This document shows, one piece after another, positions 1 to 64,000 of a stretch of DNA of 64,000 bases. The DNA is from a phage. The stretch lies in sequence record PZ445428.1. The stretch is one strand, 5' to 3'. Below the pieces are notes generated by a model. It saw only the letters and a program-made list of their open reading frames with translations, had not been told where the DNA came from and made no database searches. The position numbers and the translations under genes were made by a program. Numbering within the stretch: the stretch's first letter is position 1; each line of letters begins with the position of its first letter.

Positions 1-162
1 GTTTGTAAACTTGTATTCGGCATAATTTCGTAGACTTAAAATTCCTAGATATTCTGCCAGTTGTCTATTAGACAGTTTGCGTGGATTATCAACTATCGTT
101 GATTCATTCAAAATGAATGAGGAGCCGACCAGCAATTGGTGAGCATCAGGCTCTGCAAGCAT
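1..162 (-). CDS. hypothetical protein, partial (continues beyond window start); HTH-like segment LSNRQLAEYLGIL
   Basis: Minus-strand frame is stop-free from 258 down to 1; ATG at 162, or possible ATT start at 240 placed 9 nt after GAGGAG. Two tandem promoters lie upstream. Absent from ORF track because it is truncated. Confidence 0.4.
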   Translation of the reverse strand, partial: MLAEPDAHQLLVGSSFILNESTIVDNPRKLSNRQLAEYLGILSLRNYAEYKFTN

Positions 163-269
163 TCTATTAAATAACTTAACAATCAGGTCGGAATTTCCTC
201 TAGCTAGTAAGTATAGCTTTTCATAGTCGAAGAATTTAATTTTTGTTTTCTCCTCGAATTTATGTATAT

Positions 270-299
270 ATTATACTAGATTTCGAGAGAATTTAGCAA
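270..299 (-). promoter_or_regulatory. sigma70-type early promoter (TTGCTA-18-TATAAT)
   Basis: Reverse complement reads TTGCTAaattctctcgaaatctagTATAAT followed by ATAAATTCGAGGAG. Confidence 0.6.
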
Positions 300-370
300 G
301 TACAATTTTTATTTTTCTGCTTCGGACTTTCTTATCAATCCGAAACTTTCTCTCTCAAATTTATGTATAT

Positions 371-399
371 ATTATACAATAATTATGAACTGTTGCCAA
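371..399 (-). promoter_or_regulatory. sigma70-type promoter (TTGGCA-17-TATAAT), tandem with 270-299
   Basis: Reverse complement reads TTGGCAacagttcataattattgTATAAT; shares a 20-bp direct repeat (aatttatgtatatattatac) with the promoter at 241-260. Confidence 0.5.
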
Positions 400-1735
400 A
401 TGCAATTTTAGCTAACTGTACTGCTTTCTCCGGAGTCATAGTAATAGTTTTCCATGCATTATTGCGATACACGGCCATACGTCCGGAAGCCTGTCTTAAA
501 CCAGTGCCACCTTTCATAATTAGGTCTACTACTATCGGATCTAACTTCCCATCAACTATACGTTGTACACGACCTGCTAACTGTTCTATTAACGATTCGT
601 TATTAATGAGACTTCCCATTATTAAACAAGACAGCTCGTTAAGAGAAATACCTTCGGAGAAGATACTTTGTGCAGCAGCAAGACAACATGGACCACCTTC
701 TGCTACTTCCTTCTGGATTCGCAGACGATCATCGAGTGGAGTTGCACCAATAATCTCGTAGGTTGTAACACCTCGCTGAGACAGTGCTTCTAGTATCGTT
801 TGTATTAGTTCTGTCCTGTCACTCACAAACAGAACCTTATGTCCCATGTTCACATACAGATGCGCCAGATTAATAATAGTCTGACGATATTCAGGGTTAG
901 AATACACATCATTAGCACGTAAAGCCCACGGAACGTTCTGGTTTCCAGACAATTCAACCGGTACGGAGTACCTGTGGATTGTAGGAGCGACAGTATTATT
1001 AACCGGAGGGCTAAAGATCTTATATCCAAAGAAATCTTTGAACATAACCTGCAAACCATCCTTACGTTTTAACGTACCGGATAGCCCAATCTTGTAGCGG
1101 GCACAGGAAATTTCCAAGAAATTAGTAAATGTAGTTGCAACACAATGGTGAACTTCATCCACAATAACTGTTCCAAACACTTTGGACAGCTGATTAGCGT
1201 GTTTATTTACTGTTTGTATATTACTAACCACAATAGGTGGGTCAATATTATACTTTCCTGAACCAATAACTCCAGGTTCAAACCCAAACCATTTACGAAC
1301 TTCGGCCATCCACATTTCACGGATGGAAGTATTCGTACAGATTACCAGAGTTTTCTGTCCAAACTTATACGCAAGTGCTAATGCTAGGATAGTTTTACCA
1401 AATCCTGGCTTACCATTGATAATGCAGGTATCATCACACTCTTCATAAATAGGTAACTGATCTTCTTCACGCAGTTTAAAAGATGGTTCTGGAATATAAA
1501 CCGGAGCCAATGTGCGTTTATCAACCAGTTCGTACTTCACTCCCTTAGCATCTAGTAAATCCAGACGTGTAATGGGAATCCACTTAATCTCTTTAGCAAC
1601 AACACCGCTATTCTTATACATAATAGGGTATTTACTTGTCATTGTCTCGACATGGTAAGTGGTTTGCTTACTACAATAATCCCAAAGTTCATCATCGGGC
1701 TTGAAATAGGCTTTATTAGATATAACAACCTTCAT
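383..1735 (-). CDS. SF2 DNA helicase (T5 D10-like)
   Basis: Walker A GKPGFGKT and DEVH box VIVDEVHH in a 450-aa ORF adjacent to the DNA polymerase. Confidence 0.8.
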   Translation of the reverse strand: MKVVISNKAYFKPDDELWDYCSKQTTYHVETMTSKYPIMYKNSGVVAKEIKWIPITRLDLLDAKGVKYELVDKRTLAPVYIPEPSFKLREEDQLPIYEECDDTCIINGKPGFGKTILALALAYKFGQKTLVICTNTSIREMWMAEVRKWFGFEPGVIGSGKYNIDPPIVVSNIQTVNKHANQLSKVFGTVIVDEVHHCVATTFTNFLEISCARYKIGLSGTLKRKDGLQVMFKDFFGYKIFSPPVNNTVAPTIHRYSVPVELSGNQNVPWALRANDVYSNPEYRQTIINLAHLYVNMGHKVLFVSDRTELIQTILEALSQRGVTTYEIIGATPLDDRLRIQKEVAEGGPCCLAAAQSIFSEGISLNELSCLIMGSLINNESLIEQLAGRVQRIVDGKLDPIVVDLIMKGGTGLRQASGRMAVYRNNAWKTITMTPEKAVQLAKIAFGNSS

Positions 1736-2229
1736 AATTTTATTCTAAGTCTAGGAATTTCAGGCTCCTCTTGATGGACTTGATAAATAACAGGGCTATT
1801 ATTTACCAGAATATAGCTTATATAAGCTGGTACACTAGAAAGCACGAATGGATACGGAACCTTCGCTACGTAACATTGATACTTTCCATTATAAATTCTT
1901 GCAGAATGCAGAACTTTCGCAGTCACAACATCATAGAACGTAGTTTTCTTCCAGTTAATAAGATTTCCATCAGAATCTATAAACTGGGTACGTTTCGATC
2001 CCACTAACTGGGACAGCATTGATATTCTACCACGAATAGGATAGAGTTTGTAAGGTAATTCCTTTCGTTCCTCGTATAGAACAAGCCTACGTTGAGAAAA
2101 TGTGCCAGGCAACTTCCTGTTATCCAGCACATATTTGTTATATCTTGTAGTTATTACGGAATAATCACCTTCTTGCTCAATTCTTTCAAAAGCCCGCAGT
2201 GCGTATACGGGCAGTTTGAAATTAAGCAC
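1732..2229 (-). CDS. hypothetical protein
   Basis: 165-aa ORF between polymerase and helicase; stop/start overlaps with both neighbours. Confidence 0.55.
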   Translation of the reverse strand: MLNFKLPVYALRAFERIEQEGDYSVITTRYNKYVLDNRKLPGTFSQRRLVLYEERKELPYKLYPIRGRISMLSQLVGSKRTQFIDSDGNLINWKKTTFYDVVTAKVLHSARIYNGKYQCYVAKVPYPFVLSSVPAYISYILVNNSPVIYQVHQEEPEIPRLRIKL

Positions 2230-4789
2230 CGAGAATCCTTTTCACGTTATCCAGATCTTTACATACAGCGATAAACTTATCATCCTTGTACTTGCTGTGG
2301 TCTGGATGCTCTTTATCCATAGCTGCTAACTTCTTGTATTCGAAGTCTGCGTCTAATAATACACCCTTAACATAACGAGTATATTCATCATCATCGATAC
2401 ACGCAATAGACGGGTGCTGTTTCTTCATCTTACCGCAGGAGTAGTCACGAGAACCCCCAGCTTCGGAGTCAGAATCAATACCGATTGGGCAATCAGGAAT
2501 ACTGATACCACGGTCTTTCTGAATGTTACGAATCAGAATCTGGTTATACTGCTCAATCAGATCTTCACGTACAATGGCAACCACGGAGTCGTGAACCAAC
2601 ATGACGATCTTCATCTCCTTTCCTAGACCCAGGGACAGGATTTCTTCATCAGCATCAATAGCACCTAATAGGAGACTGTCAGAAGATGCAGACTGAATGA
2701 TTGCGTTAAATCCAGAACGGATTTCTTCACCCTGAACACCACGATCTTCGGAGTGGATGTTGTGAAGACGACGTTTACGACCAAAGTGACTATAGATGAA
2801 TCCAAAGTTCTTGATCTGATCGTGGCACTTATCAATCCAACGCTTAAGCTGAGGGAACTGACCGAAGTAAGTTTCGATGTAATCTTTCGCATCTGCAACA
2901 GTACATTCAGTGAACGGTTCACCAGTTTTAGCTGCTTGCTCAAGCAATGCTTCGTTAACAGAATGAGCTACCTTAGCTGGGCCAGAACCATACAGAATAC
3001 CGAAGGTAATTGCCTTAGCTGCCTGACGCAGGGCTGGGAACAGTTTCTTAACATCACGTGGTTCACAGGATAACTTAAATACCATGTGGGCGATGTTAGA
3101 GTGGAAGTCAGGATACTTATCCGGCTCATTTTTCATGTTGATGAATACTTGTTGCATGTTTCTGTCACCAGACAGTACAGCAGCATAGTAAACTTCAGCA
3201 GTTGTTAAGTCCCATGCGATTACACGATATCCAGGTGGTGCAACTACACAACCCTTGATAATAGATTCATCACGAGGTAACTGTTGCAAGTTCAGTTTAC
3301 CAGAAGAACTCAGACGACCAGAAGTAGTCATGTGTTCGTGGAAACCTGTACGGATGCAACCATCGGCATCGATACTCAGAAGAATCTTCTCAACATAAGT
3401 AGAGATCAGCTTAGTCAGCTTACGAATCTCTAGCAGAGTCTTAGCAATCGGATGTTGAGTTGCTAATTCATTCAGAGCTTCTGCGTTCGTAGAATCTGCA
3501 CCAGTATCCGTCAACTTACCAGTTGGAGCCAAACCAACATAATCGAACAGAAGAACACGGAGCTGCTTAACAGAGTTCGGGTTAAACGCTTCATTCTGAT
3601 CCTGTTCTAGTTGCTTAACTTCTGGATAAGTATACAGATGCTCACGAGCCTTATTCAGACGATGAGTCAATTGATACTGAGCTTCTTTCAGACGATCTAC
3701 GGAAATAGGTACACCACGATCTTCAACACGTTGCAGGAATACACAACCGGGCATCAGAACTTCGTAATACAGATCACGCAGTTTCTCGTTCTTCTCAATC
3801 TTCGGTAAGAAGAAATTGTGCAGACGCAGAGTCGCATCGGTATCCTTCGCAGCATATGGCCACATAATATCAAATGGAATCAGATCATAGCTGAAATCCT
3901 CTTTCTTGATCTTATGCGCTTTGCAATAATCGTCCTTGAACTTATCGAGTTCAAAGTCGTAGTCACCCATGTCAGTATACTTCATAGCCAAAGATTTCAG
4001 GCCGTGAGTACCACGACGTTCATCGAGAACATAGTGCTGTAACATGGTATCATGAAGTCTACGCTCTTTACTTGCTTTCTCGAAGGAAAGTCCTAGATGG
4101 TAGGAGTAAAAGTGCATATCGAACTTCAAGTTATGGAAAACAATGTCATGCTTCTCACTGTCCAGGATCTTCTGGAGATAATGGACTGTCACTTCCGTAA
4201 GCACATCGGCATCAATATAAACACCCTGATACTCTTGGTGAGAAATGGAAACACCAAGCAGATAACCATCACGGCAATACAGAGCCGAGGTTTCGGAGTC
4301 AAATGCGATCGGGCCGATAACCATGGTATACACCATCTTGATGTATTCTTCGGCTTCATCAGGATCTGTAATCGGGCGATAATCACCAGCTTTAGCAATT
4401 TTCTCCCGACCATTAATAATGTCATGAATGCTTTCAACAGTTGCTTCAAAGACTGGTTTCATTTCAGGTTTAAAGTGTAACTGGGCTGGACTAATACTTG
4501 CAATCCAGTTCGCATAGCCATTATGCTCTACACGTTTACCGGTATAATCACCAATACCTTTCTTGCCTGCAAAATACAGGAAAGGTTCAGCACCAACTAG
4601 TACAACAAAATCGTAATCATTCGGATCGAATGGATTCTCTGGAGTTCCAATGGTAATATGCTTTTTCAGCAAACGCCCAGATAACTTCTCGTTACACATA
4701 TGGAATACATCAACTTCCTCACCGTAAAGCTGGAAGTGTTTATCATAACGAGTATTATTTAGAGCTTTATCAACTACTGCAATTTTCAA
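2222..4789 (-). CDS. DNA polymerase, family A, with 3'-5' exonuclease domain
   Basis: 855 aa; exo motif FDSETSALY; Pol I-like motif B RQAAKAITFGILYGSG; motif C LVHDS. Confidence 0.95.
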   Translation of the reverse strand: MKIAVVDKALNNTRYDKHFQLYGEEVDVFHMCNEKLSGRLLKKHITIGTPENPFDPNDYDFVVLVGAEPFLYFAGKKGIGDYTGKRVEHNGYANWIASISPAQLHFKPEMKPVFEATVESIHDIINGREKIAKAGDYRPITDPDEAEEYIKMVYTMVIGPIAFDSETSALYCRDGYLLGVSISHQEYQGVYIDADVLTEVTVHYLQKILDSEKHDIVFHNLKFDMHFYSYHLGLSFEKASKERRLHDTMLQHYVLDERRGTHGLKSLAMKYTDMGDYDFELDKFKDDYCKAHKIKKEDFSYDLIPFDIMWPYAAKDTDATLRLHNFFLPKIEKNEKLRDLYYEVLMPGCVFLQRVEDRGVPISVDRLKEAQYQLTHRLNKAREHLYTYPEVKQLEQDQNEAFNPNSVKQLRVLLFDYVGLAPTGKLTDTGADSTNAEALNELATQHPIAKTLLEIRKLTKLISTYVEKILLSIDADGCIRTGFHEHMTTSGRLSSSGKLNLQQLPRDESIIKGCVVAPPGYRVIAWDLTTAEVYYAAVLSGDRNMQQVFINMKNEPDKYPDFHSNIAHMVFKLSCEPRDVKKLFPALRQAAKAITFGILYGSGPAKVAHSVNEALLEQAAKTGEPFTECTVADAKDYIETYFGQFPQLKRWIDKCHDQIKNFGFIYSHFGRKRRLHNIHSEDRGVQGEEIRSGFNAIIQSASSDSLLLGAIDADEEILSLGLGKEMKIVMLVHDSVVAIVREDLIEQYNQILIRNIQKDRGISIPDCPIGIDSDSEAGGSRDYSCGKMKKQHPSIACIDDDEYTRYVKGVLLDADFEYKKLAAMDKEHPDHSKYKDDKFIAVCKDLDNVKRILGA

Positions 4790-4851
4790 ATTTAGTCTCC
4801 TTTTGGTAAGTAAGTATAACTTCAGTGTTTCTTCTCTAACTTACCAATATA

Positions 4852-5742
4852 TTATACCAAATCTTTAAGCGATTCAGCAACTAAAATTTCAATACGTTGT
4901 GCTAACGTATCGATCTCTTCTTTATTAAGATCACCTGGGTCTTTTCCTTCAGGAAGAAGGAAGTTACCAACTACAGGTGTTAAACGTGTTTTTGTACGGA
5001 TTAATTTAGCCAATGCTTGGGCAGCTTTATTACCCGAAGCATCGTTATCTAGTAAGATAACTACTACTCTAACTCCAGCAATAATATATGGGCTGAACTT
5101 ATCTGCAATGTTATCAGAAGTAAACTGATGTGTACCAAAGCAACAAGAGGCATAGTTTATCCCATTATCTTCTAGGTTCAACATATCAAAGATGCCTTCA
5201 ACTAGAACGAGAACTGGAGTATTATATCGTACAGGAAAAATCGGGGGTGAAACTTGTTTAGGTTTTACTAAGTATTTAGGAGGGGCAGAACTGTTTATAG
5301 AACGACCCAGGAATAGGATATTACGTCCAACAGCATCTGTTATTGGGAACACGATTCTGCCTTCCCAGTCTGCTTGATGTTGGAAAGCAAAATATTTCTT
5401 CAAGGTCTTAGAACTGATACCTCGGAAATCACCTTCGAAAAGGTAAGCAGATTCAGGAATTGCAAGATTCGTAGATCCATTCCTGATCTCTGAAATCTTT
5501 TTACGTACTTGTGACAATCTTGGTGACTGTCTGTACTGAGTCTCATTAAAATAATGGTAAATGCTCGGTATACCTTTACCGAAGCCGCAACTCAAGCAAT
5601 GCATAACTCCTGATTCAGGATCAATACGTAAACTTGGGTGCTTATCATCATGATCTGGGTTGAGACAACAGATGAGGATGTCCCCACCTGTGTCTTTGTA
5701 TTCAATGCCTTTCAGATCAAGTAGTTCTGTTATCCTACTCAT
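4852..5742 (-). CDS. DNA primase (DnaG-like, zinc finger plus TOPRIM)
   Basis: Zinc-binding CLNPDHDDKHPS...HCLSCGFG; TOPRIM motifs VLVEGIFDMLN and ILLDNDASG. Confidence 0.85.
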   Translation of the reverse strand: MSRITELLDLKGIEYKDTGGDILICCLNPDHDDKHPSLRIDPESGVMHCLSCGFGKGIPSIYHYFNETQYRQSPRLSQVRKKISEIRNGSTNLAIPESAYLFEGDFRGISSKTLKKYFAFQHQADWEGRIVFPITDAVGRNILFLGRSINSSAPPKYLVKPKQVSPPIFPVRYNTPVLVLVEGIFDMLNLEDNGINYASCCFGTHQFTSDNIADKFSPYIIAGVRVVVILLDNDASGNKAAQALAKLIRTKTRLTPVVGNFLLPEGKDPGDLNKEEIDTLAQRIEILVAESLKDLV

Positions 5743-7211
5743 ATATCTTTGGCCTCTTCACCTGAGGAATTTTCTGGTTTTTCTTTCTTAGCACGTTTAG
5801 GTTGGGCTGGTTTATCCTTCTCGATCGGAATAACAAATTCAGCTTCCATTTGAGTGATATCTTCCATTGCCAAGTTAGTAGTGTTATCCATTCGTAGAGT
5901 TTCCCAGTTCATCTTAGGCATAAACTTCACACTATCAGAGGAACGAGTCTTAACGAAGTCAAACATAATAGCACCCTGACCATTATCAGCTTTAGCAGCA
6001 TTAAGGTTGGCAGCCATGTCTGCGGAATCAAGGATACCTTTAGACATACGAGTTCTACCGTCTTGATCAATCTGGTAAGGAGCTACACCAGCAACATTAT
6101 GTTTCTGGCATATAGATTTGAAAGATGAACTTACAACCATCTGCTCTTTCCAGTCATACATGTCAATGGTTTTGGAATCTGGAAGTCTAGTCTGGTTAAT
6201 GTAGTCCAGTAGAGCTACAGTAACTTTATCACCATACTTAGCAACTAGTTTGTTTAGTTCTACGTCTACTGTAGTAATGGAGAGTTCGGGATCATACACA
6301 ACGATCATTGGAGTATGTAACTCATGACTTTCTAACAGCTTACTTTCCATATCATAGAAGTCGCTCATTCTAGCCATTGTGTACTGCTTAACGAAGTTAT
6401 CGAAAAGTTCTTCACCACCATTAAACATTCTAGCCCTAGTTCTTGCTAATCTCAAAAGAGGAGCGCCATCAAGGGTGTTGTTACGCATTGCCAGTGCAGA
6501 TACACCAGCTAACATTGCTAAATTACGCCTAAACACTTCGTGCTCTTTCATCTCAATTGAGAAATATGGAGCAATGTCTCCATTCAAATATTGCTGAACC
6601 TGTATGTTTGAACAGATAATGGATTTACCAGTACCACGCCAACCACCAAGCAGTAACGTTTCTGTACGAGCTAAACCAATTTGCGCGTCGAACTCATTAC
6701 AAATACCAAGAGCAATCATGTTAAGTTTGGTATCTTCTTCTCTCTGGAAAATACGCATTGTGTCTGCGTTGAATACCTTTCCAGTATTCGTTACTTTCTC
6801 TTCTAATTTTAAGTGAAGGGAGGCAACCCTGTTGAGAATTTCTCCCTGATCCAGCATTGTTAAATCTTGAAGCACGTCTGTTTCTAGAAGTTTCAGGAAT
6901 AGATCCTGTGTATATTCAGCTTCTAGGACTTCAAGTGCCTGTTCCATGCTCACTTCTGGAATTTGAGTGTTAGCTAAGACGACTAGAGCTTGAGAAAGGC
7001 GGGCGTTCCTGTTGGCCTCAAGCATAAGTGCGTCAATGGACGGCATTGCGTTATATTTTTTATAATAATTCTGGACGGCTTGGTAAATTGAGGAGAAAGC
7101 GTCATTAAAATGATCTTTATGCAGTTTTGAGAATGTTTCCAATGCTATTTGTTTCTGTTCAGAAGCCAGAAGCATCTTCAACACTACAGCTTGCACGTTA
7201 AACAAGGTCAT
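5739..7211 (-). CDS. DnaB-like replicative helicase (RecA-fold ATPase)
   Basis: P-loop GGWRGTGKS; track start 7262 lies inside a terminator hairpin, so the start is moved to the Met at 7211 (AGGAG just upstream). Confidence 0.65.
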   Translation of the reverse strand: MTLFNVQAVVLKMLLASEQKQIALETFSKLHKDHFNDAFSSIYQAVQNYYKKYNAMPSIDALMLEANRNARLSQALVVLANTQIPEVSMEQALEVLEAEYTQDLFLKLLETDVLQDLTMLDQGEILNRVASLHLKLEEKVTNTGKVFNADTMRIFQREEDTKLNMIALGICNEFDAQIGLARTETLLLGGWRGTGKSIICSNIQVQQYLNGDIAPYFSIEMKEHEVFRRNLAMLAGVSALAMRNNTLDGAPLLRLARTRARMFNGGEELFDNFVKQYTMARMSDFYDMESKLLESHELHTPMIVVYDPELSITTVDVELNKLVAKYGDKVTVALLDYINQTRLPDSKTIDMYDWKEQMVVSSSFKSICQKHNVAGVAPYQIDQDGRTRMSKGILDSADMAANLNAAKADNGQGAIMFDFVKTRSSDSVKFMPKMNWETLRMDNTTNLAMEDITQMEAEFVIPIEKDKPAQPKRAKKEKPENSSGEEAKDI

Positions 7212-7244
7212 TCTCCTTTGCACGCTTTCGTGCCTTCTAAATGC

Positions 7245-7277
7245 AAAAAGGGGAAGGAGCATAGCCCCCTCCCCTTA
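7245..7277 (-). terminator. intrinsic terminator downstream of 7294-8061 gene
   Basis: Minus-strand RNA forms GGGGA...TCCCC stem followed by TTTTT. Confidence 0.5.
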
Positions 7278-7293
7278 GGTTTAATTTACCAGA

Positions 7294-8061
7294 TTATTCA
7301 GCAGCCGCAGCTTTTGCATCCAGTTTAGCACGCTTAGCAGCACCATCATAGTCCTTAGCAACCAGACCACGACGAGACAGCATAGATTTAACACCGCGCT
7401 CAGACTTACCAGTTTTCTCAGCGATATCAGCAACAGTCATGTTAGCCAGATCCAGACCTTCTAACAGATCTTCGCGAGTTTTAGCGCTTGAAGTTTCCTG
7501 TACCGGCATTGCAGCGATACGACCTTCACGAAGCAGGCTCAGAGCTTTACCACGGATCTGCTTGATATTGCGACCGAAGTGAGCAGCGATAGCTTCAATA
7601 GTTGCACCAGCAACAACCTGATTAACGAAATCAGTTTCTTCGTCAGGAGTGAAGGAACGAACGGCAGCAGCTTTTTCAGTTGGCTTAACAGCAGCAGTCA
7701 TTTCCAGACTCAGAATCTTACCCTGTACCTGCTTAGCACCGAACTGACCACCAGCTACAGCAGCAGCGATTTCAGCGTAGGTATACTGACCAGCATGAGA
7801 GTTCAGGAAATCAACCAGTTCAGCTTCCTGCTCAGGAGTCCACGGGGATTTCTGTACTTCGTTAGCTTTCTGTACTTCGAAGCCTTCTTTACGCAGCTTA
7901 GAACCAACAGAGCGGGCGGTTACGTCCTTGCCAGTTTCAGCAGCCAGTTCTACAGCGATAGCAGCAACTTGTTCTTGAGAGATTACAGCTACACCCAGAG
8001 CAACGGCTTTAGCTTTCAGAGACTCGGTTACACCTTCTACGTTCCAGTTCAGTTTAGACAT
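7294..8061 (-). CDS. DNA-binding protein with four tandem HTH-like repeats
   Basis: 255 aa, Ala-rich; four repeats of the form acidic-x-[TI]xxEIAxxxGxxxxxV[RK]xKxxSLxRxG. Confidence 0.6.
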   Translation of the reverse strand: MSKLNWNVEGVTESLKAKAVALGVAVISQEQVAAIAVELAAETGKDVTARSVGSKLRKEGFEVQKANEVQKSPWTPEQEAELVDFLNSHAGQYTYAEIAAAVAGGQFGAKQVQGKILSLEMTAAVKPTEKAAAVRSFTPDEETDFVNQVVAGATIEAIAAHFGRNIKQIRGKALSLLREGRIAAMPVQETSSAKTREDLLEGLDLANMTVADIAEKTGKSERGVKSMLSRRGLVAKDYDGAAKRAKLDAKAAAAE

Positions 8062-8063
8062 TA

Positions 8064-8837
8064 TTATTTTTTCTCCAATAGTTCTTTAATCGACAGGATT
8101 TCTATCCCATTCGTTTCGGCTTTCTTATAAGATGAGGAAGAACGCTTTGATTCATCCTCACAGATGAGGTAGTTTACGTCTTTGGTAACGGACTTCTTAA
8201 CCGTATATCCTAGACTTTCTAAGTAGTTTGTTGCATCCGTTCTATTTGCAAAATCTTGCAAAGAACCGGTAATACATACCACGATTCCGTTCGGTTGAGC
8301 AACTAAATCATCGATAAAGATGATATCAGCTTTTGTGCCCCGAATACCAGAACTAAATTTCCATGGTAGTTCGATAACATCCTTGCCTTGTGGGGAATTT
8401 AGCCAGGCTTTATAATTTTCTCCAGCTTTGCCGTCAGCCTTAACATCATTAAAACTAATGCAACCCTGGGATAGCTTTTTAGCAGCAACCTCTCCAATCA
8501 GAGGGATTCCTAAAGAACCGAGAACTGAACCAAAGTCAATGTCTCCGCGAACCTTAGTATTTAACTCGCTAATTAACTTAGCGGCAACCTTACTTCCCAC
8601 AGCTCCGACCAAATCTTCTTCGGTCAGGTAAAACAGTTCTGAGATCTTAGTCAGTTCCAGCTTTTCAATTGTTTTCGGGCCAAAGCCCTTTAACTTCATC
8701 TTTGTGCAGAAGTTCTCAATTAACTTACTTGACTGAGCTGGACAGTTGGACTTATTCCGACAGAATAATTGTCCGTTGACAAGATCTAGCTTAGAACCAC
8801 AAGAGGGACATTGTGTTGGAATTTCGATTTTCATCAA
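8064..8837 (-). CDS. ligB: NAD-dependent DNA ligase, C-terminal subunit (Zn finger, HhH, BRCT)
   Basis: CPSCGSKLDLVNGQLFCRNKSNCPAQ zinc finger followed by HhH-like and BRCT-like segments; located downstream of the adenylation subunit. Confidence 0.75.
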   Translation of the reverse strand: MMKIEIPTQCPSCGSKLDLVNGQLFCRNKSNCPAQSSKLIENFCTKMKLKGFGPKTIEKLELTKISELFYLTEEDLVGAVGSKVAAKLISELNTKVRGDIDFGSVLGSLGIPLIGEVAAKKLSQGCISFNDVKADGKAGENYKAWLNSPQGKDVIELPWKFSSGIRGTKADIIFIDDLVAQPNGIVVCITGSLQDFANRTDATNYLESLGYTVKKSVTKDVNYLICEDESKRSSSSYKKAETNGIEILSIKELLEKK

Positions 8838-8864
8838 ATTTCTTCCTTATCAATTTATATAACT

Positions 8865-8893
8865 ATTATAGCAAGTATTTAAGCATTTAGCAA
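8865..8893 (-). promoter_or_regulatory. sigma70 promoter between the two ligase genes
   Basis: Reverse complement reads TTGCTAaatgcttaaatacttgcTATAAT then ATAAATTGATAAGGAAG. Confidence 0.6.
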
Positions 8894-9040
8894 CTACAAT
8901 TTTAACTAACTTTGCTTACCCTCGCCATAACTTTCTATCCCTCAACTGAATGATAATAGTATATACCTAAGCGGCGAAAATGTCAATAACCACTTTATAA
9001 TTCCGACATGGGAAACGGGTAGCAAAGGGTTATGAATTAC

Positions 9041-10054
9041 TTAATCTACTCGCTCTACAATACATGGGATTACACCACCAGCACGAATCACTCGAATCTG
9101 GCAACCGATCTCTAAATCGAGAGCGTTAATGTAATCAACGTTATTGAGAGTTGCTTTAATAATCTTGGCATCGTCAATAATTACCGGTTCGAAATATCCA
9201 ACAGGAGTTACTTTACCAGAAGCCCCTACCTGCCACTCAACTTTGAGAAGAGTTGTAATTTCGCCTTCTTCATCTTGTTTAATTGCATAAGCACCACGAG
9301 GATGTTTATTTGTCCAACCTTCACGGAAGAATTTGTTGTTGTCATTAATACGAACAACTTTACCATCCATTGGATACCAGTTGAAGTAGTTTTTAATATT
9401 CAGTACAGTGATGAAATCTTCGTTAGCTAACCAAGACATATCATCTAAGTAAGAGCCTGTAATACCTACAGAATCTTCGGAACACTGAATACCATAAGCT
9501 ACAAAGATCAATCCACCTTCCGCAATACGTTCGATGAAGTCATCTTCTTCTTTTAAGTTAATAGCACCAGAAGCGTAGTTACGTTTGTTTTCTACTTCTT
9601 TAGTGATAAGAACTTCACCAGTGATTTGAGTTGGTACTTTCTGAGAAATCTTTTTCGGAATGTTCAGCAATCTAACGTTGCTTGTGACATCATTTCCTAG
9701 AATACCATTACCACGAGTTAACGCTTGAACAAACGTTCCGTCGATATACAACAGAGAAATTGCGCAACCGTCTAGCTTATCAGTTTCTACATCATCAAGA
9801 GTAGTGAATGGAGCTTTATCACCCCGATCGAAGTAAACTTTCTGCAAAGAATACATACGATACAGATGTGGGATATCACCTTTCGGACCGATGGCATCTT
9901 CCGCTGTTGGGAAACGTTTAAGCAGACGATCATACTCAGCATCAGAGATAATACTATAACCCTGATAATACGCTTCTTGACAACGTTGGATAAACTCTTT
10001 TACATTATTCATCGTCGGCGATTTCCATCTTGAGTTCTTTATTATACTGCGCAA
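9041..10054 (-). CDS. ligA: NAD-dependent DNA ligase, N-terminal adenylation/OB subunit
   Basis: KxDG adenylation motif in VETDKLDGCAISLLY; 337 aa. Confidence 0.8.
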   Translation of the reverse strand: MRSIIKNSRWKSPTMNNVKEFIQRCQEAYYQGYSIISDAEYDRLLKRFPTAEDAIGPKGDIPHLYRMYSLQKVYFDRGDKAPFTTLDDVETDKLDGCAISLLYIDGTFVQALTRGNGILGNDVTSNVRLLNIPKKISQKVPTQITGEVLITKEVENKRNYASGAINLKEEDDFIERIAEGGLIFVAYGIQCSEDSVGITGSYLDDMSWLANEDFITVLNIKNYFNWYPMDGKVVRINDNNKFFREGWTNKHPRGAYAIKQDEEGEITTLLKVEWQVGASGKVTPVGYFEPVIIDDAKIIKATLNNVDYINALDLEIGCQIRVIRAGGVIPCIVERVD

Positions 10055-10205
10055 CCATACCAGCTAAATCAGCAGATTCTTTCAGAAACGCATCTCTGTA
10101 CGCTTTTTGATTTACTGTGCCGATACTATCTTGATATTTAATGCGAGCCATTGAAAGCAAATTAAGTTTTGCTTGAATTTTGGGAAGTGTTACTGTCATT
10201 GCCAT
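10005..10205 (-). CDS. hypothetical small protein
   Basis: Start moved to ATG at 10205, 6 nt after GAGAGGA of the promoter module; overlaps the ligA start. Confidence 0.4.
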   Translation of the reverse strand: MAMTVTLPKIQAKLNLLSMARIKYQDSIGTVNQKAYRDAFLKESADLAGMVAQYNKELKMEIADDE

Positions 10206-10234
10206 AATTGATCCTCTCATCAATTTATATAAAT

Positions 10235-10263
10235 ATTATATATTAAAATTGAGCTGAAAGCAA
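10235..10263 (-). promoter_or_regulatory. sigma70 early promoter
   Basis: Reverse complement reads TTGCTTtcagctcaattttaataTATAAT then ATAAATTGATGAGAGGA. Confidence 0.6.
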
Positions 10264-10290
10264 GTACATTTATAAAGAAAAAGCCAAGAA

Positions 10291-10599
10291 CTATTCAGTC
10301 TTGGCTTTGAGTTCCTCAGCTCTTTTCTGAACTTCGGCAAGAACCTCAGATTCACTAAGGATTTGCGTAAAAGCATAGAATAGCTGTGAAGTAGTTTCTA
10401 GAGTGTACGGAAAAGAGAAGCCGGATTTCGTTGGAAACCATTCTCCAGTAATATCCTGGAGCCAATATCTAATTCCCATGTATAGATTCCCACGAAATTC
10501 AGATACTGTCAATCTTACTTGTTCACCTTCCTTTTCCCATAGAAGGATTGACTGATCATCAATGTGTCCTTCATAGTTTTGGTTTACCTGATCGCTCAT
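10291..10599 (-). CDS. hypothetical protein
   Basis: 102-aa ORF. Confidence 0.5.
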   Translation of the reverse strand: MSDQVNQNYEGHIDDQSILLWEKEGEQVRLTVSEFRGNLYMGIRYWLQDITGEWFPTKSGFSFPYTLETTSQLFYAFTQILSESEVLAEVQKRAEELKAKTE

Positions 10600-10649
10600 T
10601 TACGTTTCTCAAATAGACAAAAAGCCCCATATAGGGGCTAATTGCTTTC

Positions 10650-10946
10650 TTATCGGCCTACTGGAGAAGCACGATCTAACTCTGACTGAAGGCTCGTAAT
10701 GCGACGAACTTTCGCAACAGGAATGAAACGGAAGCTATCGTTAGTACGGGAGAAAACGAGGATCTCGTCGTCTTTATCCTTACGAATACGTTCACGTTTA
10801 ATGCGCTCTGCTAGGTATTTATCCTGAGCAGGATCAAACTCCATCGTACCCTGAAGATACGTGGTTCCTTTCTGACGCAGTTTCTCATAATGGAGATAAA
10901 ACTCACCAAATTTGTTGCATTGTGCAATGATTTCAGCTTTATTCAT
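10650..10946 (-). CDS. hypothetical protein
   Basis: 98-aa ORF. Confidence 0.5.
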   Translation of the reverse strand: MNKAEIIAQCNKFGEFYLHYEKLRQKGTTYLQGTMEFDPAQDKYLAERIKRERIRKDKDDEILVFSRTNDSFRFIPVAKVRRITSLQSELDRASPVGR

Positions 10947-10983
10947 AACTGTATTTCCTTGTGTGGTGGATTTATCTTGAGAA

Positions 10984-11394
10984 TTATTTAGTGATAGCTC
11001 GGACAGCTTCTGCCAGATGAGCAGCTGCTTTACCAGTCAGCTTGTCGATAATCGCTGAATCCAGGAAGTCTGGAGCCAGACCTGCATCAGAGAATGCAGA
11101 CAGAAGATCGGCATGAGCCTGAGCTTTAGAAGTACGAGAACCGCCAGAAGCTTTTTCTCCAGTAGATGCAGTTGATTTGGAAGCAGAGCCAGCAGCTTTC
11201 TTGATATACAGACCCGCTTTAGTCAACTTCATACGGAAGCCGTTCGGAGTTACACCGTTTTCCTGAGCGATTTCGCTAACAATTTCCATGCTAACGCCCG
11301 GACGCTCATCTTCTGGGAATTGCTCCATACGAGCAACGTAATCGGAAGACATTTTTTCGAACAGTTCATCAGTCCACTGAGTTGGAGTAGTCAT
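10984..11394 (-). CDS. hypothetical protein
   Basis: 136-aa ORF downstream of the promoter at 11453-11481. Confidence 0.5.
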   Translation of the reverse strand: MTTPTQWTDELFEKMSSDYVARMEQFPEDERPGVSMEIVSEIAQENGVTPNGFRMKLTKAGLYIKKAAGSASKSTASTGEKASGGSRTSKAQAHADLLSAFSDAGLAPDFLDSAIIDKLTGKAAAHLAEAVRAITK

Positions 11395-11452
11395 ATTTTT
11401 GAATTTCCTTAATTAAGAATTAAACAGAATAGTTCTTTCAAACTATGAGAAT

Positions 11453-11481
11453 ATTATATCAAGAATTACAGGATTAAGCAA
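11453..11481 (-). promoter_or_regulatory. sigma70 early promoter
   Basis: Reverse complement reads TTGCTTaatcctgtaattcttgaTATAAT. Confidence 0.55.
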
Positions 11482-11731
11482 CTGAAATTTTTCAGTAACT
11501 GCTACACATCAAGCTCAACGATCTCCCAATCATCGGCCAGTGCTTCTTCTAGGGTCAGCTCACACACTTCGTCACTAGGCATTAGTGACGTATCGGAGGG
11601 CATCCACACGTACTGGCGTACGGTGTTGCTATCTACGAAGAATTTCAGGATTACTGTGTAATCCTTGTTGTTTTCCCAACTAGTCCGCTGGAGATATTTT
11701 TACGTCTCTAGCTTTTAACAGATCAGTTAAT

Positions 11732-12436
11732 TTACTCGCTGCGTCTTCCTTTTTCTTTATCAAGTTTCAGGGCAGCCTTAACAGCTTCATTAACTAACGT
11801 GATTACTTCTTCACGAGTATATTTGAAACCTAAAGCCTTAACATCGACTCCCAGCTCTTGCAGATGTTTTACAGAAGCTAATTCGTAGTTCATATAATGA
11901 ACGTTCTGTTGTTTACCCTCGCTTAACAACCAAACACGATAAGCTCCTACCGGATTAGTCAATGCTTTCTTAACTTCACCGATACACTGATAGCCAGGAA
12001 CCCAAACAAGCTCACCAACTTCAAATTCTTCTGCCATTGCATCATCTGGAACCAGCGGTGGATTCAACGGATCAACGATATCATTGATACGAAGCAGAGC
12101 ACCATAACGTTCAAGGACAGATTTAACCATAGCTACAGAACGATAGTTACGATCGGCAATTTCTTCGAAAGAATCACCAGATAAATACTGTTCAATTACG
12201 TTTGCGAGCTCAACACCTTGAATTAGTGTGCCACGCTTCTTTTTCTTCATTTCCGCGACTTGAACTTGGCGATCCTGCCATTCTTCAATCATTCGTTCCA
12301 TCGTCGGGTTAGAAGAAACTCCCAGCATTTCACAAGCAGCTTTCTTCGTTCCACCGTTCTCTAGATGTTCAATAACCTTCTTGAATACATCATCGGAGAT
12401 TTCGTGGATTTGCTTTTTTCTACGAGAACCAGCCAT
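11732..12436 (-). CDS. hypothetical protein transcribed from N25-like promoter
   Basis: 234 aa beginning MAGSRRKKQ; start context matches the first gene downstream of T5 promoter N25. Confidence 0.6.
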   Translation of the reverse strand: MAGSRRKKQIHEISDDVFKKVIEHLENGGTKKAACEMLGVSSNPTMERMIEEWQDRQVQVAEMKKKKRGTLIQGVELANVIEQYLSGDSFEEIADRNYRSVAMVKSVLERYGALLRINDIVDPLNPPLVPDDAMAEEFEVGELVWVPGYQCIGEVKKALTNPVGAYRVWLLSEGKQQNVHYMNYELASVKHLQELGVDVKALGFKYTREEVITLVNEAVKAALKLDKEKGRRSE

Positions 12437-12467
12437 TTAAATACTCCTCTCTCAAATTTATGAATCT

Positions 12468-12496
12468 ATTATACAGAAAATTTTTGCAAGATGCAA
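12468..12496 (-). promoter_or_regulatory. T5 N25-like strong early promoter
   Basis: Reverse complement reads TTGCATcttgcaaaaattttctgTATAATAGATTCATAAATTTGAGAGAGAGGAG, nearly identical to the classical T5 PN25 sequence. Confidence 0.7.
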
Positions 12497-12504
12497 ATAA
12501 ATTT

Positions 12505-12738
12505 TTACGATTCCTTGAGCAAAGAAGCCAGCTCAGCATAAACTTTATCTAACTCAAATCCAACGCGAAGGGACACACGAGTCTTCCGTTGTTTCAGAAG
12601 CCATATAGATACGTTAGGGATACCAGCGAGACGAGGTGGTACAACCCTACATAACTTTTCCGCAGTGTCATATCCGGAACGTTTACTCTCTTTTACGGGG
12701 AACTTCCTTGTTTCCCATTTTTTATTCTTCGCTGTCAT
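12505..12738 (-). CDS. hypothetical basic protein
   Basis: Start moved to internal Met with GGGAG 6 nt upstream; the track start would overlap the upstream gene by 68 nt. Confidence 0.45.
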   Translation of the reverse strand: MTAKNKKWETRKFPVKESKRSGYDTAEKLCRVVPPRLAGIPNVSIWLLKQRKTRVSLRVGFELDKVYAELASLLKES

Positions 12739-15577
12739 TTCTAGCTCCCAGTTCTGCCAAAGCCTCTTCATGCATCTGACGTTCTTCATCAGTCATGAAC
12801 TTAACTGGAATCGGCATACACTCGATCTTACAGTAAGTTCTGTACCAGTCCACAATCTTTTCTGTATCCAAATCCTTTCCGATACCCATCATTCCCAAGT
12901 ACATACGAGCATACTTTGGGTTTGCACTCTGACCTGTTTTAAGGAAGAAATCTTTCTTCTTACCTTTCAGAGCTTCGATAAATGGTTTGATTGTGACATT
13001 TGAACACTTCTTAATATCTTCCCAGAACATCTCGTGCATCTTATGGAAGAATGCAGCCCGATCGTTTGGTTTATCCTTGATATACTGTTCAACATGTTCA
13101 ACTGTTACATCTTTAATAGAATCAAGATGATAGTAACGAACTAGCAGAAGTTTTGCTTCATAAGCATCAGCATGACGTGGTGCACAATAATCAGGAGTTG
13201 AGTGCAGGATAGCTTTAATTCGCTCTTCTGTGTACTCTTTGTTTGCACCTTCGATAGTCCCCCAGCTTTCACTGAAGATATCAATAGTCGCACCCTGATC
13301 AAGCAGATAATAGCGTAGAGTACTAGTATAATTCCTAGACTCCAGCTCACGACGACGTGCATAAAGTTGCTGTGCTAACTCAATCCAACCTTCGTCAATA
13401 TTATACTGCTCGGAACCCGCAGAAAATCCACTTGTAGACTTATCAATAAAGTAATAGATATTCTGAGCACCACGGTCGCGCCTGATTGCTTGAAAACGCA
13501 TGTTTGGCGCTTGGTTACTGGTTCGAGTAATAACGAATACGTTATCGAAATAGTTAAAGTCAACCCCACTCGTTACAGAGGGACTACATAATAAACAATC
13601 AATCTGCTGATCAATTAGCTCATTAGTTGTGTAATCCAGAATACGACGAATATCCACATCTGATGTGGAATTTGAGTGAATTTCTTTAACTAACGCACCA
13701 GTATTACGACGTAACGCCATACCTTTTTCGTTCAGTTCATCCGGACCACAGTCAGATACTAGGATAGATTTCTCACCCATCTCTAGAGATGTTTGTAAGG
13801 CAACCCAAATGCTGGATTCATCAGGGAACTCATAAGCATGAGCTTTTGCCAGCATTTTACGGTGATGATTATAGAACGCTACCGGTTTATCAAAGTCGAT
13901 CAGAGAGCCATAGGCTTCAATCGTTTCAGCACTAATATCACCATCAGACAGAATAACTGTTTTAGCTGTCATGAGAATATCACGAAGAACCTGAATACAT
14001 TCACGACGGTTCTTAACAACTGGAGCAAACAACAGGTCATTCATTACCGCGTCACATTCATCGATAAAGATTGTATCAATCTGACCAACAAAACTCTTGA
14101 ATTTATGGATTGAGTGAATCGTAGTTGACATACGATCAATCGCACCACGCTTGAAGTTCAGCATATCTACAGACTTATCATACTGACCAGCACTAAATTT
14201 CTTTGCGTTTGAAGATACCAGAGCACGAGTGTTTGTTACCGCGATGAAATTCCCAGGAAGAACGCCAGCATCCAGCCACTTCGTTACCGCCGTAGTTTTA
14301 CCTGTACCAAGACTTGCCTTAACAAATGTTAGGTGATCTTTTGGAGGTACAATGTTAATCTTCAGATATGGGACTTCCGCTGGAGAATCCGTATTTAACT
14401 GTTTTAGAGGAACACCTTTCAAGTTTTGTGGAATATCTCTACGACTATTGTTAACAAACGCTTTTAACGCCTGTTTACGACCGTTATTGAAGTAATCCTG
14501 AATATTACGACTATTATCTTTAGTTGCAATGTATTCAGACAAGGCAGGTTTAATCTCACGTTCTAACCACGCAAAATCAACACCATCCTCTAACGCTCGG
14601 TGATATAGTTTTGGAATAATACGCAGGTACACTCCATCCTCAGCTTCTTCTAATTCGCTGATGGTTTCCTCTACTTTTTCAGAAGCAGCCTTCTTACCTT
14701 TGATTTGATCGAGTAAAGAGTAGAACTCTTCTTTGAACTCACCCCTAGTTGTTTCATAGTCAACTAGGTTGTTTGGCAGATTTACTTTCGAACCCTTAAC
14801 ATACACAAGGCGTGGCTTATTCTCCGCTTTAAACGGATCAACTATACCATCGCTAAATAAAGGGTCGGCAAAATAGTGAAGCTGTACAGAAGAATAATAA
14901 GCTAAGTCAGCAATATCAAAACCATACTTTTGCTTACTACTATCGTTGATAGACGTAAATAAGAACTTTAACTGTCCCTGCGTCACCTTAACATTAGATT
15001 CCAGCATTAAGTGCATTCGGATACCTGATTTTAATCCAGCCGAAGACGATGCATGAGCAATAAACCCTGCATCAAGAGGAAACATATCCTCACTAATACT
15101 ATGTAACATCTTAATGATATGACGTGCCATGCCAACAAGATTAAACTTGTCGTAACCACCAGTATCCTGAATACCATCCACGTCCATTGCAATAATGTGA
15201 CTAGGATTAGAAACGTTAAAGTTTCCACGAGTACGACGGACATTATCCTTTGGAGCCAAACATTTACCACGAATAGCCACAATATGAGGATCTTGGGTTA
15301 GCCTACGCATAATAGGCAGCATTTCAGCAAGGCTTTGCGGGTCAAGCTCTTCAAGTACATCAAATTTGAAGGGCATGGAAGCTGGTTTACCTTCCGGATG
15401 CTCTTTCGAGAATCGCTTAGCAAAGGTGTAATCTTCCACTTTAATTTCTTTCCAGATGCCTGTTGCTTTATCTCTGGAAAATCCTGCATGACCTTGTAGG
15501 ATTGAGAACACAACAATACTCCTATGCTGGTTATTCGAATACTTTTCTTTAGGACTATTCAAAAAAGAATAGAACAA
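12722..15577 (-). CDS. large P-loop NTPase, helicase or replication-initiator-like
   Basis: 951 aa; Walker A LGTGKTTAV and Walker B FIDECDAV in the central region; N-terminal MDVDG segment may be primase-like. Confidence 0.65.
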   Translation of the reverse strand: MFYSFLNSPKEKYSNNQHRSIVVFSILQGHAGFSRDKATGIWKEIKVEDYTFAKRFSKEHPEGKPASMPFKFDVLEELDPQSLAEMLPIMRRLTQDPHIVAIRGKCLAPKDNVRRTRGNFNVSNPSHIIAMDVDGIQDTGGYDKFNLVGMARHIIKMLHSISEDMFPLDAGFIAHASSSAGLKSGIRMHLMLESNVKVTQGQLKFLFTSINDSSKQKYGFDIADLAYYSSVQLHYFADPLFSDGIVDPFKAENKPRLVYVKGSKVNLPNNLVDYETTRGEFKEEFYSLLDQIKGKKAASEKVEETISELEEAEDGVYLRIIPKLYHRALEDGVDFAWLEREIKPALSEYIATKDNSRNIQDYFNNGRKQALKAFVNNSRRDIPQNLKGVPLKQLNTDSPAEVPYLKINIVPPKDHLTFVKASLGTGKTTAVTKWLDAGVLPGNFIAVTNTRALVSSNAKKFSAGQYDKSVDMLNFKRGAIDRMSTTIHSIHKFKSFVGQIDTIFIDECDAVMNDLLFAPVVKNRRECIQVLRDILMTAKTVILSDGDISAETIEAYGSLIDFDKPVAFYNHHRKMLAKAHAYEFPDESSIWVALQTSLEMGEKSILVSDCGPDELNEKGMALRRNTGALVKEIHSNSTSDVDIRRILDYTTNELIDQQIDCLLCSPSVTSGVDFNYFDNVFVITRTSNQAPNMRFQAIRRDRGAQNIYYFIDKSTSGFSAGSEQYNIDEGWIELAQQLYARRRELESRNYTSTLRYYLLDQGATIDIFSESWGTIEGANKEYTEERIKAILHSTPDYCAPRHADAYEAKLLLVRYYHLDSIKDVTVEHVEQYIKDKPNDRAAFFHKMHEMFWEDIKKCSNVTIKPFIEALKGKKKDFFLKTGQSANPKYARMYLGMMGIGKDLDTEKIVDWYRTYCKIECMPIPVKFMTDEERQMHEEALAELGARNDSEE

Positions 15578-16010
15578 CTATTACTAACGTCAACACAAAT
15601 ATTAATCATCATCAAGCAGTATGGATAAGTTACCATACCTCAGTGCTGTGCTCTCTATACTCATATCCAGAATAGAAATTAGGTCTATCGGCCGCTAAGC
15701 CATTTCTATTTGTCCTCACTATCCTATTGGTAGGTGACTACTGGACGTGTTACCATTCGCAGCTCTTTTCGTTCGCACCCCCATAAAAGCCTCTCCCTAT
15801 CTAACGAAGCTAATATGCACGGTTTGGATTTACCTTTCCGAATTCAGGGTACACAGATCACTTAATTGACAACCAACTAATATCGTATAAACATTAGTAA
15901 TAGTTAAAACAACCTTTAATGGGGCAGCCGAACTGTTCCGTATTGCGGATTGTAAACAAGAAAAATTAGTAAAATCAATTTTTACTAATGTCTCTCAATT
16001 CAATATAAAT

Positions 16011-16040
16011 ATTATATCAACTTTTGGAGCATCCTGCAAG
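16011..16040 (-). promoter_or_regulatory. sigma70 promoter facing the ORF-free region 15578-16010
   Basis: Reverse complement reads TTGCAGgatgctccaaaagttgaTATAAT. Confidence 0.5.
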
Positions 16041-16130
16041 TAAAATTTTCCCGACGGTGCTATCAGTGGCCTTGAGTACGGAGAAAACCGAGCCAAAGTG
16101 ACTCGGTAATCAGGATTGTGCTAAGGAAAA

Positions 16131-16538
16131 TCAATCATCATTTAGACCTGGAACATAGATTCCAATACGGTTTAATTGATGTTTGGCTTCTTCGAGAATA
16201 TCTGGAGTGTACTCCCAAATATCATCTTCCACAAATAACAAATAAGGGGACTCACCTGTTTCGGGGTCACGTGTAATGGCGTAACCGCGTGGGTGGAACA
16301 GGGAGAAGTTTAGGGCAACAATAAGACCCATACGAGATAGCTCATTCCAGTGCATCTCAAAATCTACAGGAACATCATTTTGATCTCTACTGGTAACAAA
16401 GATTCCTAGACAAGGATCTGTCGGGTCAGTAAAGGGGAAAGTTACACTAACCTTTTCAACCCCCAACCAACGTGCAAGGAGCCCTTCAGCCCGCTCCACT
16501 AAACTAGGATCAATAAGACGCCAAGATACTTGTTCCAT
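16131..16538 (-). CDS. hypothetical protein, paralog of 16549-16977
   Basis: C-terminal half aligns with the neighbour: WNELSRMGLIVALNFSLF against WKELDYMGLVFALNYKLF, both ending IPGL/VPGL. Confidence 0.6.
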   Translation of the reverse strand: MEQVSWRLIDPSLVERAEGLLARWLGVEKVSVTFPFTDPTDPCLGIFVTSRDQNDVPVDFEMHWNELSRMGLIVALNFSLFHPRGYAITRDPETGESPYLLFVEDDIWEYTPDILEEAKHQLNRIGIYVPGLNDD

Positions 16539-16548
16539 TCTGCCTCCT

Positions 16549-16977
16549 TTAAGCAGTTAAACCAGGGATCTGATAGCCGAAATGACGCAGCTTCTGGATA
16601 CCCTCATTTATTTCTTCGGGCGAATAATGCCAGCCCTCACGTTCATTTACCTGGAAAGCCGGAGCCTCCCCATTACGATAGTTTACTATCAAACGATGTT
16701 TAATAGGCATGAACAGTTTGTAGTTCAATGCAAAAACCAATCCCATGTAGTCCAGTTCTTTCCAGTCTACAATCTCTTCTACCCCATCTTCCAACATTAC
16801 ACTGATACCAATGCAGCTAGCTTCATCAGAGTCTGAAGTAAACGCGAAAGCAATCTCATTATTCTCACACCAAATCTTGAGAGTATTAATGGCTTCCTCA
16901 AACAGATTATCCGGCAGAGAACGCCAGAAGTTGATAAGAAGTGGATTGATATTGGTTTCAAATAGGTTATTAAACAT
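16549..16977 (-). CDS. hypothetical protein, paralog of 16131-16538
   Basis: Tandem duplicate, 142 aa. Confidence 0.6.
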   Translation of the reverse strand: MFNNLFETNINPLLINFWRSLPDNLFEEAINTLKIWCENNEIAFAFTSDSDEASCIGISVMLEDGVEEIVDWKELDYMGLVFALNYKLFMPIKHRLIVNYRNGEAPAFQVNEREGWHYSPEEINEGIQKLRHFGYQIPGLTA

Positions 16978-16979
16978 AG

Positions 16980-17519
16980 CTATACCTTTAAGTTTTGAAG
17001 GGCTTTACACATTGCAAGATCAGGACTAAACTCCAGCATATAGCTGATAGCATTCAGATCCTGCATATTTATTCCAGTTCTACCATTGACAATAACTGTT
17101 GGATACTGGTACATCATAGCTCCAGCATCATCTAGGACACACCAGTGCTTGAGTTTGTACTTTTCCACAAACCGAAGAACAGAATTGCCTCTAGATAATC
17201 CACCACCAGTAAAATCAGTAGTACCAAGAAAACGATCAACCAGACCTAACGCGGTCATGATCTCAACATTCTCCACCTCGTTACGTACTGTAAACCATGA
17301 TGAAACCCCAACAATCATTATACCGGATGGTTTTAAGAAGTTCTGGAAAGCCTGTAGTAAAGGTTTGAAAACCCAGTCTCCACCAAAGAAGATCTTCTCT
17401 TCATCTGGAGCATGGTGGTGAGAGATGCTCGAATTGAGCACCCCATCAATATCCAGAAAAATAATTGGAGTATTACTTAGATCCACCGGATTTGTCCCAT
17501 TGCAGAGTTTTAGCTTCAT
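16980..17519 (-). CDS. HAD-superfamily phosphatase-like protein
   Basis: HAD motif I FLDIDGVL; motif II VGVSSW; later VLDDAG. Confidence 0.6.
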   Translation of the reverse strand: MKLKLCNGTNPVDLSNTPIIFLDIDGVLNSSISHHHAPDEEKIFFGGDWVFKPLLQAFQNFLKPSGIMIVGVSSWFTVRNEVENVEIMTALGLVDRFLGTTDFTGGGLSRGNSVLRFVEKYKLKHWCVLDDAGAMMYQYPTVIVNGRTGINMQDLNAISYMLEFSPDLAMCKALQNLKV

Positions 17520-17658
17520 CGGAGAAAGGAATATGGTAGTCTACCTTACCCTTACCAAACATAGCCGCCAAAAATACAGTATAGATAGTAATCATACCAA
17601 TCAGGTTTACAGTCCACACCAATACTTTCCAGATACCCTTAAAAATCTTCTTCACCAT
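17473..17658 (-). CDS. hypothetical small membrane protein
   Basis: 61 aa with one hydrophobic helix; overlaps the HAD gene start. Confidence 0.35.
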   Translation of the reverse strand: MVKKIFKGIWKVLVWTVNLIGMITIYTVFLAAMFGKGKVDYHIPFSDEAKTLQWDKSGGSK

Positions 17659-17821
17659 ATTCTTCCTCCTTAATCAGGAATTCTTTCCATTCTGCTGTAT
17701 CCTCATAGATAACGCAGAAATCATCACTCTTGCACGAGAAATCATCAGTAGCATATTCAAAACGGTAGCACCAACTACCATCTGGCCATACTAAAAGATC
17801 ACACATGCTTTTGCGGTGCAT
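17639..17821 (-). CDS. hypothetical small acidic protein
   Basis: 60-aa ORF overlapping neighbours by about 20 nt. Confidence 0.35.
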   Translation of the reverse strand: MHRKSMCDLLVWPDGSWCYRFEYATDDFSCKSDDFCVIYEDTAEWKEFLIKEEEYGEEDF

Positions 17822-18575
17822 AAATAGTTCCTTCCATAAAAGCCCCTACTTGGCCAATAAAGTGTTTGTTACCAAAAACTTCGGCAGCCCCAGCACGCCA
17901 TACAGTAACACCACGTTTCTCATACAAGGACTGTTCTAAGTAGTTGATAGTTGGGTTAACAACCATCATCTTAGTACCCCGTGCCACCGCAGGAAATAGT
18001 TCCCAGTTGAAGTTGATAACTTGGTTACTGCACCCAACCACGATAACCATATCATTAGCCGTAAGACTATCGAAAGTAGCGTTCATCAAAGCGTATTCAG
18101 GGGCTACTTCACCGAAGAATACAACGTTAGGCTTAGCCCAATAAAACTCATCAGGATCTATGGCAGTATAACCCACATCTAGGATATACTCTTTTCGATC
18201 TGGCAATTCCTTAATACGAACTTCTGGTAAATAACCATGAACGTGTAGAACTTCACTTTTTGGCACACCAGCCCTTTCCAGTAGATCATCCACGTTAGTA
18301 GTGATGTTCAGTACAGTCTCTGGATATCGTTGGAACCACTCCCCAATGCGGAGATGCGCAATGTTAGGTTCAACAGTCTGCAATTCCTGACGACGCTTGT
18401 TGTAGAACTCGTGGGTTTTCCAGTAGAACTGTCCACGGAAAGCATGAATATCACATACTTCTTCCAGATCGTATTCATCCCACATTGCCTTGCCACTAGC
18501 AGTATCTGTACGGAATGCACGGATACCACTATCAACACTTAAACCTGCACCACTAACAATAATTAGTCTACGCAT
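17799..18575 (-). CDS. SIR2-family (sirtuin-like) NAD-dependent protein
   Basis: N-terminal IVSGAGLSVDSGIRAFR matches the sirtuin GAGxSxxxGIPxFR NAD-binding motif. Confidence 0.65.
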   Translation of the reverse strand: MRRLIIVSGAGLSVDSGIRAFRTDTASGKAMWDEYDLEEVCDIHAFRGQFYWKTHEFYNKRRQELQTVEPNIAHLRIGEWFQRYPETVLNITTNVDDLLERAGVPKSEVLHVHGYLPEVRIKELPDRKEYILDVGYTAIDPDEFYWAKPNVVFFGEVAPEYALMNATFDSLTANDMVIVVGCSNQVINFNWELFPAVARGTKMMVVNPTINYLEQSLYEKRGVTVWRAGAAEVFGNKHFIGQVGAFMEGTIYAPQKHV

Positions 18576-18813
18576 TTTTCACCTGCTCTCGGAAATTTTG
18601 ACCAATACTATCTAATAGCTCAGCTAATTCTTTATTACCTTTTTCTACTAAGGTATTAGCAATAACTTCCAGCATAGTAGCACAAGATTCAACACCATCT
18701 TTGTAACCAGTTTCCCAGTGTTTCATTAAAACACCCTGAAACTCTTCATTGAGCTTGTTTAGGTCAATGAGGCTAACATTTTCACTTGGTAGCTTCTGAC
18801 TCGAGAATGCCAT
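18568..18813 (-). CDS. hypothetical protein
   Basis: Start moved to ATG at 18813, 9 nt after GGAGG; the upstream part of the track ORF looks non-coding. Confidence 0.45.
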   Translation of the reverse strand: MAFSSQKLPSENVSLIDLNKLNEEFQGVLMKHWETGYKDGVESCATMLEVIANTLVEKGNKELAELLDSIGQNFREQVKNA

Positions 18814-18985
18814 ACAGTTTGTCCTCCAGTTCCATAATACGATTTTCATAGGAAGCACGCAGCTTCTCGATGGATAAAGCACGAACCGTAACCTCATCTG
18901 AGTTAATCGCCAGTTGAGCGAGGTCTTCCGTTTCCATGCGGCCATTGTAAATTAAGCGATATTTAAGATGTTTTACGTTTTTCAT
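18782..18985 (-). CDS. hypothetical protein
   Basis: 67-aa ORF. Confidence 0.45.
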   Translation of the reverse strand: MKNVKHLKYRLIYNGRMETEDLAQLAINSDEVTVRALSIEKLRASYENRIMELEDKLYGILESEATK

Positions 18986-18994
18986 TCTTCTTCC

Positions 18995-19276
18995 TTAGTT
19001 CTGTACTGTAAATGCGTTTTTATCGGCATGAGCATTATAAGGATCATTCATGCGATAGATTTTCACAGCTTTAGTAGACCCTTTTGATTCTTCATAATCA
19101 ATCCAGAGCCACTTGTCTTTGCCTACATAATGTACCCGAAATTTCTTAACTTTCTTATCGTTCCACGTTGCTACAACTCTACGATAATCAAAGCCACCTA
19201 ACCAATCAAGAGCCTTACGTTCTTCACTAGGCTCTCCCAAATGTGAAACGTCCACTTTAGGAAGCAATTCGCTCAT
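18995..19276 (-). CDS. hypothetical protein
   Basis: 93 aa, downstream of the N25-like promoter at 19295-19323. Confidence 0.55.
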   Translation of the reverse strand: MSELLPKVDVSHLGEPSEERKALDWLGGFDYRRVVATWNDKKVKKFRVHYVGKDKWLWIDYEESKGSTKAVKIYRMNDPYNAHADKNAFTVQN

Positions 19277-19294
19277 AGCTTTCTCCTCTCAAAT

Positions 19295-19323
19295 TTATAA
19301 ATCTATTATACACAAATTTTTAG
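19295..19323 (-). promoter_or_regulatory. N25-like early promoter
   Basis: Reverse complement reads TTGCTTTCAGctaaaaatttgtgTATAATAGATTTATAAATTTGAGAGGAG. Confidence 0.65.
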
Positions 19324-19357
19324 CTGAAAGCAAATAAAATAAAAGCCAGGTCGACTA
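19322..19357 (-). terminator. intrinsic terminator after nrdD
   Basis: Minus-strand RNA forms AGCCAGGT...ACCTGGCT hairpin followed by TTTTATTTT. Confidence 0.6.
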
Positions 19358-19375
19358 GCAACCTGGCTGATTCAC

Positions 19376-21250
19376 TTATTTAGCGCGAACGTCTCTATGT
19401 TTCACTCGACCCATAACCTCATGTTGTTTACCAGGGTTAAAAGGACGTGCTCCTGGGTTCCCAAGATAACCACAAACTCGACGAGTTACCTCTAAAGTTT
19501 CAGGATCATGGTTTCCACAGATAGGACATTTGAATCCATCCTCAGAAGCGATAGTCTCACCCAAGAATCCACACTCACCACAGGAATCTACGGGGGTATT
19601 AATACCGAAGTAATGAACCTTACTTGCAGCATAATTAATAACCCATTCCAATGCATCAGGGAATTTCTTCATATCAGGTAATTCCACATAGGAAATGCAC
19701 CCACCAGAAGCAATTGGGGTAAAGTTAGACTCATAATCAAACTTCACGTTTGGAGCAACCTTACGTTCCACATCAAGGTGATGTGAGTTAGTATAGTATC
19801 CTTTACCAAGAATATCTTCATGCTCTGGGAAATATTCACGGTCTAGACGACAGAAGCGATCACATAGGGATTCAGAAGGCGTTGCATACAAACTGTACCC
19901 TAACTGAGTTTCTTCCTTCTTCTGATCTGCACGATCACGCATATATTGTAAAACACGCTGTACAAACTTAATGCAGGTGTCAGACATTGTATCTACATCC
20001 TTACCAAACATAAACTGTAACATTTCATGGCAGCCAATGTACCCTAGTGATACAGAAGCACGCTTGTAGAAATGATCAAACACATATTCATCGGGCCCCA
20101 GACGTAATCCAAAGGCTCCTGACATATAGAGGATGGGCGCAGCTTTAGCTTGAATGTATTTTAAGCGATCAACCCTCCACTCCAATGCTTTAAGTGCAGT
20201 ATCAACACGCAGCTCAAGCAGATCGAAAAACAGATCAATATCTCCATCGGCTTCGATAGCGATTCGAGGAAGGTTTACAGAAACGACACCTAAGTTATTA
20301 CGACCTGATGTTTCTCCATCTTCCGCAGCAGCTAAGAATGAGCGGCAGCCCATAGAAACTTTGTAGTCTCCAGTAACTTCAACTACCTTATCATAGCTGA
20401 TATAGTCAGGATACATACGTTCGGCAGTACACTTCATAGCTAACTTCTTGATATCGTAGTTTACATCACCAGGTTTCATATTAACGCCATCACGAAGTAC
20501 AAATACCAGTTTAGGGAAGATTGCAGTACGTTTATTGATACCCAGACCATCCATACGTACTTCTAGGATTGCTTTCTGTACAAGACGAGCTTCCCAAGAA
20601 GTTCCTAAACCAAAGCCAAAGGTGATAAAAGGACTCTGACCATTAGAGTTGAACATCGTATTGATCTCATACTCTAGACCCTGACAGGCGTCGTAAACTT
20701 CTTTCTCAGTCATTTCCGTAGCCATTACAGATGCTTTGGCTTCGTCCTTAGTCCAACGCTTAGCGAACGCATGGTTCTTATCATAAGATTTACGAACGTA
20801 AGGGGCTAATACTTCATCAAGACGGTCAACAGAAGTACCGCCATATTGATGGGAGCTAACCTGAGTAATAATCTGAGCTGTAATAGCAGCCGCAGTAGTG
20901 ATAGAATTTGGCGTACTGATTTCAGCATTACCAACCTTCATACCATTCTTCAACATATCTTCCAAAGCAACGAGGCAACAGTTAGTCATACCTAAAGCTG
21001 CATAGTCAGCATCGTGGAAGTGAATATCACCAATCATATGAGCATTTCGAATCTGAATCGGCATTTCTTCTAGAATCAGATACTTACTCAACTCACCTGC
21101 TAGCATATCCCTTTGAGTAGGGAAGCGTTCTGAAGGTTTATTGGCGTTATTAAACAGCAGCTCTTCATCTGCTGAACCTTCGATAATTTCCTTGCAGTTT
21201 GTAATTAAAGACTGCATTCTTTTAATCTTCATCTGATCATTGTGATTCAT
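19376..21250 (-). CDS. nrdD: anaerobic ribonucleoside-triphosphate reductase (class III)
   Basis: 624 aa; C-terminal Cys cluster and glycyl-radical motif RVCGYLG. Confidence 0.9.
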   Translation of the reverse strand: MNHNDQMKIKRMQSLITNCKEIIEGSADEELLFNNANKPSERFPTQRDMLAGELSKYLILEEMPIQIRNAHMIGDIHFHDADYAALGMTNCCLVALEDMLKNGMKVGNAEISTPNSITTAAAITAQIITQVSSHQYGGTSVDRLDEVLAPYVRKSYDKNHAFAKRWTKDEAKASVMATEMTEKEVYDACQGLEYEINTMFNSNGQSPFITFGFGLGTSWEARLVQKAILEVRMDGLGINKRTAIFPKLVFVLRDGVNMKPGDVNYDIKKLAMKCTAERMYPDYISYDKVVEVTGDYKVSMGCRSFLAAAEDGETSGRNNLGVVSVNLPRIAIEADGDIDLFFDLLELRVDTALKALEWRVDRLKYIQAKAAPILYMSGAFGLRLGPDEYVFDHFYKRASVSLGYIGCHEMLQFMFGKDVDTMSDTCIKFVQRVLQYMRDRADQKKEETQLGYSLYATPSESLCDRFCRLDREYFPEHEDILGKGYYTNSHHLDVERKVAPNVKFDYESNFTPIASGGCISYVELPDMKKFPDALEWVINYAASKVHYFGINTPVDSCGECGFLGETIASEDGFKCPICGNHDPETLEVTRRVCGYLGNPGARPFNPGKQHEVMGRVKHRDVRAK

Positions 21251-21279
21251 TATATTCTCCTTCTCTAACTAAGACTACT

Positions 21280-21308
21280 ATTATAGCTCATTTGAAGGCG
21301 TATGTCAA
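21280..21308 (-). promoter_or_regulatory. consensus sigma70 promoter for nrdD
   Basis: Reverse complement reads TTGACAtacgccttcaaatgagcTATAAT. Confidence 0.6.
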
Positions 21309-21366
21309 TATAAATTTTCTAAAGAGCTAAGTAACTTGATCTGGCTCAATTTTTGGAAAATTGTTG

Positions 21367-21396
21367 TTGACACCTTACCCTATTTTATACTATAAT
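21367..21396 (+). promoter_or_regulatory. consensus sigma70 promoter, divergent from the nrdD promoter
   Basis: TTGACAccttaccctattttatacTATAAT. Confidence 0.55.
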
Positions 21397-21508
21397 CCCG
21401 CGCCCATGTACGCGATATAAAATGATTATCTAGTATCATACATCTCCCTCTATAAGCAAGCAAATTTTTTATTTAACTGCAATGTCATAGGCTTATTTAA
21501 AATTGTAG

Positions 21509-21537
21509 TTGCTTTTTACTGTAGATATTGGTATAAT
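21509..21537 (+). promoter_or_regulatory. sigma70 promoter for phoH
   Basis: TTGCTTtttactgtagatattggTATAAT. Confidence 0.55.
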
Positions 21538-21610
21538 ATATTTGTAAGTTGATAAACAAGATCTTTTTGTTGATCCTCTGTTAGCGAAGTACACTATAGG
21601 AGTGTTATTT

Positions 21611-22360
21611 ATGGGAAAACTGCGTCAGAAAAGAGAAACCCGTAACGGGTCAAGAAAGCGTAACAGCAACTACGAAGATAACATTATTCAGGGAAACTTC
21701 TCTGATTTTGCTATTCCCGTTGCTAAGTCCCTAGAAGGTAAAAACAAAGAGCAAAAATCATATATCAATATGATCAAGAACAACACCATTACCGTTGGTA
21801 TTGGTGAACCAGGTACGGGTAAGACTTTTATCCCTTCCGTTCTTGCTGCTCAGGAACTTACTAATCCTCGCTCTAATATTGAGCAAGTGATTTTAGTGCG
21901 TCCTAACGAACCTCTAGGCAAATCTCTTGGGATGCTACCGGGTGACCTGGCTGAGAAGCTAGAACCTTGGCTGGAACCGATTGCAGATGGCATGAAATGG
22001 GCTATAGGTGATCAGGCATATAAAGGGTATGTAGAACGTCAGAAAGTTAAATTCCTGGCTATCGAGCATGCTCGTGGACGAACTTTCAACAACTCCTATG
22101 TGATTGTCGATGAAGCTCAGAATATCTCAGTCGAAGCAATGATCTGTCTCCTAACTCGTGTAGGACAAGATTGTCGCTTAGTCATTTGCGGAGATATCGC
22201 TCAGAAAGACATTAAGGGTGACTCAGGCTTAGCACTTCTAATGGAAGTGTATAAGAGGTATGATTACTCTCCATTCTCAATGATTGAACTTATTGAGAAC
22301 GTACGTTCCCGAGAATCTAAAGCATTCTATGACATCTTTAAAGAGATGGGGCTGGTGTAA
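21611..22360 (+). CDS. phoH: PhoH-like ATPase
   Basis: Walker A GIGEPGTGKTF and Walker B VIVDEAQN; start moved to ATG after TAGGAG. Confidence 0.85.
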   Translation: MGKLRQKRETRNGSRKRNSNYEDNIIQGNFSDFAIPVAKSLEGKNKEQKSYINMIKNNTITVGIGEPGTGKTFIPSVLAAQELTNPRSNIEQVILVRPNEPLGKSLGMLPGDLAEKLEPWLEPIADGMKWAIGDQAYKGYVERQKVKFLAIEHARGRTFNNSYVIVDEAQNISVEAMICLLTRVGQDCRLVICGDIAQKDIKGDSGLALLMEVYKRYDYSPFSMIELIENVRSRESKAFYDIFKEMGLV

Positions 22361-22361
22361 T

Positions 22362-22604
22362 ATGGGAAATGTCGTACATCTACATCGCAAAACTAAAATT
22401 CACCGCACTTCGCTGAGTGCTGCAAACATGATTACCCGTAAAGAGGGTGAAGAAAGTCCTAAGACTTCTCTAGCATGGAAAATTGTAGCCTCTAATCCAA
22501 ATCGACCGTTCAACTATAATGAATTGAATACTTCCGTAGATATTTTAATGGCTAAGGAAATACGAGAGAAATTAAGAGATATGGCCGATAAAATTAAACG
22601 GTAA
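22362..22604 (+). CDS. hypothetical protein
   Basis: 80 aa; ATG directly after phoH stop. Confidence 0.45.
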   Translation: MGNVVHLHRKTKIHRTSLSAANMITRKEGEESPKTSLAWKIVASNPNRPFNYNELNTSVDILMAKEIREKLRDMADKIKR

Positions 22605-22609
22605 GACAG

Positions 22610-22645
22610 ATGAGCCTGGGTATGAAAATATCCGGGCTCTTTTTA
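22610..22645 (+). terminator. intrinsic terminator
   Basis: GAGCCTGG...CCGGGCTC hairpin followed by TTTTTA. Confidence 0.5.
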
Positions 22646-22660
22646 TCTGTAAAATTGTAC

Positions 22661-22689
22661 TTGCATAATGACTCAAAACAAAGTAGAAT
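22661..22689 (+). promoter_or_regulatory. sigma70 promoter for nrdA
   Basis: TTGCATaatgactcaaaacaaagTAGAAT. Confidence 0.45.
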
Positions 22690-22727
22690 ATTTCCTAAAT
22701 CCTGAGAACTACAAAAAGGAAACTGCA

Positions 22728-25061
22728 ATGGACTTTCGAATCACAAAAGTAATTAAACGCGACGGTACGATCCAGGACTTTGCTCCTGAAAAACTCAACG
22801 ACTGGGCTGCGTGGGCATGTAAGAATGCTAACGTTAGCTGGTCTGCCGTAGTTATGGCTGCACTGAAAAATCTACCTAAAGGGGTTGTAGATTCCGATAC
22901 ACTTCAAGATGTATTAATCAAAGCAGCAGAAGGTTTGATCAAAGATAACCCTGCGTATGATGAAGTAGCGAAGGAATTACGTCTTGCACAGATGCGTAAA
23001 CGCCTGTATGATTCCTATGAACCACCTTCTTTACGTTTCTTCCATGACCACATGGTTAAAGTTGGGGCTTGGGAAGATATGAGTGCATGGATTTCCGATG
23101 AACAGTTTGACGCTTTGAATGGTGTTATTGATCATGAACGTGATCGTCTCTTCACTAGCGGTGGTCTGAAACAGTTCTTCGATAAGTATTCCCGTCGTAA
23201 TATCGCAACTGGCGAAATTTACGAAACCCCGCAATTTGCCTACATGGGTATGGCAATGGCGATGTTATCTCAACCTAACTGGACAATTCTGGATGCAATC
23301 GACCTCTACAATGCAATGTCGCTCCATAAAATCAACGTTCCTACTCCGCCACTGGTTGGTCTGCGCTCTAGTGACCGTGGATTTGCTAGTTGCTGCCTCG
23401 TGGATTCCACGGACACGCTGGATTCAATCGACACAGCCGAGCACATCGTTTTCAAAATGGTCGCAGCCAGAGCGGGAATCGGGTATCATCTTGAAAGCCG
23501 ATCAATTGCTGATCCGGTGCGAAATGGGGCGTTCCCGCATTCCGGAAAACTGCCATATTATAGACACATCGACCGTTCAGTAAAAGCGAACACTCAGCAA
23601 ACCCGTGGTGGTTCTGCTACTGTATCTTATCCGTACTTCGATCCTGAAATCATTCAGTTGATGCAGGTTAAACAGCAACGTGCTACAGACGAGAACAAAA
23701 TCGATAAGATGGACTACTCTCTGAGCTTTAACAACCTTCTATTGAAACGTTATCTGAAAAACGAAGATATTACGCTCATGTCTTACTTCTATGCACCAGA
23801 AGTCCACGAAGCGTTTTATGGGGAAGATGAGGCTAAGTTTGAAGAAATCTATGTGGCAGCGGAGAAACGTGTGGCATCTCTTACAAAGATCGACCACGAA
23901 GGAAAAACAATTCCAGCAGCTCCTAAAATCCCTGCAAAAGAAATCCTAGATACTTGGTTACGTATCCGTATGGAAACAGGTCGTATGTACGCTCATCACA
24001 TTGGGGAATCTAACCGTCATGGTAACTTCCTTGACCCGATTCGTATGACCAACCTTTGTGTAGAGATTACCCAGCCAACTCGTCCATTCCAGCACATTAC
24101 GGAACTGTACAAAACTCCAGATCAACTGGATGATATGCGTCCAGAAGATATTGGTGAAGTATCTCTGTGTAACCTGGGTGGTGTTGTTCTAGGCCGTATG
24201 AGTTCTCTGGCAGAATGGGAGAAAACTTGCTACATCCTTCTGAAATTCGTTGATACTATCATTGAAATTCAGGACTATCCGTTCCCAACTATGGAATACA
24301 CGGCTAAGAAGCGTCGTAACGTAGGTATTGGTCTGATGAATGCAGCAGGTGCAATGGCAGCAGAAGGTCTGGCTTACGAAGGTGAAGAAGCTCGTAACTG
24401 GATTCACCGTGAAGCTGAGAAGCTCTCTTACTTCCTGCATAAAGCCTCTGTACGTCTGGCAAAAGAACAAGGTGCATGTGATTGGTTTAACCGTACCAAA
24501 CCTTCTCAAGGAACTCTGGTAATCGACACCTATAAGAAAACTGTTGATGAACTGGTATCCGTAGGTCTAGAAATGGATTGGGAATCTCTGCGTGCAGATA
24601 TCCTGAAATACGGTATGCGTAACTCTGTTCTGACAGCTCAGATGCCTGGTGAAAGTTCTTCTGTACTGTTAGGTGTTACCAACTCAATTGAGCCACCTCG
24701 TAAGATTGTATCTATCAAGGGTAGTGCAGTGAACAAAGTAATTGCAATTGCTCCAGGTGCAACTGATTGGGATACTCTCATGAGCTATAAACTAGCCTAT
24801 GATGTAGATCGCATTGAGTGGATCAAGTGGGTAGCAACTATGCAGAAATTCTTCAGCCAGTCTATTAGTACGAACATGTACTATGACTACACCAAGTTTG
24901 AGAATGAAATCATTCCTGGCCCAGTAGTAGTTCGTGATTTCATGACTGCTGTTAAGTACGGATGGAAGACTTGGTACTACGCTAACTTCAACACTGAAAA
25001 CGGTGGTGGAGCAGGTGAAGAAGCCGCAGCTGGTTGTGCATCAGGTGGTTGCCAACTTTAA
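22728..25061 (+). CDS. nrdA: ribonucleoside-diphosphate reductase alpha subunit (class Ia)
   Basis: ATP-cone start MDFRITKVIKRDG; active-site TNLCVEI; C-terminal CASGGCQL. Confidence 0.9.
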   Translation: MDFRITKVIKRDGTIQDFAPEKLNDWAAWACKNANVSWSAVVMAALKNLPKGVVDSDTLQDVLIKAAEGLIKDNPAYDEVAKELRLAQMRKRLYDSYEPPSLRFFHDHMVKVGAWEDMSAWISDEQFDALNGVIDHERDRLFTSGGLKQFFDKYSRRNIATGEIYETPQFAYMGMAMAMLSQPNWTILDAIDLYNAMSLHKINVPTPPLVGLRSSDRGFASCCLVDSTDTLDSIDTAEHIVFKMVAARAGIGYHLESRSIADPVRNGAFPHSGKLPYYRHIDRSVKANTQQTRGGSATVSYPYFDPEIIQLMQVKQQRATDENKIDKMDYSLSFNNLLLKRYLKNEDITLMSYFYAPEVHEAFYGEDEAKFEEIYVAAEKRVASLTKIDHEGKTIPAAPKIPAKEILDTWLRIRMETGRMYAHHIGESNRHGNFLDPIRMTNLCVEITQPTRPFQHITELYKTPDQLDDMRPEDIGEVSLCNLGGVVLGRMSSLAEWEKTCYILLKFVDTIIEIQDYPFPTMEYTAKKRRNVGIGLMNAAGAMAAEGLAYEGEEARNWIHREAEKLSYFLHKASVRLAKEQGACDWFNRTKPSQGTLVIDTYKKTVDELVSVGLEMDWESLRADILKYGMRNSVLTAQMPGESSSVLLGVTNSIEPPRKIVSIKGSAVNKVIAIAPGATDWDTLMSYKLAYDVDRIEWIKWVATMQKFFSQSISTNMYYDYTKFENEIIPGPVVVRDFMTAVKYGWKTWYYANFNTENGGGAGEEAAAGCASGGCQL

Positions 25062-25069
25062 TAAAACTA

Positions 25070-25096
25070 AGGAGATCTTCGGGTCTCCTTTTTCTT
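25070..25096 (+). terminator. intrinsic terminator with UUCG tetraloop
   Basis: AGGAGATC-ttcg-GGTCTCCT followed by TTTTCTTT. Confidence 0.65.
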
Positions 25097-25107
25097 TGAA
25101 ATTTTAC

Positions 25108-25136
25108 TTGCTAATCGCGACCTGATTTGCTATAAT
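25108..25136 (+). promoter_or_regulatory. sigma70 promoter for the HNH endonuclease gene
   Basis: TTGCTAatcgcgacctgatttgcTATAAT. Confidence 0.6.
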
Positions 25137-25160
25137 ATCTCTATATTAAGGAGATATACT

Positions 25161-25679
25161 GTGAAACCTCAATTAACAAAAGAATTTCTAGAGAAATACC
25201 TAGAACTCAGAGAAGATACACTCTATTGGAAGCCAAGAGAAACTAACAAGGGTGGATTTAACACTAGATTTGCTGGAAAACCTGTAGGAGCCGTCAATGG
25301 AAATGGCTACCTATGCTTCCGACTTAATGTGGAAGGTTATAGATGGGAGTTAAGAAATCATGTAGTAATCTTCTGTCTCTATTATGGATATTACCCTACT
25401 AAGACAGTAGATCATAAAGATACAAATAAACTTAATAACCACCCTTTAAGTCTAAGGGAATCAACCGATGCTGGTAACGCCCAAAATAGAGGAGCTGGTA
25501 AAAACAATACTCATGGGCATAAAAACCTAGAGCCTCTTAGTTCAGGAAACTGGAGGGTTAGGATAACACACAACGGTACTGTTTATAGATCTTCCGCAAT
25601 GCCTTTAGAAAAAGCTCTAGAACATAGAGATATTAAACTTAAAGAATTTCATGGTGAATACGCTAATAATGGAGAATAA
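25161..25679 (+). CDS. HNH homing endonuclease, free-standing between nrdA and nrdB
   Basis: GTG start after AAGGAGA; NUMOD-like YWKPRE...GYLCFRL and HNH region TVDHKDTNKLNNHPLSLRE. Confidence 0.7.
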   Translation: MKPQLTKEFLEKYLELREDTLYWKPRETNKGGFNTRFAGKPVGAVNGNGYLCFRLNVEGYRWELRNHVVIFCLYYGYYPTKTVDHKDTNKLNNHPLSLRESTDAGNAQNRGAGKNNTHGHKNLEPLSSGNWRVRITHNGTVYRSSAMPLEKALEHRDIKLKEFHGEYANNGE

Positions 25680-25682
25680 TTA

Positions 25683-26828
25683 ATGACAACCTTACTAAAT
25701 CTGAACTGGAATCCTGATTCTGAAGAGCTATTTCTGGGTGATGCTTTGGGAGTAGCAGACTATGTTCGTGTTGCTCATCCAGAGCTAGAACGACTTGCAC
25801 TATTGCAGAGGAGCCAGTTTTGGACTGAAACAGAAATCAGTCTAGAAAGTGACAAAAAGCAATGGCCTAATCTCCCAAGAGAAATACAAGAAATCACTCT
25901 GCTGAATTTAGCTTGGCAGGTTCAAACAGATTCATTTATTAGTAGAGCACCAGAAGCCGCAGTACTTCCTTTGGTTAGTCGCCCTGAGTTAGAGGGAATG
26001 CTAAAGCAGTGGAGCTACTTCGAAGATCTGCACAGCCGTGCTTATAGCAACATTATCCGTAACGTTCTGACTGATCCAGCAGAATTTATCGATTCTGTTA
26101 CAAAAAACCAAGAAGCATTCGCACGTATCGCTGATTCCGTAGAACTGTTCGATGAACTGTATCAATTAGGTCAGTATTTCATCGCAGTACGTGACCATCG
26201 TGGTGACAATACTTATCCAGAAACCGAGTTTCCTGAAGTTAAACGTGAAACTCAGGCTAAACTGTTAGATGCCTATTTTGCAATCTATGGTCTGGAAGCA
26301 ATGCAGTTCTACGCATCTTTTGCTTGTACCTTTGCTCTAGCAGAAAACGATATTCTGCAAGGTATTGCTAAGAACCTGCAATTGATTGCTAAAGATGAAG
26401 CTCTGCATACTCAAATGTCCAAAGCAGTTATCCAGATCATGTTCCAGCAGTTCGACCAAGATCTGATTGATGAAGCTCTGGCTAAAGCACCAGCGCAGCT
26501 TTTGAAAACTCTGCAAACTGAAATCAACTGGGGCCACTTTATCTTTAAAGGCCGTAGTCTGATTGGTCTGAACGCAGAACTTCTGGAAGAATACCTTTAC
26601 TTTGTAGGACGTAACGCATTTATGCATATTGGCGTAGAATGGCCGAGCAATCTGCCAGTAATTACTAAGAACCCAATTCCGTGGATCATGAACTGGCTGG
26701 ATACTACCTCTTTACAACCTGCTCCACAGGAAATCCAGATTGGTGCAGCTTATCGTGTAGGTCAGGTAACTGAGACTTCAACTGATACCTTGAAAGACCT
26801 GGGTAATGAATTTGAGGGCATGTTCTAA
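25683..26828 (+). CDS. nrdB: ribonucleoside-diphosphate reductase beta subunit
   Basis: 381 aa; di-iron ligand motif KDEALHT. Confidence 0.9.
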   Translation: MTTLLNLNWNPDSEELFLGDALGVADYVRVAHPELERLALLQRSQFWTETEISLESDKKQWPNLPREIQEITLLNLAWQVQTDSFISRAPEAAVLPLVSRPELEGMLKQWSYFEDLHSRAYSNIIRNVLTDPAEFIDSVTKNQEAFARIADSVELFDELYQLGQYFIAVRDHRGDNTYPETEFPEVKRETQAKLLDAYFAIYGLEAMQFYASFACTFALAENDILQGIAKNLQLIAKDEALHTQMSKAVIQIMFQQFDQDLIDEALAKAPAQLLKTLQTEINWGHFIFKGRSLIGLNAELLEEYLYFVGRNAFMHIGVEWPSNLPVITKNPIPWIMNWLDTTSLQPAPQEIQIGAAYRVGQVTETSTDTLKDLGNEFEGMF

Positions 26829-27364
26829 TGATAGCAGCAATCTATGCAACTGGGCCGAAAGGGGAGTTCGGCCTCAATGGTAGACTCCCTTGGGGTTCCT
26901 TCAAAGAGGAACTAGATATATTTTATGCCACACTAGATTCTCTAGCACCTGATAACATCATCATTGGTGCAGGTACGTGGTTGGGCTTTCCTGAAACGCT
27001 TCAAAAGCGGATTTTAGGGGATTCTGATCTGTTTATTTATGCCAATGCCCACAAGCCTTTACCAGAAACTATTGGGTGCCCTACTCGAATTACTAGCATT
27101 GGGTATACTTTGCCTGAATTCTTTAAGGAAGAAGTAACAGTAGTATTGGGCGGAGCAGCTTTGCTCCTAGAGATGTATGCTAAAAATCACTTAGACATGG
27201 CATATGTTTCGACAATCGCATCAGCAACACCATTATCAGCTGATGTACACTTGCATCCACATATTACTATGACTAACTCGATGGCAACCAGAATGGAGTA
27301 TGCATCAGGGGAGAATGCGGATAAAACCCTTTCCTTCCTACAGGAGCTGGTAACGTTTAAATGA
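26828..27364 (+). CDS. folA: dihydrofolate reductase
   Basis: N-terminus [22 protein letters not shown] and VVLGGAALL resemble FolA; ATGA overlap with nrdB. Confidence 0.65.
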
Positions 27365-28215
27365 AACAATATATTGAAACAGGAAAACGTATTCTCGAAG
27401 AAGGTCAGTGGGTAACTAATCCTAGAACAGGTGTACGTTGCCTCACTATTATTGATGCAGATTTCACTTTTAATGTGGGGGCTAATGAATTTCCTCTTAT
27501 TACTACTCGTAAGGCATTTGCAAAACAAGCAATAATGGAAATGATTGGCTATCTACGTGGTTATGACTCCGCAGCACAATTCCGCGATATCGGGGTTAAT
27601 ACGTGGAACGCTAATGCAAATGAAAACCTTGCATGGTTGGATAATCCATATCGTAAAGGCGAGGATGATATGGGACGGGTCTATGGTGTTCAAGGACGTC
27701 ATTGGACAAACTCTGATGGTCTTATGTTTGACCAATTATCCAAGATCTATCGTAACCTGAAAAGAGGGATTGATGATCGTGGGGAAATTCTAACTTTCTG
27801 GAATCCGGGGGAGTTCTCAAAGGGCTGCTTGCGTCCTTGTATGCACACCCATCAGTTCTCTATTCTAGGTGATACCTTATATCTGAATTCATTTCAGAGG
27901 TCTAATGACTTCCTGCTAGGCCAGGTATTTAACATGGTTCAATGCTACGCTTTGCTTGCAATCATGGCTCAAATCACTGGATATAAACCTGGGATCGCTC
28001 GCCAAAAGATCGTGAATCTTCACATCTATGAGAATCAGTATGAAGTTCTAATGGAACACAAACAGTTTGATCGTGAACCTTTTGAGCCGCCTCATCTGAT
28101 TATTAATCCAGATATTCGAACTTTGGATGATGTATTAACTTGGGTAAGTAAGGATGATTTTACTGTTCGTGGCTATGAACATCATCCTGCTATTGCATAT
28201 CCATTTACGGTGTAA
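27361..28215 (+). CDS. thyA: thymidylate synthase
   Basis: [15 protein letters not shown] start, PLITTRK, and active-site Cys in [10 protein letters not shown] resemble ThyA. Confidence 0.85.
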
Positions 28216-28218
28216 CAT

Positions 28219-28572
28219 ATGTTAATTATACTATTATTTGTAATATTCTTTCTAAAACATTTTATGGCCGATTATCCTCTCCAAACACCATATATGCTAA
28301 GAAAGACTCATAAAATAGGGTGGAAACTTCCATTATTAACCCATTCTCTAGTACATGCTGTATTAACATTTGCAATTCTAATTCTATTCACATCACTAGG
28401 GATGGCTATAGCTTTAGCTATTATGGAATTAATTTTACACTTTATTATAGATTATTGGAAAGCACAACGCTGTAAGTACGCTATAAGCGATGCTAAGTTT
28501 TGGATAGCTTTAGGATTTGATCAGTTACTGCACTATCTGACATACGCCTTAATAATCTTGATTATAATCTAA
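28219..28572 (+). CDS. hypothetical integral membrane protein
   Basis: 117 aa, strongly hydrophobic. Confidence 0.5.
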   Translation: MLIILLFVIFFLKHFMADYPLQTPYMLRKTHKIGWKLPLLTHSLVHAVLTFAILILFTSLGMAIALAIMELILHFIIDYWKAQRCKYAISDAKFWIALGFDQLLHYLTYALIILIII

Positions 28573-28577
28573 CTCAA

Positions 28578-28601
28578 ATAGCCCTTCGGGGCTATTATAT
28601 T
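28578..28601 (+). terminator. intrinsic terminator with UUCG tetraloop
   Basis: ATAGCCC-ttcg-GGGCTAT followed by a T-rich run. Confidence 0.55.
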
Positions 28602-28611
28602 TAAATTTCAT

Positions 28612-28640
28612 TTGCTTACTGAGTGAAATTCAAATATAAT
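28612..28640 (+). promoter_or_regulatory. sigma70 early promoter
   Basis: TTGCTTactgagtgaaattcaaaTATAAT. Confidence 0.6.
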
Positions 28641-28664
28641 ATATTTTATAAATTGGAGACACCT

Positions 28665-28919
28665 ATGGGACTCTTTAAAAAGAAAGTTTATTTAACACAA
28701 AGTCAAGAACGCAGGTTCTTAACTCTGTCTCAGTATTATCACTTACCTTTCGATCATTTCGTAGAACGGGCGATAGAACAATTCCTAGAAAAGGAACTAA
28801 GGGCAATAAGACCCGAACCGCCAAGAGTACCCAATGATGCACAGAGAGGCCACCCACGTATTCCTCCTATGCCGCCAATTCCTCAGGCGACTAGGGTCAT
28901 TGTAGAGGGCGAAAAATAA
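28665..28919 (+). CDS. hypothetical protein
   Basis: Start moved to ATG after GGAGAC; the track start lies inside the promoter. Confidence 0.45.
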   Translation: MGLFKKKVYLTQSQERRFLTLSQYYHLPFDHFVERAIEQFLEKELRAIRPEPPRVPNDAQRGHPRIPPMPPIPQATRVIVEGEK

Positions 28920-29188
28920 TGTCTATTCTTTTATCTGCTTTAGAAGCAAAACAAAATACTATTGCTGTTATTAAACAGGAAGTAATTGACCTAGAATCAC
29001 TTATTGCCGTAGAGATTGATAAAGCAATCAAAGAAAAAGAATTTAACTGCCATATTCAGGGATTAACTGAATATTCAGAAAACGCCAGAAACAGCGTTAT
29101 GCAACGACTTACTAAACTAGGCTATATCGTAGAGGCTAAGTATGAGCAGCGTGAAGGTTTTTGGCTTGAAATTGACTGGAGCAAATAA
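28919..29188 (+). CDS. hypothetical protein
   Basis: 89-aa ORF with ATG overlapping the upstream stop. Confidence 0.5.
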   Translation: MSILLSALEAKQNTIAVIKQEVIDLESLIAVEIDKAIKEKEFNCHIQGLTEYSENARNSVMQRLTKLGYIVEAKYEQREGFWLEIDWSK

Positions 29189-29664
29189 TGTCGGTTTTCC
29201 ACATATATACAGATGGTGCATGTAAAGGTAATCCTGGGTTAGGCGCTTGGGGTTTTGTAGTATATGATCCTACTGATGAACGTTTAGGTTCTAAATCCGG
29301 TTTTAATCCAAAAACCACAAATAATGAGATGGAACTCACAGCTATTGTTGAAGTTCTACGTTGGGCTACTAAAAATGATAAGCGCCCAGCTATGATCTAC
29401 ACTGACTCTACATACTGTAAAAATGGCATGGAAAGCTGGGTTTTCTCCTGGCAGAAAAAAGGCTGGAAGAAAGCCGATGGAGAAGCCCCTCTTAACCTAG
29501 AGTTGTGGAAAGAAGCATTCTCATTACTACAAAAATACATAAACTTCCACGACACCACACCGACCTTCGTTAAAGTCAAGGGGCACTCAGGTGGTCCTAG
29601 AAATGACGAAGTAGACGCTCTATGTAATACAGTTATAACAGAGCAAGAGTTAGCTGAGATGTAA
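29188..29664 (+). CDS. rnhA: ribonuclease H
   Basis: FTDGACKGNPGLGAWG, TTNNEMEL, YTDSTY, KGHSG and DEVDALC align with E. coli RNase HI. Confidence 0.85.
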   Translation: MSVFHIYTDGACKGNPGLGAWGFVVYDPTDERLGSKSGFNPKTTNNEMELTAIVEVLRWATKNDKRPAMIYTDSTYCKNGMESWVFSWQKKGWKKADGEAPLNLELWKEAFSLLQKYINFHDTTPTFVKVKGHSGGPRNDEVDALCNTVITEQELAEM

Positions 29665-29684
29665 TAAATAAATTAAAAATTCAG

Positions 29685-29713
29685 TTGCTTAAAGCCCTCG
29701 ATTTTAGTATAAT
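29685..29713 (+). promoter_or_regulatory. sigma70 early promoter
   Basis: TTGCTTaaagccctcgattttagTATAAT; spacer GCCCTC is complementary to the downstream GAGGAGGGC. Confidence 0.6.
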
Positions 29714-29740
29714 ATTCATATTGAAAGTGAGGAGGGCTTT

Positions 29741-30019
29741 ATGCGAATTTATAACTCAAATTCATTAGGTTTCAAACCATTGAGAAAACGTGCACAATCT
29801 CCGCGTCAGATCAGAAAGGCTAATATCGGAGAACCAGAAACGCGTCTTCCGCCACCTCCTGAACAACGTTTAGTTTATCTAGACGAGGAATTGGCAGAAC
29901 GTGAACGTAAAGCTCAAGAAGAAATTGAGCGTAAGAAGATGTGTACTGCTCCGGCATATAATAAAGGTGCATATCAATACGTTTCTGATGAAGAACAAGC
30001 TAAGATGGTCGGCAGATAA
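29741..30019 (+). CDS. hypothetical protein
   Basis: 92-aa ORF. Confidence 0.5.
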   Translation: MRIYNSNSLGFKPLRKRAQSPRQIRKANIGEPETRLPPPPEQRLVYLDEELAERERKAQEEIERKKMCTAPAYNKGAYQYVSDEEQAKMVGR

Positions 30020-30035
30020 TTTTTAAAAAATTCAT

Positions 30036-30064
30036 TTGCTAAACGCTTCAAAATCTCGTATAAT
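30036..30064 (+). promoter_or_regulatory. sigma70 early promoter
   Basis: TTGCTAaacgcttcaaaatctcgTATAAT. Confidence 0.6.
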
Positions 30065-30102
30065 ATACTTCATAAATTGATCAACAAAAAGGAAAATAAA
30101 TA

Positions 30103-30618
30103 ATGGCTAAGCAGAAAAACGCAAAAACTCAGGCAGCTCCAGCAGTTAAGACTTTCCCGCAGACCGAAGCTAATCGTAAGGCTCGTCTGGAACGTCATCT
30201 GCGTAAGCATCCTGAAGATGTTCAGGCTGCACAAGCTCTGGGTCGTCCGGCTCCTGTTCGTCAGAAACCGAAGGCTAAAAACTCAACCCGAGCTGTAGCT
30301 AAACAGGTTGTGTTCATCAAAGGTGAAGGCCACAAGTCTGTACCTGTAACCCTGGGCTTCAACGGTGGAGCTGAAATGTTCTCCCGTAAGGACATGTCCC
30401 CGAAAGAGTACGAAAAAGCAGTTAATCAGAAACGTAAGCCAATGGCCGACGTATTCCGTGAAACTCGCGGCCAGTTCGGCTCTGTTAAACCGAATATCTT
30501 CGGTGTAGAGTATAGCCGTGACAACGTTCGCGCTCTGTGCTACGGCATTGGCATCAAGTTCACTGGTGCTTCTGATCGTAAATCCGCTAAACCGGCTCGT
30601 AAGCGTAAAGCGAAGTAA
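30103..30618 (+). CDS. hypothetical highly basic protein
   Basis: 171 aa, Lys/Arg-rich, possibly nucleic-acid binding. Confidence 0.55.
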   Translation: MAKQKNAKTQAAPAVKTFPQTEANRKARLERHLRKHPEDVQAAQALGRPAPVRQKPKAKNSTRAVAKQVVFIKGEGHKSVPVTLGFNGGAEMFSRKDMSPKEYEKAVNQKRKPMADVFRETRGQFGSVKPNIFGVEYSRDNVRALCYGIGIKFTGASDRKSAKPARKRKAK

Positions 30619-30676
30619 TGATTGATGGGGCGAAAGCCCCATATACTAACTCTCTTTCTAACTAAGGATATTTTTT

Positions 30677-30892
30677 ATGTTCTCTAAGAAACCACGTTCC
30701 GTTACTGAAATCGTTGCTTCCTTTACCACAATTACTGACGAACTTCAAGCTCGTATTGATGCTGATCAGAAAACCGCTGCTGAAATTCAGAAACAGCAGG
30801 AAGAACTTGCTCTGAAATTGGCTGAAACCAATAAGAGCGAAAAATCTGCTCAAACTATTAAGGAAAACATCCTTAAACTGCTGGGTAAGTAA
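30677..30892 (+). CDS. hypothetical protein
   Basis: 71-aa ORF, helical. Confidence 0.45.
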   Translation: MFSKKPRSVTEIVASFTTITDELQARIDADQKTAAEIQKQQEELALKLAETNKSEKSAQTIKENILKLLGK

Positions 30893-30893
30893 T

Positions 30894-31154
30894 ATGAGAC
30901 ATAATAACTCACGTATTATGTCTGGTATGCTTCAACGACTATTTAACGATGGAGCGGTGAGGGCTTATCGGACAGACATTACCAATATTTGGAAACTAGA
31001 GTTTAGGTTATCAGATGATTCCGAAGCCATAAACAACCGTACCTTTACTTGGTATGAATTTGAAGATGAAGTTCAGCAGTTTAGCGAGGGTTACTTTGTA
31101 ACACCTGGAGAAGCTCAGGCTGCCCTAGAGCACTACTGTAGGACTTATCTCTGA
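30894..31154 (+). CDS. hypothetical protein
   Basis: 86-aa ORF. Confidence 0.45.
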   Translation: MRHNNSRIMSGMLQRLFNDGAVRAYRTDITNIWKLEFRLSDDSEAINNRTFTWYEFEDEVQQFSEGYFVTPGEAQAALEHYCRTYL

Positions 31155-31193
31155 TATACTAGGGGGCGAAAGCCCCTCTCATTTGGAGAAACT

Positions 31194-31409
31194 ATGCGTA
31201 ACTTCGTTGCAAAGAATGATTTTAACCGTGCTAGCACTCATAAGTCTGCTAGAGATTATACTCGTCTTTCTAAACATGAGCTTCTAGAAGAAATCATGGA
31301 AGAAAACTGGGATGTTAATGAAAATGGAACAGACCTGTTTGAAGAAGAAGAAATTCCCTTGAAAGACCCCAAGCAGTGGGAGTCTAACAAAGAGACCACT
31401 CTTTGTTAG
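31194..31409 (+). CDS. hypothetical acidic protein
   Basis: 71-aa ORF. Confidence 0.45.
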   Translation: MRNFVAKNDFNRASTHKSARDYTRLSKHELLEEIMEENWDVNENGTDLFEEEEIPLKDPKQWESNKETTLC

Positions 31410-31433
31410 TTTTCTACACAATAAGGATAAGTT

Positions 31434-32135
31434 ATGAAAGTAAAACCATTTGGTATGCTGGACATTGAATCCCTAGGGACTCCAGATAACTGTGGAACAA
31501 CCCATATCGCAATGCCGTCTTTCGCTTTCGTAGCCATGCACGGAATTGATACAGACCCTGACCTGATCTTCGTAACCCTAGACGTTCAAGATCAACTTAA
31601 TGCAGGTGCTAAAGTTACTGCATCTACATTTGCTTTCTGGATGGATCAGGCTAAAAATAGCCCATCTGCCCTCCACATTATGGAAGCTTTACAAAGCAAA
31701 GGTGCAAAACTCATTGCATTCCGTGATGGTAAACACCAGTGCACTAATGAACTAGGTTCAAACTATGGAGCTTACCTCATGGCTAAGAACATGATGGAAA
31801 TCTTCCTAGACGAAAATGCACTGTACTACGGCAATGGCCCAGAATTTGATATGACTATCTACTCTGCTAATACGTTCCATGCTGGAACTAATGAAGCAGT
31901 CGTTCCATGGAAATTCTGGAATCTGGGTAACGTTCGTTCTTTCCGTAATCTGTGGATGCAAGCAGGTTATAATTACAAAGAACTGGAAGCCGAAGGTGCT
32001 AGCTGGGCTAAGGCTAAAATGGAGAAGATGGACACCATTCGTTATGGAATCTATCCAGTTAAGCATGATCCAGCATTCGATGCATTAGTTGAAAGTTACT
32101 GCGTTGCGCGCATGATCGAAAAAATCAAAATTTGA
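31434..32135 (+). CDS. putative DEDDh-type 3'-5' exonuclease
   Basis: N-terminal MLDIESLG (DxE) and C-terminal YPVKHDPAFDALVESY (H-x4-D). Confidence 0.5.
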   Translation: MKVKPFGMLDIESLGTPDNCGTTHIAMPSFAFVAMHGIDTDPDLIFVTLDVQDQLNAGAKVTASTFAFWMDQAKNSPSALHIMEALQSKGAKLIAFRDGKHQCTNELGSNYGAYLMAKNMMEIFLDENALYYGNGPEFDMTIYSANTFHAGTNEAVVPWKFWNLGNVRSFRNLWMQAGYNYKELEAEGASWAKAKMEKMDTIRYGIYPVKHDPAFDALVESYCVARMIEKIKI

Positions 32136-32136
32136 T

Positions 32137-32165
32137 TTGCTTTCAGCTCCAAAATTCTGTATAAT
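32137..32165 (+). promoter_or_regulatory. N25-like early promoter
   Basis: TTGCTTTCAGctccaaaattctgTATAAT then ATTCATAAATTTGAGA. Confidence 0.65.
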
Positions 32166-32205
32166 ATATTCATAAATTTGAGAAAACAAACAAAAGGAAA
32201 ACACA

Positions 32206-32388
32206 ATGCCAGTATCTAAAAACACTCGTAAAAATGGTAAGAAAGCTACTCGTAACCTGGGCCTGCGTCGTATGGCTGAACGTCAGTCCGGCATCCAGAA
32301 AATCTTTAACGTGCTGAATCGCGCTAATCCAAACATTGATAACAGTTCTGATACTGTTCTGCGCACTCTGCTGGCAATCGGTCTGTAA
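32206..32388 (+). CDS. hypothetical small basic protein
   Basis: 60-aa ORF downstream of promoter and SD. Confidence 0.4.
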   Translation: MPVSKNTRKNGKKATRNLGLRRMAERQSGIQKIFNVLNRANPNIDNSSDTVLRTLLAIGL

Positions 32389-32441
32389 TAGACCGCTTTT
32401 AAAACAAATTCAAATCTCAAACTTCATATAAGGAAGAAATA

Positions 32442-33080
32442 ATGACTACTCGTATGTCTAAAACTCGTGCTCTGGCAACCATCAAGTCTCTGGAAGCTAA
32501 AATCCGTAAAGCCACTGAACAACAGCTTCTGGTTGCAGTTGGTGAAGGTAAAGACCACAACCAAGTTGTTGTTGGTGCTGCAATCGAAGTAGATGCTCTG
32601 TCTACTCGTATTGCGAATGACTTCCAGTCTCTGCTGGATATGATGTCTCAGCGCGATCGCATCAAAGCTGCCCTGATTCAGAGCAACGCAGAAACGATTG
32701 TTGAAATCGGTTCTCGCAAAATGACCGTAGCGGAAGCTATCGAAGCCAAGCGTTCTATGGAACTCAAGGCACAGCTGTTGGCTAACATGCGTAAGCAGTT
32801 CCATGCTGCAACTGTTAAGTTCAACACTCAGAAAGCTCAATTTGATGCTAAGTACGAACGTCTTCAGGATAATATGTCCACCCGTGACAAGAAGACTTCC
32901 GAAGATGAAATCAAAATGCAGATCAACCTGCTGGAACTGAAGCACACTCCGTTCCTGATCGATCCTCTGGGTCTGGAAGCGTTGATCAAGCAGCATGACG
33001 AAGACTATCAGGACTTTGCAACTAACGTTGACTTTGTTCTGTCTGAGTCCAACGCCTCTACTTTCATCGAAGTAGAGTAA
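32442..33080 (+). CDS. hypothetical protein
   Basis: 212 aa; the opposite-strand ORF 32424-32996 is judged a shadow. Confidence 0.55.
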   Translation: MTTRMSKTRALATIKSLEAKIRKATEQQLLVAVGEGKDHNQVVVGAAIEVDALSTRIANDFQSLLDMMSQRDRIKAALIQSNAETIVEIGSRKMTVAEAIEAKRSMELKAQLLANMRKQFHAATVKFNTQKAQFDAKYERLQDNMSTRDKKTSEDEIKMQINLLELKHTPFLIDPLGLEALIKQHDEDYQDFATNVDFVLSESNASTFIEVE

Positions 33081-33463
33081 TGAATTAAAAGTCTAGCAAA
33101 TCGGTAGACGAAAGCCCAAGCATCTTACCTCGCAGCAGCGGTTGAAATACGAGGTTAAATAAGACCGCTGACCATACTATAAAGTATAATCTATTGGAGA
33201 TTATGTTTATTACATCAGACTCTTAATCTGACACGTAAAAACAAAGGTCGTTGGTAGTACCAACACAACTTCAAAGATCAACGCTCAAGTATGAAAGCTG
33301 AAAAGTTAAAAGCACTCAAACTTCTAACCTTCTAAAGCTAAAAGATGCAAAGTATTCGTTGATGATTCAAACCCTAGGTCAAAGGTACATGGCTCATAAG
33401 ATATGGCCTGTGGCGCCTCTAGGCTGTTTATCGGTTTGCTAGTCTCTCAATCTAAAAATGTAT

Positions 33464-33492
33464 TTGCGAAAACACTTTCACTTCTGTATAAT
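33464..33492 (+). promoter_or_regulatory. sigma70 early promoter
   Basis: TTGCGAaaacactttcacttctgTATAAT. Confidence 0.55.
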
Positions 33493-33522
33493 ATATTTTT
33501 AAATTGATGAGACGAGGCTATT

Positions 33523-33840
33523 ATGACTTTCCATATTCTGATTGATGATGTTCGTAACTTAAATGGAATGGATATTATCATTCGAACCCCCGAAGCCGCT
33601 GTTGAGTTTCTGAATACAACCGATACCACTGGTCATTTCGTTTATATGGACAACGATCTGGCTGTAGATGGTATGGAAGGTTATCAAATTCTTCGTTTAC
33701 TCTTAGAATTTGGCCAGAGACCCAAGAAAGTGGTACTAGTAACCTCTAACCCGGTAGCTAAAGAGACCATGCGTAATGATCTCCTAGACGAAGGGTATCA
33801 AGAAAGCCCTAATCGTATTGAGTACGATTGGCCGGAGTAA
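33523..33840 (+). CDS. hypothetical protein with receiver-domain-like acidic pocket
   Basis: ILIDDVR...VYMDNDL...VVLVTSNP arrangement is CheY-like; 105 aa. Confidence 0.45.
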   Translation: MTFHILIDDVRNLNGMDIIIRTPEAAVEFLNTTDTTGHFVYMDNDLAVDGMEGYQILRLLLEFGQRPKKVVLVTSNPVAKETMRNDLLDEGYQESPNRIEYDWPE

Positions 33841-33847
33841 ACAAAAG

Positions 33848-34297
33848 ATGAAGGCAGCACTGCTACTAACTGCTGCCCTAGCCTTTAGCTTTAATAGTCA
33901 TGCCACACATGATGCAAAAGAAATAGAATGTATTGCTAAAAACATCTATTTTGAGAGCCGAGGTGAGGGCACGAAGGGAATGCTCGCAGTTGCACAGGTT
34001 ACTAAAAACCGTGTTAACTCTGGTAAGTTCCCTGATACTTACTGTAAAGTAGTATATCAGTCTAACCAGTTTTCTTGGGTATCCAAGAACCCAAAAGTTG
34101 ATAAAACCGATGAGGCTTGGCAAGTTGCTAAGAATTTAGCTAGAGTGATATACTACGTTGATTTACCACAAGATCCAACACATGGAGCGTTATACTTCCA
34201 TAGTGGTAAAGACAAACCTTATTGGACTAAAGTATTTAAGAAAACAACTAAGATCAAAGGACACACGTTCTATAAACCTGTCTCCCAAGAAACTTAA
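33848..34297 (+). CDS. secreted cell-wall hydrolase (SleB/Hydrolase_2-like)
   Basis: Signal peptide MKAALLLTAALAFSFNSHA; NIYFESRGEGTKGMLAVAQVTKNR motif. Confidence 0.6.
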   Translation: MKAALLLTAALAFSFNSHATHDAKEIECIAKNIYFESRGEGTKGMLAVAQVTKNRVNSGKFPDTYCKVVYQSNQFSWVSKNPKVDKTDEAWQVAKNLARVIYYVDLPQDPTHGALYFHSGKDKPYWTKVFKKTTKIKGHTFYKPVSQET

Positions 34298-34305
34298 AAA
34301 TTCGG

Positions 34306-34334
34306 TTGCTTAATGCTTTAAAAACCTGTATAAT
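34306..34334 (+). promoter_or_regulatory. sigma70 early promoter
   Basis: TTGCTTaatgctttaaaaacctgTATAAT. Confidence 0.6.
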
Positions 34335-34365
34335 ACTTTCATAAATTAATGAGAGGAAGCGAAAC

Positions 34366-34536
34366 ATGAAATCAGTTGTAATTATTGGTGTTAATACTCG
34401 TGGTATTCGTACTACTAAAACTGTTAAAACTGCTAAGATTTCTGATGTTACATCAAACCCTAGCAAGTTTGATTTCGCTAAAGTCTCGGCAGTTATGACT
34501 GAAAAATCTTTTAATCAAACACTGGAAGCAAAATAA
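34366..34536 (+). CDS. hypothetical small protein (56 aa, not in ORF track)
   Basis: ATG after GAGAGGAAG; reads MKSVVIIGVNTRGIRTTK...; stop overlaps next ATG. Confidence 0.4.
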   Translation: MKSVVIIGVNTRGIRTTKTVKTAKISDVTSNPSKFDFAKVSAVMTEKSFNQTLEAK

Positions 34537-34979
34537 TGGAAGAGAATATCCTAGACGTTCTGCGTAGAGCTTTACAAGCATCTAAAGTAAATGGTTCTGA
34601 TAAAGAAGTAGTGAAGAGCTACCAGACTATAATTGGCGATCTTCAGCGGGTAGATAAAGACTTTATCACTTCTGAACAATTTGTAAATTATCTGAAAGCT
34701 CAGTTAAAGAGCATTGAAGCAACTAAAGCAAAACTGCAGGGTGCTGATCTGCAAAACTATAGTCTGCAATCTGCTCAGTATGAATATGTACTTAACAGTT
34801 ATTTAGAGAAGTATCTGCCTCCGCAGATGTCCTCTACTGAAATACGCAATTACTTTGCAGAATTAGTTAAACTGAATCCAGGTATTACCAAAGGTACCCT
34901 GATGAAAGCGATTAAGGAAGAATTTTCTGGTCGTTATGATGGTAAACTTGCAGCTCAAGTTGCTGGCGAATTTAATTAA
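34536..34979 (+). CDS. GatB/YqeY-domain protein
   Basis: C-terminal YLEKYLPPQMSSTEIRNYFAELV...GTLMKAIKEEFSGRYDGKLAAQVAGE resembles the YqeY family. Confidence 0.55.
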   Translation: MEENILDVLRRALQASKVNGSDKEVVKSYQTIIGDLQRVDKDFITSEQFVNYLKAQLKSIEATKAKLQGADLQNYSLQSAQYEYVLNSYLEKYLPPQMSSTEIRNYFAELVKLNPGITKGTLMKAIKEEFSGRYDGKLAAQVAGEFN

Positions 34980-34987
34980 AAATTGAT

Positions 34988-35016
34988 TTGCTAAATGCTT
35001 CAAAAGTTGATATAAT
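34988..35016 (+). promoter_or_regulatory. sigma70 early promoter driving the ORF-free structured region
   Basis: TTGCTAaatgcttcaaaagttgaTATAAT. Confidence 0.6.
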
Positions 35017-35021
35017 AGTTA

Positions 35022-36144
35022 CATAAATTAGAGAGAACAGCGAGCCGATTACGCTGAGTGCAGAATCCCAACCGGAGCGCATTGAATAGAGTCGGTGAGT
35101 TGTACTAGGATTCCTGATTAGAGAGGTTCCAGGCACCGCAGGGTTTACTCTGTACCGCTTCCAGCTATCGATATCAGGAATGAATAGTGCGCAAAACTCG
35201 GGAGCTGTCCCGAAACCTCGTAAACTCTTCTCTCTAATTTAATTAAACGATGGATCTCAGCACGAGCCAGTCACAGTGTGAAACATGGTGCGTGACCCAG
35301 GGGTAGAAGACTAGGAGTTGGCTTGAGAAACCCATGTAACTCCTAACGCTGACCCGTCTAGGTTGCAAATCGAGACATGTGTATATCACAATGAGGTAAG
35401 TGACCATCAAATAGTGGGTAGCGTAATTTTTAGGTGAATGATGGAGGTCTAACGACTGAGGGCATCATCTCGGGATTACCAGCCACGAAATAGTGGGGTG
35501 TCGAACTGACTTATGTAATAACACTGCCGTCCTAGTATAAACGGTAATATCAAGCCGTAACTGGTGGAAGATGTAGGTTCGAATCCTACGGTCGGTAAGA
35601 ATTAGATAACTCGGGCTTATACCGGATAAGCATTCGCTGCGGAAGTACATACTATGACGGTTCAGGAGGTACGCCGCCTGATCAGTATGAGGTTAGAATC
35701 GAAACCGCTAAACCACGAGGAAACCTGACGGCCTCAGCCAAACTCGGAAACTCAGGATCGCTGCTTAGTGCGTGCCCTGTTTTAACCTAGAGACTAAGCA
35801 CTCCAGCTTCGCATCGAAAATCGGAGGTGCGATTCTACTAGACCGCGTAACTATGAGAGGGGGAAATGCTCACATGAAACATGTGACTAATGGTGCACAA
35901 TAGAACAGGTAAACGCGATAAGTCCTGTTGAGTAGCAGCAGAAGGCTGGGAGTCATGACCTGAGCCTAACCGAGTTCTCCACATAGGGAGGACATAACCA
36001 CGAAGTCACCTTGACTTAAACTGGAAGATATTGTCTGACGGCAGGGCTGAAGAGCTTAATCTGAGGGGGCTGACCCTACCTACCGCCGGGTATCTTTAAG
36101 AGCTTTTGAGAGAGTTCTTAAAAATACCTAACAAAATCTATTTT
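35022..36144 (+). ncRNA. candidate structured stable RNA(s) or tRNA-like elements, about 1.1 kb ORF-free
   Basis: No ORF on either strand apart from one spurious minus ORF; higher GC; many hairpins (TAGGAGTT...AACTCCTA; AGAGAGAA...TTCTCTCT about 200 nt apart); T-arm-like GTAGGTTCGAATCCTAC at 35573-35589. Confidence 0.4.
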
Positions 36145-36219
36145 CGGGGTGTAGTCTAAGGGATAGGCAGGAGTCTTCTAAATTCCTTTATGCAGGTTCG
36201 AATCCTGTCACCTCGGCCA
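36145..36219 (+). tRNA. tRNA-Arg (anticodon TCT)
   Basis: Hand-folded cloverleaf: acceptor CGGGGTG/CACCTCG, anticodon loop CTTCTAA, T-arm GCAGG-TTCGAAT-CCTGT, encoded CCA. Confidence 0.8.
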
Positions 36220-36245
36220 ATTTTATTAACTAGTAGGAAAATAAA

Positions 36246-36446
36246 ATGAAAACACGATATATAGTAAAAGCAGTAGGTGAACATTCTCAAGTAAATACCA
36301 CTGATGTTACAGCACTAGCGTTTGAAGTAGTCTCCGGTATAGTTATATTTCATAATGGAGATATTAAAGCACCTGAATTTGCTGTGGATTCTGGCCTGTT
36401 TATTTCTGCCACTAAAGTAACTGTAGTATCTAACTCTTCTAAATAA
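36246..36446 (+). CDS. hypothetical protein
   Basis: 66-aa ORF. Confidence 0.4.
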   Translation: MKTRYIVKAVGEHSQVNTTDVTALAFEVVSGIVIFHNGDIKAPEFAVDSGLFISATKVTVVSNSSK

Positions 36447-36457
36447 TAAGGAAATAT

Positions 36458-37402
36458 ATGTTTACTAAAAACACTAAAGAACTAACTTCTGAACAAAAAG
36501 TAATTCGTACTATTAAACGTTGGGGTGTTGGTGCTGTAGTTGGTCTTGGTGCTCTTATTCTGGCTCTCAATTCCTATACAGTTGTTCAGGACGGTACTGT
36601 AAAGACTCAGACATTCTTGGGTAAAGTTAACCCGAACCCTGTACTGCCAGGGTTTCACATTGTCAACCCATTCGCTTCTTTTGATACTTTTAGTACGAAA
36701 GATATTTCCATGAAACTGGATAAGCTTCAGGTTCCTAGCCAGGATAAGTTTAAGTCCACTGTTGATATTACTGTTATGTTGCAGTTCGATGGTGCTAAAG
36801 CTCCGATGAACCGTGTTAACGCAGGTACTCAGGATCAGGCGCTGAACAAGTATGTTGAAGAGAAGATGCTGTCTACTATCCGTGAATTTGGTAAGTCTGT
36901 ACCGAAAGCACAGGATCTGTTCGACGCTAAGATTCAGGCACAGCTGCAAACTGCAATTCAGCAGGAAGTTGAAGAATATGCTCGTCCTTATGGTTACACC
37001 GTGAAGCAAGTATTCCTTCAGGATATTACACTTCCGCCAGTAATCATGGAACAGGTTCAGAACACAAAAGTTCGTGAAGAACAAGTTAACGCCGCTAAAG
37101 CTGAACTAGCTCGTGTTGAACAAGAAGCACAGCAGAAAGTTAAGCAAGCTGAAGCAGATCGTTCTGCTCGTGAAAACATGGCAGTAGCTAACGAACGTGA
37201 CGCAGATGCTAAACTGTACGCAGCTAAGAAAGAAGCTGAAGCTAACGCCGCACTGCAACGTACCATTACCCCTGAAATGATTCGTTGGAAACAGCTGGAA
37301 GTTGAAATGCTTCGTGCTGAGAAATATCAGGGTGGTGTACCGCAGACTGTAGTTGGTACTGGTTATGATGGCCAGATGATCATGGATATGCGTAACAAGT
37401 AA
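36458..37402 (+). CDS. SPFH/band-7 (stomatin/prohibitin-like) membrane protein
   Basis: N-terminal TM segment, SPFH-like core, long C-terminal coiled coil (EQEAQQKVKQAEADR). Confidence 0.6.
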   Translation: MFTKNTKELTSEQKVIRTIKRWGVGAVVGLGALILALNSYTVVQDGTVKTQTFLGKVNPNPVLPGFHIVNPFASFDTFSTKDISMKLDKLQVPSQDKFKSTVDITVMLQFDGAKAPMNRVNAGTQDQALNKYVEEKMLSTIREFGKSVPKAQDLFDAKIQAQLQTAIQQEVEEYARPYGYTVKQVFLQDITLPPVIMEQVQNTKVREEQVNAAKAELARVEQEAQQKVKQAEADRSARENMAVANERDADAKLYAAKKEAEANAALQRTITPEMIRWKQLEVEMLRAEKYQGGVPQTVVGTGYDGQMIMDMRNK

Positions 37403-37427
37403 TAGACATACGTAACATCTGAAGTAA

Positions 37428-37460
37428 GCCCGCGTTTCCTCCGAGAGCGCGGGCTTTTCT
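37428..37460 (+). terminator. intrinsic terminator after the SPFH gene
   Basis: GCCCGCG...CGCGGGC hairpin followed by TTTTCT. Confidence 0.65.
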
Positions 37461-37474
37461 GTATTTAAGGCAAA

Positions 37475-37510
37475 AGAAAAGCCCCTTACCTTTCGGCAGG
37501 GGCTTTGTTT
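37475..37510. terminator. bidirectional terminator at convergent junction
   Basis: GCCCCT...AGGGGC hairpin flanked by T-runs on both strands. Confidence 0.55.
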
Positions 37511-37720
37511 TTGGTTTAGAACCATACTCTCTTGTTACAGCAACCACCCATACGGGAGACCAATCTTGACTGAAAATCTACTCTAGGGGGCAGGATAAGA
37601 GTAGGCTTAAAGGCAAACGGATTGAACACCGGTATTTGCGTAAACATTGCTGGAGAGCAACAACGTGCTACAGGCATTGGGCAGCATGATGTAGGCTTTC
37701 TACAACACATTTAAACCTCC

Positions 37721-38149
37721 TTAGGAGTTATTCCCATTGTTTTGAGCTTTTGCAATCTGACTCTGGCAGTAGCTGTTAAACTTCCCCATGTAAGAGACAA
37801 GAAGCTTTCCATCCTCTGTTTTAGCGAATTCTTCGAAAAGGGACAATACGGCCTGTCCCTCAGCAGAAACTTGCTGTTGTTGAGGTTGTTGAACCTGCTG
37901 CTGTTGAGGCATTTGCATCTGCTGCTGAGGCTGCATTTGTTGAGGCATTTGCGGCTGCCCGCTCATTTGCTGCATCATCTGCATAGGGTTTACACTTCCA
38001 GGATTCTGCTGGAATTGCTGTTGCATATTCTGAGCTTCTGCCAAACGCTGTTGCAACTGCTGTAGGTAAGGGTTATCCAGACCCGGAACGGGCTGCTGGG
38101 AGCCCATTGGTTGATTAAATCCGTTGTTTACAAAACCATATTTACTCAT
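37721..38149 (-). CDS. Gln/Pro/Met-rich low-complexity protein
   Basis: 142 aa with a long QQMQPQQQMQMPQQQQVQQPQQQQ tract; on the opposite strand to all surrounding genes. Confidence 0.55.
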   Translation of the reverse strand: MSKYGFVNNGFNQPMGSQQPVPGLDNPYLQQLQQRLAEAQNMQQQFQQNPGSVNPMQMMQQMSGQPQMPQQMQPQQQMQMPQQQQVQQPQQQQVSAEGQAVLSLFEEFAKTEDGKLLVSYMGKFNSYCQSQIAKAQNNGNNS

Positions 38150-38170
38150 AATGGGCTCCTCCCCTTAATA

Positions 38171-39166
38171 TTAAGCTGGCAGCTTAGCTTGTAGGCCAGC
38201 CAGCGTCTGAGTGATAGCACCTAGGCTAACAGCGATCTGGTTGATTACCTGACCGTTTGCACCACTACCCTGAGCGATTGCTTCGCGTAGACGACATTCG
38301 TTCAGTTCGTCCTGGATACGCGCAGTAGTTACACCAGCGATCGCAGACTGAAGTTCACAGCAGCACTCAGCAATCTGACGTTCCAGAGAGTTCTGGTTAG
38401 CACACATCTGAGCCTGAACAGCGGCGAACTGGTTGTTTGTCTGGATAGACTGAGCAAAAGAGATCTGTGCAGCATCAAACTTGTCCTGTGCACGAGCGAT
38501 CTGGTTAGCAGCGAAAGCTTGATCCATCTGACGAGAAAGATCGAACTGACCCTGAATAACGTTACGAGTTTCCTGACAGATCTGGTTGGACAGGTTAGCA
38601 CCAGTACCATACACAGTAGTCAGAATCTGTTGAGTGCTAGAAGCTTGAGCAGCACCTACACCATTAACAGCGTTTAGAACAGCACCAGTACCTTGATTTG
38701 CTTCAGTACGAGTAGTGTTGATTGCAGCTAGAATACTTGCAGTATCCTGGTTGGAAAGGATAGCGTCCACAGCAGTTCCCTCAGTGGCAACACCAGCACC
38801 ACGACCTAAACCACCGAAACCACCGAATCCGCCTGTTAATAGAGCACCAATCAGGATAGCTCCGAATAGACCCATACCTTCACCACCGAAAGCACCCTGT
38901 GCAGCAGCTGGGTAACCACCCATCAGACCTGGGAAGCCGCTAGTGAATACGTTTACTGGTTCTTGCATTTTATGTTTCCTATGTTTATGACAGCCCTCAT
39001 GGTCGTCATCTTCTTCATCGTCATCATCGTGATCACGATGTTTCTTTTCGTAGGCTTTGACCTTCTCCCACTTATGTTTGTCTGATTCCTCATGACGTCT
39101 CAGTTCTGCTGCGACTTCACTTACGGTCTCAGGTTTCTTAGTTACTTCATCTGTCATTTTTGACAC
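38171..39166 (-). CDS. hypothetical protein: His/Asp-rich N-terminus, glycine-zipper hydrophobic segment, Ala/Gln-rich C-terminus
   Basis: 331 aa; HRDHDDDDEEDDDHEGCHKHRKHK, then GLFGAILIGALLTGGFGGFGGLG, then a Q/A-rich helical region with CCC cluster. Confidence 0.55.
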   Translation of the reverse strand: MSKMTDEVTKKPETVSEVAAELRRHEESDKHKWEKVKAYEKKHRDHDDDDEEDDDHEGCHKHRKHKMQEPVNVFTSGFPGLMGGYPAAAQGAFGGEGMGLFGAILIGALLTGGFGGFGGLGRGAGVATEGTAVDAILSNQDTASILAAINTTRTEANQGTGAVLNAVNGVGAAQASSTQQILTTVYGTGANLSNQICQETRNVIQGQFDLSRQMDQAFAANQIARAQDKFDAAQISFAQSIQTNNQFAAVQAQMCANQNSLERQIAECCCELQSAIAGVTTARIQDELNECRLREAIAQGSGANGQVINQIAVSLGAITQTLAGLQAKLPA

Positions 39167-39218
39167 CTCCTAGTATATAGAAAATGTGTGTCTCTTTGAT
39201 CACTCATCCATAACATAT

Positions 39219-39248
39219 ACTTTACACTACCCCAGCGAAAATGTCAAG
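39219..39248 (-). promoter_or_regulatory. atypical promoter for the minus-strand island (TTGACA-18-TAAAGT)
   Basis: Reverse complement reads TTGACAttttcgctggggtagtgTAAAGT; lacks the conserved early-promoter downstream box. Confidence 0.35.
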
Positions 39249-39364
39249 GGGTCTTTAAAAATTGCCCCCGGATTTTTATTGGGGTAATAATTTTGGGGTC
39301 TGCCCACTCACCTGCTACCCTTAAGTGCCCTACTATTTTCCTACAAAAAGTTTAAAAATTCGAT

Positions 39365-39392
39365 TGCTTGAACGCTAAATTCTCTGTATAAT
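39365..39392 (+). promoter_or_regulatory. sigma70 early promoter
   Basis: TTGCTTgaacgctaaattctctgTATAAT. Confidence 0.6.
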
Positions 39393-39423
39393 ATATTTAT
39401 AAATTAATGAGAAGGAAGTAAAT

Positions 39424-39888
39424 ATGAACAAGTTCAAAGGCATTCGAGTTATTCCTTGTCTTATTCCTAAAACCTTCAAAAGATTCGCTGAATGGCGTGG
39501 TGATGAAGAAGAACTTAGTCATTGCTTCCATAAATATAAAGAAATAGAGTGTGAACCACGTTTCAATCGTCCAGGTCTTTACATGGATCGTATTAACAAA
39601 GAAGCATGGTACGAACTAGAAATGCTTGATGGTACTATTCGAGCTTTCAGCACAGAATATGAGCATCAAGAATGGGTCTGGAAGTATAAGTACTCTCACG
39701 GTGATCGTATTCTGAACAAAGGCGAATATGAAGAAATGCGCCGTATGTTCCAACTATATAACGTGCCTCTAGAGCAGCAGCCAGATGTATACAGAGCTAG
39801 CCGTGAATACTGGCATGATAAAGCAATAGGACGAGATATGGAGTTGTGTTTACTTCGTTCTTCTAAACGAAAAGCTGAGAAGGAATAA
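39424..39888 (+). CDS. hypothetical protein
   Basis: 154-aa ORF. Confidence 0.5.
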   Translation: MNKFKGIRVIPCLIPKTFKRFAEWRGDEEELSHCFHKYKEIECEPRFNRPGLYMDRINKEAWYELEMLDGTIRAFSTEYEHQEWVWKYKYSHGDRILNKGEYEEMRRMFQLYNVPLEQQPDVYRASREYWHDKAIGRDMELCLLRSSKRKAEKE

Positions 39889-39893
39889 AAATA

Positions 39894-40184
39894 ATGAAAC
39901 ACTACGCAGAACGTGAAATTGATGAATTAGACTTTGCTGGCGGGTTTTATTCCACCCATGTTAGTGCTATGACCGCAGAAGGACTTAATTCTAAGTCGGC
40001 TATTGCGGCAGAATTAGCATTTCGTGATTTTACTATTGCTGAAATGCAAGAGCATATTATGCGACTAGAGAATCAGGTGGATGAACTCCTGAAGCACAAT
40101 GAGGAACTAGGTGAAGATCTCCATGAACTCACAGAAGAACGTGATACTCTTTACATGAAGTTAGCCGGTCATGAATCTTTTTAA
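39894..40184 (+). CDS. hypothetical protein
   Basis: 96-aa ORF. Confidence 0.5.
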   Translation: MKHYAEREIDELDFAGGFYSTHVSAMTAEGLNSKSAIAAELAFRDFTIAEMQEHIMRLENQVDELLKHNEELGEDLHELTEERDTLYMKLAGHESF

Positions 40185-40190
40185 ATTTAT

Positions 40191-40219
40191 TTGCTAAATA
40201 ACTTGAATTTCTATATAAT
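40191..40219 (+). promoter_or_regulatory. sigma70 early promoter
   Basis: TTGCTAaataacttgaatttctaTATAAT then ATAAATTTGAGAGAGGAAG. Confidence 0.6.
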
Positions 40220-40249
40220 ATACTTATAAATTTGAGAGAGGAAGCAAAT

Positions 40250-41314
40250 ATGATTAAGACTGGTCTAGTAATTGGTAAATTCGCACCATTAACTCGTGGT
40301 CATATCAACCTTATTAATACTGCGGCGACAATGTGTGAGCGCGTTATCGTTGTAGTTAGCCACGACAATCGTTGGCTGGATAAGCAAAACTCTAGGGATC
40401 AAGAAGTCCTACAGTTGAAGAATCGTTTACGATGGCTTGAGCAGACTTATGCAGATATTGAGCATGTGGAAATCCACGATCTTATCGAAGATGATATTCC
40501 TGAGTACCCTAATGGATGGGAAGCATATACCAAGATACTCCAGGAGTGTTATGGTATGTATCCTGAAATCACTATCTTTTCTAGTGAAATTGGGTATGAT
40601 GCGGAGTACAAAAAGTATCTGCCAAACTTCGGCCATTATATTGTAGACTCGGAACGCACTCGTGTACCAATCTCTGCTACTATGATTCGTGAGAATCTGA
40701 TGAAGTATTGGGAGTTCCTGCCTAGCATAGTTCGTAAAGACTATGTTCGCAAGGTAGTTGTTATCGGTACTGAAAGCTCTGGCAAGACAACTTTAACAAA
40801 GTATCTTGCGAAGTTATATAATACTTCATGGGTTGAAGAGTATGGTCGTACATACTGTGAAGTTGACTTAGTAGGCAACGAAAGCCTACTGACTAGCGAC
40901 GACTACACGAAGATTGCATTTAGGCACAAAGAGCTAGAGTTTGAAGCAGAATGTACTGCAAATAAGATCATGTTTGTGGATACCAATGCTTTCATTACTG
41001 AGTTCTACCATAGACTCTACGAACATCGTAAGAATCCTGTGGTTACGGCTATTGCGAAAGAAGAACATTACGATTTAGTTATTGTTCTAGCACCTACTGT
41101 GAAGTGGGTAGATGATGGTTTACGTATTAACTCAGATCGTTCTATTACTTCAGAACTATTCGAGCAGATGAAGGAGGAGTTCCCTAACCAATTCCCAGAG
41201 GGACGCACTGTTTATATCGACTCACCGGACTACAAAGTTCGTATGGACGAAGCTGTAAATGCTGTAGACTGGTTAATTCATTATGTTGACGCGGGAGCTA
41301 TCCAATATGACTAA
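40250..41314 (+). CDS. nadR: bifunctional NMN adenylyltransferase / ribosylnicotinamide kinase (NadR-like, no HTH)
   Basis: GKFAPLTRGHINLI, NRLRWL, YPNGWEAY, ISATMIRENLMKYWEFLP and kinase P-loop VVVIGTESSGKTTL align along E. coli NadR. Confidence 0.85.
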   Translation: MIKTGLVIGKFAPLTRGHINLINTAATMCERVIVVVSHDNRWLDKQNSRDQEVLQLKNRLRWLEQTYADIEHVEIHDLIEDDIPEYPNGWEAYTKILQECYGMYPEITIFSSEIGYDAEYKKYLPNFGHYIVDSERTRVPISATMIRENLMKYWEFLPSIVRKDYVRKVVVIGTESSGKTTLTKYLAKLYNTSWVEEYGRTYCEVDLVGNESLLTSDDYTKIAFRHKELEFEAECTANKIMFVDTNAFITEFYHRLYEHRKNPVVTAIAKEEHYDLVIVLAPTVKWVDDGLRINSDRSITSELFEQMKEEFPNQFPEGRTVYIDSPDYKVRMDEAVNAVDWLIHYVDAGAIQYD

Positions 41315-41984
41315 TTATCTTGTAAATGACTTTAAAAACTGGAAACCTCTGGAATATCTGTGGCTGTTCATTGCAGTGGCCTTCATTAGTTTGGCTAACT
41401 ATAATGGTACAGCACTAGATTGGGCAACAGCAATCACCAACGTTGTTTGTGTTATTCTGGTTGCAAAGGGGCGTGTTTCTAACTATGTCTGGGGTTTGGT
41501 AGGTGTTCTGACCTACGGAATTACAGCTCTAAATGCTGATCTTTATGGTAACGCAGCGCTAAACCTGTTGTACTACGTCCCTATGCAGTTCTACGGAATG
41601 TACTTGTGGCATAAAAATAAGCCAAGTAATCTGCCGGATGTTCCAACTAAAGTTCTGACAAAAGCTCAAGCTTTGCTGACTCTAGGGATTTTAGCAGTAG
41701 CAACATTAGGTTATGGTAGTTTCCTTGCTACTACGGCTGATCCATTCCCAATGTTAGACGCATTTACCGCGGTTGGCAGTGTGATTGCTATGTGGCTTAT
41801 GGTTAAGCAGTATGCTGAACAGTGGCTGATCTGGATTGCCATTAACTTTGGTACTGTGTACATCTGGCTTGTAACTGCCCAATCTACGGGTGCATCTTAC
41901 GCAATCCTGGCAATGTGGCTGGTATTCTTAGGTAACTCTATTATGGGAGCCTATAAAGGCTACTTTGTAAGAGTTAACAAGTAA
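41307..41984 (+). CDS. pnuC: nicotinamide riboside transporter PnuC
   Basis: Multi-TM protein; DAFTAVGSVIAMWLMVKQYAEQWLIWIAINFGTVYIWL matches the PnuC conserved core. Confidence 0.8.
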   Translation: MTNYLVNDFKNWKPLEYLWLFIAVAFISLANYNGTALDWATAITNVVCVILVAKGRVSNYVWGLVGVLTYGITALNADLYGNAALNLLYYVPMQFYGMYLWHKNKPSNLPDVPTKVLTKAQALLTLGILAVATLGYGSFLATTADPFPMLDAFTAVGSVIAMWLMVKQYAEQWLIWIAINFGTVYIWLVTAQSTGASYAILAMWLVFLGNSIMGAYKGYFVRVNK

Positions 41985-41993
41985 TTGAATTTA

Positions 41994-42014
41994 TAGCCCT
42001 CTACCTGAGGGCTA
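41994..42014 (+). terminator. hairpin after pnuC
   Basis: AGCCCTC-tacct-GAGGGCT with a weak T-run. Confidence 0.4.
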
Positions 42015-42033
42015 TTATACAGAAAATTTCACT

Positions 42034-42061
42034 TGCTAATTGCCGAAATTTTCTGTATAAT
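42034..42061 (+). promoter_or_regulatory. sigma70 promoter driving tRNAs
   Basis: TTGCTAattgccgaaattttctgTATAAT; tRNA-Ser starts about 15 nt downstream. Confidence 0.6.
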
Positions 42062-42075
42062 ATATTCATAAATTC

Positions 42076-42169
42076 GGAAGATTAACCCTAAAGGTAAGGG
42101 AGTTGTTTGCTAAACAACCAGTAGCTGTGGAGACACGGTGTATCAGTTCGAGTCTGGTATCTTCCTCCA
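42076..42169 (+). tRNA. tRNA-Ser (GCT)
   Basis: Acceptor GGAAGAT/ATCTTCC, anticodon loop TTGCTAA, long variable arm, T-arm ATCAG-TTCGAGT-CTGGT, CCA. Confidence 0.8.
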
Positions 42170-42176
42170 AATTCAT

Positions 42177-42254
42177 GGTTCCTTAGCTCAATCAGGTTAG
42201 AGCATTCCCCTCATAAGGGACAGGTTCTCGGATCATACCCGAGAGGAGCCACCA
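42177..42254 (+). tRNA. tRNA with CAT anticodon (Met or Ile2)
   Basis: Acceptor GGTTCCT/AGGAGCC, D-arm GCTC...GAGC, loop CTCATAA, atypical T-loop ATCATAC, CCA. Confidence 0.65.
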
Positions 42255-42271
42255 ATTAACTAGGAGACTTT

Positions 42272-42460
42272 ATGTCTAAATTCCAAGAACTAATGAGAGA
42301 GTTGGGTGAGCATCGCTGCAAGGATTGTTATGGGTCTGGAGAGCAAAACGATGCAGAGCCTGGAGATACTCGATTCAATAAGTGGACTTGTCCTACCTGC
42401 GAAGGTACAGGTATCAACCCTCTTTACACTATTTCTATCTACGTGGGAATTGCTAAATAA
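42272..42460 (+). CDS. zinc-ribbon small protein
   Basis: CKDCYGSG...CPTCEGTG; 62 aa. Confidence 0.45.
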   Translation: MSKFQELMRELGEHRCKDCYGSGEQNDAEPGDTRFNKWTCPTCEGTGINPLYTISIYVGIAK

Positions 42461-42798
42461 TGGATATTTTTACTACTCCAGCAGTCAACCTTTTAGGTGT
42501 AGGTCTGTTCCAAGCTACCATCTATCGTACTGATGATTCTACTGATGTGGTAATGTTCATCGTACCTGAATTCTTCCTAGAAAAGTTCTTTGAAGAGTTT
42601 GAGCAGTTCCGTGAAGAACATAATGCTCACTCCGATATGGAAGATCTAGCAGCTATGTTCCCTGCAGTTTACGGCTATATCTTTGAAAGTAATGGTCTGG
42701 ATCTTAATAAATCTGAGCTGGTCGAACTTAATTGGGGAATTAGTTTTGAAGTTGGCTCTCCATTCCCCCGATACTTCCAGGGTTTAGAGATCCGCTAA
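42460..42798 (+). CDS. hypothetical protein
   Basis: 112-aa ORF. Confidence 0.5.
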   Translation: MDIFTTPAVNLLGVGLFQATIYRTDDSTDVVMFIVPEFFLEKFFEEFEQFREEHNAHSDMEDLAAMFPAVYGYIFESNGLDLNKSELVELNWGISFEVGSPFPRYFQGLEIR

Positions 42799-42806
42799 GA
42801 TTACAT

Positions 42807-42883
42807 GGGGGTGTAATCGAATTGGCATAGGTACTGGACTTAAAATTCAGGTTTTGTGGGTTCGAATCCCACCACCCCTACCA
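42807..42883 (+). tRNA. tRNA with TAA anticodon (Leu by anticodon, short variable arm)
   Basis: Acceptor GGGGGTG/CACCCCT, loop CTTAAAA, T-arm GTGGG-TTCGAAT-CCCAC, CCA. Confidence 0.6.
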
Positions 42884-42900
42884 AATAAAAGGAAACTGAT

Positions 42901-43068
42901 ATGTATCAGAGACCGTCACCACCAGCTCGAAGATCAAGAGAAACTCTTTTGATGGAGTTGGCGAAAAACTTCAAGGCTAAACTTGAAGACGATAATTTTA
43001 CTACAGATGAAGATATTGACTTCATTTGCAAACTATTAAAAATGAAATTGGAGAAAAAACATGGCTAA
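42901..43068 (+). CDS. hypothetical small protein (55 aa, not in ORF track)
   Basis: ATG after AAAGGAAA; MYQRPSPPARRSRETLL... Confidence 0.35.
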   Translation: MYQRPSPPARRSRETLLMELAKNFKAKLEDDNFTTDEDIDFICKLLKMKLEKKHG

Positions 43069-43267
43069 TCCAGAAGTAGTTACACAGCGTTTGCTGATTA
43101 AAGGTGTAGTAGCTGAAGCAGGTCTTACCGAAGCTGTTGCAGATTTTCAGGCACAGTTCACAGCTATTCTCACCCAAGCTAAAGAAACTGGTGCGGAGGA
43201 GTATGCTGCTGCAACTCTAGCGCTCACGTTAGCTGGACTTGATCTGGCAGAAGAAGCCGGAGTTTAA
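43061..43267 (+). CDS. hypothetical protein
   Basis: 68-aa ORF. Confidence 0.4.
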   Translation: MANPEVVTQRLLIKGVVAEAGLTEAVADFQAQFTAILTQAKETGAEEYAAATLALTLAGLDLAEEAGV

Positions 43268-43297
43268 CTCCTCCAAGCAGAAATTTTAAAAATGTAC

Positions 43298-43327
43298 TTG
43301 CTTTTTACTTAAGATTTCTGCTATAAT
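43298..43327 (+). promoter_or_regulatory. sigma70 early promoter
   Basis: TTGCTT-18 nt-TATAAT. Confidence 0.55.
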
Positions 43328-43356
43328 AGTTATATAAATTGATGAGAGGAATCAGA

Positions 43357-43632
43357 ATGTCAAAACGTGTTACAGCAACTGGTATTGAAAGCTCAGTATG
43401 TAAATCCTGGGGTGGTTGGGAAGGTGAGATTGAATGGCTTTATTTCTACAATGTAGAACTTCTGCCTGAAATTAAAGCCCACTGTATCGAAGCTGGTATG
43501 TCTCCTGATGCTAAAGCAGATATCGAAATTACTATGACTAAACTAGAAGGTCGTGTAATTACTGTTAGTGATGAAGGTGAAGAGGTCTTCGAACTTCCAT
43601 TCACCTTGAAAGTCACTCCTTCGTTTGATTAA
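43357..43632 (+). CDS. hypothetical protein
   Basis: Start moved to ATG after GAGAGGAATCAGA. Confidence 0.5.
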   Translation: MSKRVTATGIESSVCKSWGGWEGEIEWLYFYNVELLPEIKAHCIEAGMSPDAKADIEITMTKLEGRVITVSDEGEEVFELPFTLKVTPSFD

Positions 43633-43640
43633 CTGATACA

Positions 43641-43679
43641 GCACTGAGCAAGTTCTTTAAAATTTGACTTGCTCAGTGC
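43641..43679 (+). terminator. 12-bp perfect inverted repeat overlapping the next promoter -35
   Basis: GCACTGAGCAAG...CTTGCTCAGTGC; the 3' arm contains the TTGCTC -35 element. Confidence 0.45.
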
Positions 43680-43698
43680 CTTAAAACTTGATATAATA
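43669..43698 (+). promoter_or_regulatory. sigma70 promoter driving a small RNA and tRNAs
   Basis: TTGCTCagtgccttaaaacttgaTATAAT. Confidence 0.55.
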
Positions 43699-43721
43699 GT
43701 TATCTAATTTGGAAAACATAT

Positions 43722-43820
43722 CTGAATGAGAAGTAACTAAGCGAGTTGCTTTGAGGGGTAAGGTCAGGATAGCCTGAAATATTCCACCTTGAGTTTAACC
43801 GACTTACTTTTCATTCAAAT
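43722..43820 (+). ncRNA. candidate about 100-nt structured RNA upstream of tRNA-Tyr
   Basis: Terminal stem GAATGAGAAGTAA...TTACTTTTCATTC enclosing about 75 nt; no ORF. Confidence 0.3.
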
Positions 43821-43902
43821 ATGTTGGATTAGTATCGTAGAGGTAGCGAAGCAGACTGTAAATCTGCCGACTCGGAAGGGTCTCGGGTGGTTCGACTCCA
43901 TC
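43812..43902 (+). tRNA. tRNA-Tyr (GTA)
   Basis: Acceptor GTTGGAT/ATCCAAC, anticodon arm GCAGA-CTGTAAA-TCTGC, long variable arm, CCA. Confidence 0.75.
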
Positions 43903-43921
43903 ATCCAACACCAAATTTAAT

Positions 43922-43996
43922 GCACCTATCGTCTATCGGTTAGGACATCAGGTTTTCAACCTGAGAAGCTCGGTTCGATTCCGTGTGGGTGTACCA
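43922..43996 (+). tRNA. tRNA-Glu (TTC)
   Basis: Acceptor GCACCTA/TGGGTGT, anticodon arm TCAGG-TTTTCAA-CCTGA, CCA. Confidence 0.7.
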
Positions 43997-44003
43997 AATT
44001 AAT

Positions 44004-44080
44004 GTTCTGCTAGACAAACAGGTAAAGTCCCTACCCTTTCAAGGTAGGGTTTGCGGGTTCGATCCCCGCACAGAACGCCA
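44004..44080 (+). tRNA. tRNA with TTC anticodon (second Glu-type)
   Basis: Anticodon arm CTACC-CTTTCAA-GGTAG, T-arm GCGGG-TTCGATC-CCCGC, CCA. Confidence 0.6.
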
Positions 44081-44088
44081 TATTCTGC

Positions 44089-44165
44089 ATTCCTAGAGTG
44101 TTACTGGACAGCATGTCGGTCTCCAAAACCGTACGGTCTAGGTTCGAGTCCTAGTAGGTTTGCCA
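44089..44165 (+). tRNA. tRNA-Trp (CCA), acceptor stem with U-U mismatches
   Basis: Anticodon loop CTCCAAA, T-arm CTAGG-TTCGAGT-CCTAG, CCA. Confidence 0.55.
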
Positions 44166-44171
44166 ATATTT

Positions 44172-44246
44172 GCACCTTTAGCTGAGATGGATTAGCGCTT
44201 GCCTGAAGAGCTTGAGAGGTTGGATCGTTACCAACGGGGTGCACCA
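44172..44246 (+). tRNA. tRNA-Phe (GAA)
   Basis: Acceptor GCACCTT/GGGGTGC, D-arm GCTG...TAGC, loop CTGAAGA, CCA. Confidence 0.6.
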
Positions 44247-44263
44247 ATTTGAAGGAGATGCTG

Positions 44264-44536
44264 ATGCATCCTGAAAACTTCTTTATATACTGTACTAGTC
44301 CTTTGCTTAAACGCCGGATTAATAAAGTATATCACTACAGAGCTAGTCAACAGCCTTATATTTATGATTCTAGTGGAGATCACATTCCACTTGAGCAACT
44401 AGGGACTGATTATATGGTTTTGAAGCACTTTAATGAGGCAAAGATCTCAAGCGTTCATAACCGACAAAACTCTAAAACGTGGTGGTATAAGAAGCGTAAG
44501 AAAGGCATCAAATTTCTGAAAAATGTAGTTGCTTAA
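44264..44536 (+). CDS. hypothetical protein
   Basis: Start moved to ATG 6 nt after AAGGAG; the track start is TTG. Confidence 0.45.
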   Translation: MHPENFFIYCTSPLLKRRINKVYHYRASQQPYIYDSSGDHIPLEQLGTDYMVLKHFNEAKISSVHNRQNSKTWWYKKRKKGIKFLKNVVA

Positions 44537-44585
44537 ATCCTTAAAGTTCTGTATAATTATTACATAAATTGAACTGGAGAACTAG

Positions 44586-44774
44586 ATGAAAGCACCTAAA
44601 CCGAAATTAGTTAAGTTCGACTGCTGTGACACTGAAATCTTATTTACTAAGTTTGGTGAATTTAAGATGTGTGAATGTGGAACATGTGGTTACGATCATG
44701 GTGATGGATATTATTGCAGAACCCTCGGGCCTTCTGAACTAATCCACTTCTCATGGCCGGAAAGTAAAGAATAA
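44586..44774 (+). CDS. Cys-rich small protein
   Basis: FDCCDTE...CECGTCGYDHGDGYYC; 62 aa. Confidence 0.45.
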   Translation: MKAPKPKLVKFDCCDTEILFTKFGEFKMCECGTCGYDHGDGYYCRTLGPSELIHFSWPESKE

Positions 44775-44776
44775 TA

Positions 44777-44852
44777 CGACCGTTGGCTGAATGGCTTAGG
44801 CGGGGGCCTGCAAAACCTCCTTATGTGAGTTCGAATCTCATGCGGTCGTCCA
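44777..44852 (+). tRNA. tRNA-Cys (GCA)
   Basis: Acceptor CGACCGT/GCGGTCG, loop CTGCAAA, T-arm GTGAG-TTCGAAT-CTCAT, CCA. Confidence 0.65.
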
Positions 44853-44859
44853 AATTTAT

Positions 44860-44942
44860 GGGTCGTTAGCCAAGCGGTTTGGCGGTGGACTGTTAATCCA
44901 TGTCGAAAGACAACGTAGGTTCGAATCCTGCACGGCCCGCCA
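44860..44942 (+). tRNA. tRNA with GTT anticodon (Asn) and extended variable arm
   Basis: Anticodon arm GTGGA-CTGTTAA-TCCAT, extra arm GTCGAAAGAC, T-arm GTAGG-TTCGAAT-CCTGC, CCA. Confidence 0.6.
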
Positions 44943-44970
44943 TTTTTCACTAAAAACTGAGGAAATAGAT

Positions 44971-45156
44971 ATGACAACTCATGCAATTGCTCGACTAGAA
45001 GCTGATCGCGATAGTATTAAGAACAATATTAAAGTTCGTGATCAAATCATTAAGGTTTTAAAGGCAGAACTGCTTGAAGAACTTCAACATCAAGTAGATC
45101 GTCGTGAGTCTTTAAAAGAAGTCGAGGAAGCTCTGTCTAAACTCAAAGCTGAATAA
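44971..45156 (+). CDS. hypothetical coiled-coil protein
   Basis: 61-aa ORF. Confidence 0.4.
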   Translation: MTTHAIARLEADRDSIKNNIKVRDQIIKVLKAELLEELQHQVDRRESLKEVEEALSKLKAE

Positions 45157-45165
45157 ACAAATTAT

Positions 45166-45242
45166 GCGATCGGGGCTGGCTTGGTAATGGTACTCCCCTG
45201 TCACGGGAGAGAATGTGGGTTCGAATCCCATCGGTCGCGCCA
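45166..45242 (+). tRNA. tRNA-Asp (GTC)
   Basis: Acceptor GCGATCG/CGGTCGC, anticodon arm CTCCC-CTGTCAC-GGGAG, CCA. Confidence 0.8.
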
Positions 45243-45248
45243 AATTAT

Positions 45249-45324
45249 ACATCCATAGCTCAATGGTTAGAGCTACCGCCTCTTAAGCGGAGGGTTCTAG
45301 GTTCAAGTCCTAGTGGGTGTACCA
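45249..45324 (+). tRNA. tRNA-Lys (CTT)
   Basis: Acceptor ACATCCA/TGGGTGT, D-arm GCTC...GAGC, loop CTCTTAA, T-arm CTAGG-TTCAAGT-CCTAG, CCA. Confidence 0.65.
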
Positions 45325-45329
45325 AATAC

Positions 45330-45668
45330 TGGGGTCTTAGCTAATCGGTTAAGCGTCATGGATAGCGGTGAATTCCGGCCTATGAAGGGAGTAACACGTA
45401 GTCTCCCAGACTCCACCAAATTTCAGTGCAGAACACGGAGCTAGCAATTCGGAAGTGCTGACGCGCGATAAGCTGCCTATGTACTTGCAAAGCGGACGTG
45501 TCCTAGACTCGGACTCTTGCACTGAAACCAATTAAACATTCTAGCGTGGTGGAGAGGGGACACCAGCTTGCCGAGGGTAGAAGCTCGTTCGATTCGAGTG
45601 AAAGAATGGTTCTCGTAAATCCGCACAAGTGATAGTAGGTTCAAGTCCTGCCTAGATTGACTTATTAT
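45330..45668 (+). ncRNA. cluster of tRNA-like / structured RNA elements, non-canonical
   Basis: Acceptor-like stems with encoded CCA (GGGGTCT...AGACTCCACCA; TTCAGTG...CACTGAAACCA) and T-arm-like motifs, but no canonical cloverleaf by hand folding. Confidence 0.35.
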
Positions 45669-45742
45669 GCGTCCATAGTTAAAAGGTATAATTTCTGGTT
45701 GCCAACCAGATGTTGAGAGTTCGATTCTCTCTGGCCGCACCA
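45669..45742 (+). tRNA. tRNA-Gly (GCC)
   Basis: Anticodon arm TCTGG-TTGCCAA-CCAGA, T-arm GAGAG-TTCGATT-CTCTC, CCA. Confidence 0.75.
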
Positions 45743-46050
45743 AATTTAGGTTTATGCTTCCTAGAGAACGTACTCCTAAATAAACAAGGCGATGAGTTTC
45801 CGGCCGGTTCTAGTCGCTGAAAATCCTCCCGACCAGGTAGGTGTAGGTAAACGAAAGTTTACTTATTAAGTAAGTCCGACACATCGGCGGGTGTGTTCTA
45901 GTATTTAAAGAAGGTCTCGCAAACTTTCTCGCTAGCATGAGTTCATAGCTCGGTGACTTACCTAATAAGTAAATTTATTAAAAATGTAATTGCTATTTAG
46001 CTTAATTCTCTGTATAATATATTTTATAAAGTGATGAGAAGGAAAGCAAA

Positions 46051-46209
46051 GTGAAATTAAAAATTGCAGATGTACTTATGTGTACTTGGGTAATTCCAAT
46101 CATAATTGTTGGTTTTAACGCAGATATACTTTCCACAGCGTGGAAGATTGTAGGGCTAAGTACAGGGTTCACAATGCTAGGGTTAAGCATGTTGTGGACG
46201 AAAAACTAA
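46051..46209 (+). CDS. hypothetical small hydrophobic peptide (GTG start)
   Basis: 52 codons after promoter and GAGAAGGAAAG; not in ORF track. Confidence 0.3.
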   Translation: MKLKIADVLMCTWVIPIIIVGFNADILSTAWKIVGLSTGFTMLGLSMLWTKN

Positions 46210-46213
46210 TATT

Positions 46214-46290
46214 CTCCGATTAGCTCAATTGGCTAGAGTACACCGTTTGGGGTGGTGGGGTTGAAGGTTCGAGTCCTTCATTGGAGACCA
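46214..46290 (+). tRNA. tRNA-Pro (TGG)
   Basis: Acceptor CTCCGAT/ATTGGAG, anticodon arm CACCG-TTTGGGG-TGGTG, T-arm GAAGG-TTCGAGT-CCTTC, CCA. Confidence 0.8.
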
Positions 46291-46305
46291 AATAAGAGGT
46301 TAATA

Positions 46306-46458
46306 ATGCGTCATTTAAATAGGCAAAAAACAAAAGCACCTAAAAGGTTTAAGACTTGGTGCGGTTGTGATAGAGAACTCGTTTCTCTAGGAGAGAAATG
46401 TTCTGTTTGTGGTGTACGCTTTGTTAAGTTCAAACAAAGATTTAAATTTGCGAGTTAG
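46306..46458 (+). CDS. zinc-ribbon small protein
   Basis: 50 aa, CGCDRE...CSVCG; its 3' end overlaps the 5' end of the next tRNA. Confidence 0.35.
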   Translation: MRHLNRQKTKAPKRFKTWCGCDRELVSLGEKCSVCGVRFVKFKQRFKFAS

Positions 46459-46526
46459 ATCTCTGGTAGAGATCACTAGTCTCATAAGCTAGTAAGAGGT
46501 CGGTTCGATTCCGACACTCGCATCCA
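46449..46526 (+). tRNA. tRNA with CAT anticodon (Met or Ile2)
   Basis: Acceptor TGCGAGT/ACTCGCA, D-arm GATC...GATC, anticodon arm CTAGT-CTCATAA-GCTAG, CCA. Confidence 0.75.
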
Positions 46527-46537
46527 AAAAGTATTAA

Positions 46538-46615
46538 GGGTTGCTAGCTCAACTGGTTTAGAGCACTGGTCTTTTAAACCATAGGTTACAGGTTCGAGTC
46601 CTGTGCAACCCACCA
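46538..46615 (+). tRNA. tRNA-Lys (TTT)
   Basis: Acceptor GGGTTGC/GCAACCC, loop CTTTTAA, T-arm ACAGG-TTCGAGT-CCTGT, CCA. Confidence 0.75.
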
Positions 46616-46619
46616 AATT

Positions 46620-46693
46620 GCTCGGTTAGTTTAATGGGAGAACCCCGTCTTTACACGGCGGTTGCGATAGTTCGATTCTATCACCGAGTACCA
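46620..46693 (+). tRNA. tRNA-Val (TAC)
   Basis: Anticodon arm CCGTC-TTTACAC-GGCGG, T-arm GATAG-TTCGATT-CTATC, CCA. Confidence 0.7.
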
Positions 46694-46717
46694 CTTAACT
46701 AAAATAAGGAATTGCAA

Positions 46718-47077
46718 ATGCAATTATCATCTAAAGTTCAAGGTTTCTTCACACATGCAACAGCAGAATTTGCTATTAGCAAGGGTTGGGACTTTGAGCA
46801 AGAACTTTCTGAGTTCTATAAAGATATAGATATGAATACACCATACATGGCCTTAGCTTCTGGACAAGAGTTCTCAGAAGGTGATCTTTTCAAGGCAAGT
46901 CAAGGCGAGGTAACGCCTGGTTTTGCCGCTTTTTGGAGTGGCTTCACAATTAAAGAAGAAGCTCCAGATGATGATGTATTTATGCAAAGCATGCACTCTG
47001 GGAGTTCTGATATGTTATTCGTTAAAGATGTACGACATATCCAAGAAGTGGTAAAAACGTATTTGCAAAATGCTTAA
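46718..47077 (+). CDS. hypothetical protein
   Basis: Start moved to ATG 7 nt after TAAGGA. Confidence 0.5.
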   Translation: MQLSSKVQGFFTHATAEFAISKGWDFEQELSEFYKDIDMNTPYMALASGQEFSEGDLFKASQGEVTPGFAAFWSGFTIKEEAPDDDVFMQSMHSGSSDMLFVKDVRHIQEVVKTYLQNA

Positions 47078-47331
47078 TTTCTTGTTATAATATTTATATA
47101 AATTGATGGGGAGAAATCCTCATCAAAGTTCACTAAGGTATTAGCTCGACCTAGGACTGGCTGCCACCAAGCACGATCCCTACGACTCGGGAGAAGTTCT
47201 AGATTAGTCCACTAGATTCAGCGGCAACTGAATAGTGTATCGGGTTTGTGAAGAGCGGGTATCCAAGCCTGGCTAATGGCACTGGGTATTACGCACACCG
47301 AGCTAATAGCCTTAGTAAACTTGAAGAATTT

Positions 47332-47406
47332 GGGCGAATAGTGTCAGCGGGAGCACACCAGACTTGCAATCTGGTAGGGAGGGTTCGAGTCCCTCTTTGT
47401 CCACCA
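47332..47406 (+). tRNA. tRNA-Ala (TGC)
   Basis: Acceptor GGGCGAA/TTTGTCC, anticodon arm CCAGA-CTTGCAA-TCTGG, T-arm GAGGG-TTCGAGT-CCCTC, CCA. Confidence 0.75.
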
Positions 47407-47412
47407 AATTTT

Positions 47413-47488
47413 GGGGTCATAGGTTATTTGGTTAAACTTACTGCCTTGCAAGCAGTAGAACTCAGTTCAATTCTGAGTGACTCCACCA
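47413..47488 (+). tRNA. tRNA with TGC anticodon (second Ala-type)
   Basis: Acceptor GGGGTCA/TGACTCC, anticodon arm ACTGC-CTTGCAA-GCAGT, T-arm CTCAG-TTCAATT-CTGAG, CCA. Confidence 0.6.
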
Positions 47489-47507
47489 AACAAATTAAGG
47501 AAATAAT

Positions 47508-47726
47508 ATGGTATTCTTAGCAGCCTCTGTAGTTCTTGCATCTTTAGCGTTAGCTATCTATTTTAGAACTGCTAAAGATTTATCTAAAGAAAAGAAAACT
47601 TTCTTTACTGATTACTCTTGGGGTGCTCCATACGCTATCAATTCTATCAGTCTAGAAGCTATGTTGATAATGGTATTCAGTGGTATAGGTTCTATCGTTG
47701 CTGGATTACTTTTTATTTCTAACTAA
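47508..47726 (+). CDS. hypothetical small membrane protein
   Basis: 72 aa, two hydrophobic segments; AAGGAAA upstream. Confidence 0.45.
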   Translation: MVFLAASVVLASLALAIYFRTAKDLSKEKKTFFTDYSWGAPYAINSISLEAMLIMVFSGIGSIVAGLLFISN

Positions 47727-47733
47727 ACAAAAT

Positions 47734-47814
47734 GGGGATGTGGCGAAATTGGCAGACGCGCTAGATTTAGGTTCTAGTCTTCGGGTGTGGGTTCGAGTCC
47801 CTCCATCCCTACCA
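47734..47814 (+). tRNA. tRNA-Leu (TAG)
   Basis: Acceptor GGGGATG/CATCCCT, anticodon arm CTAGA-TTTAGGT-TCTAG, extended variable arm, CCA. Confidence 0.7.
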
Positions 47815-47834
47815 TTTTAAAATAGGATTAATTA

Positions 47835-47999
47835 ATGTTAAAGATGCCAGTAAAACATATTTGGTTAGCTAGAAATAGGGCTACTAATGAATTTGTCTTT
47901 ATTGATACAGGAATGACATATGATCAACGAATATATGATCTTCTGTATTCCGTGTCTGCTGAAGAAGTACACAAATTAATTCTAAAAGATGCAACATAA
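47835..47999 (+). CDS. hypothetical small protein (54 aa, not in ORF track)
   Basis: ATG after TAGGA; the minus-strand track ORFs here overlap tRNAs and are rejected. Confidence 0.3.
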   Translation: MLKMPVKHIWLARNRATNEFVFIDTGMTYDQRIYDLLYSVSAEEVHKLILKDAT

Positions 48000-48001
48000 T
48001 T

Positions 48002-48094
48002 GGAAGAGCAAATCGACTTGGTGACGAAAACCGCTTGGAAAGTGGCTGACTTGTGAAAGCAGGCTTGAGAGTTCGAATCTCTCTTCTTCCGCCA
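48002..48094 (+). tRNA. class II tRNA, probably Ser (GGA)
   Basis: Acceptor GGAAGAG/TTCTTCC, candidate loop TTGGAAA, long variable arm, T-arm GAGAG-TTCGAAT-CTCTC, CCA; anticodon arm is imperfect. Confidence 0.5.
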
Positions 48095-48101
48095 AACAAT
48101 T

Positions 48102-48191
48102 GGAAGTACGGGCGTAGTGGTATGCAACTAGTCTTGAAAACTAGCCCGCTGTAGCGATATGGTGATGGTTCGACTCCATGTGCTTCCGCCA
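48102..48191 (+). tRNA. tRNA-Ser (TGA)
   Basis: Acceptor GGAAGTA/TGCTTCC, anticodon arm CTAGT-CTTGAAA-ACTAG, long variable arm, CCA. Confidence 0.7.
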
Positions 48192-48196
48192 AATCT

Positions 48197-48327
48197 TGGA
48201 ATATGCCGGAATTGGTAGACGGGACTGCCGAATAGGTTTACTAGGAACATCCACTCCTAGAAATATACCTTAAAAGCGGTTGAGTTAAATGGTCTAACTC
48301 GTGAAGGTTCAAGTCCTTCTATTCCTT
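48197..48327 (+). ncRNA. tRNA-like element, about 131 nt, non-canonical
   Basis: Perfect T-arm GAAGG-TTCAAGT-CCTTC and acceptor-like TGGAATA/TATTCCT, but no CCA and no canonical anticodon arm. Confidence 0.35.
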
Positions 48328-48434
48328 GATACATCAATGGCTCAAAGAGTAACGGTGCACCTTTCTAGAGAATTTCCTGGGCGAGAATCCAGGTGTAATC
48401 AACTAGTCGTTAGTGTGATGAGTTTCGGAGAGCC

Positions 48435-48581
48435 GCCACAATTGAAGATCATTGTCTGTTTGAGTCTACCATTTAGGGTCGTTACTTGTAGCGCCTATCT
48501 GCTAGGTCTAATCACTAGGTAAAGGCATGCAAGCTTCTAGTGTAGAGAGTTCGCTACTCCTCGATGGTTTTCAATTGTGGC
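48435..48581 (+). ncRNA. candidate structured RNA closed by a 12-bp long-range stem
   Basis: GCCACAATTGAA (48435-48446) pairs perfectly with TTCAATTGTGGC (48570-48581); the 3' arm overlaps the tRNA-His 5' end. Confidence 0.3.
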
Positions 48582-48653
48582 TATATCATAATTGGTTAAT
48601 GATCCTGATTGTGAATCAGGCCTATGTGGATTCGAGTTCCACTAGCCACCCCA
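48577..48653 (+). tRNA. tRNA-His (GTG)
   Basis: Acceptor GTGGCTA/TAGCCAC, D-arm TCAT...ATGA, anticodon arm CCTGA-TTGTGAA-TCAGG, CCA. Confidence 0.8.
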
Positions 48654-48659
48654 AATATT

Positions 48660-48734
48660 GCGTCCTTATTTCAACGGAAAGAATGTAAAGCTACGAACTT
48701 TACGATCGGGGTTCGATTCCCTGAGGATGCACCA
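48660..48734 (+). tRNA. tRNA-Arg (ACG)
   Basis: Acceptor GCGTCCT/AGGATGC, anticodon arm TAAAG-CTACGAA-CTTTA, T-arm CGGGG-TTCGATT-CCCTG, CCA. Confidence 0.8.
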
Positions 48735-48758
48735 ATTAACTTAAACAGGAAAATAATA

Positions 48759-48959
48759 ATGGCTGATTTCTGTAAAGAATGCTCTATCGATATGTGGGGC
48801 AAAGATACACAAGATCTTTCTGGTCTTATCACTGAAGCTGAAGTTAAAGAAGGCTATGGTGCTGTAGTAATCTGCGAAGGTTGTGGTATTATCCGTGTTG
48901 ATCATGAAGGCAAACGCCTTGAAGAACCTGAGCCAATCGCAACGGTTCCTGTAGAGTAA
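48759..48959 (+). CDS. zinc-ribbon small protein
   Basis: MADFCKECSID...CEGCG; start moved to ATG after AGGAAA. Confidence 0.45.
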   Translation: MADFCKECSIDMWGKDTQDLSGLITEAEVKEGYGAVVICEGCGIIRVDHEGKRLEEPEPIATVPVE

Positions 48960-48967
48960 CAAATTAT

Positions 48968-49043
48968 TGGGATGTAGATCAATTGGCAGATCGTCGGCCT
49001 CTGACTCCGAAGGTTCCTGGTTCGATCCCAGGCATCCCAGCCA
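48968..49043 (+). tRNA. tRNA-Gln (CTG)
   Basis: Acceptor TGGGATG/CATCCCA, D-arm GATC...GATC, loop CTCTGAC, T-arm CCTGG-TTCGATC-CCAGG, CCA. Confidence 0.7.
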
Positions 49044-49050
49044 AACAATT

Positions 49051-49125
49051 GGAGAATAGTGTAGTGGTTCGCACAACGGCCTTTGACTCCGTTAGTGGTA
49101 GGTTCAATTCCTCCTTCTCCTGCCA
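49051..49125 (+). tRNA. tRNA-Gln (TTG)
   Basis: Acceptor GGAGAAT/TTCTCCT, loop CTTTGAC, T-loop TTCAATT, CCA. Confidence 0.65.
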
Positions 49126-49131
49126 ATTTAT

Positions 49132-49206
49132 GCGTGATTAGTTCAGTGGCTAGAATAACTGGCTTCCAACCAGTAGACACGAGTTCGACTCTCGTATCCC
49201 GCACCA
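49132..49206 (+). tRNA. tRNA-Gly (TCC)
   Basis: Anticodon arm ACTGG-CTTCCAA-CCAGT, T-arm ACGAG-TTCGACT-CTCGT, CCA. Confidence 0.75.
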
Positions 49207-49220
49207 AATAAGGAAACGTT

Positions 49221-49442
49221 ATGCACGTTTTTGAGTTTCGTAATAAAAGCCCCAATAGACGCGTTTTGATTATTGGTGAAACATATCGAGCTTACGAGCA
49301 AGAAGATGGTTCAGTTTTACTAAACGATGAAAAGCAAGGTTATAGCTTTCATCCAGAAGAAACGTATGAAGAGTTTCGTACTAAGTTTCTTTTACCAGAC
49401 TGGCTAGCAGTAGCCGAGCAACGAGAATCCGAAGATGGCTGA
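49221..49442 (+). CDS. hypothetical protein
   Basis: 73-aa ORF after AAGGAAA. Confidence 0.45.
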   Translation: MHVFEFRNKSPNRRVLIIGETYRAYEQEDGSVLLNDEKQGYSFHPEETYEEFRTKFLLPDWLAVAEQRESEDG

Positions 49443-49599
49443 TAACCTGAAACTAAAGGTTGACAAACAGAAGAAACGTGTAGAGATTGAGCTTGGTGAC
49501 GAACGCCTAGCACTATCCTTCGAGTTTCTTCAGCAGTTGGCGATGACAGTAATGTCTGATAAGTCTCCTGTATTTGAAAAAGAAATCCCGTTGAAATGA
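49435..49599 (+). CDS. hypothetical small protein (54 aa, not in ORF track)
   Basis: ATG overlapping the upstream stop; MADNLKLKVDKQKK... Confidence 0.35.
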   Translation: MADNLKLKVDKQKKRVEIELGDERLALSFEFLQQLAMTVMSDKSPVFEKEIPLK

Positions 49600-49609
49600 C
49601 GGGTTTATT

Positions 49610-49684
49610 GCTCCTAAAGCATTGCTGGCGATGCAGTTGCCTTGTAAGCATCTGAACCGGGTTCGATTCCTGGTGGGAGCACCA
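49610..49684 (+). tRNA. tRNA-Thr (TGT)
   Basis: Acceptor GCTCCTA/TGGGAGC, D-arm GCAT...ATGC, loop CTTGTAA, T-arm CCGGG-TTCGATT-CCTGG, CCA. Confidence 0.75.
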
Positions 49685-49758
49685 AATTTAAAAATTCATT
49701 TGCCTTCTCTCTTATTTCTTGTTATAATATTTATATAAATTAATGAGAGGGAAACCAA

Positions 49759-50052
49759 ATGAAACGTTATCTTTCTGTCGTGTTCCAAACTGGTGGTCAG
49801 CGTTATACCTACGAATTTCCAGAGTCTTGGAAAATCAAAGAAGGTGATCAGGTTGTTGTACTGACACCGCGTGAAGGCTTCAAAGTGGTTACGGTTAAAC
49901 AAGTATTTCCTAAAGATCACGAACCATCTAAATCTATTAATTATAAGATGATTCATGGTCTGGTACGAAAAGTACCACGGACGGAAGTTGAAGTAGATAA
50001 AGATGGTGAAGCTAAATACCAGTATACTTCTTACCTAGACGAGATGCGATAA
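49759..50052 (+). CDS. hypothetical protein
   Basis: 97-aa ORF after promoter and GAGAGGGAAACC. Confidence 0.5.
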   Translation: MKRYLSVVFQTGGQRYTYEFPESWKIKEGDQVVVLTPREGFKVVTVKQVFPKDHEPSKSINYKMIHGLVRKVPRTEVEVDKDGEAKYQYTSYLDEMR

Positions 50053-50276
50053 TGAGAATTACCTTTACTGAGAAGATAATATGTAATGGGATTATGATCA
50101 TTACAGCGTGGGAAGGTAAACAATGGTGCAGTATAACGGGTCTTAAAGCAGAAGATCAAACACCAGAAAACATTCTCAAAATAAAACAAAACATGGCAAA
50201 ACATGCTAAACGTCCTGGTGCTCCTAGGAATGGCATACGTTTTGCAGCAAAATGCTCCGATAGTTCAAACGGTTAG
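50052..50276 (+). CDS. hypothetical protein; 3' end overlaps tRNA-Ile
   Basis: 74-aa ORF; last 7 codons overlap the tRNA 5' half. Confidence 0.4.
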   Translation: MRITFTEKIICNGIMIITAWEGKQWCSITGLKAEDQTPENILKIKQNMAKHAKRPGAPRNGIRFAAKCSDSSNG

Positions 50277-50329
50277 AACAGGCGACCGATAATCGTCAAA
50301 TCTTGGTTCGATCCCAAGTTGGAGTACCA
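50254..50329 (+). tRNA. tRNA-Ile (GAT)
   Basis: Acceptor GCTCCGA/TTGGAGT, D-arm GTTC...GAAC, anticodon arm GGCGA-CCGATAA-TCGTC, T-arm CTTGG-TTCGATC-CCAAG, CCA. Confidence 0.75.
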
Positions 50330-50373
50330 AAACAACGGAGAGTCACTACCGTAAGTGTGAAGTTGAAAAATAT

Positions 50374-50449
50374 AGTTAGTTGGCAGATCGGTTATGCACC
50401 TCCTTCATACGGAGCGATCAGAGTGGTTCGATTCCACTACTAACTACCA
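50374..50449 (+). tRNA. tRNA with CAT anticodon (third CAT tRNA)
   Basis: Acceptor AGTTAGT/ACTAACT, loop TTCATAC, T-arm AGTGG-TTCGATT-CCACT, CCA. Confidence 0.7.
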
Positions 50450-50818
50450 AACAGAAGATCAGGCCATAGTGCCAGATCCTGCTGAGAAGAGAGTCCACAT
50501 TCTATAAATGGACGGGCGTGACAGCAGGAAGTAGACTGCAACTCGATGCTATCTAAGAGTATAAATGTAGAAGCTAAGACTTTAGATAGTCATTGTCTTA
50601 GCGTGAGTAATCACGTAGTTGCAACAGACCAGGAAGATCGCAACGTTAAAATCAAAGCTCCTGTGCTTTTCTTCTTAATCGAGACCATCAATCTCACCGG
50701 AATGCTAGCACCCCAACAGTAGCTAGTGATTAAGAGAAAAGCAAACCTGCCTTCCAGTTTTTATCTTGCTTCTGGGTTATCAAAAAGCTGAGCCAATTTC
50801 TAACATCAGGGAGATCTA

Positions 50819-51187
50819 ATGAAAGCATATCAAAGTCTTAAATCCGGCGTAATTAACCTTGTTCATGACAATCAGATCATTCAGCTATACTCTAAAGACG
50901 GCGAACTTAAACAGAAAGTTCTAGTTGAAGATCTAGAAGGTATCACACCTCACTTTGATCCTGAAGCCTTCCGCATCGTGGATGTTAAAGTAGTTCCTCA
51001 AGTCGAGGGTGGTCAACACCTAAATGTCAACGTATTAAGTCGTGATCAGCTTTTGGATGCTCAGAAACATCCTGAAAAATATCCTCAGTTGACCATTCGT
51101 GTCTCTGGTTATGCTGTTCGATTTAATGCACTGACGCGTGAACAACAGAACGACGTTATTAGTCGTACATTTACTCAGGCGATCTAA
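50819..51187 (+). CDS. grcA: autonomous glycyl-radical cofactor (GrcA/YfiD-like)
   Basis: [12 protein letters not shown]...[37 protein letters not shown] is near-identical in pattern to E. coli GrcA, including the RVSGY glycyl-radical motif. Confidence 0.8.
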
Positions 51188-51268
51188 TGGGGTTTGGATA
51201 CGATTTCTCCCAGCTACGCAAGGTAGTCGAGCAAACTCCATTTATCTCCGAAGTTTTAGGAGAACTTA

Positions 51269-51568
51269 GTGGACAGAGCATTAAGACGTCACCACCGTCA
51301 ACGTGTCAAGAACAATCGCAAGAAGTATTGGACAGTCTTCCCTCATGAAGAAAGTCCTAAACGGTTAGGTATTATTACTACCACTCCTTGTATTTGCTCT
51401 TGCTGGATGTGTGGCAACCCACGCAAATACTATAAAAATAGTAAAGCAGCAATGAAAATCTCGGAGATTAAAAAGATGGATTCAGGATATAATGAAATCA
51501 CGTTTACAGGTGGTATCTCTGATGAGTTCGATGGTTTTGTATCACAAGACGTTATCGAAATTATCTAA
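51269..51568 (+). CDS. minimal radical-SAM activase, NrdG-like
   Basis: GTG start; FPHEESPKRLGIITTTPCICSCWMCGNP carries a CxxxCxxC cluster and aligns with the NrdG N-terminus; TFTGGISDEF resembles the SGGDP region. Confidence 0.5.
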   Translation: MDRALRRHHRQRVKNNRKKYWTVFPHEESPKRLGIITTTPCICSCWMCGNPRKYYKNSKAAMKISEIKKMDSGYNEITFTGGISDEFDGFVSQDVIEII

Positions 51569-51634
51569 TTAAATAACAAACCCCGGCTATTGAATAAGTA
51601 GTTGGGGTTTTCTTATATACACAGGATTTTCAAA

Positions 51635-51820
51635 ATGAAAATTTTTAAAGTGAACTACCGTGGACTATGGTTAGGTGGTACAGCTATTGTTGTTGCGGAA
51701 ACTGCGGAAAAAGCAATCGAACTGGCTAGAAACCATAGATCTTCTATAGAGTTTGAAGGTGTGACAGTAGAAGAACTCCCTAGCAGTGGGGTAGTATACA
51801 ACGATAACGGGAATTACTGA
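51635..51820 (+). CDS. hypothetical protein
   Basis: 61 aa from an internal Met. Confidence 0.4.
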   Translation: MKIFKVNYRGLWLGGTAIVVAETAEKAIELARNHRSSIEFEGVTVEELPSSGVVYNDNGNY

Positions 51821-51877
51821 TGTTATATTTTAAAGTTCGACCACATTAAGTTAATTCACAGACTTAATGGAGAAAAT

Positions 51878-52273
51878 ATGAGCCGTACTTATCGCAAACA
51901 ATCTGGAAATCATTACTGGCGTGACAAACATCGTTGCACTTATAACTTCCACAGCACTAATGTGCGTATTCCCTATGTTTACACAGATCGTGAAGGTAAA
52001 CAGTGGAAATACTACAAAGTTCGCTCTAATGAAGCATGGGCTATGTCTTGGGATGAAGTTGATGCAGAAATTCAGGAAGGCATCCTGAATAACGAAAAGA
52101 AAGATGGTCACTGGTGGGATTCTATCAACCAGAGTGTTAAATGGCACTCTAACAAAATGGTTCGACAGGGAAATCGCCGTGAGTTACATCGTGTAATGAA
52201 AGATCCAGAAAATTACGACTACAATCGAGATCACGACCTTCGTAAGAAAGGCATCTGGTGGATCTACGACTAA
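51878..52273 (+). CDS. hypothetical protein
   Basis: 131-aa ORF, Trp/His-rich. Confidence 0.5.
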   Translation: MSRTYRKQSGNHYWRDKHRCTYNFHSTNVRIPYVYTDREGKQWKYYKVRSNEAWAMSWDEVDAEIQEGILNNEKKDGHWWDSINQSVKWHSNKMVRQGNRRELHRVMKDPENYDYNRDHDLRKKGIWWIYD

Positions 52274-52349
52274 TTTCGTAAATAATTCATTTGCTAAAAC
52301 CCTCTCCTTTTGATATAATATTTATATAAATTGATGAGAGGGCTTTGAA

Positions 52350-52622
52350 ATGAAAGAAGCAGAAATTAATGAAATGGCTAGGGTTTTCGTAGTTTCCTAT
52401 ATGCAAGGTAGCTGCAATAGTCTTTTCGATTCAGCAGTAGTATTTCAGGAAGAATTAGCTGAGAAAGGTATACATATGGAAGATACTGAAATTGAGGATC
52501 TTCTGATGGAAGCTGCAAGTAGTGCAGAAGTATTCTTGTGTGATAATTGTGGTTGGTGGTGTCCTGAGCATGACCGTTCTGAAGAAGGCTCTTACTGTTC
52601 TGACTGTGAGGGAGAAGAATAA
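52350..52622 (+). CDS. acidic protein with C-terminal zinc ribbon
   Basis: CDNCGWWCPEH...CSDCEG; 90 aa. Confidence 0.5.
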   Translation: MKEAEINEMARVFVVSYMQGSCNSLFDSAVVFQEELAEKGIHMEDTEIEDLLMEAASSAEVFLCDNCGWWCPEHDRSEEGSYCSDCEGEE

Positions 52623-52918
52623 TGAATAAGTTTACTATTGCACTGATGATTTCCGCAGTTAGTTTCAGTTCTCTGGCATCCACCAAAGTTTCTATGAAAA
52701 ATGGTAATGTTAAAGTTCAGCAGAACGGCATTACCACTGAGTATGGTAAAGTCAGATTAGTAAAGGAGCGTAATGGTAATATAGAAATTATGACCAATAA
52801 AAACTTCTCTACTCCAGCTATTACCATTCAGCGTAACGGTAATATTACTACCCAACGTTCCAACAATTCTGACTCGTTTACTTGTCGTTATGATTGTGGT
52901 GTGGAAGTAGAAGAATGA
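52622..52918 (+). CDS. secreted small protein
   Basis: Signal peptide MNKFTIALMISAVSFSSLA; NGN repeats. Confidence 0.5.
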   Translation: MNKFTIALMISAVSFSSLASTKVSMKNGNVKVQQNGITTEYGKVRLVKERNGNIEIMTNKNFSTPAITIQRNGNITTQRSNNSDSFTCRYDCGVEVEE

Positions 52919-53442
52919 TTACTCAAGAAAGGTTAAAAGAACTGCTAGAGTATAATCCTGAGACAGGACAATTTACTAATAAAATCCTAAGAGGTAGACT
53001 AAAGGTAGGTGCATTTGCAGGCACGTTAAGGTCTGATGGGTATATCCAAATAAGGCTTGATAAAAAAGCATATTATGCACAACAACTAGCTTTCCTATAT
53101 ATGACAGGTATACTTCCAGAGGAAGTTGATCACATTAATAGGATTAGGTCGGATAACAGATGGGTTAATCTTAGAGAATCTAACAGACAAGAAAATAGTA
53201 GAAATCGTAAATCCACTAGTAACTCTGGATACTTAGGTGTGTCTTGGAATACAAAGGCACAGAAATGGCAAGTAATGGTGCGAAATTCCACGGGAAATAA
53301 TATATTTGGTGGTTATTTTAACTATGAAGATTTAGATTATGCCGTTGCTAAAGCTAATGGATTACGACTAGAATTGCATGGAACTCTAGCAGTTATCGAA
53401 GAGTTTAGCGGTTTTCCACAAGAAAGAGAGAGAAGAACGTGA
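52915..53442 (+). CDS. HNH homing endonuclease with AP2-like DNA-binding domain
   Basis: EVDHINRIRSDNRWVNLRESNRQEN (HNH) and YLGVSWNTKAQKWQVMV (AP2-like); start moved to ATG overlapping the upstream stop. Confidence 0.7.
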   Translation: MITQERLKELLEYNPETGQFTNKILRGRLKVGAFAGTLRSDGYIQIRLDKKAYYAQQLAFLYMTGILPEEVDHINRIRSDNRWVNLRESNRQENSRNRKSTSNSGYLGVSWNTKAQKWQVMVRNSTGNNIFGGYFNYEDLDYAVAKANGLRLELHGTLAVIEEFSGFPQERERRT

Positions 53443-53732
53443 AAGAAATAAACTTAAACAGTTACGCGAGGATTCTAGCGACGGAACCAGTTCTGGAGTT
53501 CCTTCGTAAAGAACATACTGAATTCTGGCAAGAGTACAGCTTTGAGCATGGTTCAGAAGCAGCCGCAGCCTTTGCTAGAAAAAGAATTGACGAGTATGTT
53601 GACCCAGTAATTACTGATGGATTTATCAAGATGCCCCTTTGGGATCTGATGCAAAAATTCGGTGACACAATGGTAATGGGACGAGTTCCTTACTTCACTG
53701 AAATCTACTTTGACGAAAAGGATATTAAATGA
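53439..53732 (+). CDS. hypothetical protein
   Basis: 97-aa ORF. Confidence 0.5.
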   Translation: MKEINLNSYARILATEPVLEFLRKEHTEFWQEYSFEHGSEAAAAFARKRIDEYVDPVITDGFIKMPLWDLMQKFGDTMVMGRVPYFTEIYFDEKDIK

Positions 53733-54013
53733 TTGTTTCTCCGTTTGCTCTTTGGTTTATTATTGGTGCAGTCGTTGCGATTTACAGCTGTGTTGACGAT
53801 GTGTTCTTCTCGAAAAACAAGGCTGTATTGTTAGAGCATATGCGGCGAACTTCCTCAGATATCTTAACCTTCTTTGGTGAGGAAAAGGCATACAAGATCG
53901 CTCTAGCAATATTTATTATATTTGACACATTATTCGGGCCGGTAGCTCTCTACGGATTCTATCGTAAAACCCGCAAGATGAAACAACTCAAAGCTGAATA
54001 CTTTGGGAAGTAA
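53729..54013 (+). CDS. hypothetical membrane protein
   Basis: 94 aa, two hydrophobic helices. Confidence 0.5.
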   Translation: MIVSPFALWFIIGAVVAIYSCVDDVFFSKNKAVLLEHMRRTSSDILTFFGEEKAYKIALAIFIIFDTLFGPVALYGFYRKTRKMKQLKAEYFGK

Positions 54014-54130
54014 AGAACTCGCGTAGGACCGAGTTAGTGTCACCTACTAACGTTACGGAGGGGAGTCGTGCCCCCGACAGGCAAAAGTGGTGAGTTGGTC
54101 GCTGACCTCAATTTTAACTTAGGAGCTAAC

Positions 54131-54475
54131 ATGACTTTTCTTTTAATTATTCTTGTTGCATGGCTGTTGATCGGAGCTGGTTATGCAATTGCACTTACTC
54201 GTCATCTTGATGAATACTCCGCTGAGTGGTTTGTAAAGTATCTACGACTAGACGATAAAGCTGAATCTTTTTCTAGTGAAGATGAACGAAAAGCTGTTAT
54301 GGAAATGACCCCGAAGCAATGTTTACGTTACATGCGTGTTGTTGGCTTCTTTGGTCTATTATTCCTTGGGCCGATTGGTACTACAATCGCCCCGTACAAA
54401 GAAACAGTTGCCGACATCAAACTATGGAGAACTGCTGGATCGCTACGTCGTGCTAGAGAATTGAGTACCAAATAA
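54131..54475 (+). CDS. hypothetical membrane protein
   Basis: Start moved to ATG after TTAGGAGCTAAC; N-terminal TM helix. Confidence 0.45.
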   Translation: MTFLLIILVAWLLIGAGYAIALTRHLDEYSAEWFVKYLRLDDKAESFSSEDERKAVMEMTPKQCLRYMRVVGFFGLLFLGPIGTTIAPYKETVADIKLWRTAGSLRRARELSTK

Positions 54476-54509
54476 GATTGATCTCAAATCAACTTACTAG
54501 CAAAACAAT

Positions 54510-54545
54510 AATGACAAAGCCCAGCCTGCACTTTTGCGACTGGGC
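54510..54545 (+). terminator. intrinsic terminator
   Basis: GCCCAG...CTGGGC hairpin followed by TATTTTT. Confidence 0.45.
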
Positions 54546-54627
54546 TATTTTTGTAATAAAATTTCAGTTGCGTAGATGCCCAAAGTCTTGTATAATATGT
54601 TTATAGATTGAGGCAAAAGGATAATTT

Positions 54628-55326
54628 ATGAGAATCATTTCAAAGTTTAATGATGTTTATGATTTACAGAACAGTTTATTTGACCCCGACCGTGTTTGGG
54701 AACGTAAATCAGACGAGATTCTGGTAAAAGTAACTGAAGATGTAGAAAAGAACATCGTTCATGATCGCCAAGTATTTCAAGAAGGCTCTATGTCCTTCCG
54801 CGGTGACTTCGAGTATCATGTAAATCCACTATTCGTTGCAGGTGAAGTGTACTGGTTACATGGGTTATACTGCTGGCATCCAAAATTCAGCTTCAAAACG
54901 TTTAATCTCGATGCAGTGTTCGACAAAATGGAAGAAATGGGATTACACGCTCGCTCTTACTTACTAGACAAAAGTCGTGGTGATGTTCGAGAATCCATGC
55001 GAGATATGCTGATTGAGGCAAAACCAAAAGCAGAACGTATCTTATCTGAGCTGAGAGTACCGATTGCGTATGTGAAGGGTATTAAGAAGAACGACAACGA
55101 TGATATTCGTAACTTCGTTATTCAGACCAACATTCGTTTCCATCAGTCAGGTATTCCGTGGCAGGAAATTGAAAGTAACTTATATCGTTTACACCAAGTT
55201 CTCGAACAGTATATCTTCGGAGTGCTAGGAACTGGTGAGCCTGATATGATCACCGTATCAGATAAAGACAGGTTAGCAGCTCATGGTTTCGATACAAAAA
55301 CTTCTTTCAGGAATATGGCAAGGTAA
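54628..55326 (+). CDS. hypothetical protein
   Basis: 232-aa ORF after promoter TTGCGT-17-TATAAT. Confidence 0.55.
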   Translation: MRIISKFNDVYDLQNSLFDPDRVWERKSDEILVKVTEDVEKNIVHDRQVFQEGSMSFRGDFEYHVNPLFVAGEVYWLHGLYCWHPKFSFKTFNLDAVFDKMEEMGLHARSYLLDKSRGDVRESMRDMLIEAKPKAERILSELRVPIAYVKGIKKNDNDDIRNFVIQTNIRFHQSGIPWQEIESNLYRLHQVLEQYIFGVLGTGEPDMITVSDKDRLAAHGFDTKTSFRNMAR

Positions 55327-55732
55327 GTGGTATATTCTGGGAGCTGGACTAGCGATAGGCATCGGATTTGGTGCTTATCATCTAGTAAATAAGGTAGAGA
55401 CTTTAGCAGGAGATCTAGCGGTAGCTACTAAAAAGATCTCAACTCTAGAAACTTCCTTAAACAAGGTGAAAGCAGAGAGTGAACAGCGTGAAACACGCAT
55501 GAATCAATACTTCACTTTCCACAACATTTCACAACAAGATCTTGATAAAAAGATCGCCCAGCTTGATAAAGCTCTTAGTCGTCAAGACATTATAGCTGCA
55601 AAGCCTGGACTGGTAACATTAATAGCTAAAAAGCAGAGTAAAGAGTTCGAGGAAAGATTAGCATGTTTAACTGGAAACTTGGAATACTGCTCGCAGCCGC
55701 AATCACCGTCACAGGCTGCGCAGAAACGGTAG
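55283..55732 (+). CDS. candidate i-spanin-like protein (N-terminal TM plus coiled coil)
   Basis: TM segment WYILGAGLAIGIGFGAYHLV followed by heptad-rich region; 3' end overlapped out-of-frame by the lipoprotein gene. Confidence 0.4.
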   Translation: MVSIQKLLSGIWQGKWYILGAGLAIGIGFGAYHLVNKVETLAGDLAVATKKISTLETSLNKVKAESEQRETRMNQYFTFHNISQQDLDKKIAQLDKALSRQDIIAAKPGLVTLIAKKQSKEFEERLACLTGNLEYCSQPQSPSQAAQKR

Positions 55733-56016
55733 TACCAGAGCCGTCACATGAGTTAAAGCAAGCCCATGTGGATTGGCCTAAAGGACTTCAGCCTTGTAGC
55801 TTTGATTTCAAATTCGAAAAGAAACTAGCTACAAATGGTGAAGATGGCGTAGTAGTTGTTGTACCGTATAAAGATTGGAATATGTTAGCGAAATGTCGTG
55901 AGGCAGAATTTTCGTATATTTCAAGACTGACTAGTATGGTTTGCTTCTACCGCCAAGATTTACAAGAACAACGTTGCTTAGTTTACTATCCACCCATTAC
56001 AAATAGGAAAGATTAA
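55663..56016 (+). CDS. lipoprotein, candidate o-spanin-like
   Basis: Signal peptide with lipobox LAAAITVTGC; five further Cys; overlaps the upstream gene by about 70 nt in another frame. Confidence 0.4.
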   Translation: MFNWKLGILLAAAITVTGCAETVVPEPSHELKQAHVDWPKGLQPCSFDFKFEKKLATNGEDGVVVVVPYKDWNMLAKCREAEFSYISRLTSMVCFYRQDLQEQRCLVYYPPITNRKD

Positions 56017-56762
56017 TGTCAGTATTAGTCGGTTTACATGGTGAGGCTGGTGCGGGGAAAGATACCGTAGCAAAATTGATGTTAGAATGGTGCAATGATA
56101 CGTTCCCAACGTATTTAGCCCGCCAATACAGTTTTGCTAAACCCGTTTACGAACTTGCATCCGTAATCCTCGGGGTAACTCCAGAGTTTCTGGGAGAGCG
56201 CAGGGGAAAAGAGGTTAGTCAATGGTTTAATGTGACTCAATCTCAATTGGAGCGAGCTAGGGATGTGTGGTTTAAATACGGAATCGACAAATATGAAGAC
56301 TTCTCGTACGTTTGGCCGATTTTTGAAGGAAAATACCTTGATCCTCAGCAGCTTATCAGTCAGGAGGAAGCACTATATAGTGTATTTATCTCCCCAAGAA
56401 AGATGCTACAGCTTGTAGGTACTGAGTTAGGAAGGCAGCTGGTGCATGAACGCATTTGGCTCATAATTCTGGAGCAATCCATCGCTAAAGACGACCCAGA
56501 CGTCGCCGTAGTAACAGATGTGAGATTCCCTAATGAAGGAGAGTTGATCAGAGAAACAAATCGTCTAGATATGGATTCTCTGTTAGTAAATGTCGTACCC
56601 GCGGAACGTGAATATACTATAAAGACAAACCATCCGTCAGAAAATGGTATTCCCGTTAAATACATTACTCACGAATTTGTTAATACATTCGAGGGTATGC
56701 ACAACCTTAAACTAGAAGTAAATAACTTCTGTGACTTAGAGCTAGAACCACTAGTTGGATAA
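56016..56762 (+). CDS. deoxynucleoside monophosphate kinase
   Basis: P-loop GLHGEAGAGKDT of the T4 gp1 type. Confidence 0.6.
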   Translation: MSVLVGLHGEAGAGKDTVAKLMLEWCNDTFPTYLARQYSFAKPVYELASVILGVTPEFLGERRGKEVSQWFNVTQSQLERARDVWFKYGIDKYEDFSYVWPIFEGKYLDPQQLISQEEALYSVFISPRKMLQLVGTELGRQLVHERIWLIILEQSIAKDDPDVAVVTDVRFPNEGELIRETNRLDMDSLLVNVVPAEREYTIKTNHPSENGIPVKYITHEFVNTFEGMHNLKLEVNNFCDLELEPLVG

Positions 56763-56775
56763 TTAAAGGATCACT

Positions 56776-57375
56776 ATGACTAATAAGAAAGAAGAGAAGA
56801 CTAACCTGTTTCACACTGTTCGCCAATCTAACGAATATACCTTTTTCTTTGACGAAGAATTAGGTTCACCAGATGAGTATCGTGATCTTTCAATGATACT
56901 GATGCAGGCTGGTGAAGAAGATGAAATTAATCTGATGATTAATGGGCCTGGTGGTTATGTTGATACTGCTGCACAGCTATCTAACCTGATTGCCAACTGT
57001 CGTGGAACGGTTATTGGACACCTGCTCGGTCCTAGTGCCTCTGCTTACTGCACAATCTTCCTGTCTTGCCACGGTTGGGTTGTACATCCACATGCTACGC
57101 TTATGGGACATACGTTCTCTGGCGGATTCTGTGAGAAAGGTCAAGAAATCAAGAAAGCCTATGAATCTTACAACCAGTTCGTAGAAGATATGATGCTCGA
57201 TGTTTACTTCCCGTTCTTCTCCATCGATGAAATCGAGGATATGGTAAAAGAGAATAAAAATATCTATCTCGACAGCAAAGAAATCAATAAGCGTATTGAA
57301 GTATTGGCGAACTATCGCAAAGAGCAGTACAGTAAAGCTCAATGCCCTCATCCAGAAGAACATGGAGAAGTGTAA
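56776..57375 (+). CDS. ClpP/S14-family peptidase-like protein
   Basis: INGPGGYVDTAAQLSNLI, GPSASAYCTIFL and MGHTFSGGF align with ClpP catalytic-core segments. Confidence 0.6.
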   Translation: MTNKKEEKTNLFHTVRQSNEYTFFFDEELGSPDEYRDLSMILMQAGEEDEINLMINGPGGYVDTAAQLSNLIANCRGTVIGHLLGPSASAYCTIFLSCHGWVVHPHATLMGHTFSGGFCEKGQEIKKAYESYNQFVEDMMLDVYFPFFSIDEIEDMVKENKNIYLDSKEINKRIEVLANYRKEQYSKAQCPHPEEHGEV

Positions 57376-57385
57376 GTAATTTTAA

Positions 57386-57416
57386 GCCAGAGTTTAACGA
57401 CTCTGGCTTTTCTTTT
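57386..57416 (+). terminator. intrinsic terminator
   Basis: GCCAGAG...CTCTGGC hairpin followed by TTTTCTTTT. Confidence 0.7.
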
Positions 57417-57531
57417 GCCTAAAATTCTTCTTGACAACGATAAAAAATTGTGCTCCAGAAGTGAACTTTAAAAACACGTTGTAATTTTCCTCTAGACTTA
57501 GTATAATGGTAATGGTTAGAGGAGGTTACAA

Positions 57532-58188
57532 GTGGAAAAGTTTCTACAACTATTAACGGTACTGCTCCAAGAAGCGAAAGATCCAGCTTCGCTTCTAAAA
57601 CGTCTGCTAACTATCTTAGTTGCTGTCATTATTTTCTTATTTGTTAGTAATACTAGCGAGGTGATGTCATTTTTAAAGACTTTCTCCACGTCTGCGGTTT
57701 TACAGGATGTTCAAACCCAAAGGATCGATAACTTTCCTAATATAGCTCGAGAAAAGAGTATGGTGCTTTTCTCGCAAACGGGTGCGGATGCTGTTTTTGT
57801 AGTCAAGTATAAACCCGATGCTATTAATGATTATTCCAACATTATCGCATGGGAGAGCAATGCGCAATTAGATAGGGCTGACTTGGCCGATAAAGCAGTA
57901 AATAAGACGTCTGAAATGTATAGACGTCACCTGGAAGGCTTTAACTACGCTTCGGACTTAACTGTAAAGATTAATAAATATATGGGGGCAAATATCCCTA
58001 CGTTTAAGAACGTTACATTTAATTATATTTACACGTGTCCGTATTTCAACCTGAATAATATCTACGCTGGATATGTAGGTATTGCATGGAAGGATAAACC
58101 CGTAGATACAGCTGACTCGGAACAATTTAACGAGTACTTAACAAAGCTTTGCTCACCGCAGCAAAGATCATTAGGTAGATCTATATGA
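57532..58188 (+). CDS. holin-like membrane protein
   Basis: GTG start; N-terminal TM LLTILVAVIIFLFV; immediately upstream of and overlapping the endolysin gene. Confidence 0.5.
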   Translation: MEKFLQLLTVLLQEAKDPASLLKRLLTILVAVIIFLFVSNTSEVMSFLKTFSTSAVLQDVQTQRIDNFPNIAREKSMVLFSQTGADAVFVVKYKPDAINDYSNIIAWESNAQLDRADLADKAVNKTSEMYRRHLEGFNYASDLTVKINKYMGANIPTFKNVTFNYIYTCPYFNLNNIYAGYVGIAWKDKPVDTADSEQFNEYLTKLCSPQQRSLGRSI

Positions 58189-58598
58189 GTTTTAAATTTG
58201 GTAAAAATAGCGAAAAACAACTTGCTACTGTAAAACCCGAGCTACAAAAGGTAGCTCGGAGAGCATTAGAACTGTCTCCTTACGATTTTACTATCGTTCA
58301 AGGGATTCGTACTGTTGCTCAAAGTGCCCAAAACATTGCTAATGGCACATCATTCCTCAAAGATCCTAGTAAGAGTAAACACGTTACTGGAGATGCAATC
58401 GATTTTGCACCATATATTAATGGTAAGATTGATTGGAACGATCTTGAGGCATTTTGGGCTGTTAAGAAGGCTTTCGAACAAGCTGGAAAAGAATTGGGCG
58501 TGAAACTTCGTTTCGGGGCTGACTGGAATGCATCTAACGATTATCGTGATGAAATTCAACGTGGTACCTACGACGGTGGTCATGTAGAATTGGTTTAA
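58185..58598 (+). CDS. endolysin, M15-family L-alanyl-D-glutamate peptidase
   Basis: 137 aa; zinc-ligand motifs SKHVTGDAIDF and DGGHVEL; matches the size and family of the T5 endolysin. Confidence 0.8.
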   Translation: MSFKFGKNSEKQLATVKPELQKVARRALELSPYDFTIVQGIRTVAQSAQNIANGTSFLKDPSKSKHVTGDAIDFAPYINGKIDWNDLEAFWAVKKAFEQAGKELGVKLRFGADWNASNDYRDEIQRGTYDGGHVELV

Positions 58599-58610
58599 AT
58601 AGTAAGGTAA

Positions 58611-58631
58611 GGCGGGGTTCTCCCGCCTTTT
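58611..58631 (+). terminator. intrinsic terminator after endolysin
   Basis: GGCGGG-gttct-CCCGCC followed by TTTT. Confidence 0.65.
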
Positions 58632-58673
58632 AAAGCAAAGGGGGCTTTAATAACTTAATGATAGGAGAAAGCC

Positions 58674-59090
58674 ATGTTTGCAGAACTATTCACAATGACG
58701 CTATTAGGTATCTGGAAAATAAGTCTGATAGTGTTCGTCTTAATGATAATTTTAACTATAGTCGCACTAGTCACCCAAAATGACCTACTAAAAAGAGTCA
58801 TCCAAGGGCTAGAGTATATAATTATGGGCACATTCGGTGTTTGCAAATGTAAATGCCAGAGGAATACGAAATATTGTTGGTTATGGATGGAATTAGAAAG
58901 CTGTCTATCTGTCGCCTTGGCTGTCTCATTCGGTATGATTCTTATGGCCCTTACTCTAGCACTGATACCATTAATGCTGGCTGGGGGAGTCACGGCTTAT
59001 TTCACTCTTTTCTCCCCTATACTTATGTATTCAATCTACCCAATCACTATGTTCTTAGTGAGGAAGAGATTCCCGCATATTGCACATTAA
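58674..59090 (+). CDS. hypothetical multi-pass membrane protein
   Basis: 138 aa, three or four TM segments; AGGAGAAAGCC upstream. Confidence 0.5.
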   Translation: MFAELFTMTLLGIWKISLIVFVLMIILTIVALVTQNDLLKRVIQGLEYIIMGTFGVCKCKCQRNTKYCWLWMELESCLSVALAVSFGMILMALTLALIPLMLAGGVTAYFTLFSPILMYSIYPITMFLVRKRFPHIAH

Positions 59091-59163
59091 GATAAAAAAG
59101 TAATTGACTTCCTGCTTAAATTTTTATATAATATATGTATAAATTGAATCAGAGGAGTTCACT

Positions 59164-59574
59164 ATGTCAGATCGTTTCTATACTCAGATGGCCAACCATT
59201 ACAATATGGCTCCGTATGAATTGAACATCGCATTACGTGACCTCGATTCACCAGAGCGTCAGAAACTTGAGAAAAAGGCGGGAATTCGTATGTCTAGCAA
59301 GGGCAAAAAACTTACTCGTATTGACTTAAATACTATGCTAATGGAAGAGCTTGGCAGAAACATTGAAGGTCAAAAACTGCCTCTCAATGTGTTAGAATTG
59401 ATGCTGGATAAAGTCAAGAAGAAAACTTATAAGAAAGTAGAAGTACCAGAAGGCAGGCTAAAAGCCCCTTATCAGGCTGCTGTATCCGAGTGCTTGGGAG
59501 CTACTTTAGATATGAGCACTGCGACTGTTAAAGTAATGAAGGCATTTTTGGAGGCCATTAATAAACATGAGTAA
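59164..59574 (+). CDS. hypothetical protein
   Basis: 136-aa ORF after promoter TTGACT...TATAAT. Confidence 0.5.
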   Translation: MSDRFYTQMANHYNMAPYELNIALRDLDSPERQKLEKKAGIRMSSKGKKLTRIDLNTMLMEELGRNIEGQKLPLNVLELMLDKVKKKTYKKVEVPEGRLKAPYQAAVSECLGATLDMSTATVKVMKAFLEAINKHE

Positions 59575-59857
59575 ATTAGTATATCTGTTAAAGGGATCTA
59601 CCTGCAATCCGTGCAAACTTTTCGAGCCTGTGTTCGATAAAGTAGTGGATGAATACAGTTTGGAAGTCCATAAGGAAACTGATAATACTGAGCTAATGCA
59701 GAAGTTTGGTGTACGCCAAGTTCCTGTTGTGGTTCTAGCAGATCGTCTCCCGAACGGTCGTATTGAGGCTAATCATATTATGGTTGGTCGTCAGCTTCGT
59801 AAAGAAACTATGCACGAGGCTATCAAAACATTCCTGGAAGATAATCCAGAAGATTAA
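59567..59857 (+). CDS. thioredoxin/glutaredoxin-like protein
   Basis: CNPC dithiol motif near N-terminus and later VPVVVL element; 96 aa. Confidence 0.5.
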   Translation: MSKLVYLLKGSTCNPCKLFEPVFDKVVDEYSLEVHKETDNTELMQKFGVRQVPVVVLADRLPNGRIEANHIMVGRQLRKETMHEAIKTFLEDNPED

Positions 59858-59864
59858 TAATTCA

Positions 59865-59896
59865 ACCCAGATCTTAGCTGATCTGGGTTTTTTATT
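59865..59896 (+). terminator. intrinsic terminator
   Basis: ACCCAGATC...GATCTGGGT hairpin followed by TTTTTTATT. Confidence 0.75.
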
Positions 59897-59961
59897 AGTT
59901 GCTAAACGCTAAAATTTTTGATATAATATACATATAAATTGATGAGAGGAGTATCAAATAA

Positions 59962-60342
59962 ATGAATTACGCTTACTTAATAATCCATAATAACGTAGTT
60001 TGTGGTACTCGCGCTGTCGAAATGGGTATCACAGAAGAAAAGTATAACTCTTTGTCTGAATCGGAGCAAGAATACTATGTCGAACAAGCTGCTTGGGAAT
60101 ATGCTGAAGCTTATCCCGAAGAACGTGAAGGCCGCGTTACTATTGTTGTGTCTTTGGGCTTGGTTGGCTGTGATACCGAAGTTGATACAGATTTAGAAAC
60201 GCTTGAAGAATGGGAAGAGCTAGATATTGGCGAACAAAACGCTATTATCAAAACATCTTTCTGGGAAGCAGTAGACTGCCATGTAGTCTTTGAGCCTAAC
60301 GATAACGAAGCTGAAAAGCACACTAATTGGATGACTCGATAA
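59962..60342 (+). CDS. hypothetical acidic protein
   Basis: 126-aa ORF after promoter TTGCTA-17-TATAAT. Confidence 0.5.
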   Translation: MNYAYLIIHNNVVCGTRAVEMGITEEKYNSLSESEQEYYVEQAAWEYAEAYPEEREGRVTIVVSLGLVGCDTEVDTDLETLEEWEELDIGEQNAIIKTSFWEAVDCHVVFEPNDNEAEKHTNWMTR

Positions 60343-61205
60343 TGAAAAAAGAATTTAATGTACATGAAACGCTGGTAGTTCCTGATACCGCTAACCTGTT
60401 CTTCGTAGGTGATATTCATGGTTGCCATGATATGCTGGAAGATGCACTCAAACTAGCAGGATACAAGGATCGTCGTGACTATGTTGTTTGCGTTGGTGAT
60501 CTAATCGACCGTGGTAAGCAGAATTTACAGGTTCTAGCGAAGTTCCTTTACAACCCACGTTTCCGCAGCGTTCGTGGCAATCATGATCAGTTTATGATTG
60601 GTGGCGACTATGCCAACTGGATGTACAACGGTGGTAGTTGGGCAATGAATGATATGGATACTGATACCATTAAGGGTATTGCAGCAGATATGGCTGAAAA
60701 ACTTCCAGTATTCATGACTATTCTGCATCGTGGCAAGAAGTATGGCGTAGTTCATGGTGGTGTCCCATTCCAATATAAGGATAATGGGAATGATGTACAT
60801 AAACCTAACTGGGATACTATCATTCAGACTATCGAAGCCAGCAAACTCGATAAGAATGATCATCCAGCATATTACATCGAGCCTTATCTGTGGGATCGTG
60901 ATGTAATTCAGGAAATTGGGTTCAATCTGGCACGTCAAGGTGCTACAGATGAGTATTTCCAGCGGTACGCTAGCTTTAAGGCAGAATTAGTAATGGAAGT
61001 ACCTCCGGTGGATGGTGTGGATTTCGTATTCCATGGTCATACTGGTGTTCCATATCCAATTCTGTACCAGAACCGTGTTTACCTCGATACTGGCGGTGTT
61101 TTCAACGGCAAGTTGACGGTTGCGCAAGTTAGTGATGATGCTAACAAAATTATAACGTTTACCACAGATCGTGATGATAGCTGTGGTGTGCAGAGGGTTC
61201 TCTAA
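60342..61205 (+). CDS. Ser/Thr protein phosphatase (calcineurin-like)
   Basis: GDIHGCHD, GDLIDRG and GNHD motifs. Confidence 0.75.
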   Translation: MKKEFNVHETLVVPDTANLFFVGDIHGCHDMLEDALKLAGYKDRRDYVVCVGDLIDRGKQNLQVLAKFLYNPRFRSVRGNHDQFMIGGDYANWMYNGGSWAMNDMDTDTIKGIAADMAEKLPVFMTILHRGKKYGVVHGGVPFQYKDNGNDVHKPNWDTIIQTIEASKLDKNDHPAYYIEPYLWDRDVIQEIGFNLARQGATDEYFQRYASFKAELVMEVPPVDGVDFVFHGHTGVPYPILYQNRVYLDTGGVFNGKLTVAQVSDDANKIITFTTDRDDSCGVQRVL

Positions 61206-61579
61206 TGGAACGCGAAGAACGTTACATAGTTATAAAGCTAGCCGATATTGAGAAAGCCCTAGAATTAGGGCATATCAATCAAAGCAACATTACTACGCTA
61301 GAGCATATCGTTACTAAGATATGGTATAGTCGTAATCAGCGTGGTAAAGAGGATCTCAAAACTGTCGTGGTAGAACAAGATTGGCCTGAATATGAAAAAG
61401 TTTGGGAAATGCTTGAAGAACGGGATGAAAAAGAAGACTATGCCAACTCTGAGTATAATAGTGGGTGGGATAATGCATTAATGCATATAGGTAGTGGCGA
61501 GAAACCTTACCTAATAAGAGGTATTAGCCCTTACGCTACAGGTTGGAATACTTATATGAAATCCTTGAGGAATGAATAA
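61205..61579 (+). CDS. hypothetical protein
   Basis: 124-aa ORF. Confidence 0.5.
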   Translation: MEREERYIVIKLADIEKALELGHINQSNITTLEHIVTKIWYSRNQRGKEDLKTVVVEQDWPEYEKVWEMLEERDEKEDYANSEYNSGWDNALMHIGSGEKPYLIRGISPYATGWNTYMKSLRNE

Positions 61580-62202
61580 TGAAAGTTAAATTCTGGTCGG
61601 ATTTGCACTTAGACCACCCAGGGACATTACGTTTCCGTCCATGGTTTAAGAACATGAAAGAGCACGATGAATATATTCTGGATACCCTATCCAAGCACAT
61701 CGGCAAGCGTACTAAGCTCGTCCTGCTAGGAGACATTGCAGTAGGTCGTGAAGGTCTGGCAAAATTAAAATCGGTTATCTACAACGTGCCGAACCAACTT
61801 ATCCTGGGCAACCATGATGCTGAACGTCAGGGTCTGCGTATTAAAGATCTTGTAGACGTTTACGATGATATTCAGGCTCTAGGTAAGCAGACTGGTGGTG
61901 GCAAGAAGTTCTGGCTGTCACACTGCCCATTGCACGAAGCTGAACTTCGGGGTAAGGTAAACATCCACGGACACGTTCACACCAATTCTGTACGTGACCA
62001 ACGTTATATCAACGTTTCATTTGAAATGAGCAAGACACCGATTACTCTAGAAGATATCGTGTCTGGTAAGTATCAGACGTGGAACAAGATTGTTGACCCA
62101 ATTACTGGTGTTGTATCTGAAATTAGCCAAGATATGGTTGATATCCTTAGTAAGGGGTTTACTTTCGCTGATGGACACCCTGTGAGGACTAACAATGTTT
62201 GA
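61579..62202 (+). CDS. calcineurin-like metallophosphoesterase
   Basis: DLHLDH, LGDIAVG, GNHD and GHVH motifs. Confidence 0.65.
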   Translation: MKVKFWSDLHLDHPGTLRFRPWFKNMKEHDEYILDTLSKHIGKRTKLVLLGDIAVGREGLAKLKSVIYNVPNQLILGNHDAERQGLRIKDLVDVYDDIQALGKQTGGGKKFWLSHCPLHEAELRGKVNIHGHVHTNSVRDQRYINVSFEMSKTPITLEDIVSGKYQTWNKIVDPITGVVSEISQDMVDILSKGFTFADGHPVRTNNV

Positions 62203-62296
62203 TTTTGATGGAATGGCTCGTGAAATATTTATTGCGATAGCAATAGTAGTTCTTATTTCTTTCTTCACTGGCCTAGGAATAGGCCTTTTATTTTAA
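62195..62296 (+). CDS. hypothetical 33-aa hydrophobic peptide
   Basis: MFDFDGMAREIFIAIAIVVLISFFTGLGIGLLF; below the ORF-track size cut-off. Confidence 0.25.
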   Translation: MFDFDGMAREIFIAIAIVVLISFFTGLGIGLLF

Positions 62297-62363
62297 AACT
62301 TCAGTTGCTAAAATGCTTTAATTTCTGTATAATTACTTTATAAATTGATGAGAAGGAATCAAA

Positions 62364-62795
62364 ATGCAAAAGGTTGATAAAGCACTCTTAATCGCAGCAG
62401 CAGATAAGTTTGAACAAGTTAAAGCTACTTTTAGAGCAGTCTTCCAGACCTATGTTCAAGACAAATCAAACCCTATTTCTGAACGTTTGATGATGTGGGA
62501 ATGTTTTGCTTGTAATGCTCTGCTAATTTCCGATTATAAGGGAGAAGTATCTGAGGAGTTACACGAGATCTTTATTAATGAAGATACTCCACGCTATCAG
62601 TTAGTGAACTTCCAAGATCTGGCTGAGCAAGTTATTCCTGATGATCTTTGGGACAAGTATTACGGTGATCCTGAAGAAGATGGTATGGAACCTGAGAAGT
62701 GCATCGAACTGATCTGTAAAGATCATCCGCATATTGCGGAAAAGTTTGAAGCGGTATTTGCTTCTGAGTTCTCCGGTTTTGTGAATGACTGGTAA
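62364..62795 (+). CDS. hypothetical protein
   Basis: 143-aa ORF after promoter TTGCTA...TATAAT. Confidence 0.5.
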   Translation: MQKVDKALLIAAADKFEQVKATFRAVFQTYVQDKSNPISERLMMWECFACNALLISDYKGEVSEELHEIFINEDTPRYQLVNFQDLAEQVIPDDLWDKYYGDPEEDGMEPEKCIELICKDHPHIAEKFEAVFASEFSGFVNDW

Positions 62796-62873
62796 TTAAT
62801 TTAAAAATTCACTTGCTTGATGCTTCAAAATGCTGTATAATAGCTTCATAAATTAATGAGAGAGGATTCAAAC

Positions 62874-63125
62874 ATGGAAAACATGACTAAAAACGAAATG
62901 GCAAACGTATTGGCTATCCTGCTGGATATGCAGGGTCTGGAAGGTCAGCTGATGAAGATGTCCATTCCGGCAATGAAGAAGATGTATGATTCTCTGAACA
63001 AGAACGCTATGGCATTCAACCTCGCTAAACAAGAAGCACGTTTTGCGAAAGAGCATCAGGCAACTGCCGAACGTCGTGCAGCTTCCTTTGAGCGTGAAGT
63101 TAAACAACTGAAAGGTAAGAAATAA
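62874..63125 (+). CDS. hypothetical protein
   Basis: Start moved to ATG after GAGAGGATTCAAAC. Confidence 0.45.
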   Translation: MENMTKNEMANVLAILLDMQGLEGQLMKMSIPAMKKMYDSLNKNAMAFNLAKQEARFAKEHQATAERRAASFEREVKQLKGKK

Positions 63126-63523
63126 TGACTAATGGAAAATTCTTACTTGTACTAGGGCTGAATGCTCTAGTTTCTATAGCTATCACACTCGGTGTTACTG
63201 ATTTTATGCTCAACCAACATGAGAAGAAGGAAGCACTTGAGCAAGTATATATTAGCCCTGAAATTAAAGCACAGGCAGAACGTAATAAAATGCTCGCAGA
63301 AGCAAACCTTGTGCTTAATCAAGCAGAGTTTGATAAAGCTCTCTCGATATATTCAGGTGCTAAAATAAAAGATGCGCATGTGCTAAAGGATTTAGAAGAA
63401 ATAAAGCATCAAATTGAAGAGGCCAAAAGATTTTGTAAATCAATTGACCAATCTTTAGAAAAAATCACGTTCTATAGAACTATAAGCCCATATATTGAGT
63501 GTGGTCATGGAGTAGTTAAATGA
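63125..63523 (+). CDS. hypothetical membrane-anchored protein
   Basis: 132 aa, N-terminal hydrophobic segment. Confidence 0.5.
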   Translation: MTNGKFLLVLGLNALVSIAITLGVTDFMLNQHEKKEALEQVYISPEIKAQAERNKMLAEANLVLNQAEFDKALSIYSGAKIKDAHVLKDLEEIKHQIEEAKRFCKSIDQSLEKITFYRTISPYIECGHGVVK

Positions 63524-63801
63524 TAACAGAAATTCTAATTGGATTGCTAGTAATTACAACGATAGCAGCAATCGGTGGTATAATTGGCATCATTAATGCC
63601 AGTAAAAATATGGAAGCTATGAAGCTTACTAATGAAGGGTTACACAAACGTCTGGTCGAACAAGAAGAAGCTATTGAAATGGCTCAGCGAAGATCAGATA
63701 TTCTTAAAGATAAACTAACAACTGTCGAGTCTCTGGCCGGAAACGTTAAACTGCCTGTTAAAATATTACGTGCACAGATTATTACGGAGATTAAGAAATG
63801 A
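63520..63801 (+). CDS. hypothetical membrane-anchored protein
   Basis: 93 aa, N-terminal TM helix. Confidence 0.5.
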   Translation: MITEILIGLLVITTIAAIGGIIGIINASKNMEAMKLTNEGLHKRLVEQEEAIEMAQRRSDILKDKLTTVESLAGNVKLPVKILRAQIITEIKK

Positions 63802-64000
63802 TTATGTTCCTCCTAGCGATGTATCTTGTTGTTATTGCGGTTCTGGTTCAAAAGTACCACACCTGGACTATTAAGAACGTTGCAAAAGTAGCACTGTTTA
63901 TTATTCCAGTTCCGGTTCTTATCGTTGCCTTAGTTCTCACGATGATTGCGGGTAAGATCACCAAGACTAACGTTAAACGTATTATCGACGAAATACAGCA
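63798..64000 (+). CDS. hypothetical membrane protein, partial (runs off window end)
   Basis: ATG overlapping upstream stop; MIMFLLAMYLVVIAVLV... Confidence 0.4.
   Translation, partial: MIMFLLAMYLVVIAVLVQKYHTWTIKNVAKVALFIIPVPVLIVALVLTMIAGKITKTNVKRIIDEIQ

What the first reader, a model, noticed from the sequence alone, without database searches (positions are those of the whole stretch)
35022..36144. 1.1-kb promoter-driven ORF-free region of structured RNA ahead of tRNA-Arg
A strong early promoter is followed by about 1.1 kb without any credible ORF, with raised GC, numerous perfect hairpins and long-range complementary segments, and at least one T-arm-like motif (GTAGGTTCGAATCCTAC). It ends in a canonical tRNA-Arg. 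This looks like one or more stable non-coding RNAs or degenerate tRNA-like elements of unknown function.
Basis: seen in the sequence. Interest (0 to 1): 0.7.

Follow-up and report, generated by a model that had tools for sequence, protein, structure and literature searches.

The report
Large structured RNA gene in T5-like phages
The 1.1-kb gap in front of tRNA-Arg in this T5-like coliphage is a real gene for a large, elaborately folded non-coding RNA. It has been labelled only "RNAX, function unknown" in two old database entries, and it resembles the giant phage RNAs GOLLD and ROOL in kind but not in sequence.

Summary
The window is Escherichia phage TrudiGerster (Bas27, Epseptimavirus). A near-consensus early promoter (34988-35016) is followed by about 1.12 kb with no ORF longer than 61 aa, raised GC, and a canonical tRNA-Arg(UCU).

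The stretch is one multi-domain RNA gene. Homologues of 640-1,292 nt occur in about 525 T5-like phage genomes (Escherichia, Salmonella, Klebsiella, Yersinia), and diverged ones in Pectobacterium phage My1 and Proteus phage Stubb.

Helices are kept through compensatory changes. In the core, 93.7% of cells are paired, 24 of 37 pairs covary, and slid controls give 30-45%. Supported elements are a pseudoknot, domain-closing helices, a long-range helix, and a 3' rod with a three-way junction.

A tRNA-shaped module sits on a 12-pair stalk. It keeps the acceptor, D and T arms but has no real anticodon arm and no CCA. Some lineages replace it with a plain hairpin.

Rfam 15 has no family for the RNA. 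GenBank AJ604531 and AJ604530 call the homologue "RNAX, stable RNA with unknown functions", and I found no paper on it.

Most likely it is a stable RNA released from an early tRNA-operon precursor. Its function is unknown. A GOLLD/ROOL-like self-assembling scaffold is the most interesting reading that remains open.

The parts
34988..35016 (+). Early sigma-70 promoter, TTGCTA-17-TATAAT with a TG extension. The predicted start is about 35023.
   Evidence: 10 of 12 matches, best in the region. It is conserved in all relatives. GenBank AJ604531 annotates the homologous site as 'promoter P16-17'.
35023..36144 (+). Body of the large non-coding RNA (homologue of 'RNAX'), about 1.12 kb.
   Evidence: No ORF longer than 61 aa. 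Homologous to the rnaX misc_RNA of AJ604531 and AJ604530. No Rfam family apart from the internal tRNA-like hit.
35025..35240 (+). Domain 1, closed by helix P1 (35025-35037 with 35228-35240). The inside is variable. It is reduced to a bare hairpin in L011/L022 and replaced by an HNH endonuclease gene in phage H8.
   Evidence: Fold z = -4.73.
35038..35096 (+). Pseudoknot. Hairpin CAGCG (35038-42) pairs with CGCUG (35052-56). Its loop GCCGAUU (35044-50) pairs with AGUCGGU (35090-96).
   Evidence: 97.9% of cells paired against 36-52% when slid. Each stem has a compensatory pair in My1 and Stubb (G-C to A-U; C-G to A-U).
35248..35486 (+). Domain 2, closed by GAUGG (35249-53) with CCAUC (35404-08), plus an extra hairpin insert at 35414-35486. 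The whole domain is absent from Tequintavirus-type RNAs.
   Evidence: The closing helix covaries: CGAUGG/CCAUCG, UGGUGG/CCACCA, AUGGUGG/CCGCCAU.
35491..35505 (+). 5' strand of the long-range helix (UAGUGG) followed by the invariant junction sequence GGUGUCGAA.
   Evidence: GUGG/CCAC becomes ACGG/CCGU in My1 and UGGG/CCCA in Stubb.
35506..35614 (+). 12-pair stalk (35506-35519 with 35601-35614) that carries the tRNA-like module. The conserved internal loop is AACACU / AAGA.
   Evidence: 99.8-100% of cells paired, and 5-7 of 12 pairs have changes on both sides.
35526..35597 (+). tRNA-like module. The acceptor stem (with a U.U at 5-68), D arm with GG, and T arm (35573-35589) are kept. The anticodon arm is only 3 pairs with a 6-nt loop, and there is no CCA.
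   Evidence: The arm is replaced by longer hairpins in KPN4-type phages. The whole module is replaced by a plain hairpin in SH9-type phages and Stubb.
35614..35631 (+). Hairpin of the core three-way junction, with loop ACCGG.
   Evidence: 3 of 6 pairs are compensatory.
35632..35924 (+). Variable central module. It includes the hairpin UUCGCAUCGAAAAUCGGAGGUGCGA (35808-35832), which is shared with Klebsiella and Yersinia phages. Tequintavirus has a different module here.
   Evidence: UCGCA/UGCGA becomes UCACA/UGUGA in Klebsiella phages.
35925..35993 (+). Three hairpins: Ha 35925-41, Hb 35943-67 and Hc 35974-93. The Hb stem covaries fully and its loop carries the invariant GAGUCAUGACC (palindrome GUCAUGAC, 35952-59).
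   Evidence: Hb stems seen: AGGCU/AGCCU, AGACU/AGUCU, GUGAC/GUCAC, ACUAAAC/GUUUAGU, and UCUAGAC/GUCUAGA in My1.
35993..36030 (+). Invariant CAUAACCAC (3' strand of the long-range helix, 35998-36001), then hairpin AGUCA-CCU-UGACU (36004-16), then UAAACUGGAAG.
36033..36091 (+). 3' rod (36033-45 with 36079-91) ending in a three-way junction: hairpin 36046-55, linker UUAAU 36056-60, hairpin 36064-77.
   Evidence: single-sequence folds give the same topology for the Epseptimavirus, Tequintavirus, Klebsiella and My1 versions, although the sequences are unalignable.
36095..36122 (+). Terminal 12-pair hairpin. Its 3' strand AGAGUUCUUAAA is invariant.
   Evidence: 100% paired; the 5' strand varies only through G.U. 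It is present in My1.
36145..36219 (+). tRNA-Arg(UCU) with encoded CCA. Its 5' processing would define the 3' end of the large RNA.
   Evidence: In Tequintavirus types it starts about 10 nt after the terminal hairpin.
37426..37456 (+). First terminator-like site downstream. This implies that the RNA, tRNA-Arg, a 66-aa ORF and an SPFH-domain gene form one transcription unit.
   Evidence: AJ604531 annotates the homologous site as 'bidirectional transcription terminator ter1'.
34536..34979 (+). Upstream YqeY-like gene (relative of the GatB tail domain). It keeps its position upstream of the RNA in three Demerecviridae lineages.

Best explanation
Window 35023-36144 is the gene for a large (about 1.1 kb), multi-domain, structured non-coding RNA of T5-like phages. 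It is the homologue of the 'RNAX' annotated in phage 5 and BF23.

Proposed course of events:
1. Host RNA polymerase starts at a strong early promoter and transcribes the RNA together with tRNA-Arg(UCU). This follows from the sequence; transcription itself is inferred.
2. RNase P cleavage at the 5' end of tRNA-Arg releases the RNA (inferred). RNase P may also cut at the internal tRNA-like module, in which case the 12-pair stalk would hold the two halves together (inferred).
3. Both ends are buried in helices: P1 starts at about +3, and a 12-pair hairpin closes the 3' end. That would make the RNA long-lived. The helices are shown; the stability is inferred.
4. It folds into separately closed domains around invariant junctions and loops. 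The folding is shown by covariation.
5. It then acts in trans as an RNA scaffold during early infection. My preferred version is that it self-associates through its conserved self-complementary loops, like GOLLD and ROOL, and presents a tRNA-elbow mimic to tRNA-handling factors. This step is speculative.

My probabilities: real structured RNA gene, about 0.9. Released as a stable RNA from the tRNA precursor, about 0.6. Self-assembling scaffold, about 0.2-0.25.
For: Distribution and size:
- Homologues occur in 524-527 phage genomes.
- Lengths among the 44 distinct sequences first collected run from 640 to 1,292 nt.
- Diverged copies lie at the same place in Pectobacterium phage My1 (89.6 bits) and Proteus phage Stubb (62.7 bits).

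Covariation:
- Core, 34 distinct sequences: 93.7% of cells paired, 24 of 37 pairs changed on both sides, 0 of 500 shuffles reaching the observed value on all five measures, slid controls 30-45%.
- The same structure on an unfitted MAFFT alignment: 92.2% paired, 15 compensatory pairs.
- Pseudoknot plus P1: 97.9% paired against 36-52% when slid.
- 3' hairpins: 90.8% paired, 9 compensatory pairs.
- Long-range helix: GUGG/CCAC, ACGG/CCGU, UGGG/CCCA.
- Same 3' junction topology in unalignable versions.

Strand and level: about 110 of the 1,227 paired cells are G.U. These would be A.C on the other strand, so the fold belongs to + strand RNA and not to DNA.

Transcription unit and coding:
- Promoter present, and no terminator before 37426.
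- No conserved ORF.
- GenBank calls the homologue a stable RNA.

Parallels with GOLLD and ROOL: both are phage-encoded and lie near tRNA islands, tRNAs sometimes sit in the GOLLD linker, GOLLD has a conserved 3' region and a variable 5' region, and both assemble through kissing loops (PMC12286853).

Self-complementary loops:
- The palindromic loop GUCAUGAC is invariant in all enterobacterial-phage versions examined and in Stubb.
- A second hairpin loop changes sequence but stays self-complementary in 4 of 6 lineages.
Against: - I could reach no expression, end-mapping or stability data. The 'stable RNA' label is a depositor's note with no paper behind it that I could find.
- Most sequences are close relatives, so covariation cell counts overstate the number of independent events. 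The My1 and Stubb support rests on two lineages. Alignment A5 is fitted to the model.
- Several conserved helices (the AGUCA hairpin, the terminal hairpin) never covary.
- The tRNA-like module is dispensable, since SH9-type phages and Stubb lack it. This weakens any mechanism centred on tRNA mimicry.
- The palindrome is broken in My1 (GUCAUGCC).
- There is no sequence or model similarity to GOLLD or ROOL, and nothing tests oligomerisation.
- The RNA is not separated from the downstream genes by a terminator, so a cis-acting leader role is not excluded.
Confidence: 0.6

Rival explanations
1. It is a cis-acting structured leader. On this reading the 1.1 kb is a 5' untranslated or processing scaffold of the tRNA-Arg / 66-aa ORF / SPFH operon. 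It would control processing, stability or translation of what follows and would not act in trans.
For: There is one promoter and no terminator-like site until 37426-37456, after the SPFH-domain gene. AJ604531 places terminator ter1 at the same position. tRNA-Arg follows the RNA directly in most lineages.
Against: - The downstream partner is not constant. Klebsiella phages have two ORFs and a different spacing before the next tRNA. Several phages have an ORF inserted between the RNA and tRNA-Arg.
- tRNA excision would cut the RNA off from the mRNA.
- The size, the independent domain closure and the sealed ends are far beyond known bacterial leaders.
- No riboswitch or T-box model matches.
Confidence: 0.15
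2. It is an anti-defence decoy. On this reading the RNA, through its tRNA-shaped module and its place at the head of the tRNA island, soaks up or misleads host factors that attack or sense tRNAs. Candidates are anticodon nucleases, retron or PARIS-type systems, or host RNases.
For: It sits in the tRNA island. The tRNA elbow nucleotides are conserved (D-loop GG and T-loop invariant). Papers cited in PMC10644984 and PMC13250531 report that T5 tRNAs counter retron Eco7 and PARIS. Early expression is what a counter-defence would need.
Against: - The anticodon arm, which is the target of anticodon nucleases, is the least conserved part.
- The whole tRNA-like module is missing in SH9-type phages and Stubb, while the rest of the RNA is kept.
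- Nothing links the other 1 kb to any defence system.
Confidence: 0.15
3. It is debris: decayed tRNA genes and relics of homing-endonuclease traffic in a recombination-prone region, with no function of its own.
For: The region is mosaic, with modules swapped, duplicated or replaced. Endonuclease genes lie in or beside it. One tRNA-like element scores only 26-38 bits.
Against: - Compensatory changes keep helices intact across genera and subfamilies.
- Invariant junction sequences persist from E. coli phages to My1 and Stubb.
- About 525 genomes retain it.
- Only one tRNA-like element is present, and it is embedded in a covarying helix.
Confidence: 0.03
4. It is a DNA-level element (replication origin, nick site, or packaging or recombination signal), or it encodes small proteins such as the annotated bas27_0080-0082.
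For: Inverted repeats and a palindrome are present. GenBank annotates three minus-strand ORFs of 54-61 aa in TrudiGerster.
Against: - Pairing relies heavily on G.U, which is strand-specific and meaningless for duplex DNA.
- The ORFs are not conserved in position, frame or length among relatives.
- Indels of any length are tolerated at helix tips.
Confidence: 0.03

Closest known systems
RNAX (gene rnaX) annotated in GenBank AJ604531 (Salmonella phage 5) and AJ604530 / NC_042564 (phage BF23)
   Same: It is homologous sequence in three blocks of 81-89% identity. It occupies the same position: after the early promoter 'P16-17' and directly before tRNA-Arg(AGA), with the same downstream genes and terminator.
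   Different: The Tequintavirus version is 785 nt. It lacks domain 2 and has different central and 3'-junction modules. The record says only 'stable RNA with unknown functions'. No structure, family or paper was found.
GOLLD RNA (RF01998) and ROOL RNA (RF03087)
   Same: Both are phage- or prophage-encoded and lie next to tRNA islands. Both are more than 500 nt, with many helices and pseudoknots and unknown function. GOLLD has a conserved 3' part and a variable 5' part, and sometimes carries a tRNA inside (PMC12286853). Here the RNA has a variable 5' part, a better conserved 3' part, an internal tRNA-like module, and conserved self-complementary loops.
   Different: There is no covariance-model match even at E up to 10, and the secondary structure is unrelated. 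The hosts are enterobacteria and the phages are strictly virulent, with no match in 5,426 E. coli genomes. Oligomerisation is untested.
tRNA-like modules in larger RNAs: bacterial Y RNA YrlA, the tmRNA tRNA-like domain, MALAT1 mascRNA (from my own knowledge)
   Same: In each, acceptor, T and D arms form a tRNA elbow without a decoding anticodon loop, and the module is embedded in or attached to a larger RNA. Such modules are handled by tRNA enzymes such as RNase P.
   Different: No Rfam match to YrlA, Y RNA or tmRNA. Here the module caps a long internal stalk and is optional among lineages.
Small stable RNAs of phage tRNA clusters, such as T4 species 1 and 2 RNAs (rnaC, rnaD) (from my own knowledge)
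   Same: They are co-transcribed and co-processed with phage tRNAs, are non-coding, and their function has been unknown for decades.
   Different: They are about 100-140 nt. This RNA is roughly ten times larger and has several domains.

Membership tests
tRNA (RF00005), for the internal element 35526-35597 | Scores above the Rfam gathering cut-off of 29 bits. | tested here: inconclusive
   36.2 bits in the window, 35.5 in phage 5 and 38.3 in My1. Only 26.6 and 26.4 bits in the Klebsiella and Yersinia versions.
tRNA (RF00005), for the internal element 35526-35597 | Anticodon arm of 5 pairs with a 7-nt loop. | tested here: not met
   It has 3-4 pairs with the 6-nt loop GUAACU. cmscan skipped the arm as a local end. 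The arm is replaced by longer hairpins or a GCGAA loop in relatives.
tRNA (RF00005), for the internal element 35526-35597 | Free 5' and 3' ends with a discriminator and CCA, either encoded or addable. | tested here: not met
   The 3' side continues as (U/A)AAGA into the stalk helix, with no CCA. By contrast, tRNA-Arg encodes CCA.
tRNA (RF00005), for the internal element 35526-35597 | Acceptor, D and T arms with the elbow nucleotides (D-loop GG, T-loop UUCRANY). | tested here: met
   These positions are invariant or nearly invariant in 27 sequences. The arms covary.
GOLLD / ROOL (Rfam RF01998, RF03087) | Match to the family covariance model. | tested here: not met
   No hit at E up to 10 in the window, or at E up to 1 in four relatives.
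GOLLD / ROOL (as a kind: giant ornate phage RNAs) | Phage-encoded, next to a tRNA island, more than 500 nt, many covarying helices with a pseudoknot. | tested here: met
   Description of the kind: PMC12286853.
GOLLD / ROOL (as a kind) | RNA-only homo-oligomeric assembly (nanocage). | not testable with these tools
   Only indirect hints are available, in the form of self-complementary conserved loops.
RNAX of phage 5 / BF23 (GenBank annotation) | Sequence homology and the same genomic position. | tested here: met
RNAX of phage 5 / BF23 (GenBank annotation) | Accumulates as a stable RNA in infected cells. | not testable with these tools
   This rests on the depositors' note only. Public RNA-seq exists for Bas33, PRJEB101990.
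tmRNA | tRNA-like domain together with a tag reading frame, as detected by ARAGORN. | tested here: not met
   ARAGORN reported no tmRNA in the window. There was no Rfam tmRNA hit either.
Group I / group II introns, riboswitches, T-box leaders | Match to any Rfam model of these classes. | tested here: not met

The most novel reading that the evidence does not exclude
RNAX may be a third, independently evolved class of giant phage RNA that assembles into an RNA-only particle, as GOLLD and ROOL do. Assembly would run through its conserved self-complementary loops (GUCAUGAC at 35952-59 and the CCGG / ACGU / AGCU / AUAU loop at 35620-26). The particle would work with the phage tRNA set, displaying a tRNA elbow and possibly bound by the neighbouring YqeY-like protein, during early takeover by T5-like phages. 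That would put this enigmatic kind of RNA into the genetically tractable T5 / E. coli K-12 system.
Probability: 0.2. Interest if true: 0.9.

Novelty: new variant of a known kind. Interest (0 to 1): 0.7.

Why it matters
Giant structured phage RNAs next to tRNA islands (GOLLD, ROOL) now have spectacular cryo-EM structures but still no known function. They occur mostly in hosts that are hard to manipulate.

This RNA is of comparable size and complexity. It sits at the head of the tRNA island of T5-like phages, which infect E. coli K-12 and belong to a widely used phage collection (BASEL). Deletions, defence-system panels, RNase P assays and cryo-EM are therefore all straightforward.

It is absent from Rfam and from the literature I could search. 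Genome annotations currently cover it with spurious small ORFs or "tRNA-OTHER / tRNA-Sec / tRNA-Ser" calls, so a curated family would correct several hundred phage records.

Tried and rejected
- Rfam at permissive thresholds, on the window and on four relatives. Only tRNA hits appeared. No GOLLD, ROOL, intron, tmRNA, Y RNA or riboswitch match.
- Literature searches for RNAX, T5 stable RNAs, and Demerecviridae ncRNA or structured RNA. Nothing on this RNA.
- IMG/VR and metagenome scans with the core motif. These returned only T5-like phages (30 and 11 loci), plus 6 chance matches inside coding regions, so they added no deeper diversity.
- Aeromonas phages AhSzq-1 and PAc, within 12 kb either side of the endolysin. 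No core match.
- A single MAFFT/RNAalifold run over the whole RNA. It was too mosaic and recovered only part of the structure, and it proposed a GUGGGG/CUCCAC pairing that I replaced with GUGG/CCAC after looking at Klebsiella phages, My1 and Stubb.
- Column-wise covariation of the 3' junction across lineages. The MAFFT registers differ, so I compared the topologies of single-sequence folds instead.
- A sarcin-ricin-like reading of the terminal loop (UACGAGAG). Rejected because the loop varies: UGAG, UAUA, UUCG, CACG.
- A possible stalk around tRNA-Leu (R1 hit at 42769-42917). No convincing flanking pairing.
- Host origin. No match in 5,426 E. coli genomes.
- Nucleotide identity of the RNA against its flanking genes. 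This was uninformative with global alignments.
- The 169-aa ORF inserted in relatives. No Pfam or PHROG family.
Full report
**Identity of the window and check of the observation.**
The interval is identical to Escherichia phage TrudiGerster (Bas27, MZ501108.1), a T5-like Epseptimavirus, at record positions 67460-68730.
- A promoter, TTGCTA-17-TATAAT with a TG extension, at 34988-35016. It was the best promoter-like site in 34400-37600.
- About 1.12 kb with no ORF longer than 61 aa on either strand.
- GC of 0.46-0.49, against 0.32-0.40 in the flanks.
- A 22-nt long-range inverted repeat.
- The T-arm motif at 35573-35589, inside an element that ARAGORN and Rfam score as tRNA-like.
- A canonical tRNA-Arg(UCU) with encoded CCA at 36145-36219.

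Single-sequence folding is more stable than shuffled controls. For 35022-35244, z = -4.73 with 0 of 200 shuffles as stable. For 35921-36128, z = -2.10 with 5 of 200.

**It was already flagged, but only as a label.**
Two GenBank entries from one laboratory cover the tRNA gene regions of Salmonella phage 5 (AJ604531) and BF23 (AJ604530 / NC_042564). Both annotate the homologous stretch as misc_RNA rnaX, "RNAX, stable RNA with unknown functions". It is 785 nt long and lies between "promoter P16-17" and tRNA-Arg(AGA).

I found no paper describing it in seven full-text searches. The 2023 BF23 genome paper does not mention it.

Rfam 15 has no family for it. At E up to 10 in the window, and E up to 1 in four relatives, only the internal tRNA-like element and genuine tRNAs match. 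Other genome records leave the interval blank. Alternatively they fill it with small hypothetical ORFs, or call the internal element tRNA-OTHER, tRNA-Sec or tRNA-Ser.

**Distribution.**
BLASTN finds the RNA in 524-527 of 50,697 phage records. These are Salmonella, Escherichia, Klebsiella, Shigella, Citrobacter and Yersinia phages.
- The 44 distinct full-length versions first collected range from 640 to 1,292 nt.
- A weak hit to the terminal hairpin led to Pectobacterium phage My1 (subfamily Mccorquodalevirinae). There a 980-nt ORF-free stretch lies in the same place: endolysin, a YqeY-like gene, a small ORF, the RNA, an ORF, then tRNA-Arg.
- A covariance model of the core (R1) recovers My1 at 89.6 bits and Proteus phage Stubb (Novosibvirus) at 62.7 bits, again just upstream of tRNA-Arg.
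- It finds nothing within 12 kb either side of the endolysin gene of two Aeromonas phages.
- A motif scan of IMG/VR and of 241 million metagenome records returned only T5-like phages plus six chance hits.
- There is no match in 5,426 complete E. coli genomes. The RNA is therefore a trait of virulent Demerecviridae, not of hosts or prophages.

**Architecture.**
The RNA is built from separately closed domains, and relatives differ mainly by swapping or resizing what sits at helix tips.

*Domain 1 (35025-35240).* It is closed by the 13-pair helix P1.
- Inside is a pseudoknot. Hairpin CAGCG/CGCUG has the loop GCCGAUU, which pairs with AGUCGGU 40 nt downstream.
- On an alignment that includes My1 and Stubb, P1 plus the pseudoknot are 97.9% paired, against 36-52% when the partners are slid. 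Each pseudoknot stem has a compensatory pair.
- In some Tequintaviruses the whole domain shrinks to a bare hairpin that keeps P1 (L011, L022). In phage H8 it is replaced by an HNH endonuclease gene.

*Domain 2 (35248-35486).* It has its own covarying closing helix (CGAUGG/CCAUCG, UGGUGG/CCACCA, AUGGUGG/CCGCCAU). It is absent from Tequintavirus-type RNAs.

*Central domain.* It is closed by a long-range helix, GUGG (35493-96) with CCAC (35998-36001). This helix becomes ACGG/CCGU in My1 and UGGG/CCCA in Stubb.

*Core of the central domain.* The core is a three-way junction with invariant joining sequences (GGUGUCGAA, AACACU, AAGA, GAUAACU).
- It carries a 12-pair stalk and a hairpin.
- On a plain MAFFT alignment of 27 sequences the structure is 92.2% paired, with 15 pairs changed on both sides and 0 of 500 shuffles as good. 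Slid controls give 34-42%.
- On the model-guided alignment of 34 distinct sequences, including My1 and Stubb, it is 93.7% paired, with 24 of 37 pairs compensatory. Slid controls give 30-45%. That alignment is fitted to the model, which favours it.

*3' third.* It holds four hairpins, a rod ending in a three-way junction with the invariant linker UUAAU, and a terminal 12-pair hairpin.
- The hairpins are 90.8% paired, with nine compensatory pairs.
- The junction cannot be aligned between lineages, yet most of the nine single-sequence folds give the same topology, including Epseptimavirus, Tequintavirus, Klebsiella and My1 versions.

About 110 of the 1,227 paired cells in the core are G.U. The fold is therefore specific to + strand RNA, not a property of duplex DNA.

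**The tRNA-like module.**
The element at 35526-35597 sits on top of the stalk.
- It keeps a 7-pair acceptor stem (with a conserved U.U at 5-68), U8, the D arm with the GG of the D loop, and a canonical T arm. All of these covary or are invariant.
- Its "anticodon arm" is 3-4 pairs with the 6-nt loop GUAACU. This arm is a longer hairpin in KPN4-type Klebsiella phages and a GCGAA-loop hairpin in the Yersinia phage.
- There is no CCA. The 3' side runs straight into the stalk.
- It reaches the Rfam tRNA cut-off in some lineages (35.5-38.3 bits) and not in others (26.4-26.6 bits).
- In SH9-type Salmonella phages and in Stubb the whole module is replaced by a plain hairpin, while the junction around it is unchanged.

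It is thus a tRNA-elbow mimic at an optional helix tip, not a decoding tRNA and not the conserved heart of the RNA.

**What it is not.**
- No ORF is conserved in frame, place or length. The three minus-strand CDS annotated in TrudiGerster are very probably over-annotation.
- It is not a run of dead tRNA genes. There is only one tRNA-like element, and it lies inside a covarying helix.
- It is not an intron, tmRNA, Y RNA, riboswitch or T-box by any Rfam model.

**How it probably works.**
What the sequence shows directly:
- A T5-type early promoter.
- No terminator-like site until 37426-37456, so the RNA, tRNA-Arg, a 66-aa ORF and an SPFH-domain gene form one transcription unit.
- A 5' end that enters helix P1 at about +3.
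- A 3' end closed by a 12-pair hairpin that lies 10-22 nt before tRNA-Arg.

What I infer: RNase P cleavage at tRNA-Arg frees the RNA, and the sealed ends make it long-lived. That would agree with the depositors' word "stable". The internal module has U at -1 and a 12-pair acceptor/T stack, so RNase P might also cut there. The stalk would then hold the two halves together.

The function is not known. I commit, at about 0.2-0.25, to a GOLLD/ROOL-like role as a self-associating RNA scaffold linked to the phage tRNA set. The reasons are:
- GOLLD and ROOL are phage RNAs next to tRNA islands. GOLLD has a conserved 3' region and a variable 5' region, and sometimes carries tRNAs in its linker. Both assemble through kissing loops (PMC12286853).
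- RNAX has the same genomic habit and layout.
- One hairpin has a fully covarying stem but an invariant loop carrying the 8-nt palindrome GUCAUGAC.
- A second loop changes sequence but stays self-complementary in four of six lineages.

Against this: the palindrome is broken in My1, the sample is small, and nothing here tests assembly. A cis-acting leader and an anti-defence decoy remain live rivals.

**Context worth recording.**
- A YqeY-like gene (a relative of the GatB tail domain) keeps its place just upstream of the RNA in TrudiGerster, My1 (40% identity) and Stubb (28%). It is not there in Klebsiella phages. General synteny could explain this.
- Endonuclease-type genes sit in or beside the RNA gene: HNH in H8, T5orf172/MUG113 in My1, and an unclassified 169-aa ORF in several Epseptimaviruses.
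- Modules are exchanged between lineages. This fits homing-endonuclease-driven mosaicism around a conserved RNA.

**Verdict.**
The locus carries a twenty-year-old database label, but the RNA has never been characterised and belongs to no curated family.

It is best described as a new variant of the kind represented by GOLLD and ROOL. What sets it apart is an internal pseudoknot, a tRNA mimic on a stalk, and a home in a classic E. coli phage group.

The main weaknesses are the lack of any expression data in reach and the limited number of independent lineages behind the covariation.

Noticed in passing
L008:3988-4470 (phage H8); L085:3038-3583 (My1); L002:2664-3173 (HMD-P2), also oselot L003:2424-2933; window 36123-36144: Endonuclease-type ORFs sit in or beside the RNA gene. 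An HNH_3 gene replaces domain 1 in H8. A T5orf172/MUG113 gene (My1) or an unclassified 169-aa ORF lies between the terminal hairpin and tRNA-Arg. TrudiGerster has only a 22-nt spacer there.
   Followed up: partly
window 35614-35631 (loop 35620-35626) and 35952-35959: Two hairpin loops look like homodimeric kissing loops. GUCAUGAC is invariant in every lineage except My1 (GUCAUGCC). The other loop changes sequence but stays self-complementary (CCGG, ACGU/AUGU, UAGCUA, AUAUAU) in 4 of 6 lineages.
   Followed up: partly
window 36111-36122: The 3' strand of the terminal hairpin, AGAGUUCUUAAA, is invariant from E. coli phages to Pectobacterium phage My1, while its 5' partner varies through G.U pairs. 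This suggests an extra sequence-specific role, such as a processing signal or a homing-endonuclease target.
   Followed up: no
L078, L072, L063 (metagenome contigs of T5-like phages): Modules of the RNA are exchanged between lineages. L078 is Tequintavirus-type with an Epseptimavirus-type 3' junction, and L072 has a Klebsiella-type junction. In L063 the AGUCACCUUGACUUAAACUGGAA motif is duplicated around an 87-nt insert.
   Followed up: partly
window 34972-35136, 35243-35410, 35465-35650 (minus strand): GenBank CDS bas27_0080, 0081 and 0082 (54-61 aa) lie inside the RNA gene on the opposite strand and are not conserved as ORFs in relatives. They are probably over-annotation.
   Followed up: yes
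window 34536-34979; L085:1339-1788; L086:13224-13652: A YqeY-like (GatB tail-domain-like) gene stays just upstream of the RNA in three Demerecviridae lineages (40% and 28% identity). It is absent at that place in Klebsiella Sugarlandvirus. This may be a functional link or plain synteny.
   Followed up: partly
L086:14440-14500 versus 14531-14646 (Proteus phage Stubb): In Stubb the hairpin with the AAGUCAUGAC loop lies upstream of the core junction, whereas in all other lineages it lies downstream. The terminal hairpin is also missing. The RNA is rearranged as well as shortened.
   Followed up: no
window 42076-50449: Twenty-seven further tRNA genes follow, interspersed with small ORFs. Together with the two elements in the finding's region, ARAGORN in the window. 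The RNA and tRNA-Arg sit about 6 kb ahead of this island.
   Followed up: no
L022 and L070, about 690 nt upstream of the RNA promoter: The promoter of the preceding DUF7616 / YqeY operon starts its transcript with the same CAUAAAUUA as the RNA. The 5' strand of P1 therefore partly reuses the common initial transcribed sequence of T5 early promoters.
   Followed up: no

What the first reader, a model, noticed from the sequence alone, without database searches (positions are those of the whole stretch)
37721..39248. Inverted two-gene island with low-complexity proteins and an atypical promoter
Two minus-strand genes are embedded in an otherwise plus-strand region and bounded by a bidirectional terminator. 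One protein is Gln/Pro/Met-rich (QQMQPQQQ tracts); the other has a His/Asp-rich metal-binding-like N-terminus, a glycine-zipper membrane segment and an Ala/Gln-rich C-terminus. Their promoter (TTGACA-18-TAAAGT) lacks the conserved early-promoter downstream box, which suggests different temporal control. No obvious family match by eye.
Basis: seen in the sequence. Interest (0 to 1): 0.65.

Follow-up and report, generated by a model that had tools for sequence, protein, structure and literature searches.

The report
Mobile three-gene phage cassette, function unknown
The flagged island is a real, self-contained three-gene (not two-gene) accessory operon of T5-like phages, equivalent to T5 genes T5.077-T5.079, which is dispensable in the laboratory, has moved between unrelated phage families, and encodes proteins with no characterised relatives.

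Summary
The window is Escherichia phage TrudiGerster (Bas27, T5-like). The two minus-strand genes exist and their compositions are as described. The unit has three genes: A (328 aa), B (142 aa) and a missed 64-aa Cys/Pro-rich gene C (37516-37710). The terminator lies after C, outside the given coordinates. The promoter is TTGACA-17-TAAAGT (not 18) and does lack the box shared by 17 early promoters in the window. Orthologues are T5.077-079, annotated with promoter P12 and a bidirectional terminator. They lie inside the T5st0 deletion and score 'Not Fit' in a published knock-down screen, so they are not essential virion or lysis genes. The same A-B-C cassette sits in lambdoid, N4-like and Pseudomonas KPP23-like phages, there with a divergent zinc-ribbon gene D. 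A belongs to a phage-wide superfamily with a Gly-rich hydrophobic anchor, a long helix and a CCC[E/D] motif, found also in Clostridium and gut phages. No member has a known function. Best guess, held at low confidence: a membrane-anchored helical rod with thiol- or metal-linked partners, serving an accessory role, possibly in conflict with the host or other phages. Moderately interesting; the mechanism is not shown.

The parts
39248..39263 (-). Conserved element AATTTTTAAAGACCCC immediately upstream of the -35 hexamer
   Evidence: Kept in 18 T5-like genomes and also in the distant T5-like locus L005, where protein A is only about 40% identical.
39219..39247 (-). Sigma-70-type promoter TTGACA-17-TAAAGT, the counterpart of T5 'promoter P12'. 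It lacks the early-promoter downstream box.
   Evidence: 80% of its columns are invariant in 18 genomes.
39158..39212 (-). 5' untranslated leader, hyper-conserved, containing the Shine-Dalgarno site AGGAGGTG
   Evidence: 96% invariant columns, against 66-72% in the A and B coding sequences. No significantly stable fold (z=-0.8).
38171..39157 (-). Gene A (328 aa; bas27_0089; T5.077 orthologue). N-terminal helix, acidic/His-rich linker, Gly-rich hydrophobic segment 96-114, long alpha-helix about 129-325 carrying the CCC motif at residues 265-267.
37721..38149 (-). Gene B (142 aa; bas27_0088; T5.078 orthologue). Conserved N-terminal helix, variable P/Q/M-rich linker, conserved C-terminal helical domain with an invariant Cys.
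37516..37710 (-). Four Cys-Cys pairs, Pro-rich, no signal peptide.
   Evidence: Third-codon positions vary in only 13 of 65 codons.
37470..37506 (.). Bidirectional intrinsic terminator: GC-rich hairpin flanked by an A-tract and a T-tract. It ends the A-B-C operon.
   Evidence: -22.2 kcal/mol, z=-3.85. T5 annotates the equivalent as an 'efficient bidirectional rho-independent transcription terminator'.
37426..37466 (+). Separate plus-strand terminator of the convergent band-7/PHB-domain gene. It belongs to the neighbour and marks the boundary of the cassette.

Best explanation
This is a self-contained, horizontally mobile accessory operon (a moron-type cassette): promoter, genes A-B-C, terminator. 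It is orthologous to T5.077-T5.079.

Shown. It is a three-gene unit with its own conserved non-early-type promoter and its own terminator. It is dispensable for lytic growth and for virions in the laboratory. It occurs as the same gene trio in at least four unrelated phage architectures. Protein A belongs to a phage-wide superfamily defined by a Gly-rich hydrophobic segment, a long alpha-helix and a CCC[E/D] motif.

Inferred mechanism. A inserts in the cytoplasmic membrane through its glycine-zipper segment. Family-wide charge bias favours N-terminus out and rod in the cytoplasm. It oligomerises through its helix of about 155-195 residues, whose conserved C-terminal third has coiled-coil spacing. 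B consists of a helix, a flexible P/Q linker and a helical hairpin with an invariant Cys. C carries Cys-Cys pairs and is Pro-rich. B and C attach to the rod through thiol- or metal-mediated contacts around the CCC cluster. In distant relatives a Cys/Pro-rich tail is fused to A itself and no separate C gene follows.

The resulting membrane-attached assembly would serve an accessory role that matters outside standard laboratory conditions. My guess is conflict at the cell envelope, such as exclusion of other phages or interference with or evasion of host defence. That guess rests only on the cassette's moron-like behaviour; nothing tested here addresses it. In temperate and other hosts, expression is probably set by the divergent zinc-ribbon protein D. 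T5-like phages have replaced D with a fixed sigma-70 promoter.
For: Identity and orthology.

Three genes with strong ribosome-binding sites. B and C are intact in 18/18 T5-like genomes and A in 17/18. Codon-position variation is typical of purifying selection (A: 78/48/208 variable first/second/third positions).

Promoter and terminator.

Dispensability: the T5st0 deletion removes T5 33,681-41,878, which includes T5.077-079. The CRISPRi-ART screen scores all three 'Not Fit' (PMC11879866, supplementary file 16).

Mobility: the same A-B-C trio sits between Q and the holin, in opposite orientation, in three lambdoid contigs. It also occurs in an N4-like E. coli phage, in Pseudomonas KPP23-like phages next to terminase, and in a distant T5-like phage. 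The cassette is the GC outlier of the window (47.6% against 40.9 +/- 1.9%).

Superfamily: the profile search gave 186 representatives at E<=1e-3. Of the 145 hits outside the query's own set, 110 carry a CCC triplet (65 CCCE, 15 CCCD) at median relative position 0.69.

Structure: AlphaFold2 with 98 sequences gave mean pLDDT 73.9, helix 169-325 with pLDDT mostly 80-97, and N-terminal helix 12-44 with pLDDT 93-95. The hydrophobic core is at residues 96-114.

Topology: flanks of the hydrophobic core have more K+R on the C side in 41 members and fewer in 12. B and C lack any signal-like hydrophobic N-terminus.

Complementary pattern: A proteins ending in Cys/Pro-rich tails (Yersinia phage P400, P0029, Clostridium and gut phages) have no separate C gene. 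A proteins without such a tail have gene C.

Gene D and palindromic spacer.
Against: No experiment or homology assigns any function. Membrane insertion, topology, oligomerisation and A-B-C contacts are all inferred.

The T5-type A has a charged N-terminal part of about 95 residues, which is awkward for an N-out topology.

The helix shows no significant heptad periodicity over its whole length.

AlphaFold2 gives only a single extended helix with pTM 0.35, and fold searches found nothing.

B is not detectably related to the Q/M-rich partners seen in Firmicutes phages.

No prophage copy was found in 185,579 species-representative genomes or in 5,426 complete E. coli genomes. Lysogenic-conversion-type benefits are therefore not documented.

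The conflict or exclusion role is a guess from its moron-like behaviour only.
Confidence: 0.4

Rival explanations
1. Lysis accessory. A acts like an i-spanin or antiholin: a membrane-anchored coiled coil with Cys residues that reaches across the envelope. B and C act as partners that tune or complete lysis.
For: A has a membrane anchor, a long helix of about 23-29 nm and conserved Cys residues. The lambdoid copies lie directly beside holin, lysozyme and Rz genes. In L036 an A-like gene follows an 82-aa two-TM holin-like ORF. Spanin defects are mild in the laboratory (established knowledge), so dispensability does not exclude this reading.
Against: T5-like phages already encode a holin, an endolysin and a spanin pair elsewhere (PMC6658699, PMC4342426). 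The lambdoid carriers have their own Rz (PF03245). The cassette is transcribed away from the lysis genes from its own promoter. Neither B nor C has a lipobox or signal peptide. Relatives occur in Clostridium phages, whose hosts have no outer membrane. Family-wide charge bias places the rod in the cytoplasm.
Confidence: 0.1
2. Metal-handling module. The His-rich N-terminus of A, the Met/Gln-rich B, the CCC motif and the Cys-Cys-rich C bind or buffer Cu, Zn or Ni during infection.
For: Enrichment of His (11% of A residues 1-70), Met (8% of B) and Cys (12% of C). His-rich N-termini recur in distant members: 14 of the 145 hits outside the query's own set. In Yersinia phage P400 a separate His-rich 102-aa protein follows A. 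All eight Cys of C and the CCC motif are invariant.
Against: The His/Asp tract is absent from many close homologues (P0020-P0023, P0028). The Met/Gln run of B is replaced by Pro-rich linkers in the lambdoid and N4-like copies. There is no match to any metal-binding family. No transporter or enzyme is linked.
Confidence: 0.12
3. Membrane-anchored cytoskeletal scaffold. It would resemble phi29 p16.7 and p1, or bacterial intermediate-filament-like proteins, and would organise phage replication or assembly at the membrane. It would be helpful but not essential.
For: Architecture: anchor, long rod, low-complexity Gly-rich region, cross-linking partners. It is transcribed from a sigma-70-type promoter within the early region. 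It is non-essential.
Against: No DNA-binding or nucleotide-binding domain. No sequence or fold similarity to those proteins. A core infection helper would not be expected to hop as a moron between unrelated phages, or to be missing from about 180 of the 400 phage records that match some part of the 2.1-kb region.
Confidence: 0.12
4. Virion-associated component, such as a head fibre, decoration protein or ejected protein.
For: In some gut-phage genomes the A-like gene lies between portal or minor-capsid genes and the major capsid gene. It travels there with a BclA_C-like beta protein (E=4.4e-7, below the Pfam threshold). In P400 and KPP23 it neighbours head or terminase genes.
Against: T5st0 lacks the genes. 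From established knowledge, it makes normal infectious virions. The promoter is not in the late region. KPP23 annotates other genes as 'virion protein' but not this one. In other genomes the module sits in early or moron positions.
Confidence: 0.05

Closest known systems
Phage T5 genes T5.077, T5.078, T5.079, with promoter P12 and the adjacent bidirectional terminator
   Same: Orthologous trio, about 75-80% protein identity for A. Same order, same promoter and leader sequence, same terminator position next to the band-7/PHB-domain gene.
   Different: All three are only 'hypothetical protein' in T5. The promoter-side flank differs: T5.076 in T5, bas27_0090/0091 here.
Lambdoid morons such as bor and lom, and the HK97 gp15 superinfection-exclusion moron
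   Same: Autonomous promoter-gene-terminator unit, often antisense to neighbouring operons. Patchy distribution, compositional deviation, dispensable, encodes a membrane protein. The lambdoid copies occupy the classical Q-S moron slot.
   Different: Three or four genes rather than one. No homology to any known moron product. No documented expression from a prophage. Also present in virulent phages.
Two-component spanins Rz/Rz1
   Same: A membrane-anchored helical protein with conserved Cys, plus a small Pro/Cys-containing partner.
   Different: No lipobox. Not in the lysis cassette. The phages have separate spanins. Relatives occur in Gram-positive phages. Predicted orientation is opposite.
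phi29 p16.7 and p1, membrane-anchored coiled-coil early proteins
   Same: Single membrane anchor plus coiled coil. Non-essential, or only conditionally needed, proteins encoded in the early region.
   Different: No sequence similarity. No DNA-binding domain. Much longer rod. Cys cluster and dedicated partners.
Glycine-zipper proteins: SlyB and the Rick_17kDa_Anti family PF05433
   Same: Gly-rich hydrophobic stretch with repeated [GAS]xxxGxxxG. The A profile matches SlyB 7ojf weakly (E=0.031).
   Different: No Pfam hit. No lipoprotein signal. The match is confined to the low-complexity Gly region. The remainder of A is unrelated.

Membership tests
Moron-type accessory cassette | Own promoter and own terminator flanking the genes | tested here: met
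   TTGACA-17-TAAAGT and a bidirectional hairpin terminator. Both are annotated in T5.
Moron-type accessory cassette | Patchy distribution, with presence in unrelated phage backbones | tested here: met
   T5-like, lambdoid, N4-like and KPP23-like contexts. Encoded in 223 of the 400 phage records that match some part of the 2.1-kb region.
Moron-type accessory cassette | Dispensable for lytic growth | tested here: met
   Inside the T5st0 deletion. 'Not Fit' in CRISPRi-ART.
Moron-type accessory cassette | Composition deviating from the host phage genome | tested here: inconclusive
   GC 47.6% against 40.9 +/- 1.9%. However, the Ala/Gly/Pro/Gln-rich proteins alone raise GC.
T5 early-promoter class | TTGCTA-type -35, TATAAT -10, upstream A-tract and downstream ATAAATTGA.GAGAGG box | tested here: not met
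   Seventeen window promoters have it. The cassette promoter has TTGACA/TAAAGT and no box. Klimuk et al. report that all early promoters identified so far contain ATATT in the discriminator region (PMC7472727). Here the sequence is ATATG.
Spanin (Rz/Rz1-type) | Small partner is an outer-membrane lipoprotein with a signal peptide and lipobox | tested here: not met
   B and C have no hydrophobic N-terminus (maximum Kyte-Doolittle 19-residue mean 0.48 and 0.98). C starts MCCRK.
Spanin (Rz/Rz1-type) | Located in, and co-transcribed with, the lysis cassette, and the only spanin of the phage | tested here: not met
   Separate spanins are reported for T5-like phages. The lambdoid carriers have PF03245 Rz, and the cassette there is antisense.
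PHROG phrog_8119 / phrog_7894 | Full-length HMM match | tested here: met
   E=3e-192 and E=1.7e-69, both 'unknown function'. C matched no PHROG (C was not in that scan; the CRISPRi-ART re-annotation lists T5.079 as a singleton).
CCC[E/D]-motif phage protein superfamily (defined here; includes phrog_9288 and phrog_16490) | N-terminal Gly-rich hydrophobic segment, long N/Q/A-rich helix, CCC[E/D] at about 0.6-0.75 of the length, C-terminal coiled-coil-like helix | tested here: met
   In the window protein: hydrophobic core 96-114, CCC at 265-267 of 328 (relative position 0.81), followed by E.
Glycine zipper 2TM (PF05433) / SlyB | Significant HMM match to the domain | tested here: not met
   No Pfam hit at E<=1. 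PDB profile hit to SlyB only at E=0.031.
Baculo_PEP_C (PF04513) | Pfam match above the gathering score | tested here: not met
   No hit for the window protein. Distant member P0146 scores 16.9 bits against a cut-off of 38.
Metal-binding protein (metallothionein-like or His-rich) | Bound metal, conserved ligand geometry | not testable with these tools
   Only composition is available. The His and Met tracts are not conserved. The Cys residues are conserved.

The most novel reading that the evidence does not exclude
The CCC[E/D]-motif protein and its partners are a previously unrecognised, widespread phage system found in phages of both Gram-negative and Gram-positive hosts. It would build a membrane-anchored, thiol- or metal-cross-linked helical-rod assembly in the infected or lysogenic cell. 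It would act as a new class of superinfection-exclusion, anti-defence or cell-remodelling device, regulated by its own zinc-ribbon factor where gene D is present.
Probability: 0.25. Interest if true: 0.75.

Novelty: new variant of a known kind. Interest (0 to 1): 0.5.

Why it matters
T5 is a model phage, yet this conserved operon has no assigned function. This work shows that it is a discrete cassette that has moved between T5-like, lambdoid, N4-like and Pseudomonas phages. Its core protein defines a phage-wide family with an invariant triple-cysteine motif. That turns three 'hypothetical proteins' into a tractable target. A natural deletion (T5st0) and the BASEL phage Bas27 are available for direct tests of exclusion, defence evasion or envelope effects. 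If a function is found, it would annotate several hundred phage genes at once (phrog_8119, 9288, 16490 and their partners).

Tried and rejected
- Pfam, NCBIfam and PADLOC scans of A, B and C gave nothing significant.
- PDB sequence searches gave only SlyB at E=0.03 for A and nothing for B.
- AlphaFold2 on 16 sequences gave a low-confidence model. With 98 sequences it gave a confident but single extended helix.
- Foldseek searches of that model against PDB and BFVD found no match at E<=0.001.
- Rfam scan of the region returned only sub-threshold hits on the terminator hairpins.
- Folding of the hyper-conserved leader and of the gene C mRNA gave no significant structure (z=-0.8 and -1.9).
- hhalign of B against the Q/M-rich and P/Q-rich partner proteins of Firmicutes phages found no homology. 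That resemblance is compositional only.
- Scan of 185,579 species-representative genomes found no copy. BLAST of the lambdoid version against 5,426 complete E. coli genomes found no copy. The JGI metagenome scan returned only T5-like contexts.
- Full-text search for T5.077, T5.078 and T5.079 returned 0 papers. I found no transcript time course that covers these genes.
- The protein search with gene D returned only two clusters.
- The spanin idea was rejected (see rival explanations). The annotations 'cAMP-dependent protein kinase' and 'lipoprotein' in some records are artefacts.
Full report
**Identity of the window.** The 2.1-kb region is 100% identical to Escherichia phage TrudiGerster (Bas27, MZ501108; Demerecviridae, Epseptimavirus). 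It is about 90% identical to many Salmonella and Escherichia T5-like phages. Window coordinate = record coordinate minus 32,480.

**Check of the observation.** Two minus-strand ORFs lie where stated: 37721-38149 (142 aa, 'B') and 38171-39166 ('A').
- The probable start of A is the ATG at 39157 (328 aa). AGGAGGTG lies 6 nt upstream and all homologues begin MT(D/E)EV.
- The compositions are as described. B is 27% Gln, with 8% each of Met, Asn and Pro. A residues 1-70 are Glu/Lys/Asp/His-rich (His 11%, Asp 14%). A residues 71-125 are 36% Gly, with a hydrophobic core at 96-114 (Kyte-Doolittle mean 1.72) and five [GAS]xxxGxxxG motifs. A residues 126-328 are 18% Ala and 14% Gln.
- The promoter-like site is TTGACA-17-TAAAGT, so the spacer is 17, not 18 (39247 to 39219, minus strand).
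Seventeen promoter-like sites in the window share AAAAATT..TTGCTA-17-TATAAT-ATA...ATAAATTGA.GAGAGG, the classical T5 early-promoter type. This one does not.
- Klimuk et al. state that T5 early and late promoters differ mainly in the discriminator region, and that all early promoters identified so far contain ATATT there (PMC7472727). Here the discriminator reads ATATG.

- Ten nucleotides after the stop of B, behind TAAGGAGG, lies a third ORF of 64 codons (37516-37710, 'C'): MCCRKPTSCCPMPVARCCSP...GGCCNKRVWF. It has four Cys-Cys pairs and 14% Pro.
- C is annotated in Bas27 (bas27_0087), Sepoy and T5. It is exactly 64 codons with all eight Cys invariant in 18 of 18 T5-like genomes. B is intact in 18/18 and A in 17/18.
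It lies downstream of C: a GC-rich hairpin at 37478-37506, flanked by A- and T-tracts and so bidirectional (-22.2 kcal/mol, z=-3.85).
- A separate plus-strand terminator (37426-37456) for the convergent band-7/PHB-domain gene sits beside it.
- The annotated 55-aa ORF bas27_0086 overlaps both hairpins and is probably not a gene.

**It is already annotated in T5.**
- The orthologues are T5.077 (321 aa), T5.078 (138 aa) and T5.079 (64 aa). The T5 record annotates 'promoter P12' in front of them and an 'efficient bidirectional rho-independent transcription terminator' behind them, beside the major nick at 32.6%.
- A full-text search for the three locus tags found no paper.
- PHROGs places A and B in families of unknown function (phrog_8119, E=3e-192; phrog_7894, E=1.7e-69).
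- Pfam, NCBIfam, PADLOC and PDB sequence searches gave nothing significant.
- Some records label B 'cAMP-dependent protein kinase catalytic subunit'. That is a low-complexity artefact.

**Dispensability.**
- Alignment of T5 with the heat-stable deletion strain T5st0 shows the deletion removes T5 33,681-41,878. That interval contains T5.077-079 (38,064-39,671).
- In the CRISPRi-ART knock-down screen of T5, all three genes are 'Not Fit' (PMC11879866, supplementary file 16).
- The operon is therefore not needed for lytic growth on laboratory E. coli. Because T5st0 virions are normal (established knowledge), it is not an essential structural component.
- T5-like phages also have a holin, an endolysin and a spanin pair elsewhere (PMC6658699, PMC4342426).

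**Mobility.** Only 29 clusters among 5.8 billion proteins resemble A, but their contexts are informative. The same A-B-C trio occurs in:
- a distant T5-like phage (L005);
- three lambdoid contigs, between antiterminator Q and the holin-lysozyme-Rz genes and in the opposite orientation (L006, L011, L012);
- an N4-like E. coli phage, in the variable region after the virion RNA polymerase gene (L013);
- Pseudomonas phages of the KPP23/RSP type, next to terminase (L010, L039).

In all the non-T5 contexts a fourth small gene, 'D' (48-70 aa), is transcribed divergently from A.
- D is a zinc-ribbon protein with a basic tail: C-x2-CG...C-x2-CG...C-x3-CRxRK.
- In L006 the D-A spacer holds a perfect palindrome, TTTCCACGGTGCTAA-TAC-TTAGCACCGTGGAAA.
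- T5-like phages lack D.

Further evidence on distribution:
- The cassette is the GC outlier of the window (47.6% against 40.9 +/- 1.9%). Its amino-acid composition contributes to this.
- It is encoded in 223 of the 400 phage records that match some part of the 2.1-kb query.
- No copy was found in 185,579 species-representative genomes or in 5,426 complete E. coli genomes.

Together these are the properties of a moron-type accessory cassette.

**A wider superfamily.**
- A profile of A searched against 1.84 billion representatives gave 186 proteins at E<=1e-3.
- Of the 145 hits outside the query's own set, 110 carry a CCC triplet, a feature that is very rare by chance. Of these, 65 are CCCE and 15 CCCD, at a median relative position of 0.69.
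- Many share the N-terminal GGGFG...hydrophobic...LLGGRGGFGG segment, an N/Q/A/T-rich helical body and a C-terminal '...ENAALK...' helix.
- Members occur in Yersinia phage P400 (phrog_9288, with a divergent D), Clostridium perfringens phages CPD1 and XP41-N3, and many gut-phage genomes (phrog_16490).
- All are of unknown function.

Two complementary patterns link the parts.
- A proteins that end in a Cys/Pro-rich tail (...PTPPSGCC...GCGCGLV...CGPACCPT) have no separate C gene. Tail-less A proteins (T5-like, lambdoid, N4-like, KPP23-like) are followed by gene C, which has the same composition as those tails.
- The His-rich segment is fused to A in T5-like phages and in some distant members. In P400 it is a separate 102-aa protein.

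In Firmicutes and gut phages the A-like gene travels with other low-complexity proteins:
- a P/Q-rich protein (phrog_21718);
- a 77-aa M/Q-rich protein;
- a BclA_C-like protein (phrog_20016; E=4.4e-7, below the Pfam threshold);
- an RG/Y-rich protein (phrog_28802).

Profile-profile comparison shows no homology between B and these partners. I therefore treat that resemblance as compositional only.

**Anatomy of the proteins.**
- AlphaFold2 with 98 sequences gave a mean pLDDT of 73.9. It shows an N-terminal helix 12-44 (pLDDT 93-95), a disordered acidic/His and Gly-rich stretch, a short helix at 98-107, and helices 129-165 and 169-325.
- The last helix has pLDDT mostly 80-97. It spans 157 residues, about 23 nm if straight.
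- The pTM of 0.35 says the tertiary or quaternary arrangement is undetermined. Fold searches were uninformative.
- The most conserved part of A is the C-terminal third...CANQNALQMQIAECCCELQ...ARIQDELDELRLE...NGQVINQIAVSLGAITQTLAALQAK. By eye it has 3-4 hydrophobic spacing, but over the whole rod heptad periodicity is not significant.
- The His/Asp tract is not conserved, even among T5-like homologues.
- B has a conserved N-terminal helix (PYLQQLQQRLAEAQ), a linker of variable length and composition, and a conserved C-terminal domain (EGQAVLALFEEFAKTEDGKQLVS.MGKFNSFCQS) with an invariant Cys. The linker is Q/M-rich in T5-like phages and Pro-rich elsewhere.
- Neither B nor C has a signal-like N-terminus.
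- Across 75 family members, the flank N-terminal to the hydrophobic core is acidic and poor in Lys/Arg. The C-side flank has more Lys+Arg in 41 members and fewer in 12. By the positive-inside rule this predicts N-out and rod-in-cytoplasm, which fits partners without signal peptides. The long charged N-terminal part of the T5-type protein makes this uncertain for the window protein itself.

**Regulatory peculiarities.**
- In 18 T5-like genomes the promoter (80% invariant columns) and the 55-nt leader (96% invariant, 99.8% mean identity) are far more conserved than the A and B coding sequences (66-72% invariant, about 82% identity).
- The element AAATTTTAAAGACCCC-TTGACA-TTTT...TG-TAAAGT-ATA persists even in the distant T5-like L005.
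- The leader has no significantly stable fold. By eye it contains a short upstream ORF whose TGA overlaps the ATG of A.
- Gene C has suppressed synonymous variation: 13 of 65 third positions vary, against 208 of 329 in A.
- I have no explanation for either observation. They suggest constraint at the nucleotide level, such as an operator, a translational control element, or recent exchange between genomes.

**Most likely mechanism.** The following points are shown:
- a three-gene, self-contained unit;
- a conserved promoter of non-early type;
- dispensability in the laboratory;
- movement between unrelated phages;
- membership of a CCC[E/D]-motif superfamily.

The following points are inferred:
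- A is anchored in the cytoplasmic membrane by its glycine-zipper segment.
- A oligomerises through the long helix.
- B and C attach around the Cys cluster through thiol- or metal-mediated contacts.
- The assembly has an accessory role relevant outside laboratory conditions. My guess is conflict at the envelope with other phages or with host defences. That guess rests only on its moron-like behaviour.
- D regulates the cassette where it is present.

I put about 0.4 on this overall picture and much less on any specific role.

**Rivals.**
- A lysis accessory or spanin-like role (0.10).
- Metal handling (0.12).
- A phi29 p16.7/p1-like membrane scaffold (0.12).
- A virion component (0.05).

The evidence for and against each is given in the Rival explanations section.

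**Novelty and verdict.** The genes, the promoter and the terminator are already in the T5 annotation, so the bare observation is not new. Four things are new here:
- the operon is a discrete three-gene cassette (four genes where D is present);
- it has moved between phage families;
- its core protein defines a broad, wholly uncharacterised phage superfamily with a triple-Cys hallmark;
- its promoter and leader are under unusual constraint.

I rate it a new variant of a known kind (a moron-type accessory cassette with unprecedented protein content), interest 0.5. The most novel reading not excluded is a new class of membrane-anchored phage system. I give that a probability of about 0.25.

Noticed in passing
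window 39158-39212 (minus strand): The 55-nt 5' leader of the operon is 96% invariant across 18 T5-like genomes, while the adjacent coding sequences are 66-72% invariant. It has no significantly stable RNA fold. By eye it contains a 17-codon upstream ORF whose TGA overlaps the ATG of A.
   Followed up: partly
window 37516-37710 (minus strand): Gene C shows strongly suppressed synonymous variation: 13 of 65 third positions vary, against 208 of 329 in gene A. This hints at an additional nucleotide-level constraint or recent exchange. The mRNA fold is only marginal (z=-1.9).
   Followed up: partly
L006 4744-4917 and spacer 4918-5000; also L010, L011, L012, L013, L038, L039: Outside T5-like phages the cassette carries a divergently transcribed 48-70-aa zinc-ribbon protein with a basic tail (gene D). 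In L006 a perfect 15-bp-arm palindrome lies in the D-A spacer, which looks like a dedicated regulator and its operator.
   Followed up: partly
window 299, 399, 8893, 12497 (minus strand); 25108, 30036, 33464, 34988, 40191, 42033, 45990, 47063, 49700, 52291, 59104, 59899, 62305 (plus strand): Seventeen promoter-like sites share the stereotyped T5 early architecture: AAAAATT block, TTGCTA, 17 nt, TATAAT, then ATAAATTGA.GAGAGG running into the ribosome-binding site.
   Followed up: partly
window 37380-37547 (minus strand; bas27_0086): An annotated 55-aa ORF overlaps both terminator hairpins between the convergent operons and is probably not a gene.
   Followed up: no
Sepoy_121 (L002 4324-4740) and other records; KPP23 ORF072/ORF075 (L039): B is annotated 'cAMP-dependent protein kinase catalytic subunit' in several GenBank records, which is a Gln-run artefact. 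In KPP23 the small genes next to A are called in frames that differ from the conserved C and D reading frames.
   Followed up: partly
L040-L044 (Clostridium phages CPD1 and XP41-N3; Dulem viruses 33 and 35; bajarodcaudo virus 2): In Firmicutes and gut phages the A-like gene (phrog_16490) travels with four other uncharacterised families. These are a P/Q-rich protein (phrog_21718), a 77-aa Met/Gln-rich protein, a BclA_C-like beta protein (phrog_20016) and an Arg/Gly/Tyr-rich protein (phrog_28802). The module sits in head, early or lysis-integrase positions in different genomes.
   Followed up: partly
T5 record 37279-37797 (L003 4280-4798), divergent neighbour of the T5 cassette: T5.076 is listed in the CRISPRi-ART re-annotation as an anti-defence gene that subverts retron-mediated defence. 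In TrudiGerster the corresponding flank holds different genes (bas27_0090/0091), so the promoter-side neighbourhood is itself variable.
   Followed up: no
window 21308 (minus strand) and 21367 (plus strand): Two back-to-back perfect-consensus promoters (TTGACA-17/18-TATAAT, 12 of 12 matches) face away from each other. Neither is of the early-box type.
   Followed up: no
L022 (Salmonella phage SE11): Gene A is interrupted in this one genome: the ORF from MT(D/E)EV is only 112 codons, and the record annotates two hypothetical proteins. B and C stay intact.
   Followed up: no
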